A stretch of 37,428 nucleotides of DNA, taken from positions 1 through 37,428 of IMG/VR virus record IMGVR_UViG_2651869749_000010. The stretch is one strand, 5' to 3'. This DNA is from a virus. Its lineage: Duplodnaviria > Heunggongvirae > Uroviricota > Caudoviricetes. Below are positions 1-37,428 of this stretch, piece after piece. The notes beneath the pieces are model-generated. The model was not told the origin of the DNA, made no database searches, and saw only the letters and a list, made by a program, of their open reading frames with translations. The translations under genes were made by a program, and so were the position numbers. How positions within the stretch are numbered: position 1 is the first letter of the stretch; every line of letters starts with the position of its first letter.

Positions 1-1002
1 TTACCCTCTATTGTCAAAAGGGTTCAATTCAACAGCAGCCTCTAAATGACCTGGAGCAAAATGCGCATAACGCATAGTCATTTTTATATCGCTATGCCCC
101 AGTATTTTTTGCAACACAAGAATATTTCCGCCCCGCATCATAAAATGACTGGCAAACGTGTGACGTAGCACATGAGTTAATTGCCCATCAGGAAGCTCGA
201 TCTTCGCTCTCTTAATTGCAGCGTCAAAAGCCTCATAACATGGTGAAAATAGCGCTCCTCGTTTTTTAGGAAGCATAGCCTGCAATTGAGGTGAAATCGG
301 TACAGTGCGGTTCTTCTTTCCTTTAGTTTTAACAAATGTGATTCGACCGGGCAGTACTTGAGATTGCTTTAATCCTTCTGCTTCACTCCACCGAGCACCC
401 GTCGCAAGCCCAATACGGACAACAACCCCCAAATCTTTATTCCGTGACTCATCACACGCAATCAGAAGGCGTTCAATCTCATCTACATACAGAAACGCCA
501 GTTCCTTTTCTTCCTCACGAAACTTGCGAATACCAGTCAGGGGGTTTTCACCAGACCACTCCCCAAGGCGCTTCAGTTCGGCAAAAACAGCATGTAGATA
601 TGACTGCTCGCGATTAACGGTTGCTTCACTAAGTTTTTTCTTCCCCTTGGGATTCCATTCTCCTGATAGCCTTCTTTCCCGATAAGTAGCAAACATATTT
701 TTGTCAAACTGAGAAGCAAATGGATCTCCCAGCCTGGAACAAATCGCCTCAAGTTTGACTTTGCGCTCTGCACCAGAGGACAAGGTTTTACCGTACATCT
801 CAAACCAACGAGCAATCAACTCAGAAAGACGAGGACCAGAACCATCTTGAAACTCGTCTCCAACTCTACTATTCATTAAACGGCGCTCATAAGAGAGCGC
901 CTCACTTTTTGTCGCAAACTGTTTACGAATGCGTTTTCCCGATGCCCCGTAGGGATAACATTCGCAAAGCCATTTACCTGATGGAATCTTACGAACCGAC
1001 AT
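1..1002 (-). CDS. int: P2-type tyrosine integrase; stop codon sits at the window edge
   Basis: 333-aa ORF with C-terminal motifs typical of P2 Int (RTVPIS, HVLRHTFASHFM, LQKILGH, MRYAHFAP); position at one prophage end next to the repressor. Confidence 0.9.
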   Translation of the reverse strand: MSVRKIPSGKWLCECYPYGASGKRIRKQFATKSEALSYERRLMNSRVGDEFQDGSGPRLSELIARWFEMYGKTLSSGAERKVKLEAICSRLGDPFASQFDKNMFATYRERRLSGEWNPKGKKKLSEATVNREQSYLHAVFAELKRLGEWSGENPLTGIRKFREEEKELAFLYVDEIERLLIACDESRNKDLGVVVRIGLATGARWSEAEGLKQSQVLPGRITFVKTKGKKNRTVPISPQLQAMLPKKRGALFSPCYEAFDAAIKRAKIELPDGQLTHVLRHTFASHFMMRGGNILVLQKILGHSDIKMTMRYAHFAPGHLEAAVELNPFDNRG

Positions 1003-1007
1003 TTTAG

Positions 1008-1355
1008 TTACTTATCACATAAATCAAATGCAGCCTTAGTGACATCCCCCAGACTCTTTTTTAACCCTGGGGCGGCATCATTATCTAGCCAAAATGGATT
1101 ATTGTTATCTAACGGTAACGCACCAAATGTTTTACCTTTTATTCGAGCCAAACCTGTAAGTGCATATAACTTATTATCGTCAAAATTCATCACATAAGGA
1201 TTACCATCAAGACACTGTAATTGAACCTCATCAGTATTAAATGGCCATACCCCATTGAAACTCTCACGTTCAATAGTTTTAAAAGGCATTGCGACGGCGG
1301 AAAAAGAAAACATAGATAAAAAAGTAACTAATAGTTGAACCTTTTTTACTTTCAT
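1008..1355 (-). CDS. Small secreted protein, YebY/DUF2511-like (cargo gene)
   Basis: 115-aa ORF with N-terminal signal-peptide-like hydrophobic segment; recalled resemblance to E. coli YebY (FN..EV.L.C..GN.YV; NNP...SL; C-terminal LC). Confidence 0.5.
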   Translation of the reverse strand: MKVKKVQLLVTFLSMFSFSAVAMPFKTIERESFNGVWPFNTDEVQLQCLDGNPYVMNFDDNKLYALTGLARIKGKTFGALPLDNNNPFWLDNDAAPGLKKSLGDVTKAAFDLCDK

Positions 1356-1384
1356 ATCATTACCTCAATTTAGCTCAAGTAAGA

Positions 1385-2035
1385 TTACAAATTAAAAAAT
1401 GCCCTAGAAATGACACCACCTACCAAAACCCCTACGCAGATAAAGAATATTATTTCTTTTGGATAAAGTCGGATTAATTCTGAAGCACGAAGTCGGACTT
1501 CTGGTAAGGTCGAACTCTCTGTGTGGCTTGATGCCGATTGTTGCTCTAACCACGACAATGCAGACTGTAACTGAGAACGAGTAAGATCGTTTAAACGTCC
1601 TGTACCGAAATTGATATGGCAATACCGCAGAAGTTTTTGTCGAAGTCCACAGTCTTCACTGTTACGTAGTAATAAACTTACAAGAGCCTTACAGGCATCA
1701 TGATCTTTACATCGCTCAAGCATTGCATGCAGAAAACTCTCCGCTGTTTTATATTGATTTACTGTCATATCATCAATACCAGTTACACCAATCTCCGCAT
1801 GTACTTTTTGCCAAATAATAAACGCTTCAGTATTGCTAGCTTCTGCAATAGCAGCAACCAAGCTATTTAGCTCCTTACGCTGAGCCTTAAGCAAAGGGCG
1901 ATCGTCATCATCATTATTCGAAGGGATTGCGATATTGACGGTCTGAGAACCATCATATCGCTCTATCTGAATATTCTTTTCGTGAAAATCACGCCCAGCA
2001 ACGCGATTGTTTGAACCGTTTGAGTTGACGGCCAT
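1385..2035 (-). CDS. Hypothetical C-terminally membrane-anchored protein downstream of the repressor
   Basis: 216-aa ORF; strong RBS (GGGAGGTGA) 6 nt upstream of ATG, 15 nt after repressor stop; C-terminal hydrophobic helix EIIFFICVGVLVGGVISRAFF; N-terminal NNRVAGRDFHE motif. Confidence 0.6.
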   Translation of the reverse strand: MAVNSNGSNNRVAGRDFHEKNIQIERYDGSQTVNIAIPSNNDDDDRPLLKAQRKELNSLVAAIAEASNTEAFIIWQKVHAEIGVTGIDDMTVNQYKTAESFLHAMLERCKDHDACKALVSLLLRNSEDCGLRQKLLRYCHINFGTGRLNDLTRSQLQSALSWLEQQSASSHTESSTLPEVRLRASELIRLYPKEIIFFICVGVLVGGVISRAFFNL

Positions 2036-2050
2036 GTCACCTCCCTACTA

Positions 2051-2455
2051 TCACCTACCCTTAGTTTCGTTATAGTCACGACCAGCGATACGGTTATTAC
2101 CACCAGAAATATTTAACTCACGTCCTGATGGCTGAGTTTCCTTTTCACTGATCGCACCTTTTAAAGCCCCAATCACCGCATTTTTCACATCTAACGAAGC
2201 TGCTCGAAAGCGAGTAATCAACTCCTGCTCATCATCGTTATAAGTTTCAGGTGAGTGAATTCCCAACACAACATACTGAACATCAAGGCCAAAACGAGAC
2301 AGCGCTGCCAAATACGCAGCATCAGGAAAGCTATCTCCTTTCTCATATCTAAGCTGAGTTAGCTTTTTGACTCCACCAATGTCGCTCATGGCAACTTGAC
2401 TAAGTCCCAATCTTTCCCTTTCCTCACGCAACCGCTGACCAATATCATTTTTCAT
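2051..2455 (-). CDS. XRE-family helix-turn-helix repressor, probable immunity repressor (C/CI-like)
   Basis: 134-aa ORF with N-terminal HTH (IGQRLREERERLGLSQVAMSDIGGV...L.RYEKG); divergent from small early regulator genes; position after int. Confidence 0.7.
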   Translation of the reverse strand: MKNDIGQRLREERERLGLSQVAMSDIGGVKKLTQLRYEKGDSFPDAAYLAALSRFGLDVQYVVLGIHSPETYNDDEQELITRFRAASLDVKNAVIGALKGAISEKETQPSGRELNISGGNNRIAGRDYNETKGR

Positions 2456-2464
2456 ACAAAAACC

Positions 2465-2493
2465 TTGACAGGTATCTTTTTTGATACCAAAAT
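2465..2493 (+). promoter_or_regulatory. Candidate early promoter with palindromic operator in the divergent repressor/early-gene intergenic region
   Basis: TTGACA at 2465-2470 followed by perfect palindrome GGTATCttttttGATACC (2471-2488) and an A/T-rich -10-like region; located between divergent genes. Confidence 0.3.
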
Positions 2494-2530
2494 GATTTCA
2501 CGAGCTATTAGATGATCACAATATACCACT

Positions 2531-2737
2531 ATGAAACAAGTTCTTCACGATACCAGATCACGCATTCCGCGTAACACCGCCACAGGTCCAAGACTGGCAC
2601 TTCGGCTGTCCCTCGAGGAGCGAGCCGTCATTGATGAAATGGCAGCTAAAGAACAACGCTCATCCTCTAACATGGCGCGCATGATCTTCCTTCGCGGCCT
2701 AGAGCTAACCCAGAAAGAACAAAACAAATCTTCCTGA
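2531..2737 (+). CDS. Small early regulator, ribbon-helix-helix-like (Cro/Apl-position gene)
   Basis: 68-aa ORF; pattern LALRLSLEERAVIDEMAAK...MARMIFLRGLE resembles a beta-strand plus two helices of RHH proteins; first gene of the rightward early operon. Confidence 0.5.
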   Translation: MKQVLHDTRSRIPRNTATGPRLALRLSLEERAVIDEMAAKEQRSSSNMARMIFLRGLELTQKEQNKSS

Positions 2738-2753
2738 TCAGGAGGCTAGTGGG

Positions 2754-2957
2754 ATGTCAGGTATAACCATCAATATCAATGTGAATGCCCCCTATGTATC
2801 CCTGCAGAAATATGCAGAGATAACAGGTATCCCTCTTAATACATGCAAAAAGATGTTGGCTGACGGTCGAATTATTATCCGACCCAAACGCGCCAAAATG
2901 GAAAAGCCTGAAGTAAACCTTGTGGCGATGTTAAAAGACGCTTTGGCTAACAGCTAA
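2754..2957 (+). CDS. Small early protein, Cox/excisionase-like HTH
   Basis: 67-aa ORF, GGAGG-like RBS upstream; segment YAEITGIPLNTCKKMLADGRI resembles the HTH region of P2 Cox from memory. Confidence 0.45.
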   Translation: MSGITININVNAPYVSLQKYAEITGIPLNTCKKMLADGRIIIRPKRAKMEKPEVNLVAMLKDALANS

Positions 2958-2978
2958 AACAATGAACAGAGCACCATC

Positions 2979-3329
2979 ATGAAAAAAAACGCTAATAATC
3001 CATACTCCAAATTTCGTAATGGCGTAGAACGCCATGTACACCACGTCGCTACCAGTGCATCACGTAGTAACAGTCGCTATAACCTGAACGAGACGCACGC
3101 AACACCGGATGGCCACGCTGTAAAACAAATCGGCGAGCATGCCTGGCTGATTGAGAAAGCTGGAATCGTGGTCCACAAATGCCCACGCAATCCGTTTACC
3201 GGAAACCGCATTTTTGCATTGAACTGCGGCGACAATCACTTCGGGCAGGATTTCACATTATACGAAGCACTTCGCACGGTTGATCGTCTGCTTCGCGGGC
3301 AAAGTTTTATTAAACAGGCTGATTTATAA
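2979..3329 (+). CDS. Hypothetical early protein
   Basis: 116-aa ORF in early operon, co-directional, no recognised motif. Confidence 0.5.
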   Translation: MKKNANNPYSKFRNGVERHVHHVATSASRSNSRYNLNETHATPDGHAVKQIGEHAWLIEKAGIVVHKCPRNPFTGNRIFALNCGDNHFGQDFTLYEALRTVDRLLRGQSFIKQADL

Positions 3330-3339
3330 CAGGTGCTTT

Positions 3340-3618
3340 ATGACCAAAGAGCATGCACAAGGTGTATTTATCCGTTTTATTGATTTTCGCGGTGAACTGT
3401 TATTACGCGCATCAGCCATTGACGGAGTTGTTCCATCCGAAAAAAACGCAGCTACTTACGTTTATCTGAACGGTACGCGCCTGACTGTGGAGCTTCCGTA
3501 CCAGACCGTACGAGAAATCATTAGCGAAGCTGAAAAGGCACGTCAGGTTAATGGCGATGAACCCTATATCGAAATTATTTGTATGGATTCAGAAGCTGAA
3601 ATTCAGAAAGCAGATTAA
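3340..3618 (+). CDS. Hypothetical early protein
   Basis: ORF in frame of 3280..3618; start chosen at ATG 3340 with AGGTG RBS upstream, just after previous stop. Confidence 0.5.
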   Translation: MTKEHAQGVFIRFIDFRGELLLRASAIDGVVPSEKNAATYVYLNGTRLTVELPYQTVREIISEAEKARQVNGDEPYIEIICMDSEAEIQKAD

Positions 3619-3626
3619 AGGGCGTT

Positions 3627-3872
3627 GTGATGGGCAAAGAATATAAAACTCTCATTAACAAAGCACTTGAGCGTTTTTATTTTCGCTTAAGTGCATCAGG
3701 CGCTCATGCTGAACGTGCGGCCCGTGACTCATTGACCAGAGCAATCCGAAGTCTGTATGACGTGGCTTTTTACGCTGATGATCTGGATGCACTTAACGAA
3801 CTTTCCGAGCTGATCTATGCCGCAGAATGCGGGGAACATATTGAACCGTATAAGCTGGGAAATATCGCATGA
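3627..3872 (+). CDS. Hypothetical early protein
   Basis: 81-aa ORF, co-directional, tight spacing. Confidence 0.45.
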   Translation: MMGKEYKTLINKALERFYFRLSASGAHAERAARDSLTRAIRSLYDVAFYADDLDALNELSELIYAAECGEHIEPYKLGNIA

Positions 3873-3982
3873 GTATATTTATCTCATGGCTTGTTCTGAT
3901 TATTTCGGTGGTCTGCGCCATTGGGATTATGCGAATTATTAATTCAGTAAAAAAGATTGAACGCTTTTTCACTGAAGAATAA
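3869..3982 (+). CDS. Possible small hydrophobic peptide (37 aa)
   Basis: ATGA stop-start overlap with the upstream gene; translation MSIFISWLVLIISVVCAIGIMRIINSVKKIERFFTEE is a single predicted TM helix; not in the ORF track (below size cutoff). Confidence 0.3.
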   Translation: MSIFISWLVLIISVVCAIGIMRIINSVKKIERFFTEE

Positions 3983-4068
3983 CCGCGCAAATAAGACCCC
4001 AGGTTAAATAAGAAAATGTGAAAACAATCCGCATTCGCGGAGGTATTCGCACACGCCAAGGAGGCGTA

Positions 4069-4272
4069 ATGGCAATTAAGCATTTTCCCGTCGTTCGTTT
4101 CACCTCCAAAGGACGTGAATACGAAGTTGACGAACGCCTGATTACCACAATCGACAAACACCGTTCAGAAAAGGATGCACATCACATCTATCTCACTGAC
4201 GGCACTTACTTTTGCGCCACCAACGTGGTGCAGGTAAATCTTATCAGACAGGTACAGGAGTCACGCAGATGA
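4069..4272 (+). CDS. Hypothetical early protein
   Basis: ORF frame 4018..4272; ATG at 4069 preceded by AAGGAGG RBS. Confidence 0.4.
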   Translation: MAIKHFPVVRFTSKGREYEVDERLITTIDKHRSEKDAHHIYLTDGTYFCATNVVQVNLIRQVQESRR

Positions 4273-4514
4273 CCATTCTGGACTACATCGCTGCCAATCC
4301 GGGTTGTAGCGGTGGAGAAATCGCCGCAGCACTGAATACACCAACCACAACCATTAATGCGGAGCTACGCCGTCTCTGGCGCAGCGGTTCAGTCATAAGA
4401 AAAGAGCGCAAAACAGGCGGTCGCTTTTCTTATCAGGTAAACCCGATGCCGTTTGGGTGTAGCAACCCACTAACCCAGATGTTCAACCAGCTACTGAGGG
4501 AAATCAGAGCATGA
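4269..4514 (+). CDS. Hypothetical small protein, possibly winged-helix DNA-binding
   Basis: ATGA overlap with the upstream gene; 81 aa MTILDYIAANPGCSGGEIAAALNTPTTTINAELRRLWRSGSV... Confidence 0.45.
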   Translation: MTILDYIAANPGCSGGEIAAALNTPTTTINAELRRLWRSGSVIRKERKTGGRFSYQVNPMPFGCSNPLTQMFNQLLREIRA

Positions 4515-4655
4515 GCACCTCCAACTGCCGGAAACCACGTCGGGCTTCAGCAGCTCATCCGGCAGCAAAACAAACTCCATTAATTCCTGTTCCGGGTCTT
4601 TCCTGCACCTTGTGGCGGGAGGCCTTCGCACATCTGTAACAAGAGGATTGCCGCA

Positions 4656-5021
4656 ATGATTCTCGCCAACGACTTTCTTGAATACCTGCTCAACACAGAG
4701 CGTGATCTTGCCGTTCGCGTGCGTGAACGTTATGACATGTACCTGAAATCCCAGCTTGTACCGCAGCTCGCTGACGGAAAGATTGTTATTGATGGTCGCT
4801 ACATGATTGACAGCCACGAGGGAAATTACAGGCTTTACCGCATTGAAGGTGGCACCCCGTCCGTTATTGGCATTTACCAGCGCCCATCCTCTGCAATCGT
4901 CAATGTGATTGCCGACAGCATCCGCATCACACATCGCCATGCCGACACAGAAGACACCGTGCTGGAAATTCAGCGGCTGGCTACAGTCTGCCGCGACACC
5001 CTGAATGGCATGACGAAGTAA
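4656..5021 (+). CDS. Hypothetical early protein
   Basis: 121-aa ORF immediately upstream of the replication gene. Confidence 0.45.
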   Translation: MILANDFLEYLLNTERDLAVRVRERYDMYLKSQLVPQLADGKIVIDGRYMIDSHEGNYRLYRIEGGTPSVIGIYQRPSSAIVNVIADSIRITHRHADTEDTVLEIQRLATVCRDTLNGMTK

Positions 5022-5027
5022 ATCACT

Positions 5028-7850
5028 ATGACGGCAGAGTACATCAGGGACTGGCAACAACCGCGCCACGCAGTGGGGCGTGAAGGAACGGGGATCCCCG
5101 CTCCTGAATCCGCGCTTTCCTCCTGGCTGGATGCCTACCGGGCAGAGAACGAGCGCCGCCAGGAAATGGCTGATGCGGCGTTCTCCGCCACGCCGCTGGG
5201 CAACCTGATTAATAAAAGCCTAGACGCACAGGAAAAACAGGACAAAACAATCACACTGGCAGGAGACGCCAGAAAACAGGCACGCGGCGCGGTAGATGAG
5301 GCCATGGCCTCACTGCGCCTGCTGCCGTCCTATCTGCGCGATCCGCTTATTCGCCACCTCTCCTTCCTGCGCAAAAAACAGGAAGCCGATCGTCAGCAAG
5401 GAAAAAACGCCAGGCAGGCAGAACGCTATGCGCGTGGGACCCTGCGCAAAATATTCGAACGTCTGGAGCGCACCGATCACCGCTGGCTGACATCGGGTTA
5501 TCGCTCCCTTGCCGGACGTGAACGCCTGGACGATTTGATTTACCTGCCGCAACTCAACAAACACCAGATACAGACGCTGGCCACCATGACGGCGGCGATG
5601 TTCAGCAGCACCTTCGAAAAACTCTGCGATGGTTTTGGCGCGACTGATGGCGAGCTGACCATGGATGTAACGCTGAAGGCGTATCAGATGCTGGCCCGCA
5701 TGGCGTTACACTTACACGCCATGCCTCCGCATTATGACGCACTGACAACAGACAAAGACCGGAGGCACGAACCGGACACAGAACTGCTGCCGGGCGCAAT
5801 CCTTCGCCTGACCTGTGCGGAATGGTGGAAACGCAAACTGTGGCTGTTACGTTGCGAGTGGAGAGAAGAACAACTCCGCGCCGCCTGTCTAGTTTCCAGA
5901 AAAACATCGCCCTATCTGAGCCAGGACGCGTTAAGCGAGTTTCGCGCACAGCGCGAGAAAACACGCGATTTCCTGAAAAGTTTCATGCTGGAAAATGAAG
6001 ACGGGTTCACGATTGATCTCGAGACGGTGTATTACGCGGGAGTAAGTAACCCGGTTCACCGTAAGGCAGAAATGATGGCCACCATGAAGGGGCTGGAACT
6101 TCTGGCCGAAGCCCGTGGCGACAAAGCGGTGTTTCTGACTGTCACCTGCCCGTCAAAATACCACGCCACAACGGAGAACGGTCATCCGAATCCCAAATGG
6201 AACGGGGCCACAATGCGCGACTCCAGCGATTACCTGGTTAACACGTTTTTTGCGGCGGTCCGCAAAAAACTGAACCGCGACGACCTGCGCTGGTATGGCA
6301 TCCGCACGGTGGAGCCTCATCATGACGGCACCGTGCACTGGCATATGATGGTCTTTGCACATCCGGAAGAAATCGACACCATTGTGTCCCATACCCGCGA
6401 TATTGCCATTCAGGAAGACCGCCACGAGCTGGGCAATGATATTACTCCGCGCTTTAAGGTGGAGTATGTCGACGGCTCAAAAGGCACGCCAACCAGCTAC
6501 ATCGCCACCTACATCGGAAAGAACCTGGACAGCCGCGCCGTGGATGGCATCGACCCGAAAACGGACAAGCCACGCGTGGACCACGAAACCGGAAAATCAA
6601 TGGCCGAGAGCGTGGAACGCGCCATCGGCTGGGCGCGTCTTCACCGCGTCCGCCAGTTCCAGTTCTTTGGTATCCCCTCCCGTCAGGTATGGCGTGAACT
6701 CCGCCGCCTTGCCAGTCAGATGGCCCGCAACCCGGAAGGTCCACAACGTCTGGAAAATGACGCAATGGATGCGGTACTCGCTGCCGCTGATGCCGGGTGT
6801 TTTGCCACCTACATTGAGAAACAGGGTGGCGTACTTGTTCCACGCAAAGACTACCTGATTCGCACCGCCTACGACCTCGCAGAAGAGCTGAACGATTACG
6901 GCGAGCAAAGCGTACAGATTTACGGGATCTGGTCGCCACAAATCGGGGAATCTTCCCGCGTGTGCACGCACCCGGATAACTGGAAGCTGGTAAGACGTAA
7001 ACCGGAAGCGGAAGACAGCGCCCGCGAAAATGGTTTTGACCTTCAGGGCGGCCCTGCCGCCCCTTGGACTCGTGGCAATAACTGTCCCCGTGTACAGGAA
7101 ACGGACAACAACGGGACAGAACAGCCGGAAGAACGGCCAGCACCGTGGCCGCAGCTCCCTGACGGCGTTGAAGTGAACGAATGGATGCGCTCACTGAAAC
7201 GGCACGAACGCCGGGCGCTGATGCGTTCGCTTCGTGACAAACAGGCAAAAAACAGCAGTGATGAAATGCAGAGCTGGACACAGAGCCGCAAACAGCAGCG
7301 GCCTTTGCCTGATAACCACGAATTACTCGCTAAAGAATGGCGGGAGTCTGCTGAATCTCTCGGCCTGCATATCGGTGAACAGCAGATGCAGCACCTGTTA
7401 CGGGGCGGCAGTCTGTACGTTGACGGCAGCATCATTGCACCGCAGGGATTTGAAATTGTACGCAAACCGGATACCCGACCGGACAGCCGGATCACGCAGC
7501 TCTGGCAGCGCCTGAGCCGTAACCACGGCGTAAGCAGCACGGAGATCCGCCATAACCCGGTCGCCAGCTATCTGGAACAGCTGGGGGCATCAGACCCCGA
7601 AGCCGCCGCACGCCTGGCATCCACACTTCAGCAAGACCAGAACACCATGAAAACACCCGTTACCGTGCTTTCTGACATGCTGCGCGCCATCCGCGACGCA
7701 GAGCACGCACAGAGAATCAGTGAAACCACTGAACGCGCCCGCCGCAAAGCAGACCTGCTGCGAGGTGGCCTGACCAGTGGAAACAAAAAACAGACAGAAA
7801 CGGGATTCACAAATCCCGTAAATGAGCAAAAAACGCGCCGCGATATATGA
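5028..7850 (+). CDS. A: Replication initiation protein (P2 gpA-like rolling-circle endonuclease)
   Basis: 940-aa ORF with HUH-type motif (VHWHMMVF) and paired tyrosines (SYIATYIGKN) characteristic of P2 A-family nickases; position after early genes. Confidence 0.85.
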   Translation: MTAEYIRDWQQPRHAVGREGTGIPAPESALSSWLDAYRAENERRQEMADAAFSATPLGNLINKSLDAQEKQDKTITLAGDARKQARGAVDEAMASLRLLPSYLRDPLIRHLSFLRKKQEADRQQGKNARQAERYARGTLRKIFERLERTDHRWLTSGYRSLAGRERLDDLIYLPQLNKHQIQTLATMTAAMFSSTFEKLCDGFGATDGELTMDVTLKAYQMLARMALHLHAMPPHYDALTTDKDRRHEPDTELLPGAILRLTCAEWWKRKLWLLRCEWREEQLRAACLVSRKTSPYLSQDALSEFRAQREKTRDFLKSFMLENEDGFTIDLETVYYAGVSNPVHRKAEMMATMKGLELLAEARGDKAVFLTVTCPSKYHATTENGHPNPKWNGATMRDSSDYLVNTFFAAVRKKLNRDDLRWYGIRTVEPHHDGTVHWHMMVFAHPEEIDTIVSHTRDIAIQEDRHELGNDITPRFKVEYVDGSKGTPTSYIATYIGKNLDSRAVDGIDPKTDKPRVDHETGKSMAESVERAIGWARLHRVRQFQFFGIPSRQVWRELRRLASQMARNPEGPQRLENDAMDAVLAAADAGCFATYIEKQGGVLVPRKDYLIRTAYDLAEELNDYGEQSVQIYGIWSPQIGESSRVCTHPDNWKLVRRKPEAEDSARENGFDLQGGPAAPWTRGNNCPRVQETDNNGTEQPEERPAPWPQLPDGVEVNEWMRSLKRHERRALMRSLRDKQAKNSSDEMQSWTQSRKQQRPLPDNHELLAKEWRESAESLGLHIGEQQMQHLLRGGSLYVDGSIIAPQGFEIVRKPDTRPDSRITQLWQRLSRNHGVSSTEIRHNPVASYLEQLGASDPEAAARLASTLQQDQNTMKTPVTVLSDMLRAIRDAEHAQRISETTERARRKADLLRGGLTSGNKKQTETGFTNPVNEQKTRRDI
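7800..7819. promoter_or_regulatory. 20-bp palindrome ACGGGATT-N4-AATCCCGT, copy 1 (inside the 3' end of gene A)
   Basis: Read directly: acgggattcacaaatcccgt; second near-identical copy 73 bp downstream. Confidence 0.4.
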
Positions 7851-7872
7851 AGCGCGCATAAAACAGGCAAAA

Positions 7873-7892
7873 ACGGGATTTCAGAATCCCGT
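7873..7892. promoter_or_regulatory. 20-bp palindrome ACGGGATT-N4-AATCCCGT, copy 2 (upstream of the parM-like fragment)
   Basis: Read directly: acgggatttcagaatcccgt, flanked by the same AAACGGGATT...CCCGTAAA context as copy 1. Confidence 0.4.
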
Positions 7893-7926
7893 AAACGATT
7901 AATTAATCAACATAAGGAAAAGCGAC

Positions 7927-8328
7927 ATGAAAATTTGTATCGATGACGGCTCCACCAACATCAAGCTGGCATGGACTGAGAACGGCGAACGCCGCAACGC
8001 CATCAGCCCGAACAGCTTCAAGTCGGAATGGTCTGCGCCGTTCGGTGGCACGCAGCCCGCGAACTACATGCTTGATGGCGTGCGCTATGGTTTTGATCCG
8101 GTCAGCGATCGCTTTGTCCAGACAACTGACACGCAATACCAGTACAGCGATGTGAATGTCATTGCCATTCATCACGCGCTGGTCAAATCAGGCATCACGC
8201 CACAGGAGGTGGATGTGGTTGTCACCCTGCCACTGAGCGAGTATTTCGACACAAACGCACAGCCGGACATAGCCAACATCAACCGCAAAAAAAGCCCAGG
8301 ATTCCCGGGGCGGTTCAGAGGAGAGTGA
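7927..8328 (+). pseudogene. Truncated ParM/StbA-like actin-type segregation ATPase (N-terminal ~120 residues only)
   Basis: MKICIDDGSTNIKLAW...YQYSDVNVIAIHHALVKSGI...VVVTLPLSEYFDTNAQPDIANINRKK closely parallels the recalled N-terminus of plasmid R1 ParM; full-length ParM is ~320 aa, here the frame stops after 133 codons and unrelated sequence follows. Confidence 0.65.
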
Positions 8329-8330
8329 GA

Positions 8331-8822
8331 ATGCAAATTTCACCGGTTACTCTTCGTGTTGCGAAGGCGTTTATATCCAGACATCACCGACACAATAAAC
8401 CCCCGGTGGGGCATAAATTCAGCATTGGTCTGAGAAATGATGCCGGAGAATTGATAGGTGTGGCGACAGCCGGTAGACCTGTTGCACGACATTTGGACGA
8501 TGGATTAACGCTTGAAGTAAATCGCACATGTACCACAGGAGAACGCAACGCTAACAGCGCACTTTATGGTGCTGTCTGGCGGGCAGCAAAGGCTATGGGT
8601 TATCAACGTTGTATTACGTACACCCAGGCAGATGAATCAGGAGCATCTCTCCGCGCAGCTGGTTTTGTTCGTGTGAAAGAGCTTCCTCCAAGAAAAAGCT
8701 GGGCGGAATCAAGCGTCGCCCTGCGGAGTAAACGCGATCCGGTCGGAAACGGTGGTGTTCCTCGTGTGCTCTGGGAAATCAGGAGAATGAGTACCACTGG
8801 CATTCGCATCAAAGGAGAGTGA
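8331..8822 (+). CDS. Hypothetical basic protein (163 aa), first gene of accessory operon; possible degenerate GNAT-like fold
   Basis: ATG 8331 with AGGAGAGTGA RBS/junction; segment ALYGAVWRAAKAMGYQRCITYTQADESGASLRAAGF is loosely reminiscent of acetyltransferase-fold proteins but lacks a clear G-x-G loop. Confidence 0.55.
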   Translation: MQISPVTLRVAKAFISRHHRHNKPPVGHKFSIGLRNDAGELIGVATAGRPVARHLDDGLTLEVNRTCTTGERNANSALYGAVWRAAKAMGYQRCITYTQADESGASLRAAGFVRVKELPPRKSWAESSVALRSKRDPVGNGGVPRVLWEIRRMSTTGIRIKGE

Positions 8823-9091
8823 TATGGCAACTTTGACAAAAAAAGAACAAGCATGGTTGAGCGAATTACAGGACGTTCTTGATCGCTGCCCATCACCGAA
8901 AAAAATTGGTTTTTACACCATTGGCGATAAAAGCATTTACCTGTATGACCTGCGCCGCATGGATGAAATCATGGAGGCTCTTGATAATCGTTCGTCAATG
9001 GATTGGTGTGTTGCTGTCCATGATATGAATGCAGGGTTTGATGAAAAGATTTTGTTCCCCTCATCAGTTGAAAGCACAGCAGGATAAGGAC
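8811..9091 (+). repeat. 281-bp direct repeat, copy 1
   Basis: Identity by eye with 9497..9777; starts at AAAGGAGAGTGAT, ends at TAAGGAC. Confidence 0.85.
8824..9087 (+). CDS. Hypothetical small protein (87 aa), copy 1
   Basis: ATG 1 nt after upstream stop; identical second copy at 9510..9773. Confidence 0.6.
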   Translation: MATLTKKEQAWLSELQDVLDRCPSPKKIGFYTIGDKSIYLYDLRRMDEIMEALDNRSSMDWCVAVHDMNAGFDEKILFPSSVESTAG

Positions 9092-9097
9092 TAACAC

Positions 9098-9508
9098 ATG
9101 ACCACTATTACCAAAGAACGTATTGAATTGTTCATTAAAAATCCGCTTGAAAACGGGCTTACTCGTGACGAACAAATGGAACTGGCACGAATTGCACTGG
9201 CATCGCTGGAAGCAGAGGCAGTTATGTTCTGTATATCAGGACAAAATGTAGATTCAGAAGAACATGTATCAACCAGCAAAGCGGTTGTTGATGCCTGGGT
9301 TGAAGAATGGAATCAGGTTGACGGAAGTCCTGGCGAACCACTGTACAAAACTATGCCACTCTACTATCACGCTGCCTTGCCAGCGCCGGTAGTGCCGGAT
9401 GAAATGTATTGGCAGGATGCGCCAGTTGAAGGCAGCAGCAAAGCGGCTGCATACGCTACAGGCTGGAACGCCTGCCGCGCCGCTATGCTTCATGGGAAAG
9501 GAGAGTGA
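9098..9508 (+). CDS. Hypothetical protein (136 aa) bracketed by the duplicated 87-aa gene
   Basis: 136-aa ORF; stop followed 1 nt later by ATG of duplicate gene; no recognised domain. Confidence 0.55.
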   Translation: MTTITKERIELFIKNPLENGLTRDEQMELARIALASLEAEAVMFCISGQNVDSEEHVSTSKAVVDAWVEEWNQVDGSPGEPLYKTMPLYYHAALPAPVVPDEMYWQDAPVEGSSKAAAYATGWNACRAAMLHGKGE

Positions 9509-9777
9509 TATGGCAACTTTGACAAAAAAAGAACAAGCATGGTTGAGCGAATTACAGGACGTTCTTGATCGCTGCCCATCACCGAAAAAAATTGGTTTTT
9601 ACACCATTGGCGATAAAAGCATTTACCTGTATGACCTGCGCCGCATGGATGAAATCATGGAGGCTCTTGATAATCGTTCGTCAATGGATTGGTGTGTTGC
9701 TGTCCATGATATGAATGCAGGGTTTGATGAAAAGATTTTGTTCCCCTCATCAGTTGAAAGCACAGCAGGATAAGGAC
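9497..9777 (+). repeat. 281-bp direct repeat, copy 2
   Basis: Identity by eye with 8811..9091. Confidence 0.85.
9510..9773 (+). CDS. Hypothetical small protein (87 aa), copy 2 (identical to 8824..9087)
   Basis: ORF-track frame 9399..9773 contains the identical 87-aa sequence from ATG 9510; the N-terminal extension is the overlap with the upstream gene. Confidence 0.6.
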   Translation: MATLTKKEQAWLSELQDVLDRCPSPKKIGFYTIGDKSIYLYDLRRMDEIMEALDNRSSMDWCVAVHDMNAGFDEKILFPSSVESTAG

Positions 9778-9808
9778 CCAGCAAATATACACAACCTATA
9801 AAACACTA

Positions 9809-9833
9809 AAGCGCCTCAGGGGCGCTTTTTGTT
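9809..9833 (+). terminator. Rho-independent terminator closing the accessory operon
   Basis: GCGCC-tcag-GGGCGC hairpin followed by TTTTTGTTT. Confidence 0.6.
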
Positions 9834-9860
9834 TGCACAAAAGTGCACAAATTTGCACAA
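9834..9860 (+). repeat. Three TGCACAA direct repeats at exact 10-bp spacing
   Basis: tgcacaa at 9834, 9844, 9854 read directly. Confidence 0.6.
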
Positions 9861-10359
9861 TTTTTTTGAACGACTTTTTACCCTTCCGGCCCGCATGGCG
9901 GCTGGATCCGTCAAGGATCCGTGCGTGCACAAAAAAACGCGCTTTTTCTGCGCGCAGGTGACGGGGGAACAGCCCGCGTTTCAGGGGGTAAATAGCATTC
10001 CCTGAACGATGTCGCAGAGACACAACAGAATGGCCATATTTCTCACGCTGAGCATGAAAAAGGCGTGAGGGCTTTTGATTTGATGGGGTGAAAGGTAAGG
10101 CCGTCAAAATCGCACTGAGGCAGCGAGAACATACAGTCAACGCGGTGGAATTGCGTAAGAGTCTGACCGTCGATGGTGGCGATAAACTGGAAGGCGTCGT
10201 GAAATTATCTGATTGATACAGGAGCTGGAGAGCCGGGGCATAAATTTTTTATGCCCCGGCGAAGCAGCAGACAAGCGAAGCGCGTCAGCGATACGGCACC
10301 TTGCCGACCATACTTCATAAGTGCAAAATACGAGCAAAGAAATCAATGGAGGCTGTCTT

Positions 10360-10884
10360 ATGGTCATTAATTACAAGCAGTTAAGAGAAAAACGGGAGCA
10401 GGTAAAGGAGAGCTTTCGCCGCAATGAAGATCTGACCCCGCTTGTACGCCTTGCCCAGGGCATTGTTGATGCTTATGAAATCTCGCTGGAGCTGCCATCA
10501 CAGACCTGGACAGATAGCGACGGTAATCGCCAGCATTACGTTTCATGCGGACTGGAAGCAGCCGAAGGATTTCGCAGAATGCCTTTATCCCAGATCCCTG
10601 CCGCTACCCCCAAAGCATGGGGCAGCAATGATGAGCGAAAACTGACTTTTAGTATTGAAACGGTGGTTGACGACACACCTGGCGAAGTCGCGTTCGTACA
10701 CACTCCTGTTTCGATCGCAATGTATAACGATGAAATACAGGTTCGCGTTAATAATAATATCGTGCCACTTAAAGAAGGTAATTCACCCTACACCACCGTT
10801 TGTGAAGCCATTCAATATTACGTTCTCTCTGAAATTGATAATCTCAAGCCTGACGGCACCCAGAAAATGGTTCAACTCTGGTAA
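10360..10884 (+). CDS. Hypothetical protein convergent with the portal gene
   Basis: Frame 10321..10884; ATG at 10360; no recognised domain; overlaps portal 3' end by 41 bp on the opposite strand. Confidence 0.45.
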   Translation: MVINYKQLREKREQVKESFRRNEDLTPLVRLAQGIVDAYEISLELPSQTWTDSDGNRQHYVSCGLEAAEGFRRMPLSQIPAATPKAWGSNDERKLTFSIETVVDDTPGEVAFVHTPVSIAMYNDEIQVRVNNNIVPLKEGNSPYTTVCEAIQYYVLSEIDNLKPDGTQKMVQLW

Positions 10885-11944
10885 AAAGGACAGCCCCATC
10901 ACGGGGCTGTTTTTCATCAAGAAGAGCATAAGAGTTAAAACGGATCACCTCTTCGCCAAGCCAGTCATTGATGTGCTTCATAGCCTCCATGACGGGCATC
11001 AGCTCGTTAATTGCGTAAACCCGCGCTGCCTTCTCCACATCGCCAAACGCACTTTTTTCGCCCGGCATCGCCCCCATCAGTTGCGGCGGAACGCGGTGCG
11101 CAGCCAGCACATCATCACGGGATGCCGCCTTAACATTCATGAATTCATCTTTTGCGGTGATCTGCTGGAACGGCAAAATTTGCCCCCCCTCTTTGCCCCC
11201 GTTGGGCGCATGAATGAGCACGTTTTTAAACGCACCACCACCACGTGCCCCCTGTAGCGTTTCTTTCAGGGAGTCCATGCTTTCGCGGTTTACCTGCGCT
11301 GCACCGATGTAGATGATGCACCCGGCGTGGGATCCGTTGTCGTAGTACAGTTTTCTGAACATGTCCGCCGAATGAGAAAGGCTGGCCGAGAGTAATGCGC
11401 CAAGATATTCCGGCATGCCGTAGATTTCCTGGTTAATATCCGGATTCATCAGGTGGCACACTTTGCCAGGACGAAACTGAAACGCGTCCTTGCCATCCTG
11501 CACATACCACCATGATTCAAGATCGCTTCCGCGTCGCATGTATTTCGCCAGGGCGTGCCGTAATTTAAGCGGTTCGCCGAGCATATTGCTTCGAAGCTCA
11601 AGGAATGCGTTACCGAACACAAACCAGTCCAGCGCCAGCGCCGAGAAATCCTGCCGGGAAAGCAGCGGGTGCGGGATGTAGCAACCGAGTAATACATTGC
11701 GCTTAAAGTAAAGCGCAGACTGATGCCAGGACGTTTGCCGGGCAGCTCTTGCCAGACCGTACCAGTCCACCGGGGTTTCATACCACCGCCCGTTATCAGC
11801 ACAGTACATATTGTCCAGCAGGTCATGCCCGGTCAGGCGATAAGGACCATCAAATGTGAATGCACTGAGCGATGATTCTTTCCTGAGCGCATCAGCGAGA
11901 TCAATGCGTGAACTCATGCGCACTTTTTTATTTTTTCTGCTCAT
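10844..11944 (-). CDS. Q: Portal protein (P2 gpQ-like)
   Basis: 366-aa ORF directly downstream of and overlapping the large terminase gene; size and position as in P2. Confidence 0.8.
   Translation of the reverse strand: MSRKNKKVRMSSRIDLADALRKESSLSAFTFDGPYRLTGHDLLDNMYCADNGRWYETPVDWYGLARAARQTSWHQSALYFKRNVLLGCYIPHPLLSRQDFSALALDWFVFGNAFLELRSNMLGEPLKLRHALAKYMRRGSDLESWWYVQDGKDAFQFRPGKVCHLMNPDINQEIYGMPEYLGALLSASLSHSADMFRKLYYDNGSHAGCIIYIGAAQVNRESMDSLKETLQGARGGGAFKNVLIHAPNGGKEGGQILPFQQITAKDEFMNVKAASRDDVLAAHRVPPQLMGAMPGEKSAFGDVEKAARVYAINELMPVMEAMKHINDWLGEEVIRFNSYALLDEKQPRDGAVLFTRVEPFSGCRQA
10889..10915. terminator. Bidirectional hairpin terminator between convergent genes (lies inside the portal 3' coding end)
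   Basis: CAGCCCC-atca-GGGGCTG stem with T-run on both strands (tttttcatc on plus; cctttttac on minus). Confidence 0.45.
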
Positions 11945-13695
11945 CAGAACTCCATAACTGTGAAACGCTCGTTTTCTCCTTCGCCGCCAATTGGTTCGTT
12001 AATGACAGCAAGCATGGTTGCCCACGCAAGGTCGCCGTGGCTGATCCCCCTCGCGCGGTCCGTTTCGTAAGTGATAAAGCCGCCCGGTGTTTTCACCTTA
12101 CGCACGGCGTTAAAGGCTGCGACCAGCTCGCGTTCGGCGCGATCGTATTCCCACCGCCCGGCACGCATTATTTGCAGCATTTTCAGTACCAGCGACCGTT
12201 TTGATGACAGCGTGAAGGTGTACGGAATAGCAGCAGGGAAAAACCGTTTCACTATCTGATAAACAGCCTCCCCGTTCCCGCCCGTCACATCAATGCCGAT
12301 GTGTTCCACGTTGTAGCGACACGTGAACTCTTCAATGACTCTGGCCTGTTCTTCAAACTCCAGCCCCTGAACGCGTCGCGTCTCCACCGTTCGAAAACGG
12401 CCACCAGGAACAGACGGAGGAACCACCACGGACACAGCGCCGCTGTCGCCGTTGCCACTGCTGCCGTTTGCGTCATACCCAATCCATACCGGACGATTCC
12501 CCATCGGGCGGGGAGCAAAAGGTTTCCAGTCTTTCCAGTCGTCGTATCCGTCAACACCACAGCCAATCAGGATATTCAGGTTAAATGCCGATTCCCCTTC
12601 GCGGACAAACTCACACATATAGAGATTGAGGAACTCGTCTTCGGTGTTTTCATCACGAATTTCATCAATATCGGTGTGTTTCCAGCCGTGATTAACCACA
12701 TCTTCCAGCGTGACAATTTGCCGCCACGTCCGGTCAGGGCAGATAAGCCCGTTATGCAGCGTTTTCCAGTCCACAGAAAAACGCTGGCGTTTATGCGTGG
12801 CCTTTTTCTCGTTCCAGCGGTCGCCGTTCCAGTAGGCGTATGCCTCGTGCGTTTCGGTGGATGGCGTGGAGAAGTAGGTGCGCCGCAGTCCGCTGAGGGT
12901 TGCCATAGCGCCAGCCACCTTGCGCAGTTCAGCAAAGCGACTGACCCAGAAAAATTCATCAAAATAAAAATTGCCCGTATAGGACTGCGCCGACGCAGCA
13001 GAAGTGCCGAGAAAATGCAGCTCTGCGCCGTTGGAGAGGATGATTTTATCGCCCCCTTTCAGCTCCACATCAACTTCAGCCGCGGCCTTCTGAATAATGC
13101 TTTTAAACTGGAACGCCTGACGACGCGACGCAGACAAAAAAATCTGGTTACGCTGGTAAGGTTGCGCCACATCGTCACGCAGCGCCATCAGCAGTGCTTC
13201 CTGTGCAAAATACCAGGTCGCGCCAATCTGTCGGGATTTCAGGATCATCCTGTTACGTATCCCGGCTTCCCTGCAAAGGGTCAGGGAGTCAAACCAGCCC
13301 CGCTGATGCCACTCCAGCCTGCTGATGATTTTTTCCCGCAGTGCGACAATCTGTTCCGGCGTGAAATGATTTTTGAGTTTTTTCGCCCGGCCTTTCTTTC
13401 CTGTGGCCGTCGCATCCGGCTGGCCATCATGCATTTTTTTAAGCTGCCGGGTCAGCAGGTCTATTTCCTTAAAGTCACCGCCTGTTTTATTCTGTTTTTC
13501 AGTAAGCTGGATGAGGCGCGCATCGATGGACTGCGTGACACGCTGCACGGGTGGCGTTTCATCCCACTGGTCGCGTTTTTTCCACGCATAAATCGTGTTC
13601 GGGTTTATTCCCATCAGACGTGATATTTCTGCGGGCGGATAACCCTGCCAGTAAAGTTGCCGCGCACGCTGGCGCACAAAAGCGTCCTGAATCAT
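11944..13695 (-). CDS. P: Terminase large (ATPase) subunit (P2 gpP-like)
   Basis: 583-aa ORF, size and position as P2 gpP; divergent from scaffold gene. Confidence 0.85.
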   Translation of the reverse strand: MIQDAFVRQRARQLYWQGYPPAEISRLMGINPNTIYAWKKRDQWDETPPVQRVTQSIDARLIQLTEKQNKTGGDFKEIDLLTRQLKKMHDGQPDATATGKKGRAKKLKNHFTPEQIVALREKIISRLEWHQRGWFDSLTLCREAGIRNRMILKSRQIGATWYFAQEALLMALRDDVAQPYQRNQIFLSASRRQAFQFKSIIQKAAAEVDVELKGGDKIILSNGAELHFLGTSAASAQSYTGNFYFDEFFWVSRFAELRKVAGAMATLSGLRRTYFSTPSTETHEAYAYWNGDRWNEKKATHKRQRFSVDWKTLHNGLICPDRTWRQIVTLEDVVNHGWKHTDIDEIRDENTEDEFLNLYMCEFVREGESAFNLNILIGCGVDGYDDWKDWKPFAPRPMGNRPVWIGYDANGSSGNGDSGAVSVVVPPSVPGGRFRTVETRRVQGLEFEEQARVIEEFTCRYNVEHIGIDVTGGNGEAVYQIVKRFFPAAIPYTFTLSSKRSLVLKMLQIMRAGRWEYDRAERELVAAFNAVRKVKTPGGFITYETDRARGISHGDLAWATMLAVINEPIGGEGENERFTVMEF

Positions 13696-13849
13696 TGCTC
13701 CCCCTGAGTAATTACAGGAAGATTACCCGCGCGCGAAACCGTTCTCCTTACCCCCCTGTTCTGGCCGTTTTCTTACAACAAAAGCCCTTTGTATCAGCCT
13801 GTTACGCTTTGCCATCATGACTGAAGAACCAGTCAGAGGGGCAAAAACT
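13696..13849. promoter_or_regulatory. Divergent late promoter region (P_P / P_O equivalent)
   Basis: Intergenic region between divergent terminase and scaffold operons; no motif confirmed. Confidence 0.3.
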
Positions 13850-14686
13850 ATGGCTAATGAAAAAAAGACATCCCGCAAAAAGTTTCGCGTGGCTGTCTCC
13901 GGATCAACTGTTGATGGCCGCGAAATCAGCCCGGTACATCTGCGTGAAGCCGCCGAGAACTTCAACCCGGATGTTTACGCTGCCCGCGTGAACGTTGAGC
14001 ACTATCTCTCGCCATGCCCGTCAAGCGAATTTTCCGCAATGGGCGATGTCACCGCGCTGAGTACGGAAGATATTACGGAAGGCCCGCTGGCCGGACGTAC
14101 TGCGCTGTATGCAGAAATCGAACCGACCGAGCGCATGAAGCAGCTTGTCGCTGACGGCAAGAAAATCTATTCCAGTATCGAACTGCACCCGCAGTTCTCC
14201 GTTAACGGGCGCGCCTATCTGGTCGGGCTGGCGATGACCGACACCCCGGCAAGCCTGGGCACTGAGCGCCTGAAATTCACGGCACAGCAACGTCAGGCGG
14301 TGATGACGTTCAACAGTATCCAGGGTGAAGCGCCGCTTATCTCCGAAGCCATTGAGTCTGAAATCATCGAAATGGCAGAACAACGCCAGGAAGAAGGCAC
14401 CCAGTGGTTTAACCGCGTAATGGGGATTATTGGCCGTGGCCGCAAAGCGGATGACGCCAGTTTTTCCCGTATTCAGGAAGCGGTGGAAGGCGTCGCAACG
14501 TCACAGGCCGACATTATCGACCGTTTTAATGTGCTGGAAGCCCGCCATCAGCAGGACCGCCAGAAAATCACGTCACTGACCACAGAGCTGACAGCATTGA
14601 AGGAAAAACTGCGCACGCAGGACGGCGATCCGCAGAACCGCTTCACCGCAACGGGCGCAGCCTCCGACCAGCTGGCTGACTTCTGA
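13850..14686 (+). CDS. O: Capsid scaffolding protein (P2 gpO-like)
   Basis: Frame 13817..14686; start placed at ATG 13850 (MANEKKTSRKKFRVAVSGSTVDGREIS parallels recalled gpO N-terminus). Confidence 0.8.
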   Translation: MANEKKTSRKKFRVAVSGSTVDGREISPVHLREAAENFNPDVYAARVNVEHYLSPCPSSEFSAMGDVTALSTEDITEGPLAGRTALYAEIEPTERMKQLVADGKKIYSSIELHPQFSVNGRAYLVGLAMTDTPASLGTERLKFTAQQRQAVMTFNSIQGEAPLISEAIESEIIEMAEQRQEEGTQWFNRVMGIIGRGRKADDASFSRIQEAVEGVATSQADIIDRFNVLEARHQQDRQKITSLTTELTALKEKLRTQDGDPQNRFTATGAASDQLADF

Positions 14687-14709
14687 TAAGACAAAGGAGC
14701 AAATTTTTT

Positions 14710-15762
14710 ATGAATCTGGTGATGTCAGATATTACCCGCAACAAGCTGGGTTGCTATATGGCGAAGCAGGCGTCGCTTAACAATATCCCGGTATCTGCAC
14801 TGGTATCGCGATTTACCGTGGAACCCGCGGTGCAGCAGCGTTTTGAAAACGCCTCAAAGGAAAGTACCGAATTTACGAAAAGAATTAACGTGATCGGCGT
14901 GACCGACCAGAAAGGCGAAAAAATCCTCCTGGACACCACCGGGCCAATTGCGCGCACGAATAGCAGTTATGACGGCATCAAACGCCGTAACCCGAATAAC
15001 GTGATCGATATGAAGTCTCGTCAGTACCAGTGCGAACAGGTGAACTACGATACCTTTATTTCGTACCCACAGCTTGATACCTGGGCGGCCCACAGCGATT
15101 TTCAGTCCCGTATCAGTACACAGATCGCCCGGCAGGTAGCGCTTGATCGCATCATGATTGGCTTTAACGGCACATCCCACGCCTACGAGTCTGATTTTCA
15201 CACCAACAAGCTGCTTCAGGACGTTAACGTGGGCTGGCTGGAGCACATCAGAACCGATGCCAGCGAGCGCGTAATGAATGACGTGACGCTGACCTCCCGC
15301 AACATGGACAACACTGTGGCGCACGCGGGTAAGTATGCGAATGCCGATGCTCTGGTACAGGATGCGCGCTCATCCCTGCTGGATGAATGGCACAAGGAAG
15401 CTGACGACCTCGTGGTGATTATGGGGCGCAACCTGTTTAACTCGCTGCGTCTGCCCGTGCTGAACAGCATCAGCGGCCAGAATCCCAATGCGGAATTACT
15501 TGCCGGGCAGCTCATCCTGTCATCGCGCACCATTGGCGGGCTGGGCGTGTTCCTTGCGCCGTTCTTCCCGGATGCAACGATGCTTATCACCTCGTTCAAC
15601 AACCTGTCGATTTACTGGCAGAAAGGTTCAATGCGTCGCCTGATGAAAGACGAGCCGGAATACAACCGCATCGCCACCTACCAGTCCATCAATGACGCTT
15701 ATGTCGTTGAAGACTATGGCAAGTGCGCGATGGTCACTGGCCTGAAGTTCGCCGACAGCTAA
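14710..15762 (+). CDS. N: Major capsid protein (P2 gpN-like)
   Basis: 350-aa ORF with AGGAG RBS; segment SRFTVEPAVQQ...ESTEFTKRINVIGV...KGEKI parallels recalled gpN. Confidence 0.85.
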   Translation: MNLVMSDITRNKLGCYMAKQASLNNIPVSALVSRFTVEPAVQQRFENASKESTEFTKRINVIGVTDQKGEKILLDTTGPIARTNSSYDGIKRRNPNNVIDMKSRQYQCEQVNYDTFISYPQLDTWAAHSDFQSRISTQIARQVALDRIMIGFNGTSHAYESDFHTNKLLQDVNVGWLEHIRTDASERVMNDVTLTSRNMDNTVAHAGKYANADALVQDARSSLLDEWHKEADDLVVIMGRNLFNSLRLPVLNSISGQNPNAELLAGQLILSSRTIGGLGVFLAPFFPDATMLITSFNNLSIYWQKGSMRRLMKDEPEYNRIATYQSINDAYVVEDYGKCAMVTGLKFADS

Positions 15763-15771
15763 TCAACTCAC

Positions 15772-15790
15772 GGCGGGCATCATGCCCGCC
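15772..15790 (+). other. Stem-loop downstream of the capsid gene
   Basis: Palindrome GGCGGGCAT-c-ATGCCCGCC; no following T-run. Confidence 0.35.
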
Positions 15791-15807
15791 TGTAACGGAG
15801 AGAAAAA

Positions 15808-16608
15808 ATGATTACTCCTGCACAACAACACTGGCAGAACGTGATGGCACAGCGCGCAGGCCGGGCGAATGAAGGTGTGGACCACGCCGCGTGTACCGCG
15901 CATGAAGAGGTGCTGTATCGTCTGCGTCTGGCACAGGCCAGGCTAAAGGCCATACAGGCCAGAAGCGCGAAAGCCGCCATCAAAAAAGAGTTGTTGCCGG
16001 ACTTTTCCGGCTGGATTGAGGGAACGCTGGAGGCTGACGGCGGGCAACAGGACGAAGTAATTGCCACGCTGATGGTGTGGGCGATTGACTGCGGCGATCT
16101 TCCGCTGGCGCTGCGTATTGGTGCATATGTGGTCCGTCACAACCTCATCATGCCGGATAACTTTGGCCGTACTGCTGCCACGGTACTGACCGAAGAAATC
16201 TGCAACCCGGTACTGACGCAGGCCGGGACGGATGCCGACGCGGATTTATCCGCCTTTATCGAACCACTGGACACACTTTGGGAAATTGTCGCCAACCAGG
16301 ACATTCCGGACGAAGTGCGCGCCAAATTATGCAAGGCGTGTGCCTTTGCCCGTCGTGGCCTGACCGATGCAGACAACATGGCCTCATCACTGAAGCTGCT
16401 GCGCGAAGCGATGCACCTGAACCCGAACGCAGGTGTGAAACGCGAGATTGCAACCCTTTCCCGCGCCCTGAAAAAAGCCGATTCCGCAGCCGAACCAGAA
16501 GACGCCAGCGCACAGCAGGCGCAGGACGAAAGCAGCAAAAGTAAAAAGACAACGCGGAAGCCTGCAACACGAAAAACCACCGCGACGCAGAAGGCAAAGC
16601 GCGGTTAA
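15808..16608 (+). CDS. M: Terminase small/endonuclease subunit (P2 gpM-like)
   Basis: 266-aa ORF following capsid gene; position and size. Confidence 0.75.
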   Translation: MITPAQQHWQNVMAQRAGRANEGVDHAACTAHEEVLYRLRLAQARLKAIQARSAKAAIKKELLPDFSGWIEGTLEADGGQQDEVIATLMVWAIDCGDLPLALRIGAYVVRHNLIMPDNFGRTAATVLTEEICNPVLTQAGTDADADLSAFIEPLDTLWEIVANQDIPDEVRAKLCKACAFARRGLTDADNMASSLKLLREAMHLNPNAGVKREIATLSRALKKADSAAEPEDASAQQAQDESSKSKKTTRKPATRKTTATQKAKRG

Positions 16609-16622
16609 CGACTGACCCCGTC

Positions 16623-16694
16623 AGCGGGCGGCGTGCGCGGTGTTCCGGTTTGACTCCGTGACCGTTTACACCGCGCACCCACCGCCCGATTTTT
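16623..16694 (+). terminator. Long GC-rich hairpin with T-run after the small terminase gene
   Basis: gcgggcggcgtgcgcggtg ... caccgcgcacccaccgcccg followed by atttttt. Confidence 0.45.
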
Positions 16695-16709
16695 TCAGGA
16701 GTGAACCCC

Positions 16710-17204
16710 ATGAGTATGGTTGCCAGAACTAACCCCGGCCCCGCAGAGGACGACATCACCGATACCGATGATGGCGACACTCGCATTTCAGCGGGTGCAT
16801 TCTGGCCGGATATTGTGCTGCGTGAGCTGCGTCTGGCGGTACGACTGCCGGGCCGCGTGACCACCTCCCGCCTGCTGCATACCGCCACCGGGGCCATAGC
16901 ACACGTTACCCGCGAGCTGGAAGCATGGCAGCAGGAACAACAGGCGGCTGGCTATCAGACGCTGGCCGATGTTCCGGCCCCTGTAATTAACGGAGAAAGC
17001 GTCAATCTCTGGCACTGGCGCAATGCTGTTTATACCGCCACACGCGCCCTGATTCTGGAGCGTTACCGCGATGCGGACACAACGGACAAGGGCGACCGCC
17101 GGGCGGACGCACTGGATATACAGACATCGGATTTGTGGCGCGATGTGAGCTGGGCCATCTCTGACATTCTGGGACGACCGCGAATGTTTGCGGAGCTGTG
17201 CTGA
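16710..17204 (+). CDS. L: Head completion/stabilisation protein (P2 gpL-like)
   Basis: Frame 16701..17204, ATG 16710 with AGGAG RBS; position. Confidence 0.75.
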   Translation: MSMVARTNPGPAEDDITDTDDGDTRISAGAFWPDIVLRELRLAVRLPGRVTTSRLLHTATGAIAHVTRELEAWQQEQQAAGYQTLADVPAPVINGESVNLWHWRNAVYTATRALILERYRDADTTDKGDRRADALDIQTSDLWRDVSWAISDILGRPRMFAELC

Positions 17205-17404
17205 TGAAAGTGAAGGCACTGGAAGGCGACACCGTGGATTCGCTCTGTTTCCGGTACTACGGCACGACACAGGGCGTCACCGAAAAGGTGCTGGATGCCA
17301 ACCCCGGACTCTGTCAGCAGGTATTTCTGGACGCCGGGCAGGAAGTGGAGATGCCGGAGCCGGAGAAGAAGAAACGAGAAATGATTCAGTTGTGGGGGGA
17401 GTAG
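17204..17404 (+). CDS. X: Tail protein X (P2 gpX-like)
   Basis: 66-aa ORF from ATG 17204 (ATGA overlap with L); size and position as P2 X. Confidence 0.7.
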   Translation: MKVKALEGDTVDSLCFRYYGTTQGVTEKVLDANPGLCQQVFLDAGQEVEMPEPEKKKREMIQLWGE

Positions 17405-17406
17405 CA

Positions 17407-17730
17407 GTGAGCACCATTCAAACAGGGATCACAGAGCAGGTTATTGCGTGGCTCTTTGACCACCTGCCAACGGTGTATGCAGTAGGCGCGGCTGTCAGCA
17501 TTTCCGCGCTGATGAGTCTTTATGACGGACGAACACTGGTTCAGACCGTAACGGGATCGCTGGCGTGCGGCGTTCTTGCCATGGCCGTGGCCGGGTCGCT
17601 GCGCTTCTTCGGGATCCCTGAGGATGCAGTGACGTTTTTTGGTGCCTCAATCGGTTTTATGGGCGCAGAGAAAGCACGCGACAAGGTTATTGCAATATTT
17701 GATCGCAGGGTGAAGGAGAGGAACGAATGA
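17407..17730 (+). CDS. Y: Holin (P2 gpY-like)
   Basis: GTG start 3 nt after X stop; two hydrophobic segments; FIGFMG-type motif; precedes endolysin. Confidence 0.6.
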   Translation: MSTIQTGITEQVIAWLFDHLPTVYAVGAAVSISALMSLYDGRTLVQTVTGSLACGVLAMAVAGSLRFFGIPEDAVTFFGASIGFMGAEKARDKVIAIFDRRVKERNE

Positions 17731-18119
17731 GCAACACATTTAAATTCAGCAGCCGAAGCGAAAAGAATTTGCAGGGTGTAAATCCTGATCTGGTGAAAGT
17801 GACCCGACGGGCGCTGGAAATCTCGGAAGTGGATTTTGGTATCACCGAAGGATTGCGCAGTCGTTATCGTCAGAAGCAGCTCGTGACCACAGGCAAGAGC
17901 CAGACCATGAACAGTCGCCATCTCACAGGGCATGCCGTGGATGTTGTGGCTTATGTTGGCAGCCAGGTGTCATGGGAATGGCCGCTGTACGAAAAAATCG
18001 CAGCAGCATTCAGACAGGCCAGCCAGGAACTGAATATTCCGGTGGAATGGGGCGGCGACTGGAAGACCCTGAAAGACGGACCGCATTTTCAGTTACCACA
18101 CGGAGCCTATCCGGCATGA
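17727..18119 (+). CDS. Endolysin, peptidase M15-type L-alanyl-D-glutamate endopeptidase
   Basis: 130-aa ORF with SRHL...GHAVDV zinc-binding-type motifs; position in lysis cassette. Confidence 0.75.
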   Translation: MSNTFKFSSRSEKNLQGVNPDLVKVTRRALEISEVDFGITEGLRSRYRQKQLVTTGKSQTMNSRHLTGHAVDVVAYVGSQVSWEWPLYEKIAAAFRQASQELNIPVEWGGDWKTLKDGPHFQLPHGAYPA

Positions 18120-18511
18120 AGCTCTGGCCCACGCTTGGCGTCGCTTTCCTTCTGATTACATCCATGCGTCTGTCGTGGTCGCTGGGCCGGGAGAACGCCA
18201 GAAACGAAGCGCAGGCCAGCACCCTGAAAAGTACCGTCGACACACTGAATATCATCAGCGCCGGGGTACAGGATATGCAGCAGGTGCTGGCTCAGCTCCG
18301 CGCGGAAAATCAGCAACGCAATCAGGACGGAGAGGTAAGACGTGAACAGCTACGCAACGATATTGCAAAAGATGAATGCGCCCACGCTTTGCCTGACGCT
18401 CGTTTTACTGACAGGTTGCGCAGGCACGCAGAACGCGCCAGGGCCAGCGCCGTCAGTCCGGCTTATACCGCAGACGCTGACCATGCCGGTAACGCCTCCC
18501 CCCTTCCCTGA
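18116..18511 (+). CDS. i-spanin (LysB/Rz-like)
   Basis: ATG 18116 overlapping endolysin stop; N-terminal TM segment then charged coiled-coil-like region. Confidence 0.6.
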   Translation: MKLWPTLGVAFLLITSMRLSWSLGRENARNEAQASTLKSTVDTLNIISAGVQDMQQVLAQLRAENQQRNQDGEVRREQLRNDIAKDECAHALPDARFTDRLRRHAERARASAVSPAYTADADHAGNASPLP

Positions 18512-18653
18512 CCCACCCACATGGGGAAACCTCGGAATATGGGGCGACCGCCTTCTGGATGCACTGGAAACCTGTAACGCGGATAAACGGGCCATTGCTG
18601 AACTGGATAAGAGAATAGCCGAACTGACACACCAGACGGGAGTAACACAATGA
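18342..18653 (+). CDS. o-spanin lipoprotein (LysC/Rz1-like), embedded in and overlapping the i-spanin gene
   Basis: Lipobox LLTGC after a short hydrophobic stretch, proline-rich mature part; alternative start ATG 18372. Confidence 0.6.
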   Translation: MNSYATILQKMNAPTLCLTLVLLTGCAGTQNAPGPAPSVRLIPQTLTMPVTPPPFPDPPTWGNLGIWGDRLLDALETCNADKRAIAELDKRIAELTHQTGVTQ

Positions 18654-20530
18654 CCAGTAAGAACTTTGCACTGATTACAGCCATGACACAGGCTGAACTG
18701 ACTCAAAAGGTGAATGAACATCTTGCGAAAGGGTGGCATCTTCAGGGGGAGACGCGGGTTGCCTACGAACCCGGCACCCCGTGGTATCTAATGCAGGCAA
18801 TGGTGGACGATGGCACTACAGACATCTCACCTGATTCCCCCCAGCACGGCAGCGTGCCGGAGTGGTATTACGTGGTGGTACTTGCTGGTCAATCCAATGC
18901 CATGTCATATGGTGATGGAATGCCGCTGCCGGATTCTTACGATGCGCCCCACCCACGCATTAAGCAACTGGCCCGTCGCAACACAGTGACTCCCGGTGGT
19001 AAAGCATGCGCATTTAACGACATCATTCCGGCAGACCACTGCCTGCATGATGTTCAGGATATGAGCGCACTGAATCATCCGAAGGCAGACCTGAGCAAAG
19101 GGCAGTACGGCTGTGTCGGCCAGGGCTTACATATTGCCAAAAAACTGCTCCCGTATATCCCGAATAACGCGGGGATCCTGCTGGTACCATGCTGTCGTGG
19201 TGGTTCGGCATTCACTCAGGGCGCGGAGGGAACATTCAGTACGACCACGGGGGCCAGCCAGGATTCGGCGCGCTGGGGTGTGGGTAAACCGTTATATCAG
19301 GACCTGATTGCGCGCACCAAAGCTGCATTACAGAAGAACCCGAAAAATGTGTTGCTGGCGGTGTGCTGGATGCAGGGCGAATTTGACATGAGCGCTGCCA
19401 CCTACGCACAGCAACCGGACCTGTTCACGGCCATGCTGAAGCAGTTCCGTACTGACCTTTCCGGATTTAACGCGCAGTGCCATGGCGGCAGTGCTGCAGT
19501 TGTACCGTGGATTTGTGGCGACACGACGTATTACTGGAAAAACACATACGGCACACAGTATGACTCCGTCTACGGCGCGTACAAAAACAGGGAGAGCGAC
19601 AACGTTTTCTTTGTGCCGTTCATGACCGACGGTAACGGCAACAACACGCCCACCAACTTACCGGCAGAAGACCCGGATATTGCTGATGCAGGTTATTACG
19701 GCGCGCAATCCCGTAGTAATGGTAATTGGGTATCGTCAAATCGTCCGACACATTTCAGTTCATGGGCGCGCAGGGGCATTATTTCGGATCGCCTGGCAAC
19801 CGCTATTCTGAACGCAGTTGGTCGAACCAGCGCCTTCATCAGCGGTACCGCACCGGAGATTAAACCCTCGCCCGGCGGCGACACTCCATCGGGGCCGTCT
19901 GATGGTGACACATCCGTTCGTACAGTCTCCCTGCTGCCGACAGCCGGAGAGGCTGCTGCGCAGGGCTGGACCATCACCGGCGGCAGTGTTGCGCTGGAAG
20001 ATGGTGTGTTTAAGGTTACCAAGCAGAGCAATAAAACCTGGTCCCTGATGCATCCGGTGGATGACGCAGTCTCCCTGCTGACACGGGGTGGCAGACTGAG
20101 CTGTAAGTTTCGACTGTCAGGCGCACTGACCAACAACCAGTTCGGTCTGGGAATTTATCTGTATACCGATGTAGCGTTACCTGACGTCGTGGCGATGACC
20201 GGGACTGGTAACCCGTTCCTGATGTCGTTCTTCACCCAGACCACAGACGGCAAACTGAATCTGATGCATCACAAGAAAGCCGGAAACACAAAGTTGGGCG
20301 AGTTCGGGAATTACAGTAACGACTGGCAGACGCTGGAGCTGGTGTTCACCGCCGGCAGTGCCACGGTTACTCCGAAACTGAATGGAGTGGCTGGCCCGGC
20401 ATTCCAGGTCATAAAAGACAGTCTGACACTGGGGCTGAATGCGCTGACGTTAACTGATATCACTAAAAATGCCGCGTACGGCGTCGATATCGGCAGCCTG
20501 GTGCTGGAAATCAATAATCCCGCAGCATAA
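18650..20530 (+). CDS. SGNH/SASA-family sialate O-acetylesterase-like protein (NanS-p-like) with N-terminal DUF1737-like domain
   Basis: 626-aa ORF; N-terminus KNFALITAMTQAELTQKVNEHLAKGWHLQGE; esterase signature VVVLAGQSNAMSYGDG (GQSN block, nt ~18886-18903); inserted between lysis genes and tail completion gene. Confidence 0.65.
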   Translation: MTSKNFALITAMTQAELTQKVNEHLAKGWHLQGETRVAYEPGTPWYLMQAMVDDGTTDISPDSPQHGSVPEWYYVVVLAGQSNAMSYGDGMPLPDSYDAPHPRIKQLARRNTVTPGGKACAFNDIIPADHCLHDVQDMSALNHPKADLSKGQYGCVGQGLHIAKKLLPYIPNNAGILLVPCCRGGSAFTQGAEGTFSTTTGASQDSARWGVGKPLYQDLIARTKAALQKNPKNVLLAVCWMQGEFDMSAATYAQQPDLFTAMLKQFRTDLSGFNAQCHGGSAAVVPWICGDTTYYWKNTYGTQYDSVYGAYKNRESDNVFFVPFMTDGNGNNTPTNLPAEDPDIADAGYYGAQSRSNGNWVSSNRPTHFSSWARRGIISDRLATAILNAVGRTSAFISGTAPEIKPSPGGDTPSGPSDGDTSVRTVSLLPTAGEAAAQGWTITGGSVALEDGVFKVTKQSNKTWSLMHPVDDAVSLLTRGGRLSCKFRLSGALTNNQFGLGIYLYTDVALPDVVAMTGTGNPFLMSFFTQTTDGKLNLMHHKKAGNTKLGEFGNYSNDWQTLELVFTAGSATVTPKLNGVAGPAFQVIKDSLTLGLNALTLTDITKNAAYGVDIGSLVLEINNPAA

Positions 20531-20553
20531 GGAAGAGCAGGAGAGCAAAACAG

Positions 20554-21021
20554 ATGCTTAAGACAAACAGTCTGCGAGAGTCCATGCTTCATGGGTGTCG
20601 GTGGTGCCAGGCTAATCCCGAGAAATTCACCATTTTCGTGGAGAGCGGCAACATTGAAACGACCGGAGAAGCGCCCTCGTTTGTTTACCGCTATCAGATG
20701 GTGATGTTTGTCATGGATTACGCCGGAGAGCTGGACGACCTCACGCTGCCGCTGCTGGCGTGGTTATCCGAAAATCAGCCACAGTTGTTGCTCAATCCGG
20801 AGCGTAATCAGGACATCAAATTTTCTGCCGTTATCAATGACGATGACAGCGCCGATCTCCTGTTTACGCTCCCCCTGCGGGAACGCGTTCGCATCACGCG
20901 CAACAGTCAGGGCACACCGCAGGCAGAACACCTGCCGGAGCCAAAACCCCGTCTGCCCTCTTCCGAAGGCGACTGGTCGCATGTATTCCAGGATGTGACG
21001 TGGGGTGAAAGCGATGGATAA
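20554..21021 (+). CDS. R: Tail completion protein (P2 gpR-like)
   Basis: 155-aa ORF, size identical to P2 R, position. Confidence 0.7.
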   Translation: MLKTNSLRESMLHGCRWCQANPEKFTIFVESGNIETTGEAPSFVYRYQMVMFVMDYAGELDDLTLPLLAWLSENQPQLLLNPERNQDIKFSAVINDDDSADLLFTLPLRERVRITRNSQGTPQAEHLPEPKPRLPSSEGDWSHVFQDVTWGESDG

Positions 21022-21649
21022 GGCATTCACCAGCGTGGATGAAACCTTTGAGGCTATCCGCGACAGCCTGAATCAGCAGGCCATCAATAACATCGCCAGA
21101 AAGCTGGCACAGGATTTACGTCGCGCCCAGCAGGCACGTATCCGATCACAAAAAGCGCCGGACGGGACCGAATGGACACCACGCAGACGCCGCGTAACCC
21201 GGATACAGGAGCGCATTCGCTTTATCTGGAATAACGAAGCACGCACGCTGAAAAACTGGCATCACGACACGGGGAAATACGGGCGAACCATTACCGGGTG
21301 GGATGAGGATAAAAACAATATCCGCACGTTTTACCGGGATGACATCGACCGTTTTCTGGAAATACGCACCCGGCGCATCAACCAGGACAGCACAAAGCGC
21401 GTCCCCATGTTCGTAAAACTGCGCACCGCCCGCTACCTGAAAGCCCGTGCAGATGCCTCCGGTGTGACGGTGGGTTACAGCGGCGTGGCCGCACGTATTG
21501 CACGCGTTCATCAGTTCGGTGAGCGCGATCAGGTTGCGCCGGGCATTTTCACCGATTACCCGGTACGTGAGCTGTTGGGTATCAGCCAGGCAGATGAGCG
21601 CCTGATTTATAACACGGTGCTGGGCCGGATTGCGGAGGCTGTACGGTGA
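21014..21649 (+). CDS. S: Virion morphogenesis/tail completion protein (P2 gpS-like)
   Basis: Frame 21005..21649, ATG 21014; position between R and V. Confidence 0.65.
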   Translation: MDKAFTSVDETFEAIRDSLNQQAINNIARKLAQDLRRAQQARIRSQKAPDGTEWTPRRRRVTRIQERIRFIWNNEARTLKNWHHDTGKYGRTITGWDEDKNNIRTFYRDDIDRFLEIRTRRINQDSTKRVPMFVKLRTARYLKARADASGVTVGYSGVAARIARVHQFGERDQVAPGIFTDYPVRELLGISQADERLIYNTVLGRIAEAVR

Positions 21650-22227
21650 GCGCAGAACTCATGCGACTGCTGAGCAACATCATCCGCACCGGGATCATCT
21701 CTGAAGTTGATGAGAAGTCCTGGCGCGTGCGCGTTCGCAGCGGCGAACTGGAAACAGGCTGGTTGCGCTGGAACACCACGCGCGCGGGAGCCTTCAATGT
21801 GTGGCTGCCGCCATCACCAGGCGAACAGGTGGTAATTGCCTGCATTGGCGGCAACCCGGAAACCGCCATGATAATTGGCAGCCTGTGGAGTGATGCCAGT
21901 CCGGCCCCCGGCAAAAGCCTGAAAGAAATCGTGGTCAGCGCGCCGGATGGCGCGGTGTTCCGCTACGACGCAGACGCTGGCGCACTGAGCGCCAGCGGCA
22001 TGAAAACAGCCACCCTGCAGGCATCCGTCAGCGTGACACTGGATACGCCCGTCGTGGAATGCACAAACCTTCTGAGAACAGCGACGCTTGACGTCACAAA
22101 AGGGGGAAAGATGAGCGGCAATATCACGCACAGCGGCGGCAACTTCACCTCAAACGGCATCACAGTGCATACGCATAAACACGGTGGTGTGAAAGGCGGC
22201 AGCGATTCGACAGGAGGCCCGCAGTGA
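21646..22227 (+). CDS. V: Baseplate spike protein (P2 gpV-like)
   Basis: Segments IRTGIISEVD, VVIACIGG, C-terminal HTHKHGG parallel recalled P2 gpV; start ambiguous (GTG 21646 or ATG 21661). Confidence 0.8.
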   Translation: MSAELMRLLSNIIRTGIISEVDEKSWRVRVRSGELETGWLRWNTTRAGAFNVWLPPSPGEQVVIACIGGNPETAMIIGSLWSDASPAPGKSLKEIVVSAPDGAVFRYDADAGALSASGMKTATLQASVSVTLDTPVVECTNLLRTATLDVTKGGKMSGNITHSGGNFTSNGITVHTHKHGGVKGGSDSTGGPQ

Positions 22228-22574
22228 CAACCCGCTACACAGGAATGAATCCGGACGGGACGGGAAACCTGAATGATATGGAGCACCTGAAACAGTCAGC
22301 CAGGGACATCCTGACCACCCCGCTGGCCAGCCGGGTTATGCGACGGGAATATGGCAGCCTTGTACCTGATTTGATTGACGAACCCATGAATAACACCACG
22401 CGTCTGCAATGCATGAGTGCTGCCGTGATTGCGCTGACACGATGGGAACCCCGCATTGCCCTGGACGCCATCGACGTTGTCTGGAAAGCGGGAGGCCGCG
22501 CCGGGGTGACGCTGTCGGGCACTGTCATGCAGACCATGCAGAATGTTGAGTTAACCATCACGCTGAGGGAGTAA
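22224..22574 (+). CDS. W: Baseplate protein W (gp25/GPW family)
   Basis: 116-aa ORF overlapping V stop; size and position. Confidence 0.8.
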   Translation: MTTRYTGMNPDGTGNLNDMEHLKQSARDILTTPLASRVMRREYGSLVPDLIDEPMNNTTRLQCMSAAVIALTRWEPRIALDAIDVVWKAGGRAGVTLSGTVMQTMQNVELTITLRE

Positions 22575-22577
22575 ATC

Positions 22578-23474
22578 ATGCCTGCTGTTGACCTTTCCCA
22601 GTTACCGGAACCCGCCATCATCGCGAAGCCTGATTTTGAGGCAATTCTGGCTGACACAAAGGCCATGATGATTGCGTCCTATCCTGCCGAACAGCGTGAA
22701 GCCGTCTCCGCCGCGCTGGAGCTGGAATCGGAACCCCTGAACGTTATCGCCCAGACAACAGCGTTTCGTGAAATGCTGTTACGCCAGCGGGTCAATGAGG
22801 GTGCACGCGCCTGCATGTTAAGCCACAGCGCCGGGACAGACCTGGACAACCTCGCGGGCAATATGAACACAAAGCGCCTGGTTATCACTCCGGCAACGGA
22901 TACCACCGACGCGGTGATGGAAAGCGACACATCGCTGAGACTGCGGGCGCAACGGGCGTATGACGGTCTGAGTGTTGCTGGCCCGTCAGGCGCATACGAG
23001 TATTTTGCACGCAGCGCCAGCGGTCTGGTACGCGACGCGCGAGCCATCAGCCCGTCTCCGGCCAACGTGACGGTTTCCATCCTGTCCACTGAAGGCGACG
23101 GCACAGCAACGGAGGCGTTGCTTAATACCGTTCGCGCCGTTCTGAATGCAGAGGATACCCGCCCGGTGGCCGACCGCCTGACCGTACAGAGCGCCAGAAT
23201 CGTGACATGGCGGCTGAATGCAAAACTGTACTTTTACCCCGGCCCGGAATCCGAACCTATTCTGGCCGCGGCTGAATCGTCGTTCAGGAAGTGGCTGGCT
23301 GAGCAGGGGCTTATCGGTCAGGACGTGGCGTTGTCCGCCATTGCTGCCGCACTGCATGTGCACGGTGTGCAACGCGTGGAGATAATCGAACCCACACAGA
23401 ATATGGCCATCAGCGACATACAGGCGGCGCGCTGTGAGTCATTCACCATCAGCGAAGGTGGACGCAATGAGTAA
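22578..23474 (+). CDS. J: Baseplate protein J
   Basis: 298-aa ORF; size and position. Confidence 0.8.
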   Translation: MPAVDLSQLPEPAIIAKPDFEAILADTKAMMIASYPAEQREAVSAALELESEPLNVIAQTTAFREMLLRQRVNEGARACMLSHSAGTDLDNLAGNMNTKRLVITPATDTTDAVMESDTSLRLRAQRAYDGLSVAGPSGAYEYFARSASGLVRDARAISPSPANVTVSILSTEGDGTATEALLNTVRAVLNAEDTRPVADRLTVQSARIVTWRLNAKLYFYPGPESEPILAAAESSFRKWLAEQGLIGQDVALSAIAAALHVHGVQRVEIIEPTQNMAISDIQAARCESFTISEGGRNE

Positions 23475-24075
23475 TTCGTTGTTACCACCATCAGCCAGCA
23501 ATTTCATGCGTTGTGCCGAAGCCGTCGGAACACGCATTACAGACATTCCGGTAGACCTCAACACGCTGTGGTCGCCGGACACCTGCCCGGTGCATCTGCT
23601 GCCTTATCTCGCCTGGGCGTTTTCCGTTGACCGCTGGGATCGCAACTGGCCGGAAGAGACAAAGCGACAGGTGATTCGTGATGCATGGCTGATACACCGA
23701 CACAAAGGGACCATCAGCGCACTGCGAAGAGCCGTGGAGCCTCTCGGCTACCTGATTGAAGTAAAGGAGTGGTGGCAACTCAACGAGGAGCCGGGAACAT
23801 TTCGCATTGTTGTCGGAGTACTTGATCAGGGCATCACCGATGAAATGTATCAGGAACTTGAGCGCCTTATTGCGGATGCAAAACCAGTAAGTCGCCATCT
23901 GACGGGGCTGGCGATCAGCCTGAGTGTGAACGGAAAGATTTTCGTTGGTACGGGATGCTATCACGGCGATGCCCTGACGGTTTATCCCTACACCCCGGAG
24001 TCCATTATTGTCGAAGGGGATTATTTCCCTGCCCCGGCCATTCATTTAATTGATAATCTGAGAGTAAACGCATGA
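23467..24075 (+). CDS. I: Baseplate/tail protein I
   Basis: Frame 23434..24075, ATG 23467 overlapping J stop. Confidence 0.75.
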   Translation: MSNSLLPPSASNFMRCAEAVGTRITDIPVDLNTLWSPDTCPVHLLPYLAWAFSVDRWDRNWPEETKRQVIRDAWLIHRHKGTISALRRAVEPLGYLIEVKEWWQLNEEPGTFRIVVGVLDQGITDEMYQELERLIADAKPVSRHLTGLAISLSVNGKIFVGTGCYHGDALTVYPYTPESIIVEGDYFPAPAIHLIDNLRVNA

Positions 24076-25628
24076 CAGTGAAATACTACGCCATTCTGAC
24101 TAATCAGGGCGCGGCACGACTGGCTAACGCGACGATGCTCGGCAGTAAGCTGAATCTGACGCGAATGGCCGTTGGTGATGCAAATGGTGTGTTACCAACA
24201 CCAGACCCTGCACAAACAAAACTGATTAACCAGAAACGCATTGCACCGCTGAATCTTCTGAGTGTTGACCCTAACAATCAGAGCCAGATTATTGCGGAGC
24301 AAATCATCCCTGAAAGCGAGGGTGGATTCTGGATCCGTGAGATTGGTCTTTATGATGATAAAGGTGTACTCATTGCGGTGGCAAACTGCCCGGAAACGTA
24401 CAAACCGCAGTTGCAGGAAGGCAGTGGACGCACCCAGACTATCCGCATGATTCTGGTTGTCACGAACACCGAAGCCATCACGCTGAAAATCGACCCGTCT
24501 GTGGTTCTGGCAACCCGCAAATATGTGGATGATAAAATCTCAAAGCACGAGCAGTCACGACGTCACCCGGACGCCTCGCTGACCGCAAAAGGCTTTGTTC
24601 AACTTAGCAGTGCCACGGACAGTCAATCAGAAACTGAGGCTGCCACGCCGAAGGCTGTGAAAATCGCGTATGATCTGGCCTGGGGAAAATACACAGCCCA
24701 GGATGCAACAACGACCCGTAAAGGGATCGTACAACTGAGCAGTGCCACCAACAGCACCTCTGAAACGCTGGCCGCCACACCAAAAGCCGTCAAGGCGGCA
24801 TACGACCTTGCAGCCGGCAAGGCCCCCGTCAGCCACACTCACCCATGGAGTCAGATAACGGGAGTGCCTGCTGCCTCGCTGACGGCAAAAGGCACCGTAC
24901 AACTGAGCAGTGCCATCAACAGCACGTCTGAAATACTGGCCGCCACACCGAAAGCGGTCAAGGATGCATACGATCTGGCAAACGGAAAACAACCGGCAGA
25001 TGCCACGCTCACTGCTCTGGCAGGACTTGCCACTGCAGCAGATCGGTTGCCTTATTTTACCGGAGCAGACCGCGCAGCGCTGGCAACCCTTACAGCTATT
25101 GGTCGCGCTATTATCGCTAAGGGCAGTATAAAAGATGTCCTCAATTACCTTGGTTTGGGGGAAGGCTCTGCATTGCCTGTTGGTGTACCGGTTCCATGGC
25201 CCACCGCCACACCGCCAGCAGGCTGGTTACAGTGCAACGGAGCTACGTTCACCAAAGAACAATATCCTGTTCTGGCCAGAGTCTACCCGACCCTCCGTCT
25301 TCCCGATTTACGCGGTGAGTTTATCCGTGGATGGGACGACGGGCGCAAGATTGACGAGGGGCGTAAGTTGCTTTCATGGCAGAAAGGTACACTGGTCGGC
25401 GGTCATGACGATAACGATTCTGCGCTTGATATCTCGTACATGAGTAACGGAAATAATATTGACTATGGCGGCGATAAGGTGTTTGCGGGGAATTACCGTA
25501 GCGATTATTTGTGGTACGCAATACTGGGTGGAACAAACAGTCGCGCAAAAGCCGAATTAAACGGAGCATTCTTTAACATAACCCGCCCCCGCAATATCGC
25601 GTTTAACTATATCGTGAGGGCGGCGTGA
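24072..25628 (+). CDS. H: Tail fibre protein H (constant N-terminal part plus currently joined variable C-terminal cassette)
   Basis: 518-aa ORF with three internal tandem repeats and C-terminal RPRNIAFNYIVRAA shared with two silent cassettes. Confidence 0.85.
   Translation: MTVKYYAILTNQGAARLANATMLGSKLNLTRMAVGDANGVLPTPDPAQTKLINQKRIAPLNLLSVDPNNQSQIIAEQIIPESEGGFWIREIGLYDDKGVLIAVANCPETYKPQLQEGSGRTQTIRMILVVTNTEAITLKIDPSVVLATRKYVDDKISKHEQSRRHPDASLTAKGFVQLSSATDSQSETEAATPKAVKIAYDLAWGKYTAQDATTTRKGIVQLSSATNSTSETLAATPKAVKAAYDLAAGKAPVSHTHPWSQITGVPAASLTAKGTVQLSSAINSTSEILAATPKAVKDAYDLANGKQPADATLTALAGLATAADRLPYFTGADRAALATLTAIGRAIIAKGSIKDVLNYLGLGEGSALPVGVPVPWPTATPPAGWLQCNGATFTKEQYPVLARVYPTLRLPDLRGEFIRGWDDGRKIDEGRKLLSWQKGTLVGGHDDNDSALDISYMSNGNNIDYGGDKVFAGNYRSDYLWYAILGGTNSRAKAELNGAFFNITRPRNIAFNYIVRAA
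24569..24990 (+). repeat. Three tandem ~40-aa coding repeats inside the tail fibre gene
   Basis: SLTAKG.VQLSSA..S.SE..AATPKAVK.AYDLA.GK repeated three times. Confidence 0.7.
25141..25168 (+). other. Invertase crossover site 1 (boundary of constant and variable tail-fibre segments)
   Basis: Homology with the two inverted cassettes begins exactly at TTGGTTTGGGGG (25150-25161). Confidence 0.55.
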
Positions 25629-25634
25629 TACCGT

Positions 25635-26249
25635 TCAACTGGCAAGTGCCAGTGGCGCTTCCGGCCAGCTGATTTCAGGTGCCGTGCTGATATCCAGTGC
25701 GTTCAGCTCGTCGATATAATCCAGCACGGCGTTCAGTTTTGCCGTTTCTTCTGGTGTCAGACTGCGACCAGCACGCAGTTTGAGGTTGATAAGATCGACG
25801 GACGCCATCGCCTGTTTCACCCGTTGCTGGCGTTGCTGTCTGGCAACCTCCAGTTCTGCGGCTCGCTGCCGTTCAGTATCGGTTACCCACGCCTCACCGT
25901 TCCAGGTATCCCATGGCGTGGCTGGCTGTTTTGTGGTGGTGTCCGCCGGGTAATCACCCGGTTGGGTAATCAGAACAGGGTTACCGTTCTCCGTGCTGTA
26001 TACCGTCTCGCCGCGGTGATCAGGCACATGCTCCCACCCGTTCAGCGTGGCAGTCCGGCAAACCACGTAACCCGAAATTGCCTCCGGCGGTGCATCGGCG
26101 CACGAATGTGCCGGAGTACCCACCCCAAGGGCGAGATACTCCACAGAGGATGAGGTGTATTCCCGGGTTTCCTCGTCATAGTGATATACAGTGATATCGC
26201 CCGCTACAGTGGCGATACCGTTTTCATCCAGAACTGCAGTGTTACTCAT
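25635..26249 (-). CDS. Tail fibre assembly chaperone (gpG/Tfa-like)
   Basis: 204-aa ORF immediately downstream (same strand) of silent fibre cassette; typical size and position. Confidence 0.75.
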   Translation of the reverse strand: MSNTAVLDENGIATVAGDITVYHYDEETREYTSSSVEYLALGVGTPAHSCADAPPEAISGYVVCRTATLNGWEHVPDHRGETVYSTENGNPVLITQPGDYPADTTTKQPATPWDTWNGEAWVTDTERQRAAELEVARQQRQQRVKQAMASVDLINLKLRAGRSLTPEETAKLNAVLDYIDELNALDISTAPEISWPEAPLALAS

Positions 26250-26761
26250 TAAACTGCCCTCACAATGTAATTAAGTGCAATGCTACGGGGTCTGACAGTG
26301 ATACCCTTCGCATACCCGCTTCTGATAGAGGTCAGAATAGTAGCCTGCATACCATTGTCTGACATTGCCACGACAGGATCGCTGAATGTTGTCCCGTCCG
26401 GCATTTTAAAGCTGCCCTCACGAAGGTCTGTAATGGAATCTTCATTGTTGAATCCCATGCCGACTATCCCCGAGGTTCCCGTAGTGTCCTGGTTATAATA
26501 ATCCAGCATTGCTGTTCTTAACAGCGTTGCCCCTTGTGCGGACAGCAACTTACGTCCTGTATCAACTTTGCGCCCGTCGTCCCATCCACGGATAAACTCA
26601 CCGCGTAAATCGGGAAGACGGAGGGTCGGGTAGGCTCTGGCCAGAACAGGATATTGTTCTTTTGTAAAGGCGCGCCCGTCGCACTTTAACCAGCCTTCTG
26701 GCGGTGTGGCGGTGGGCCACGGAACCGGTACACCAACAGGCAATGCAGAGCCTTCCCCCAA
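26249..26761 (-). CDS. Silent alternative tail-fibre C-terminal cassette 1 (promoterless; expressed only after inversion)
   Basis: Begins with GEGSALPVGVPVPWPTATPPEGW shared with H and ends NYIVRAV; inverted orientation. Confidence 0.7.
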   Translation of the reverse strand: MGEGSALPVGVPVPWPTATPPEGWLKCDGRAFTKEQYPVLARAYPTLRLPDLRGEFIRGWDDGRKVDTGRKLLSAQGATLLRTAMLDYYNQDTTGTSGIVGMGFNNEDSITDLREGSFKMPDGTTFSDPVVAMSDNGMQATILTSIRSGYAKGITVRPRSIALNYIVRAV

Positions 26762-26780
26762 ACCAACGTTTTTATGCCGC
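26750..26780 (-). other. Invertase crossover site 2
   Basis: CCCCCAAACCAACGTTTTTAT; AAACCAA-GTTTTT resembles hix/gix half-site consensus from memory. Confidence 0.5.
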
Positions 26781-27245
26781 CCTTACGATATAATTAAAGG
26801 CAATATTACGAGGACGGTTTTCATTAGCTGTTGGCACGACACGAGAGGCGTCGAATCCAAGGTCATCGGTTTTGTCTATAGTAGTTGTGTTATTCGGCAT
26901 TCTCGCTGATCGTGTTCCTGCATCGTAAAAAGCCCCTCTGATTGCATCAAAAGACATACCGATCCCGCCATCTGCGAATCCCTCAATATTTCTTATTGCA
27001 TCCCCCTGTGAAGATAATAATTGTCGCCCGGCATCCACACCACGTCCGTCATCCCAGCCACGAATAAATTCACCGCGTAAATCGGGAAGACGGAGGGTCG
27101 GGTAGGCTCTGGCCAGAACAGGATATTGTTCTTTTGTAAAGGCGCGCCCGTCGCACTTTAACCAGCCTTCTGGCGGTGTGGCGGTGGGCCACGGAACCGG
27201 TACACCAACAGGCAATGCAGAGCCTTCCCCCAAACCAACGTTTTC
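26772..27245 (-). CDS. Silent alternative tail-fibre C-terminal cassette 2
   Basis: Shares LGEGSALPVG...RGEFIRGWDDGR and C-terminal RPRNIAFNYIVRAA; ORF-track start upstream of the crossover site is artefactual. Confidence 0.65.
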   Translation of the reverse strand, partial: ENVGLGEGSALPVGVPVPWPTATPPEGWLKCDGRAFTKEQYPVLARAYPTLRLPDLRGEFIRGWDDGRGVDAGRQLLSSQGDAIRNIEGFADGGIGMSFDAIRGAFYDAGTRSARMPNNTTTIDKTDDLGFDASRVVPTANENRPRNIAFNYIVRAA

Positions 27246-27252
27246 GTTTTTA
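27222..27252 (-). other. Invertase crossover site 3
   Basis: CCCCCAAACCAACGTTTTCGTTTTTAT; ~173-bp near-identical direct repeat with site-2 region. Confidence 0.5.
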
Positions 27253-27304
27253 TCCCTACCTATACCAACTCTGTATTTTTCACGAAACAAAGAGGATGTT
27301 TTTT

Positions 27305-27904
27305 ATGCAAATTGGCTATATTCGTGTGTCAACAAACGACCAGAACACGGATTTACAACGCAATGCACTGAACTGCGCAGGATGTGAACTGATTTTTGAA
27401 GATAAAATCAGCGGAACGAAATCAACCAGACCGGGATTGAAAAAACTGCTCAGAACGCTATCAGAAGGAGATACGCTGGTTGTCTGGAAGCTGGACAGAC
27501 TGGGCAGAAGTATGAAACACCTGATCACGCTTATTGAGGAATTGCGGGAAAAAGGTGTTAATTTCCGTAGTCTGACGGACAGCATTGACACGTCAACACC
27601 CATGGGGCGTTTCTTTTTTCACGTCATGGGGGCTTTAGCCGAAATGGAACGTGAATTAATTGTAGAGCGTACACTGGCCGGGCTGGCAGCAGCACGCGCA
27701 CAAGGACGCATTGGCGGACGTCGCCCGAAGTTGACAAAAGAACAACACGAGCAAATAGCGAGGCTGATTAAAAACGGTCATGACAGGAAACAACTGGCGA
27801 TCATTTACGACATCGGCATATCGACGATTTATCGTTATCACCCTGTAGGCGATATACAGGCTGAAGAAACAACCAGACAGACTCAGGAAAATGAAAACCG
27901 CTAA
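27305..27904 (+). CDS. Serine DNA invertase (Hin/Gin/Cin/Pin family)
   Basis: MQIGYIRVSTNDQNTDLQRNAL...GDTLVVWKLDRLGRS...MGRFFFHVMGALAEMERELIVERT...GGRRPKL closely parallels recalled Hin; frame of 27176..27904, ATG 27305. Confidence 0.9.
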   Translation: MQIGYIRVSTNDQNTDLQRNALNCAGCELIFEDKISGTKSTRPGLKKLLRTLSEGDTLVVWKLDRLGRSMKHLITLIEELREKGVNFRSLTDSIDTSTPMGRFFFHVMGALAEMERELIVERTLAGLAAARAQGRIGGRRPKLTKEQHEQIARLIKNGHDRKQLAIIYDIGISTIYRYHPVGDIQAEETTRQTQENENR

Positions 27905-27915
27905 TCTGACCATTA

Positions 27916-27940
27916 GCGGTTTTGCGTTAATCAAAACAGC
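27916..27940. terminator. Hairpin between convergent invertase and tail gene U
   Basis: GCGGTTTTG-cgttaat-CAAAACAGC imperfect inverted repeat; no clear T-run. Confidence 0.3.
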
Positions 27941-28425
27941 CCTTTAACGGAGCTGGCCGCGCTGTTAAGAGATGATGTCACTTTATCTTTGAAGCCGGAC
28001 AGCATATCGCTGAACGATGAGGATTGCAGGCGCTCCCGCAAATCCTCATCACAGCGTTCAAGAGTCAGTGAAAATTCTATCTTTTTCGCCTTACCATAGC
28101 GATCAAACTCGGAACGGGTCGTATTCGTTTCAGTCAGTACATACATGCCGTAAATCTGCCCGACACCATCAATCAGAGGCCAGGGGCGTCCTGTATATGC
28201 CTGCGTGGTCAGCAACGAAAGCGACACTTCGCCACCTGTAATTTCAGGATAAAGCACGCCGGAAAGCACAATGCGATCATCACCTGCGCCGATATACTGC
28301 CAGCCTGCTGAACGGTTAACGCGTTCATTTTTCACATGCCGCCAGCTTTTGTTTTGCTGTAACTGCTGATGCGGCAGCGTGCGCAGCTCAAAAACAAACA
28401 TGCCGTAGATCATCATCATGGCCAT
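27931..28425 (-). CDS. U: Tail protein U (P2 gpU-like)
   Basis: MMMIYGMFVFELRT...VLSGVLYPEITGG parallels recalled P2 gpU. Confidence 0.8.
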   Translation of the reverse strand: MAMMMIYGMFVFELRTLPHQQLQQNKSWRHVKNERVNRSAGWQYIGAGDDRIVLSGVLYPEITGGEVSLSLLTTQAYTGRPWPLIDGVGQIYGMYVLTETNTTRSEFDRYGKAKKIEFSLTLERCDEDLRERLQSSSFSDMLSGFKDKVTSSLNSAASSVKGLF

Positions 28426-28431
28426 GACTCC

Positions 28432-31248
28432 TCAATCTTTATCGTAAAAACTGCCACGCCCGGCACGGGCGCGCCGTTCCATTTCTGCCCTAACCATTTC
28501 ACCGACCAGTTTCGCCAGTTCGCGGGGATTCTGTGTAACAATGTTATGCAGATGAACATGAATTTCACCGCCAAATCCGGAGGCAACAGGCTCCCGGTTA
28601 CGGGAAGTTGCAGGAGCTGATGCCACTGGCGATCGTATGGCCTCCGCCACCGGGCGGGAGCTGGCCGCAACAACAGGGACCAGCGCCGGAGGCAGCGGAG
28701 CCGGAACCACGGGTGTGATATTAATTGCGGGGGCAGGCTTACTGACCTGCGCAATCTTCCGCTCCTGCCACTCCCCACGAACAGCAAGTGCGCGGGGCAG
28801 GTTCTTAAAGACAATATCGCCGGGGCCAATGCGTTTTTTCGTCTCATCAACCAGCTTACCTGTGTTATCAGCAATTTTGCTGAGTCTGCGCAGCGTCCCG
28901 GTATTGCTGTCTGTGAGCGGTTTGTTGTCTTTGGGTTTATCACCTCCGGTGCCATTGCCATTTTCCACAGGCTTCGGCGGATTGATTTTCGCCAGGTCCC
29001 CCTGAAGTAAGGCAACCTTGTCCTGAAGAATGGCCGCACGCTGTGCGTCTTCGATTTTCTTGCGCGCCCTTTCCGCTTCATCCGGAAGGACGCCAAGTTT
29101 TTCAAGTATCCACGCCAGCGTATCCAGTAGCATTTTTGCAGGTGTCAGAACAAGTTGTAACGCACCGCCAAGAACGTTACCGAATATCTCGCCAGCACTG
29201 GTACATTTATCCAGCGTTTCCTTGCTGGACTCCATCGGTGACAACAGCGATTTAAACCAGTTAAACACCTGGCTGATCCCGCTTCCGATTGCGTCAAAAA
29301 CAGGACCAAACCGTTCAAAGGTTTCGCGCAACGGGGTCAGCCTTTCCATAATCCCGCTGAACACCCCGGCAAAAAATGCCCTGATGGGATCCCAGTATTT
29401 CCAGATGAGAACGGCAGCTCCGGCAAGCGCAGCCACGATAAGACCGACCGGACTGAACAACGCCCCGATAGCGCCCCCCAGTAACGAAACGGAACCCGTC
29501 ACCATTCCCCATAGTGCTGGCAGGAGTCTGACAGCATTCATTGAACCGGTCAGGAGGGAAAAGCCAAGACGCAGTTTTGCCAGCGGGCCAGCAAGCACAC
29601 CAATAGCCAGCGACAACGAGCCAACCGTTGCAGTCATTGCCAGCAACGCACCGCCTGCTATCAGTAGCTGGCGCGTCAGTACCGGATGGGCCTGCGCCAG
29701 CGAGGTGATTTTTTCAAGCACCCGCGTGAGCCACTGCGTGACAGAACGCAGCGGACCGTCAACCAGATCACTGATGCGAATACGAAGACCTTCCCATGCG
29801 CTGTCGAGATTTTTCAGGTCCCCATCAAGATTATCGGCCATTACTTTTGCGACGCGATCGGCCTCTCCCCTTGCCCCCTGCAATTCTCTGGTCAGTTTTT
29901 GCAGCTCTCCTGAACCAGCCGCAGCAACAAGCGTCTGCAAACCAACGAACGCCTCTTCTCCGGCGATGTCCTTGAAGAAGGAAACCTGGTCCACCTGTCC
30001 GTATTTTTGTGTCGCCTTATAGAGATCAAGCAGCACATCCTCCATCGGGCGCATTTTGCCTCTGGCGTCAGCAACTGACACCCCCAGCTCTTTCAGCGCA
30101 TCAGCCGCAGCTTTTGGCGGTGATGCAAGGCGGGACAGACTTGCGCGCATGGCCGTACCAGCATCGCTTCCACGAAGACCATTATTGGCAAGCATCCCGG
30201 CCATGGCCGCCGCTTCTTCAAGACTGATACCAAGTTTTGCGGCAACCGGACCGGTATACTTCATGGTTTCGCCCAGCGCGCGTAAATCAGTATTGGTCCG
30301 GGTGAATGCCGCTGTCAGCGTATCGCCAACCCGGTCCATTTGATCGGCTGTCAGGTTGAACTGTGTGAGGATATTGGAGCCTATATCCGCCGTCTCGCCG
30401 AGTTCGACGCCACCTGCCAGCGCCATATTAAGAACACCGGGCAATGCGGCCTGAATGGCCTGCGGAGTAAAACCAGCCATTGCCAGAAAGCTCTGCCCAC
30501 TGGCGGCATCACTCGCAGTAAACTGTGTTTCAGAGCCAAGTTTTAACGCCTGCTCACGCAGCGCCTTAAACTGCGGGCTGTTTTTGTCGATTCGCGTCAG
30601 TGCCTGAACGCGGGACATCTCTTTGCCGAACCCGATCGCAGGCTGCAAAAAACGCCCGGCAGCATAGCCGCCCGCCGCTGCCGCACCAATTGCCAGCGCA
30701 CCACCTGTTTTCAGTTTTCCCGCGGTTTCCTGCGCGCGCGAATACCGCTCACGCGCCCGCGTTACACGCGCAAGCGCCTGCCGTTCGCGTTCAAGCTGGT
30801 TGTTGTACTGTTCGGTGCGTCTGATGGCCTGCTGGATGGTGTTATCGCTGCCTGTCAGGGAAATGCCGTGGCGTTTCAGCTCTCCGCCAAGCTCCCGCAT
30901 TTTCTGAATTTCCCGTGTGCGCGATTCATTCAGGCGTTCAAGCCGGGTGCTTAACTGCTGCATCAGCTTTTGTTGTTTTTCGCTGAGCACTGTACCCGTG
31001 CGTTGTAACTGATTAAGGGCGTTAAGCTGGCGTCGTGCTTTCACGATACCCGCATCCGCTTTACTGACAGCGTCGCGGGCGCGCTCAAATGATCGCGCCT
31101 GACGCTCGAGATTTTTGATCGCCCCCTGCGTTCGCTGGATGGAGTCACCAAACTGCCCCATCAGGCGGCGGGCGTTTTCGGCAGGCCGGGTCAGCCTGTC
31201 AACGGCGCTGAAAGCGACCCGGATATCAAGAGTCTTCATTGTCTGCAT
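28432..31248 (-). CDS. T: Tail tape measure protein (P2 gpT-like)
   Basis: 938-aa ORF, coiled-coil-rich N-terminus, Gly/Ala-rich hydrophobic central segments; position. Confidence 0.85.
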   Translation of the reverse strand: MQTMKTLDIRVAFSAVDRLTRPAENARRLMGQFGDSIQRTQGAIKNLERQARSFERARDAVSKADAGIVKARRQLNALNQLQRTGTVLSEKQQKLMQQLSTRLERLNESRTREIQKMRELGGELKRHGISLTGSDNTIQQAIRRTEQYNNQLERERQALARVTRARERYSRAQETAGKLKTGGALAIGAAAAGGYAAGRFLQPAIGFGKEMSRVQALTRIDKNSPQFKALREQALKLGSETQFTASDAASGQSFLAMAGFTPQAIQAALPGVLNMALAGGVELGETADIGSNILTQFNLTADQMDRVGDTLTAAFTRTNTDLRALGETMKYTGPVAAKLGISLEEAAAMAGMLANNGLRGSDAGTAMRASLSRLASPPKAAADALKELGVSVADARGKMRPMEDVLLDLYKATQKYGQVDQVSFFKDIAGEEAFVGLQTLVAAAGSGELQKLTRELQGARGEADRVAKVMADNLDGDLKNLDSAWEGLRIRISDLVDGPLRSVTQWLTRVLEKITSLAQAHPVLTRQLLIAGGALLAMTATVGSLSLAIGVLAGPLAKLRLGFSLLTGSMNAVRLLPALWGMVTGSVSLLGGAIGALFSPVGLIVAALAGAAVLIWKYWDPIRAFFAGVFSGIMERLTPLRETFERFGPVFDAIGSGISQVFNWFKSLLSPMESSKETLDKCTSAGEIFGNVLGGALQLVLTPAKMLLDTLAWILEKLGVLPDEAERARKKIEDAQRAAILQDKVALLQGDLAKINPPKPVENGNGTGGDKPKDNKPLTDSNTGTLRRLSKIADNTGKLVDETKKRIGPGDIVFKNLPRALAVRGEWQERKIAQVSKPAPAINITPVVPAPLPPALVPVVAASSRPVAEAIRSPVASAPATSRNREPVASGFGGEIHVHLHNIVTQNPRELAKLVGEMVRAEMERRARAGRGSFYDKD

Positions 31249-31494
31249 TCCCGCTGCGAAGTGCCGCCCGCTCGCGCCAGCTAACCACTTCGCCGGGCGT
31301 CATCATGAAGATTTCGGCGGGCGACCAGTTAAAAATGGCGGCAATATCCGCCACCAGATCTTCGATGTGCTCAAAGCACACCAGGGTGATTACGCTGCCG
31401 TCTCCTGCACGCTCTTCGCGCCAGAGTCTGGCTCGCTCATAAAATTTACAGCCACAGCGCACAACCGAATAAAATCGCGTGACGACATTTTTTT
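31226..31494 (-). other. E' extension reached by programmed -1 frameshift; slippery A7 run at 31488-31494
   Basis: Minus-strand codons ATT AAA AAA ATG at the run; -1 frame stays open from the run to stop at 31226, by manual codon walk. Confidence 0.5.
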
Positions 31495-31764
31495 AATCAT
31501 CACTTCATCCAGTCGTGGCGAGGTCACGCGAGGCAACAGCGTGAACATGGTATCCGCTTTCAGATTCAGCACATCAGACAGCGACAGACCACGCAGGGAT
31601 CCCGCCTGCTCAATAGCCCCGGTGATCTCCACATATGTGATTTTTTCGCCACCACGCTCAATTGGCCGGGAAAGTTTTACACCACGTTCGACAGCCATAT
31701 CCTCACCTGCCGTCACATCATCCGCTACGGTGTTATTCCGGGTTTCAGTATCGATATCTTTCAT
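31390..31764 (-). CDS. E: Tail assembly chaperone E (zero-frame product)
   Basis: 124-aa ORF upstream of tape measure gene; overlapping -1 frame ORF downstream. Confidence 0.7.
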   Translation of the reverse strand: MKDIDTETRNNTVADDVTAGEDMAVERGVKLSRPIERGGEKITYVEITGAIEQAGSLRGLSLSDVLNLKADTMFTLLPRVTSPRLDEVMIKKMSSRDFIRLCAVAVNFMSEPDSGAKSVQETAA

Positions 31765-31819
31765 CAGTTGTCTCCTTTTCAGTCAGAGGCGACGCACTGC
31801 GCCGCCTGCATATTACTTA

Positions 31820-32332
31820 TCAGCCAAGCCCAAGCGCGGAACGAATGCGGTCAGGCACAATGTCCTTGCCGTCCTTCCGGTAGATGTGGTTCAACAGGTC
31901 GATTTCCAACAGCGGGCGATCGTTAACGCTCAGCTTGTAGTAGGTGTTTTTGACAGCGTAAGTGTGTGATGTGGCTTCGCCCTGTTTGGCCTCCCCCATA
32001 TCAATTTCCGTCACACGCCCGCGCATCTCGATTTCATACAGATCGCTTTCTGCATCGGTGTAGTATTCACCCGCAAAACGCAGCAGCGTGCCGTCAATCG
32101 TGCCGCCATATTTAAGGAACAGCGCACGAACAGCTCCCCCCATAACAAAACTCGCATCAAGCGCGGAGTCGTCCAGACCGAGATCAATACTTACCGCCCC
32201 CATCATGCCACCACCACGATAGCTGTCGGTTTTGCGCGTCAGTTTGGGCGGCGTGACGGACGTCACCTTACCCACTTCGTTTTCACCATCCACAAACAGC
32301 GTAAAAAAGCGAAGATGTTTTGGTACAGCCAT
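31820..32332 (-). CDS. Tail tube protein (P2 gpFII-like)
   Basis: 170-aa ORF directly downstream of the sheath gene; size and position. Confidence 0.8.
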   Translation of the reverse strand: MAVPKHLRFFTLFVDGENEVGKVTSVTPPKLTRKTDSYRGGGMMGAVSIDLGLDDSALDASFVMGGAVRALFLKYGGTIDGTLLRFAGEYYTDAESDLYEIEMRGRVTEIDMGEAKQGEATSHTYAVKNTYYKLSVNDRPLLEIDLLNHIYRKDGKDIVPDRIRSALGLG

Positions 32333-33516
32333 CAGGCACCTCCCAGCACCGCAAATGCGGGACCAAAGAATTCATCAGTAAACGACTGGTAAAGCTCCAT
32401 GTCTTCCAGCGGGGGAACAGGCGTATATTTGTAGCGAATACGCACGCGCCCCTGACGTAAATTCGTGGTGCCGTTATCCACCACGTCATACCAGCACGAC
32501 GCCCCAATCAGTTTCCCGGCAGTAACCAGTGAATCCAGTTTTGCCCTGATGGCACTGATAACATCTTTCACGTTCGCAGGCGTCAGTGGACTGTCGATGG
32601 TTTCAAACTGCGCTTCCGCAATTGAATCAGCCAGCACCTGTGCGGTTCGGGTATACACCTCAAAGATGTAGGCGTTCGTTTCCGGTGTGCGGTTGCCCCA
32701 GAAGCGGAACCCGTTGCGACGAATAATGGTCGTGATTTCTTTGTTGTTGAGGCTATTGGCATCGCTGTCTTCGGCCTGCAACGACCAGAACACATGCCTG
32801 GACATCCCCAGCACATTTTTAACCGGAACGTTGGACAGTGATTTGTGCCATCCCTGCTCATGGTCAATGTACGCACGAAGGCCGCACGCATAGGCAGGCG
32901 CGGGGAACGTTTCGTTTTTGCCACTTTTCGGGTTGTAGGCGATGAAGTCCGGCCATAAGAGCATCACCTCACGTTCGTTGAATTTCTGGCGGTAGGTAAT
33001 CGCCTCAGCCATCGTGTTACAGCCGTGACATGAGGCATACACAAACGCGCGCAGTTTACCCGCAATCACGCACAGGGATTTTGTCACCGCCTCCGTGTCC
33101 AGCTCCGGCGCGGCCAGAATACGCGGACGGTATCCGATGCTTTCATCCTGCTCTGCAACAAGCAGCGCATACATCCCCGTATAGCTGCCGTCAGATTCAG
33201 AACCACCGATAACCAGTTGATCCTGCGTCTTTCCGTCTTCTTCTTTGTGTTCAGCCACGCGAACGACGATCACCTTTGTGCTCACCTGGTCTGCGATGGC
33301 CTTAAGCGCACGATAAAGCGTCCCCGTTGTCCCGCATTTTCCCAGCACGTCATTGACGCGGGTCAGCAGTGTGGGCTTGTTCAGCGGGAACAGCTTCGCG
33401 TCCGCATCATCCGCCGTTGCCACGATACCGATAACGCTGGAATCAACATCGTTAATCGCTGTTACCAGGTCGGTATTTTCCGTAACACGGGCACCATGAA
33501 AACGAGTTTCACTCAT
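32332..33516 (-). CDS. Tail sheath protein (P2 gpFI-like)
   Basis: 394-aa ORF; size and position; first gene of the tail operon. Confidence 0.85.
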   Translation of the reverse strand: MSETRFHGARVTENTDLVTAINDVDSSVIGIVATADDADAKLFPLNKPTLLTRVNDVLGKCGTTGTLYRALKAIADQVSTKVIVVRVAEHKEEDGKTQDQLVIGGSESDGSYTGMYALLVAEQDESIGYRPRILAAPELDTEAVTKSLCVIAGKLRAFVYASCHGCNTMAEAITYRQKFNEREVMLLWPDFIAYNPKSGKNETFPAPAYACGLRAYIDHEQGWHKSLSNVPVKNVLGMSRHVFWSLQAEDSDANSLNNKEITTIIRRNGFRFWGNRTPETNAYIFEVYTRTAQVLADSIAEAQFETIDSPLTPANVKDVISAIRAKLDSLVTAGKLIGASCWYDVVDNGTTNLRQGRVRIRYKYTPVPPLEDMELYQSFTDEFFGPAFAVLGGA

Positions 33517-33673
33517 AGCTTTAGCCCCTTGTATCCGTTAAATGATTCGGCAACAATCATCACCCACCACGCGCGTAATCTCACCCCTGTGCCGTTCTCC
33601 CGATCCGGCGACAACAAAAAGCAGTAACCCCCTCCGCACGCACATGCGACCATGCCGCACAGGGAGGGAACAG

Positions 33674-34783
33674 ATGACCGATACCACCATGCAATTGCTC
33701 AGTCAGGGCACAGACCCCGTGAAAATGCCGGATTTTGATATTCTCGCGGAGGGTAAAACGCTGTCAGGCGTGGCAGAGCGCCTGATGAGCCTGTCACTGA
33801 CCGACAACCGGGGATTTGACGCGGACCAGCTCACCATCACGCTGGATGATGCGGATTGTCAGTTGCAGCTACCGCCACGGGGCGCGCGCCTGACGGTTCT
33901 CATTGGCTGGAAAGGAGAACCGCTGACAGAAAAAGGCACTTACATTGTTGATGAAATCGCTCACGAAGGACCGCCGGACAGGCTGACTGTTTCAGCCAGA
34001 AGCGCAGATTTTCGGGATGAATTTAACGTTAAACGTGAGGTGTCCTGGCATGATGTGACCGTTGAGCGTGTGGTATCCGCCATCGCTCATCGGTATGGTC
34101 TGAAACCGCAAATCAGCGAAATGCTGATGGATATCGAAATCGACCACGCCGACCAGACCGAAGAAAGCGACATGTCCTTCCTTACGCGCATGGCGGAAAT
34201 GCTGGGCGCAATCACCACGGTAAAAAGCGGTAATCTGTTATTCATTATGCCAGGCGGTGGCGTGAACGCACAGGGCCAGCCGTTGCCATCGTTCGCCATC
34301 ACGCGCAGCAGTGGCGATCGCCATCAGTTCCGCATTGCTGACCGCGAAGCGTATACGGGGGTACGCGCTTACTGGCTTGATCTTAATTACGGGAAAAAGA
34401 AAAAAGTCAGCGTGAAACACCGCAAACCGCCAAAACCCAAAAAGGAGAAAAGCAGCAGCCGTGAAGGTGATTATATGGAAGGCGCGGAAGGCAATGTGTT
34501 TGTGTTACGCAAGACTTATCAGAACGAGCAGGCAGCAAGACGCGCAGCGGCGGCAAAGTGGCAGCAGCTACAACGCGGAGCCGCATCATTCTCCATCACG
34601 CTGGCATGTGGTCGTGCAGAACTCTACCCCGAAATGCATGGCACGGTAACAGGATTTAAAAGCGAGATTGATAATCAGGACTGGATTATTGCAAAAGCCG
34701 AGCACACCATCGATAACAGCGGCTTTACCACGCAGCTTGAGCTTGAGGCAAAAATCTCGGAATGGATAGCAGAAACAGAGTGA
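33674..34783 (+). CDS. D: Tail protein D (phage late control D family)
   Basis: Frame 33542..34783, ATG 33674 with GGAGGGAA RBS; size and position immediately before ogr. Confidence 0.75.
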   Translation: MTDTTMQLLSQGTDPVKMPDFDILAEGKTLSGVAERLMSLSLTDNRGFDADQLTITLDDADCQLQLPPRGARLTVLIGWKGEPLTEKGTYIVDEIAHEGPPDRLTVSARSADFRDEFNVKREVSWHDVTVERVVSAIAHRYGLKPQISEMLMDIEIDHADQTEESDMSFLTRMAEMLGAITTVKSGNLLFIMPGGGVNAQGQPLPSFAITRSSGDRHQFRIADREAYTGVRAYWLDLNYGKKKKVSVKHRKPPKPKKEKSSSREGDYMEGAEGNVFVLRKTYQNEQAARRAAAAKWQQLQRGAASFSITLACGRAELYPEMHGTVTGFKSEIDNQDWIIAKAEHTIDNSGFTTQLELEAKISEWIAETE

Positions 34784-34825
34784 GCAACTTAGAATAGCAG
34801 CAGCACCACGTTAAGGGAGGTCGCT

Positions 34826-35086
34826 ATGTTCCGTTGTCCGCTTTGTGGCGCATCTGCCCGTATCCGCACCAGTCGTCCGGAAAATGATTCAAACACCGTG
34901 CGGCAAAAGTATTACCAGTGTAACAACCTGGAATGCGGCGTATGCTTCTCAACACTGGAAGCTTTCCATAAATTCACATCAAAACACACCTCCGGCGTTC
35001 ACTCTTCAGAAGGTATCCCGTGGCATGAGCTGCCAGCTTCACACAGGGGAAACAATCAGATGAGTTTGCCTTTACCTCAGAATTAA
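34826..35086 (+). CDS. ogr: Ogr/Delta-type zinc-finger late transcription activator
   Basis: MFRCPLCGASARIRTSR...YYQCNNLECGVCF parallels P2 Ogr MFHCPLC...RTSR...YHQCQNVNC. Confidence 0.85.
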   Translation: MFRCPLCGASARIRTSRPENDSNTVRQKYYQCNNLECGVCFSTLEAFHKFTSKHTSGVHSSEGIPWHELPASHRGNNQMSLPLPQN

Positions 35087-35277
35087 CAGGCAGAATTGCC
35101 GGAGTAACAAAAAAGCGATAGATTACGCGCGGGTGCCTTTCGGCTGATGGTCGGAGGGAATACCCGAAGGCCAGATGTGGAAAGGCCCCGGAAAACATTT
35201 CTGTTTAACCGAGGCCCTAACATATCTACCTTAAGCAAGTGATAGGTTAGCGCCTCTCCAACAAAGGAGCAAGCGCT

Positions 35278-35418
35278 ATGTCGCAAAAATCGCTTACGGC
35301 CATCACATTCTGCGTGACGGTAATCCTCATCATCTGGATGCTACACGGTTCGCTGTGTGAAATACGGATGAGCTTCTGGGGAGCGGAGTTTGCGGCGTTC
35401 TTACAGTGTAAGCAGTAA
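35278..35418 (+). CDS. Hok/Gef-family type I toxin (46 aa)
   Basis: MSQKSLTAITFCVTVILIIWMLHGSLCEIRMSFWGAEFAAFLQCKQ: N-terminal TM helix plus SLCEIR and E.AAF blocks shared with Hok (SLCEIR...EVAAF); AGGAG RBS 8 nt upstream; not in ORF track (below size cutoff). Confidence 0.7.
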   Translation: MSQKSLTAITFCVTVILIIWMLHGSLCEIRMSFWGAEFAAFLQCKQ

Positions 35419-35506
35419 GGAAACCGCGACGGGGGAGCAATCCCCCGTCAATCGGTTGCTAAGGTTGGCTGAAGTGGCACCCTATCTCACAGACATGAAC
35501 AACAAA

Positions 35507-35538
35507 CCCGCAGCGTAAGAACTGCGGGTTTTCTTTTT
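35507..35538 (+). terminator. Rho-independent terminator downstream of the hok-like gene
   Basis: CCCGCAG-cgtaagaa-CTGCGGG followed by TTTTCTTTTT. Confidence 0.6.
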
Positions 35539-35606
35539 GGAACTATCACTAGCTAGTGTACCGTTAACGGCACATAATGCTCGCACAACAAACCTGTTAA
35601 AAGAGA

Positions 35607-35888
35607 TTACTCAGCATTCTCCTGCTTCCATTGCCGGATCATTTCATCGGTAACATCACCCTCATAACATACCACGTCATACCCTCCATTACGGCTATAT
35701 GCACTGCGTCCACCACATCTACTACCATTCCTTGCATGATTATAAGGACACGCACAATTGCCTGGATAAGATTCAATGGATTCTTTAATTATTTCTTTTT
35801 TGATCTGAGCATCAGACTTTCCTGTTGCTGCATATCCGCTAAAAGATACTAAACAAAGGCAGATTGCCATTAATAAACCACATCGCAT
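35607..35888 (-). CDS. Small secreted cysteine-rich protein (hypothetical)
   Basis: Frame 35607..36002; start placed at ATG 35888 giving signal-peptide-like N-terminus MRCGLLMAICLCLVSFSGYAA; 6 Cys in mature part. Confidence 0.5.
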   Translation of the reverse strand: MRCGLLMAICLCLVSFSGYAATGKSDAQIKKEIIKESIESYPGNCACPYNHARNGSRCGGRSAYSRNGGYDVVCYEGDVTDEMIRQWKQENAE

Positions 35889-36119
35889 ACCGATACACTC
35901 TATTACTAACCAATCATAGCCCACATCATAAAATCGAGATGAGGAGTACAATACCTTTAACAAGAAGGTGTCATAACGATAATATGTCGTGCAATTCATC
36001 AAAAAAAAGATCTATATCAAAGAGATAGAACTCTTATCAGTGCTTCAGACATCGGCATTCGAGGCAGCAGAAAAACAGTAAATCTGACGAATTTGCCTTT
36101 TCCCAAGATGTTGTCAGAT

Positions 36120-36300
36120 TAAAAAGATAGATTAGCGCAGGTACCTGTTGGTGGATTGCAGGAGGAAAAATGAAGTCGAGTGGAAAAATCCCAGAAAAAT
36201 TTTTGTTTAACAGAGGTCCTGGTTCACTATGCGAAATACGGAGGAGCTGCAGAAGAATTCTGCTTCATCCTTAGAGTTTAAACAGCACGTGCACTACCAT
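36120..36300 (+). pseudogene. Degenerate hok-like locus remnant (leader homology retained, toxin N-terminus/TM missing)
   Basis: ~75% identity by eye to the 35108-35215 leader and to the hok 3' part (cgaaatacgg...), but ~140 bp including start codon and TM region absent. Confidence 0.4.
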
Positions 36301-36351
36301 TGTTTCTGCATATCGCCACACCATCGCCACTCAACCGCCATTGCACAAAAT

Positions 36352-36383
36352 ACAAATACAAAAAAACCACCCGAAGGTGGTTT
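36352..36383 (-). terminator. Rho-independent terminator of the tRNA operon
   Basis: Minus-strand hairpin ACCACC-ttcg-GGTGGT followed by U-run. Confidence 0.6.
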
Positions 36384-36426
36384 CACGACACTGCTTATTG
36401 CTTTGATTTTATTCTTATCTTTCCCA

Positions 36427-36513
36427 TGGTACCCGGAGCGGGACTTGAACCCGCACAGCGCGAACGCCGAGGGATTTTAAATCCCTTGTGTCTACCGATT
36501 CCACCATCCGGGC
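36427..36513 (-). tRNA. leuZ: tRNA-Leu (anticodon UAA)
   Basis: 87-nt reverse complement matches recalled E. coli leuZ tRNA including CCA end and anticodon loop. Confidence 0.85.
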
Positions 36514-36525
36514 TCGGGAAGAAAG

Positions 36526-36599
36526 TGGAGGCGCGTTCCGGAGTCGAACCGGACTAGACGGATTTGCAATCCGCTACATAACCGCTTTGTTAACGCGCC
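36526..36599 (-). tRNA. cysT: tRNA-Cys (anticodon GCA)
   Basis: 74-nt reverse complement matches recalled E. coli tRNA-Cys. Confidence 0.85.
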
Positions 36600-36652
36600 A
36601 AATTCTTCAGGCCTTTCAGCCAGACATCCGCTGACGCCGATGCCTTTTAAAC

Positions 36653-36728
<76 letters not shown>

Positions 36729-36879
36729 ATTCATCAAGCAATCAGTTAATCACTTGATTTTATTATCGTCTGGCAATCAGTGCCGCCGTTCGATGCGTTG
36801 CATTCTACTTACCTGGCGCGATGAGTCAACGATATTTTTCACCACTTTTGATCGTTTGCTGAAAATTGCGCCGAAACGA

Positions 36880-37428
36880 TCACTGATCAAGCAAATCTGC
36901 ACGCGCAGCGCTCAAATATTGCAACATTGACCACAGAGTCAGTACCGCAGCCACAAAGAAAAGTGCAATACCGGCGTACTCAACCCAAATGTTCGGACGC
37001 CACAGCAGCCAGGCTAACGCCACCATCTGGGCAGTGGTTTTCACTTTCCCAATCCAGGAGACAGCCACGCTACTGCGTTTACCCAACTCCGCCATCCATT
37101 CGCGTAGCGCAGAAATAATAATTTCACGGGCGATCATCGTTGCTGCCGGTAAGGTCACCCACCAGCTGTGGTAATGCTCGGTTACCAGCACCATGGCGAT
37201 AGCCACGAGAACTTTATCTGCGACAGGGTCAAGGAAAGCACCAAACCGGGTACTCTGATTCCAGCGGCGTGCCAGAAAACCATCGAACCAGTCAGTCACC
37301 GCCGCGACGCAGAAAATGAGCGCGGCGGCAAACGGCGACCAGGTGACAGGCAGATAAAAGACCAATACAAAGAATGGGATAAGGATGACACGGAACAGTG
37401 TAAGCAACGTAGGGATATTAAATTGCAT
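36880..37428 (-). CDS. pgsA: CDP-diacylglycerol--glycerol-3-phosphate 3-phosphatidyltransferase
   Basis: 182-aa ORF matching recalled E. coli PgsA over its full length; conserved synteny with the glyW-cysT-leuZ tRNA operon. Confidence 0.9.

Follow-up and report, generated by a model that had tools for sequence, protein, structure and literature searches.

The inverted tail sheath-to-gpU gene block of P88-like phages and a predicted two-way late promoter between FI and D

The DNA analysed here (the window) comprises the 37,428 nucleotides of the IMG/VR virus record IMGVR_UViG_2651869749_000010, and the genes of its contractile tail are divided between the two strands. Gene identities were established by Pfam domain assignment and by amino acid identity to phages P88 and P2, and the genes at the locus, together with a terminator-like hairpin, are as follows (percentages are amino acid identities):

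27305–27904, plus strand, serine DNA invertase of the Hin/Gin type (PF00239 Resolvase, 2.4e-51, and PF02796 HTH_7)
27894–27923, minus strand, predicted terminator hairpin from a scan for terminator-like structures (12-bp stem followed by a T-rich tail, 8 nt past the U stop codon)
27931–28425, minus strand, gpU tail protein (PF06995, 7.7e-39; 99% to P88; 46% to P2 over residues 3–129)
28432–31248, minus strand, gpT tape measure protein (PF10145, 1.6e-56; 94% to P88; 33% to P2)
31226–31462, minus strand, E′ reading frame with the GpE motif (PF06528, 2.1e-12; −1 frame relative to E)
31390–31764, minus strand, gpE tail assembly chaperone (PF10109, 7.4e-05, slightly under the Pfam cutoff; 73% to P88; 35% to P2 E)
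31820–32332, minus strand, gpFII tail tube protein (PF04985, 6.9e-46; 96% to P88)
32332–33516, minus strand, gpFI tail sheath protein (PF04984, PF22671 and PF17482; 98% to P88; 45% to P2)
33674–34783, plus strand, gpD, baseplate hub / late control D protein (PF05954, 8.7e-18; 96% to P88; 48% to P2 from residue 19 on)
34826–35086, plus strand, Ogr/Delta-type zinc-finger late activator (PF04606, 5e-14; 98% to the P88 locus)

U, T, E/E′, FII and FI thus occupy the minus strand from 27931 to 33516, and D and ogr the plus strand from 33674 to 35086. FI and D diverge across a 157-bp spacer (33517–33673), and U converges on the invertase gene with the two stop codons 26 bp apart (27905–27930); the hairpin between these convergent genes is the predicted terminator of an FI–U operon. 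An earlier note on this DNA had described the same strands, the FI/D divergence (across about 150 bp) and the convergence of U on the invertase, and for every gene that it named (FI to U, D, ogr and the invertase) Pfam agrees with its assignment. By Pfam and homology to P2 the P2-type contractile tail module is complete, with sheath, tube, E/E′ chaperone pair, tape measure, gpU, gpD and an Ogr/Delta activator. Frame arithmetic makes the A7 run at 31488–31494 a candidate slippery site for E/E′, and by analogy with the P2 annotation of E and E+E′ a frameshift is predicted there. The activator has the motif CX2CX24CX4C, with a loop two residues longer than in the CX2CX22CX4C of P2 Ogr, which is also the C4 zinc-finger motif of the Ogr/Delta activators (PMC3931495); its PF04606 match is above the cutoff.

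In P2 the genes FI-FII-E-T-U-D-ogr lie on one strand, and the seven genes of the F operon (FI, FII, E, E′, T, U and D, promoter PF) are co-directional, with the U stop codon overlapping the D start codon. The genes of this operon have one-to-one homologs in the window at 33–48% amino acid identity, and both phages have E′ in the −1 frame, an Ogr-type activator gene downstream of D, and a site of the TGT-N12-ACA type about 55 nt upstream of FI. In the window, however, the FI-to-U block has the reverse orientation and D diverges from FI, so that the P2-style co-directional FI-to-D operon is absent. The slot between the tail-fibre genes and the block carries variable cargo, namely fun and Z in P2 and the invertase gene in the window.

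By its protein sequences the window is a P88-like prophage (Peduoviridae, probably Xuanwuvirus), since its structural proteins are 94–99% identical to those of P88 but only 33–60% identical to those of P2. The 94–99% amino acid identity to P88 is found in 17 structural and replication proteins, and the nucleotide identity to P88 and its relatives is 92–95% over 91% of a 9-kb query (the ICTV genus level is about 70% similarity genome-wide). The 9-kb stretch is colinear in one piece with P88, P884B11, 500465-2 and Citrobacter phage phiSM, which share with the window the invertase gene, then U-T-E′-E-FII-FI on the opposite strand, then D and ogr; in the annotated P88 and phiSM records the strands agree, and the order in the window is that of Xuanwuvirus (a tail-fibre region followed by U-T-E-FII-FI genes on the other strand and after these by D and ogr). 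The FI–D spacer is also of equal length in the Xuanwuvirus relatives and the window. The window differs from P88 in its integrase and immunity end (the integrase is only 39% identical), in its tail-fibre tip region, which has three cassettes and one tfa gene, in an additional 626-aa esterase-like gene, and in a truncated parM. The orientation of the one tfa, which points away from H, and the truncation of parM are the chief features that bear on the viability of this prophage, and neither concerns the inverted block.

The distribution of this gene order is wide. Of the 1379 complete Escherichia coli genomes that carry the FI/D junction, 1356 have it in one contiguous piece, and at least 80% of the region 27300–35100 is colinear in 1107 complete E. 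coli genomes, whereas a search with a synthetic canonical U-to-D junction gave no match in any of 1386. About one in four complete E. coli genomes, among them those of ST131 and O104:H4 strains, carries a P88-type prophage, and all of these prophages have the inverted order. A survey of more distant relatives covered the best-scoring 80 of 422 loci, from which rare exceptions could have escaped; within these 80, U, T, FII and FI are on the minus strand and D and ogr on the plus strand in all loci with a D of 60% or greater identity to that of the window (57 loci in about 25 genera of Enterobacterales), and the order is canonical in every locus with a P2-clade D. Senquatrovirus SEN4 and the Klebsiella Reipivirus ST16-OXA48phi5.4 share the inverted FI–U block, the divergent D and the D clade with the window, although their D proteins are only 62–70% identical to its own, their slots contain no invertase gene, and their hosts and cargo differ. 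On this comparative evidence the inverted FI–U block is the normal, fixed architecture of a large clade of P2-related Enterobacterales phages, with at least Xuanwuvirus, Senquatrovirus and Reipivirus among its members.

That the order stems from a contig joined or oriented wrongly, for which there is no specific support, is extremely improbable, because both junctions recur in hundreds of complete assemblies made independently of one another and in phage genomes that were sequenced separately. The earlier note took the order as an inversion of about 5.6 kb that would detach D from the tail promoter and might impair the prophage, and we consider a recent event of this kind, with D left without a promoter and the prophage defective or weakened, highly improbable. 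The order is indeed unlike that of P2 and the spacer contains no consensus sigma-70 promoter, but the same order is present in the 1356 E. coli genomes and the 57 surveyed loci above, the inverted loci are monophyletic (below), promoter-like elements are conserved on the D side of the spacer (below), and isolated phages, including the plaque-forming P88, have the identical arrangement. P88 has a burst size of about 65, and electron microscopy shows its tail to be contractile (PMC5285337), phiSM has been reported to be fully functional (PMC6456863), and SEN4 has this order as well. That note had itself named related functional phages with this arrangement as the finding that would speak against its reading; synteny comparison shows that such phages exist, and damage to the prophage by the inversion is therefore refuted. 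What survives of the proposed inversion is that the block is inverted relative to P2, most parsimoniously by a single event; the clade-wide order shows that it is not a rearrangement of this prophage. The phiSM virions were called non-contractile by transmission electron microscopy (PMC6456863), which fits poorly with the presence of a sheath gene in phiSM and makes this phage a slightly weaker functional example.

The inverted loci form one clade in trees of D, of FI and of U (simple neighbor-joining trees, made without support values), and the order is canonical in P2 and in outgroups from Burkholderia, Pseudomonas and Aeromonas, which points to a single old and fixed inversion from the canonical order as the most parsimonious history of the FI–U block. 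Short inverted repeats at the two endpoints, which the earlier note proposed as a further check, do not exceed chance: the longest repeat shared by the endpoints is 9 nt, a length reached in 8 of 200 shuffles, and it is not among the top repeat pairs.

A programmed, reversible switch, in which the Hin/Gin-type invertase would flip the 5.6-kb FI–U block, has in its favor that the invertase gene (27305–27904) abuts the block, that invertases do flip adjacent segments, and that a tail-fibre inversion region is present nearby. In the Mu G, P1 C and Salmonella Hin segments a serine invertase gene likewise lies beside the inverted DNA. The FI–U block, however, lacks terminal crossover sites, which sets it apart from these segments, and it occurs in nature in a single orientation. 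Its endpoints show neither an inverted repeat above chance nor a match to the invertase-proximal site motif (total matches to which are within chance), the opposite orientation was found in 0 of 1386 E. coli genomes, and most members of the clade have the same orientation with no invertase gene in the slot. These observations leave a switch with very little probability. A genuine invertible tail-fibre-tip segment lies to the left of the invertase gene, at 25147–27290, and it is to this tail-fibre inversion region that the invertase, which is 87% identical to that of P88, belongs, and not to the FI–U block.

P2 late promoters are Ogr-dependent and have the consensus TGT-N12-ACA (PMC3931495). 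A search of the FI–D spacer for this exact pattern found no site, because the window has TCT in place of TGT as the left half-site, and it was comparative alignment that revealed the site. The predicted promoter elements of the spacer, and a second activator-type site elsewhere in the window, are the following:

33556–33561, minus strand, predicted −10 hexamer (GATGAT) of the FI (PF) late promoter, with the start predicted near 33549
33596–33613, no strand assigned, single Ogr-type activator site, TCT-N12-ACA (mostly TGT-N12-ACA in relatives), centred at 33604.5, about 55 nt from both predicted starts
33648–33653, plus strand, predicted −10 hexamer (GACCAT, after TGn) of the D promoter, with the start predicted near 33660
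13760–13777, no strand assigned, second activator-type site, TCT-N12-ACAACAAAA, between the divergent terminase P and scaffold O genes

In an alignment of 26 diverged spacers, conservation is limited to the FI start codon, an A/T pattern resembling a −10, the TGT-N12-ACA site, and a CGCGCG block with a second −10-like hexamer just downstream of it on the D side. Columns A53, T54 and T57 of the FI-side −10 are invariant in the 26 sequences, and site columns T93, T95, A108, C109, A110 and A111 are invariant or nearly so across about 25 genera. On the FI side the distance from the end of an nAnnAT hexamer to the edge of the activator site is exactly 40 nt in 39 of 39 loci; on the D side the corresponding distance, for an nAnnnT hexamer, is 40 nt in 34 of these loci and 41 nt in the remaining 5, and there is no comparable hexamer peak at other offsets. 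The predicted D start lies just upstream of a GGGAGGG ribosome-binding site and the D ATG codon at 33674. The D-side hexamers (GACCAT, GATCCT) are weak as −10 sequences. A sigma-70 consensus scan found no promoter in the spacer, as would be expected of activator-dependent promoters, and its total matches were no more numerous than in shuffled sequence. The sequence features of an Ogr-type late promoter are present: a one-mismatch dyad about 55 nt upstream of the predicted start (a distance that depends on placing the start from the −10), a −10-like hexamer at a fixed distance, and no consensus −35. Another TGT...ACA-like element at 33530–33556 (read as TGT-N20-ACA) was set aside; its conservation is confined to the closest relatives, and it shares positions with the −10 region and leader of FI.

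The layout has a precedent in P2, where a single dyad-symmetric Ogr site lies between the divergent late operons of PP and PO, with mapped starts 47 nt from each of its edges. From the end of the P2 PO −10 hexamer to the edge of the site there are 40 nt, and the FI and D hexamers of the window are at the same distance on their two sides. When the whole window was searched with a two-sided model of site plus hexamers, only the P/O and FI/D spacers matched (shuffle mean 0.47); in the P/O spacer of the window the O-side hexamer is 41 nt from the site edge. In P2 the shared-site layout is known only for P/O, whereas in the window it is predicted for FI/D too.

These comparisons suggest a scheme in which the inverted segment took along its late promoter and, upstream of that, the dyad-symmetric Ogr-type site, and the inversion would thereby have placed the activator site beside D, with D on the opposite face of the same site. 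The single site at 33596–33613 would then serve two divergent activator-dependent late promoters: a leftward one transcribing FI through U and stopping at the 27894–27923 hairpin, and a rightward one transcribing D and probably continuing into ogr. Because one site would be shared by both promoters, all of the tail genes would still be under Ogr control. Transcription starts, Ogr binding and bidirectional activation are all predicted here from sequence. That an ancient inversion converted the one-way PF into a two-way late promoter, with one Ogr-type dyad and −10 hexamers 40 nt to each side driving FI–U and D (with ogr), seems to us reasonably probable. A literature search turned up no paper that describes this inversion or a divergent promoter between FI and D. 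The conserved Ogr-type site and the D-side −10-like hexamer speak against the claim that D has been detached from the tail promoter.

A different account of the same spacer accepts that the order is ancient and fixed and places D on an independent promoter, constitutive or dependent on another factor, with the D-side conserved block serving something else. In its favor, the D-side hexamers are poor −10s whose register is less fixed than that of the FI side, and the conserved CGCGCG block has no assigned function. On the other hand, the spacer has a single conserved TGT-N12-ACA site, its D-side hexamer stands at the 40 nt that matches the mapped P2 PO/PP geometry, the symmetric arrangement is seen again in the P/O spacer of the window itself, and D is a late structural gene needed together with FI–U. 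We regard an independent D promoter as unlikely on balance. Taken as a whole, the explanation by an ancient and fixed P88-clade order, in which the block moved with its promoter and activator site and FI–U and D came under two-way Ogr control, is in our judgment very probable.

These observations serve mainly as a correction: a gene order unlike that of P2 is no sign that a prophage is damaged, and viability or annotation calls keyed to the P2 order would wrongly flag P88-type prophages as rearranged. The predicted shared FI/D late promoter would explain the co-regulation of D with the other tail genes and, if true, would be a clean natural case of a palindromic activator site that allows an operon to be split by inversion while its co-regulation is kept.

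The tail genes of this region, identified from an ORF map and Pfam, are arranged as follows:

27305-27904, plus strand, serine DNA invertase (26 bp between its end and the U stop codon)
27931-28425, minus strand, gpU
28432-31248, minus strand, tape measure T
31226-31462, minus strand, GpE' frame
31390-31764, minus strand, chaperone E
31820-32332, minus strand, tube FII
32332-33516, minus strand, sheath FI
33517-33673, FI-D divergent spacer, 157 bp
33674-34783, plus strand, gpD
34826-35086, plus strand, Ogr/Delta zinc-finger protein

P2, as annotated, carries FI, FII, E, E', T, U, D and ogr on a single strand, with the U stop and D start overlapping; since FI through U run opposite to D and ogr in the window, this block is inverted relative to P2, where an earlier note had placed the inversion, with FI and D diverging from the spacer and U converging on the invertase. 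The window has the standard gene set of a P2-type tail module but not its synteny, and its gene order matches that of P88 and Xuanwuvirus exactly. Its Ogr homologue has the pattern CX2CX24CX4C, compared with CX2CX22CX4C in P2.

By protein comparison the window is a P88-like prophage: 17 structural and replication proteins share 94-99% identity with those of Escherichia phage P88 (Xuanwuvirus, Peduoviridae) and only 31-60% with those of P2. FI through U (33-46% identical to P2) are as diverged from P2 as D (48%) and the head genes (38-47%), so the block was not recently imported from elsewhere. The integrase (1-1002, minus strand) is only 39% identical to that of P88, compared with 94-99% for the structural genes, and on sequence the integration/immunity module is swapped relative to P88.

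A 9-kb query over both block junctions gave a single colinear alignment (92-95% identity) to each of P88, Xuanwuvirus P884B11, Escherichia phage 500465-2 and Citrobacter phage phiSM, and deposited annotations of P88-type phages give the same strands as the window. P88 is induced by mitomycin C, forms plaques with a burst size of about 65 and has a 137-nm tail by EM that reportedly "could shrink" (PMC5285337), and phiSM is temperate, spontaneously released and described as fully functional (PMC6456863). Working phages thus share this arrangement, and the suggestion in the earlier note of a damaged or individually rearranged prophage is not borne out. The phiSM virions were described from TEM as long, non-contractile and Siphoviridae (PMC6456863), which disagrees with the P88-type sheath, tube and gpD encoded by the deposited genome.

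Of the 1379 complete E. coli genomes that carry the FI-D junction (33117-34073), 1356 have it contiguous, and 27300-35100 is at least 80% colinear in 1107 E. coli genomes, including ST131 JJ1886 and EC958 and O104:H4 C227-11. As an opposite-orientation control, a synthetic "canonical" (P2-order) junction, made by fusing the 3' end of U to the 5' end of D, was found in none of the 1386 E. coli genomes holding both halves; the block does not flip, and a P2-ordered variant of the lineage is absent from this collection. We also surveyed one genome per species by D-alignment scan and classified the best-scoring 80 of 422 loci by tblastn. Among these 80, D was at least 60% identical to the window's in 57, all of which (57/57) have U, T, FII and FI on the minus strand and D and ogr on the plus strand, and P2-clade D loci (47-53% identity) are canonical without exception. 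Hosts of inverted loci include Salmonella, Serratia, Symbiopectobacterium, Edwardsiella, Erwinia, Enterobacter, Pantoea, Pectobacterium, Brenneria, Kosakonia, Klebsiella, Xenorhabdus, Photorhabdus, Providencia, Morganella, Yersinia, Hafnia, Rouxiella and others. Salmonella phage SEN4 (Senquatrovirus) and Klebsiella phage ST16-OXA48phi5.4 (Reipivirus) have the inverted order as well. One Firmicute-labelled contig (NZ_JBQPOM010000071.1, 'Vagococcus sp. WN89Y') holds a P88-type prophage with tail proteins 94-98% identical to the window's, and this assembly is probably contaminated or mislabelled.

The co-directional order is found in P2, Burkholderia phage Mana, Pseudomonas phage Dobby and Aeromonas phage LPM4, and in Burkholderia KS5 (table in PMC3091744), and is therefore ancestral. 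In simple neighbor-joining trees built for D, FI and U, with the Pseudomonas phage as root, inverted loci form a single clade, within which the only members not labelled inverted are two short contigs that lack U but have FI on the minus and D on the plus strand. The proposal that the orientation arose by inversion is supported, and from these trees and outgroups the most parsimonious history is one old event, fixed before the clade radiated. Alignment of U and D to P2 fails only over ~35 C-terminal residues of U and 18 N-terminal residues of D. These weak traces would be compatible with breakpoints at the U/D boundary, although variability is common at protein termini and the breakpoint evidence is not strong.

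Control of the FI-U block by the neighboring invertase was rejected, as neither of two defining features tested was found. The search for inverted repeats at the endpoints, raised in the earlier note, gave none linking them (longest exact match 9 nt, reached by 8 of 200 shuffles), the endpoint pair is not among the window's top repeat pairs, and the crossover motif of the invertase-proximal site has no match at either block end. Most clade members have the same block orientation and no invertase in this slot, which corresponds to the fun(Z) position of P2 and in relatives holds HxsB/C, DUF3800, YecA or a hydrolase, among others. A hairpin at the left endpoint (27894-27923, 12-bp stem and T-rich tail, 8 nt past the U stop) is likely the terminator of the FI-U transcript.

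Together with H (24072-25628) and the invertase, the tail-fibre tip region (25147-27290) resembles a multi-cassette inversion system: ~230 nt within H (25147-25375) are repeated inverted at 26541-26769 (90%) and 27006-27241 (84%), and two minus-strand Collar-domain ORFs (26249-26761 and 26772-27290) could serve as alternative tips of H. The single tail-fibre assembly gene (25635-26249) faces away from H in the present orientation, whereas P88 has one on each strand.

In an alignment of FI-D spacers from 26 diverged loci four features are kept where nearly all else has drifted: the start codon of FI; A-T-n-n-T at 33556-33560, a -10 hexamer (nAnnAT) when read on the minus strand; T-n-T, 12 nt, A-C-A-A at 33596-33614; and, on the D side, a CGCGCG block with a second -10-like hexamer after it. 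The sequence of the third is that of the TGT-N12-ACA dyad found at the Ogr-dependent late promoters of P2 (PMC3931495); its left half-site in the window is TCT rather than TGT, which is why an exact search for TGT-N12-ACA missed it. When 39 distinct spacers were anchored on the dyad without gaps, the FI-side hexamer ended exactly 40 nt from the site edge in 39/39 (A2, A5 and T6 invariant), and the D-side hexamers, which are weak, ended 40 nt from the other edge in 34/39 and 41 nt in 5/39, with no comparable peak elsewhere among offsets of 30 to 51 nt. The same geometry is present in P2, where the divergent P and O operons have annotated, experimentally derived starts 47 nt from each edge of one shared site (labelled "activator binding site; pO, pP promoters" in the P2 record) and the PO -10 ends 40 nt from the site edge. 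A two-sided scan of the whole window for site plus hexamer found two places only (shuffle mean 0.47), 33596 (FI/D) and 13760, the latter TCT-N12-ACAACAAAA within the window's own divergent P/O spacer. No consensus sigma-70 promoter was found by scan in the FI-D spacer, as expected of activator-dependent promoters. Starts are predicted near 33549 (FI, minus strand) and 33660 (D, plus strand).

The ancestral inversion would have carried PF and its upstream dyad site to a position beside D; because the dyad is symmetric, D would then have needed merely a -10 element at the right distance for activation by the same bound protein. On these alignments we consider it fairly probable that the inversion moved PF and the dyad next to D and that the protein bound there activates D as well. 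The idea that D is cut off from the tail promoter is thus not supported on sequence, given the predicted shared site with its D-side hexamer at 40 nt in most loci.

A 43-aa plus-strand ORF (33496-33627), listed as a hypothetical protein for P88 (SF19_gp50) and in PGAP annotations of E. coli genomes, overlaps both the start of FI and all of the predicted promoter region; given the indels in other genera, it probably is an artefact of annotation. A direct repeat, GATYCGGCRACAA, at 33544-33556 and 33602-33614 (11/13 identical, 58 bp apart) is present in the closest relatives only; the copy at 33602-33614 makes up the activator site's right half and that at 33544-33556 overlaps the leader and predicted -10 of FI, and the repeat's chance probability is borderline (about 0.1 by rough estimate).

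Elsewhere, a 626-aa ORF (18650-20530, plus strand; DUF1737, SASA sialate O-acetylesterase domain, DUF6645), which resembles the NanS-p esterases of Stx prophages, appears to form part of the late operon, with only 23 bp between it and the following gene, where P88 has merely a short gap between the lysis genes and tail gene R. At 7927-8822 (plus strand) the ParM homologue comprises only the N-terminal 133 aa, compared with about 320 aa in P88, the following ORF has a weak, sub-threshold Mom-family match (7e-5), and the partition module appears to have been disrupted or replaced. Downstream of ogr, as in P88, lies a hok/gef-family toxin gene (PF01848; 35278-35412, plus strand), with hairpins nearby (35427-35450, and a bidirectional terminator-like one at 35504-35531 close to what is probably the prophage's right end). 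The CDP-alcohol phosphatidyltransferase gene at 36880-37428 appears to belong to the flanking host DNA.

The observation of the inverted block was correct, and its reading as a lesion possibly compromising the prophage is not supported: the arrangement is normal for a phage lineage that is functional and very common. As a fact it is already known, being visible in many published, ICTV-classified genomes, and our literature searches found no paper discussing the FI-U inversion or the FI/D promoter. The only mildly new part is the predicted shared bidirectional FI/D late promoter, which is directly testable.

What the first reader, a model, noticed from the sequence alone, without database searches (positions are those of the whole stretch)
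35108..35538. Hok/Gef-family type I toxin locus at the prophage right end
A 46-aa ORF with an N-terminal TM helix and the SLCEIR/E.AAF signature of Hok-family toxins has a strong RBS, a structured ~170-nt leader and a downstream intrinsic terminator. Hok loci are regulated by an antisense RNA and mRNA folding, so an antisense transcript across the leader/start is expected. A type I toxin beside ogr would be a post-segregational or stress-killing module.
Basis: partly seen in the sequence, partly recalled or inferred. Interest (0 to 1): 0.55.

Follow-up and report, generated by a model that had tools for sequence, protein, structure and literature searches.

The report
Known-type Hok/Sok toxin locus in prophage
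This is a genuine but already catalogued hok/sok-type toxin-antitoxin locus carried as cargo near the right end of a P2-like prophage; its one unusual trait is that it, and its whole 46-residue subfamily, lack the conserved 'mok' leader reading frame that the textbook hok/sok system needs to translate the toxin.

Summary
The ORF at 35278-35418 encodes a 46-aa Hok/Gef protein (Pfam above threshold). RefSeq annotates the identical protein in E. coli. The locus occurs in 1545 of 5426 complete E. coli genomes, in P2-like phage P88, and next to lom in Stx2 phages. The exact peptide is listed in a 2026 Hok catalogue (cluster 72); a one-residue variant was among 45 homologs tested, and it is not one of the 3 named non-toxic.

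The RNA anatomy matches hok/sok:
- A 5' end (tac) pairs with a 3' fbi element, with compensatory changes across 37 loci.
- The hok Shine-Dalgarno sits in a -14 kcal/mol hairpin.
- A 3' hairpin and a terminator are present.
- On the minus strand, a promoter plus terminator hairpin resembles K-12 sokB/sokC/sokE. This predicts a roughly 60-nt Sok RNA (35236 to ~35175).

It differs from the R1 paradigm in four ways:
- No conserved mok reading frame.
- Rfam's model scores below threshold.
- It is not a HokA equivalog.
- The predicted Sok does not reach the hok start.

The locus lies about 820 bp inside the element's right boundary, followed by a decayed second hok copy. Expression and biological role are untested. 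Interest is low.

The parts
35096..35124 (+). Predicted hok promoter: -35 TTGCCG (35096-35101), 17-nt spacer, -10 TAGATT (35119-35124)
   Evidence: Read. The -10 (TAGATT/TAGAAT) is kept across the subfamily alignment. It sits 7 nt before position 1 of the Rfam leader model. It matches the consensus at only 8 of 12 positions and was not called by the consensus scan.
35131..35537 (+). Predicted full-length hok mRNA (about 407 nt)
   Evidence: Position 1 of Rfam RF01794 aligns to 35131. In the R1-like control the same model position falls on GGCGCTTGAGG, which from my own recollection is the start of the R1 hok mRNA. Folding gives z = -6.99. The 3' end is set by the terminator.
35131..35145 (+). 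tac-like 5' element: pairs with fbi in the full-length RNA and with 35149-35165 once the 3' end is removed
   Evidence: MFE folds. Pair counts show 5 pairs with compensatory changes and about 90% of cells paired. RNAalifold predicts the same helix independently.
35149..35165 (+). ucb-like partner of tac in the 3'-truncated RNA
   Evidence: Truncated folds. 88% of cells paired, mostly one-sided changes. Weaker support than tac/fbi.
35175..35236 (-). Predicted Sok antisense RNA (about 57-62 nt): 5' tail GCUUAAGGUAGAUAUGUUAG, then a terminator hairpin (reverse complement of 35184-35216) and a UUUCC tail
   Evidence: Aligns with annotated K-12 sokB, sokC and sokE in promoter spacing, +1 G and the GGCCUCGG...CCGGGGCC hairpin. 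The RNA alone folds at -22.9 kcal/mol. The 3' end is inferred by analogy. No expression data.
35244..35272 (-). Predicted Sok promoter: -35 TTGCTC (35272-35267), 17-nt spacer, -10 TAACCT (35249-35244)
   Evidence: Across 55 distinct subfamily sequences the -10 is TAACCT (52) or TATCCT (3) and the -35 is TTGCTC (46), TTTACT (7) or TTGCCT (2) at 17-nt spacing. The R1-like locus has TTGCGC-17-TATCCT at the homologous place. Mean column identity of the -10 is 0.99. Not called by the consensus scan.
35211..35256 (+). Possible Sok-target hairpin (GAGGC/GCCUC and CUAAC/GUUAG stems around a variable loop), homologous to the R1 helix that encloses the mok start
   Evidence: The Rfam model structure line has this helix. 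86% of cells are paired but there is essentially no compensatory change (1 pair), so covariation neither supports nor refutes it. It is not in the MFE. The R1 mok AUG aligns by eye with AUA at 35223-35225.
35248..35278 (+). hok Shine-Dalgarno hairpin: anti-SD CUCC (35256-59) pairs with GGAG (35266-69); stem UAGCGC/GCGCUA reaches the A of the AUG
   Evidence: The local hairpin is -14.2 kcal/mol, against -13.8 for the R1-like equivalent. It is present in full-length, truncated and Sok-blocked folds. 99.5% and 84.5% of cells are paired, with wobble changes only. RNAalifold also predicts it.
35278..35418 (+). hok coding sequence, 46 aa
   Evidence: Pfam HOK_GEF; PHROG 251; identical RefSeq protein WP_000078920.1; dN/dS 0.15-0.36 against 11 diverged copies; no internal stops in 16 distinct peptides.
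35422..35457 (+). 3' UTR hairpin (35428-36 with 35441-49) flanked by AACCG/CGGUU; likely stabiliser of the 3'-processed mRNA
   Evidence: 99.7% of cells paired and 5 pairs with compensatory changes. RNAalifold agrees.
35467..35482 (+). fbi-like 3' element complementary to the mRNA 5' end
   Evidence: Homology among subfamily loci ends a few bases after it.
35504..35537 (+). Intrinsic terminator (10-bp stem, T-run)
   Evidence: Terminator scan. 7 pairs show compensatory changes, but this part is replaced by other sequence in several loci.

Best explanation
The locus is a hok/sok-type type I toxin-antitoxin module carried as cargo ('moron') between ogr and the right junction of a P2-like (Peduoviridae, P88-like) prophage. 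The plus strand makes a stable, tightly folded mRNA of about 407 nt (35131-35537). In it the 5' end (tac) is locked to a 3' element (fbi), and the Shine-Dalgarno of the 46-aa membrane toxin Hok is buried in a local hairpin of -14 kcal/mol. The minus strand makes a short antisense RNA, Sok (35236 to about 35175), from a promoter that overlaps the hok Shine-Dalgarno-to-AUG region. By analogy with plasmid R1, slow 3' trimming removes fbi and the 5' end refolds onto 35149-35165. The leader then becomes available either to ribosomes or to Sok, and Sok pairing leads to RNase III cleavage and silencing. When Sok supply stops, Hok would be made and would damage the inner membrane. Sok supply could stop through loss of the element, transcription shut-off or prophage induction. 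What is shown here: family membership of the protein, purifying selection on it, the 5'-3' pairing with covariation, the Shine-Dalgarno hairpin, and resemblance of the antisense promoter and terminator to annotated sok genes. What is inferred: transcription start sites, 3' processing, RNase III involvement, toxicity of this exact peptide, and the biological role. The step that cannot be copied from R1 is translational activation, because no conserved mok frame reads into the hok Shine-Dalgarno. Hok translation must either start directly at a rarely open hairpin or depend on something not yet identified.
For: Protein: Pfam HOK_GEF 30.1 bits against a cut-off of 22. PHROG 251 at E 2.5e-23. M1, L26, C27, E28, E37 and A39 are invariant in an alignment with HokA, HokC and R1 Hok, and C12 and T14 align with the Cys and Thr of those three proteins, though one 46-aa subfamily member in the alignment (Salmonella L101) has F and V there. 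RefSeq names the identical protein 'Hok/Gef family protein'. The exact peptide is id 1628 in File_S1 of bioRxiv 10.1101/2025.08.07.668861. Cluster-72 representatives 72_1621 (V16A relative to the window) and 72_1589 were among 45 homologs tested, and the only three named as non-toxic are others. dN/dS is 0.15-0.36.

RNA: Rfam RF01794 matches 35131-35288 on the plus strand at E 5e-9. Folding z = -6.99 with 5'-3' pairing. The tac/fbi helix has 5 compensatory pairs and RNAalifold predicts it independently. The 3' hairpin has 5 compensatory pairs. The Shine-Dalgarno hairpin is -14.2 kcal/mol, like R1's -13.8.

Sok: promoter hexamers and 17-nt spacing are kept in all 55 distinct sequences. The +1 and terminator hairpin align with annotated sokB, sokC and sokE.

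Distribution: 1545 of 5426 E. coli genomes; phage P88 at 98.9% identity and Stx2 phages at 84%; the same D-ogr-hok order in Salmonella P2-like prophages.
Against: No transcript, toxicity or antitoxin data exist for this exact locus. The Rfam hit is below the gathering score (47.9 against 59), whereas hokC, hokB, R1-like and hokE controls score 84-118. Both predicted promoters are weak consensus matches and were not called by the scan. No mok frame is present: 34 of 55 distinct sequences have no ORF reading into the hok Shine-Dalgarno, and the rest use unrelated starts. The Shine-Dalgarno stays paired in every thermodynamic state modelled, including the 3'-truncated form, so how Hok is ever translated is unexplained. 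According to the preprint's summary of earlier work, chromosomal hokA, hokB and hokC loci did not mediate post-segregational killing. The conserved Sok -10 and -35 positions overlap mRNA structure and the Shine-Dalgarno region, so their conservation is not independent evidence for a promoter.
Confidence: 0.82

Rival explanations
1. The locus is canonical after all. One of the short leader ORFs of the E. coli-type sequences acts as a mok equivalent: 35175-35234 (19 codons, preceded by GAAGG) or 35147-35242 (31 codons). Ribosomes terminating just upstream would open the hok Shine-Dalgarno hairpin.
For: In the truncated fold, tac pairs with 35149-35165 and frees 35166-35172 next to the AUG at 35175, which resembles the R1 logic of exposing the mok Shine-Dalgarno. 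In some variants the 35147-type ORF ends at the anti-SD or reads through hok: 10 of 55 sequences have an ORF from an ATG at -130.
Against: Neither AUG exists in the Salmonella, Klebsiella or Citrobacter members (GGCTGATGG becomes GACTTTCCGG or GACGCTGG; AGATGTGG becomes AGAAAAGCG). The variable loop changes length by 1-2 nt, so the frame and stop position shift between close relatives. The window's ORFs stop 22-30 nt before the Shine-Dalgarno. The 35147 AUG has no Shine-Dalgarno and sits in the tac hairpin loop. The predicted Sok does not cover either start.
Confidence: 0.15
2. The locus is a silent or decaying relic. The toxin gene is intact but is never translated from its native leader, so the module has no present function.
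For: No mok. The Shine-Dalgarno sits in a -14 kcal/mol hairpin in all modelled states. Chromosomal hok loci are reported as inactive in post-segregational killing. A clearly decayed second copy lies 600 bp downstream.
Against: Purifying selection on Hok (dN/dS 0.15-0.36) and no nonsense alleles among 16 peptides. Compensatory changes maintain tac/fbi and the 3' hairpin. Non-coding parts are as conserved as the coding sequence. The locus is kept in phage genomes such as P88 and the Stx2 phages. The R1 hok Shine-Dalgarno hairpin is just as stable.
Confidence: 0.12
3. This concerns the biological role. The module is mainly a phage lysis and release helper switched on during prophage induction, as shown for hokW-sokW of Sp5. 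It would not mainly be a post-segregational or stress-killing device.
For: In Sp5, sokW RNA disappears after mitomycin C, HokW accumulates about 1 h before endolysin R, and deleting the locus halves phage release (PMC8621323). The 46-aa hok travels with temperate phages of two unrelated types. hok genes are reported enriched in prophages.
Against: HokW is a different, HokC/HokD-like 51-aa protein (primer-derived ends). No induction data exist for P2-like phages carrying this locus. Nothing in the sequence links the hok or Sok promoters to phage late or SOS control.
Confidence: 0.3

Closest known systems
Hok cluster 72 of Escalera-Maurer et al. (bioRxiv 10.1101/2025.08.07.668861), 46-aa Hok peptides
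   Same: The window peptide is listed verbatim as id 1628. Representatives 72_1621 (one substitution, V16A) and 72_1589 (the Stx-phage type) were cloned and are not among the three non-toxic sequences.
   Different: That study analysed coding sequences only. It states that Mok, Sok and mRNA ends were not analysed. The RNA anatomy and the lack of mok described here are not in it.
hok/sok of plasmid R1 (the paradigm; PMC9841398)
   Same: tac/fbi 5'-3' pairing, a tac/ucb-like refold on 3' truncation, a buried hok Shine-Dalgarno of similar stability, a 3' stabilising hairpin, and a Sok promoter at the homologous position overlapping the hok Shine-Dalgarno region, with TATCCT/TAACCT as -10.
   Different: Hok is 33% identical and 6 residues shorter. 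There is no mok: the R1 mok AUG aligns by eye with AUA at 35223-35225, which is followed by UGA six codons later. Rfam scores 47.9 against 87 bits for the R1-like control. The location is a prophage, not a plasmid.
Chromosomal hokA/sokA, hokB/sokB, hokC/sokC, hokE/sokE of E. coli K-12
   Same: HokA is the nearest named protein (41% identity, shared WM..SLCE...E.AAFL.CK). The predicted Sok shares its terminator hairpin and promoter geometry with annotated SokB, SokC and SokE. The Sok 5' end lies 42 nt upstream of the hok AUG here, against 44-49 nt in K-12.
   Different: The HokA equivalog model scores 35.8 bits against a cut-off of 89. All K-12 controls have an ORF reading through the hok Shine-Dalgarno; this locus does not.
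hokW-sokW of Stx2 prophage Sp5 (PMC8621323)
   Same: [quoted passage not shown] Phage annotation pipelines name the window's protein family 'MokW-like host killing'.
   Different: HokW is 51 aa, starts MKQQKAM and ends ...TGQTEVAVFVDYESEK (primers), so it is HokC/HokD-like. The Stx2-phage relative of the window locus is a separate 46-aa gene next to lom.

Membership tests
Hok/Gef toxin family (Pfam PF01848) | Match to the family HMM above the curated threshold | tested here: met
   30.1 bits against a cut-off of 22, residues 7-44 on profile positions 5-42 of 42.
Hok/Gef toxin family (Pfam PF01848) | A peptide of about 50 aa with an N-terminal hydrophobic helix and the conserved Cys/Thr in the helix, the LCE motif and a C-terminal Glu | tested here: met
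   M1, L26, C27, E28, E37 and A39 are invariant in the alignment with HokA, HokC and R1 Hok. C12 and T14 align with the Cys and Thr of those three proteins, though Salmonella member L101 has F and V there. These correspond to the conserved positions listed.
Hok/Gef toxin family (Pfam PF01848) | Toxic on expression; targets the inner membrane | not testable with these tools
   Only indirect evidence: variant 72_1621 (V16A) is among 45 tested homologs and is not one of the three named non-toxic.
[quoted passage not shown] | Long-range pairing of the mRNA 5' end (tac) with a 3' element (fbi) | tested here: met
   35131-45 pairs with 35467-82 in the MFE. 5 pairs with compensatory changes. RNAalifold predicts it independently.
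[quoted passage not shown] | A cis-encoded antisense Sok gene in the leader, with its own promoter and terminator | tested here: met
   Sequence level only. TTGCTC-17-TAACCT, the +1 G and the GGCCUCGG...CCGGGGCC hairpin align with annotated sokB, sokC and sokE and are kept in 55 of 55 sequences. Transcription is not testable here.
[quoted passage not shown] | A mok reading frame that starts in the Sok target and is translated through the hok Shine-Dalgarno | tested here: not met
   No such ORF in the window, P88, the Stx copy or 34 of 55 distinct sequences; the others use unrelated starts. All five controls (R1-like, hokA, hokB, hokC, hokE) have one.
[quoted passage not shown] | hok Shine-Dalgarno sequestered in the mRNA | tested here: met
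   Hairpin of -14.2 kcal/mol, 99.5% of cells paired in the lower stem.
[quoted passage not shown] | Slow 3' processing to an active truncated mRNA; RNase III cleavage of the Sok duplex | not testable with these tools
   Only the 3' hairpin that would stop trimming is seen.
Rfam RF01794 ('sok', which in practice matches the hok leader in the sense orientation) | Score at or above the gathering threshold | tested here: not met
   47.9 bits against 59. Other subfamily members score 38-54; canonical controls score 84-118.
HokA equivalog (NCBIfam NF007290) | Score at or above the curated cut-off | tested here: not met
   35.8 bits against 89.

The most novel reading that the evidence does not exclude
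The 46-aa Hok subfamily (cluster 72) is a naturally mok-less branch of hok/sok. It occurs in P2-like and Stx2 phages and in Salmonella, Klebsiella and Citrobacter. In it the antisense RNA would control the toxin without blocking a leader peptide, for example purely through RNase III-dependent decay. Alternatively it could act by occluding a ribosome standby or unfolding site about 27-90 nt upstream of a permanently hairpinned Shine-Dalgarno, as described for tisB/istR-1 (from my own knowledge). That would be a second regulatory solution within the best-studied type I family.
Probability: 0.4. Interest if true: 0.4.

Novelty: already known. Interest (0 to 1): 0.2.

Why it matters
As a gene call it adds nothing. 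The protein is annotated in RefSeq, catalogued in a Hok survey, and a near-identical peptide has been tested for toxicity. Two things may be useful. First, the full RNA anatomy of this subfamily is laid out here: transcript ends, tac/fbi, the Sok gene and the Shine-Dalgarno hairpin. It shows that Rfam's curated threshold misses the subfamily. Second, no mok frame is conserved across 55 distinct sequences that otherwise keep every hok/sok element under selection. That is a clean natural test of whether mok-coupled translation is essential to the family. If these loci are active, the R1 model does not generalise. The recurrent position beside ogr in P2-like prophages also offers a simple system for asking what a hok locus does for a temperate phage.

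Tried and rejected
- Att repeat: I looked for a direct repeat inside the window to fix the prophage ends and found none. The window starts inside the integrase gene, so attL lies outside it. The right boundary was set instead by comparison with 5426 E. coli genomes.
- Promoter scan: the consensus scan called neither the hok nor the Sok promoter. I kept them only because of homology to annotated sok genes and the Rfam model start.
- Sok-target hairpin: my first pair count was mis-registered by one base (helix 4). The corrected count shows conservation but essentially no compensatory change, so it is uninformative.
- Structural switch: I tested whether 3' truncation or blocking of the Sok target changes accessibility of the hok Shine-Dalgarno. 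It does not; P(unpaired) stays at 0.33-0.39 in all states. A switch that would replace mok is therefore not supported by thermodynamic modelling.
- Long-range helix: a helix between the Sok-target region (35228-43) and the 3' UTR (35451-65) has 5 compensatory pairs but only 82% pairing. RNAalifold prefers the local AACCG/CGGUU pairing. I treat it as tentative.
- Equating the locus with hokW of Sp5: rejected, because HokW is a different 51-aa, HokC/D-like protein.
- HokA equivalog: rejected.
The viral-contig scan returned only near-identical proteins, so diversity came from genome contigs and from look-ups of individual protein homologs.
- Literature: a search for hok loci described as lacking mok found nothing relevant in the library.
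Full report
**What is there**

The window is a P2-like prophage. It runs from an integrase gene at its left edge (1-1002, minus strand; Int_N and Phage_integrase) to the tail gene D (33542-34783, Phage_GPD) and ogr (34826-35086, Ogr_Delta). It then continues into the tRNA-Leu/Cys/Gly cluster and pgsA.

Directly after ogr lies the ORF 35278-35418. It encodes MSQKSLTAITFCVTVILIIWMLHGSLCEIRMSFWGAEFAAFLQCKQ.
- It matches Pfam HOK_GEF above the curated threshold (30.1 against 22 bits).
- It matches PHROG 251 'MokW-like host killing' (E 2.5e-23).
- Its best NCBIfam hit is the HokA equivalog, but far below the cut-off (35.8 against 89 bits).
- It is 41% identical to K-12 HokA, 33% to R1 Hok and 24% to HokC. 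M1, L26, C27, E28, E37 and A39 are invariant across the seven aligned proteins. C12 and T14 align with the Cys and Thr of HokA, HokC and R1 Hok, though one subfamily member (Salmonella L101) has F and V there.

The Shine-Dalgarno AAGGAG (35264-69) and the terminator (35504-31) are also as described.

**It is already known as a gene**

- The 474-bp locus is present in 1545 of 5426 complete E. coli genomes, and RefSeq annotates it as 'Hok/Gef family protein' (WP_000078920.1).
- It is 98.9% identical to the corresponding region of phage P88 (Peduoviridae, Xuanwuvirus). It is about 84% identical to a 46-aa hok next to lom in many Stx2 phages.
- A homolog search found only 46-aa relatives in E. coli, Shigella, Salmonella and Klebsiella oxytoca.
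- The exact peptide is entry 1628 in the sequence file of a 2026 preprint that catalogues Hok diversity. Its 60%-identity cluster is number 72.
- Two cluster-72 representatives were among 45 homologs tested by arabinose induction. One differs from the window peptide only by V16A. The three reported as non-toxic are other sequences.

The characterised prophage system hokW-sokW of Sp5 is a different Hok. It is 51 aa and HokC/D-like, judging from the primer-encoded termini.

**RNA anatomy: the hok mRNA**

Rfam's RF01794 model is named 'sok', but in practice it matches the hok leader in the sense orientation, from the mRNA 5' end to the hok AUG.
- It matches 35131-35288 on the plus strand at 47.9 bits (E 5e-9), below its gathering score of 59.
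- Positive controls score 118 (hokC), 110 (hokB), 87 (an R1-like IncFII plasmid) and 84 (hokE), always on the hok strand.
- Other members of the 46-aa subfamily score 38-54. The subfamily is therefore a divergent branch that curated thresholds miss.

Model position 1 places the mRNA 5' end at 35131. This is 7 nt after TAGATT (35119-24), with TTGCCG (35096-101) 17 nt upstream.

The predicted 407-nt transcript folds with z = -6.99. Its first 15 nt pair with 35467-82, which is the tac/fbi lock that defines hok mRNAs (described in PMC9841398).

I built an alignment of 37 loci spanning 71-100% identity. It drew on E. coli phage contigs, E. albertii, Salmonella, K. oxytoca and C. braakii.
- The tac/fbi helix has five pairs with changes on both sides and about 90% of cells paired.
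- The 3' UTR hairpin (35428-36 with 35441-49) has five such pairs and 99.7% pairing.
- RNAalifold, which does not start from the window's own fold, predicts both helices.
- When the 3' end is removed in silico, the 5' end refolds onto 35149-65, as in the R1 tac/ucb switch.
- The hok Shine-Dalgarno is held in a local hairpin of -14.2 kcal/mol, comparable to -13.8 for the R1-like sequence. This hairpin is conserved, with wobble-only changes.

**RNA anatomy: the antisense gene**

On the minus strand, TTGCTC (35272-67), a 17-nt spacer and TAACCT (35249-44) occupy the position of the R1 Sok promoter. The R1-like plasmid has TTGCGC-17-TATCCT there.
- Seven nucleotides downstream is a G (35236).
- A 20-nt tail follows, then the hairpin GGCCUCGGUUAAACAGAAAUGUUUUCCGGGGCC, then UUUCC.
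- The annotated K-12 SokB, SokC and SokE RNAs have the same layout and nearly the same hairpin arms.
- Across 55 distinct subfamily sequences the -10 is TAACCT (52) or TATCCT (3). The -35 is TTGCTC, TTTACT or TTGCCT, always at 17-nt spacing.
- The segment complementary to the Sok 5' tail (35217-36) is less conserved than the Sok hairpin and promoter beside it: column identity 0.78, against 0.92 and 0.99. This fits copy-specific antisense recognition, but it is not proof.

The predicted Sok ends its complementarity 27 nt upstream of the hok Shine-Dalgarno. This geometry is normal for the family.

**The one real departure: no mok**

In R1, Sok blocks translation of mok, and mok translation up to the hok Shine-Dalgarno is mandatory for Hok synthesis (PMC9841398). 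In the window there is no equivalent.
- No ATG, GTG or TTG ORF starting upstream reads into the hok Shine-Dalgarno.
- The hok frame is closed by TAG at 35248-50.
- The position that aligns by eye with the R1 mok AUG is AUA (35223-25), followed by UGA six codons later.
- The two leader ORFs (35147-35242 and 35175-35234) stop 22-30 nt short.

The same script finds a read-through ORF in all five controls: R1-like, hokA, hokB, hokC and hokE. In the R1-like plasmid, mok happens to be in frame with hok.

Among 55 distinct subfamily sequences, 34 have no such ORF, and the remainder use seven unrelated start positions. The leader AUGs of the E. coli type are absent from the Salmonella, Klebsiella and Citrobacter members. 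The variable loop also changes length by one or two bases between close relatives, which is not how a coding region behaves.

Everything else is under selection. dN/dS for hok is 0.15-0.36, there are no nonsense alleles among the 16 distinct peptides, and codon-position conservation follows 2 > 1 > 3.

The preprint states that Mok was not analysed because it is hard to identify. A phrase search of the library found no description of mok-less hok loci.

I tested whether a structural switch could substitute for mok. I modelled the full-length and truncated RNA, a forced Sok-target hairpin, and blocking of the Sok target. The Shine-Dalgarno stays about equally paired in all of them. How Hok is translated here is therefore unexplained.

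**Mechanism and role**

The best-supported reading is a hok/sok module that works like R1 in mRNA locking, 3' activation and antisense silencing, but without the leader-peptide relay. These steps are inferred from homology. None is shown for this locus.

Three rivals remain:
- A cryptic leader ORF acts as mok. I consider this unlikely because it is not conserved.
- The locus is a translationally silent relic. Selection and covariation argue against this.
- At the level of role, the module is a lysis-assist function during induction, as shown for hokW-sokW, rather than post-segregational killing.

The D-ogr-hok order recurs in Salmonella P2-like prophages whose Hok is only 61-67% identical and which sit at other chromosomal sites. 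The association with this phage group is therefore old, which argues for a benefit to the phage.

**Surroundings**

E. coli backbone homology starts at about 36353-36358, roughly 70 nt beyond the 3' end of tRNA-Leu. The inserted element therefore extends about 820 bp past the hok terminator.
- This stretch has lower G+C (0.35-0.45 in the windows centred within it, against about 0.50-0.57 in the prophage upstream and about 0.48-0.54 in the chromosomal flank).
- It holds a 93-aa Cys-rich ORF on the minus strand (35607-35888; phrog_27544).
- It also holds a decayed second hok locus (36111-36285). That copy's leader aligns to 35096-35218 and its remainder to 35347-35415. A 128-nt deletion has thus removed the Sok target, the Sok promoter, the Shine-Dalgarno and the first 23 codons.
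- Intact tandem pairs of 46-aa hok loci exist in Salmonella.

**Verdict**

The finding is correct and ordinary. It is a member of a known, already catalogued family, so novelty is 'already known' and interest is low. The residual interest is the apparent absence of mok throughout the subfamily, which could be settled with a few fusions and Northern blots.

Noticed in passing
window 36111-36285 (+): A decayed second hok locus. It has its own TAGATT -10 and a diverged leader that aligns to 35096-35218, joined directly to sequence that aligns to hok codons 24-46 (35347-35415). A 128-nt deletion has removed the Sok target, Sok promoter, Shine-Dalgarno and N-terminal half. The artefactual ORF 36170-36274 reads ...FLFNRGPGSLCEIRR.
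   Followed up: yes
window 36353-36430: All but one of 5426 E. coli genomes match only from about 36353-36358 onward. The inserted element therefore ends about 70 nt 3' of tRNA-Leu(taa), just before a terminator-like hairpin on the minus strand at 36363-36384. attL is outside the window, and no att repeat was found inside it.
   Followed up: partly
window 35607-35888 (-): A 93-aa ORF in a low-G+C stretch, with a hydrophobic N-terminus and several Cys (MRCGLLMAICLCLVSFSGYAATGK...). It is RefSeq hypothetical WP_001303543.1 and matches phrog_27544 (unknown function), with weak hits to a 'membrane associated protein' moron family. P88 carries a different gene at this position.
   Followed up: partly
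L091 1501-2131; L092 1501-2135: Salmonella contigs carry two intact 46-aa hok loci in tandem, about 490 bp apart, beside a YafO-toxin gene in L092 and L093.
   Followed up: no
L101, L104, L105 (Salmonella): The same gene order (D, ogr, 46-aa hok) occurs at the right end of P2-like prophages with Hok only 61-67% identical. L105 is again next to pgsA and has a HicAB pair after hok. L101 is next to ihfA/pheT.
   Followed up: partly
Rfam RF01794 on window 35131-35288 and control loci: The Rfam family named 'sok antitoxin' matches the strand of hok, from the mRNA 5' end to the hok AUG, in every control (hokB, hokC, hokE, R1-like). Its hits therefore mark the hok leader rather than the orientation of Sok. 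The whole 46-aa subfamily falls below its gathering score.
   Followed up: yes
L110 (IncFII plasmid pMTY1886_IncFII) 440-660: In this R1-like hok/sok locus a 1-nt length difference in the Sok-target loop puts mok in frame with hok (MSDNIRIASYRALRKEKKA-MKLPRS...). The mok frame relative to hok is thus not fixed even among close R1 relatives.
   Followed up: no
L004, L005, L008: Hok loci encoding peptides identical (L004, L005) or 74% identical (L008) to the window Hok appear in assemblies labelled Planococcaceae bacterium UBA3378, Vagococcus sp. WN89Y and Xanthomonas pisi DSM 18956. These are most likely enterobacterial contamination of those assemblies.
   Followed up: no
window 8811-9091 and 9497-9777; 26530-26772 and 27002-27244: An exact 281-nt direct repeat spaced 686 nt apart, and a 243-nt repeat at 91% identity spaced 472 nt apart, elsewhere in the prophage.
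   Followed up: no
L101 1795-1992 (-): A strong Rfam hit to the enterobacterial sRNA STnc540 (171.6 bits) lies about 150 nt downstream of the hok stop codon in a Salmonella locus, next to the HU/IHF-like gene.
   Followed up: no
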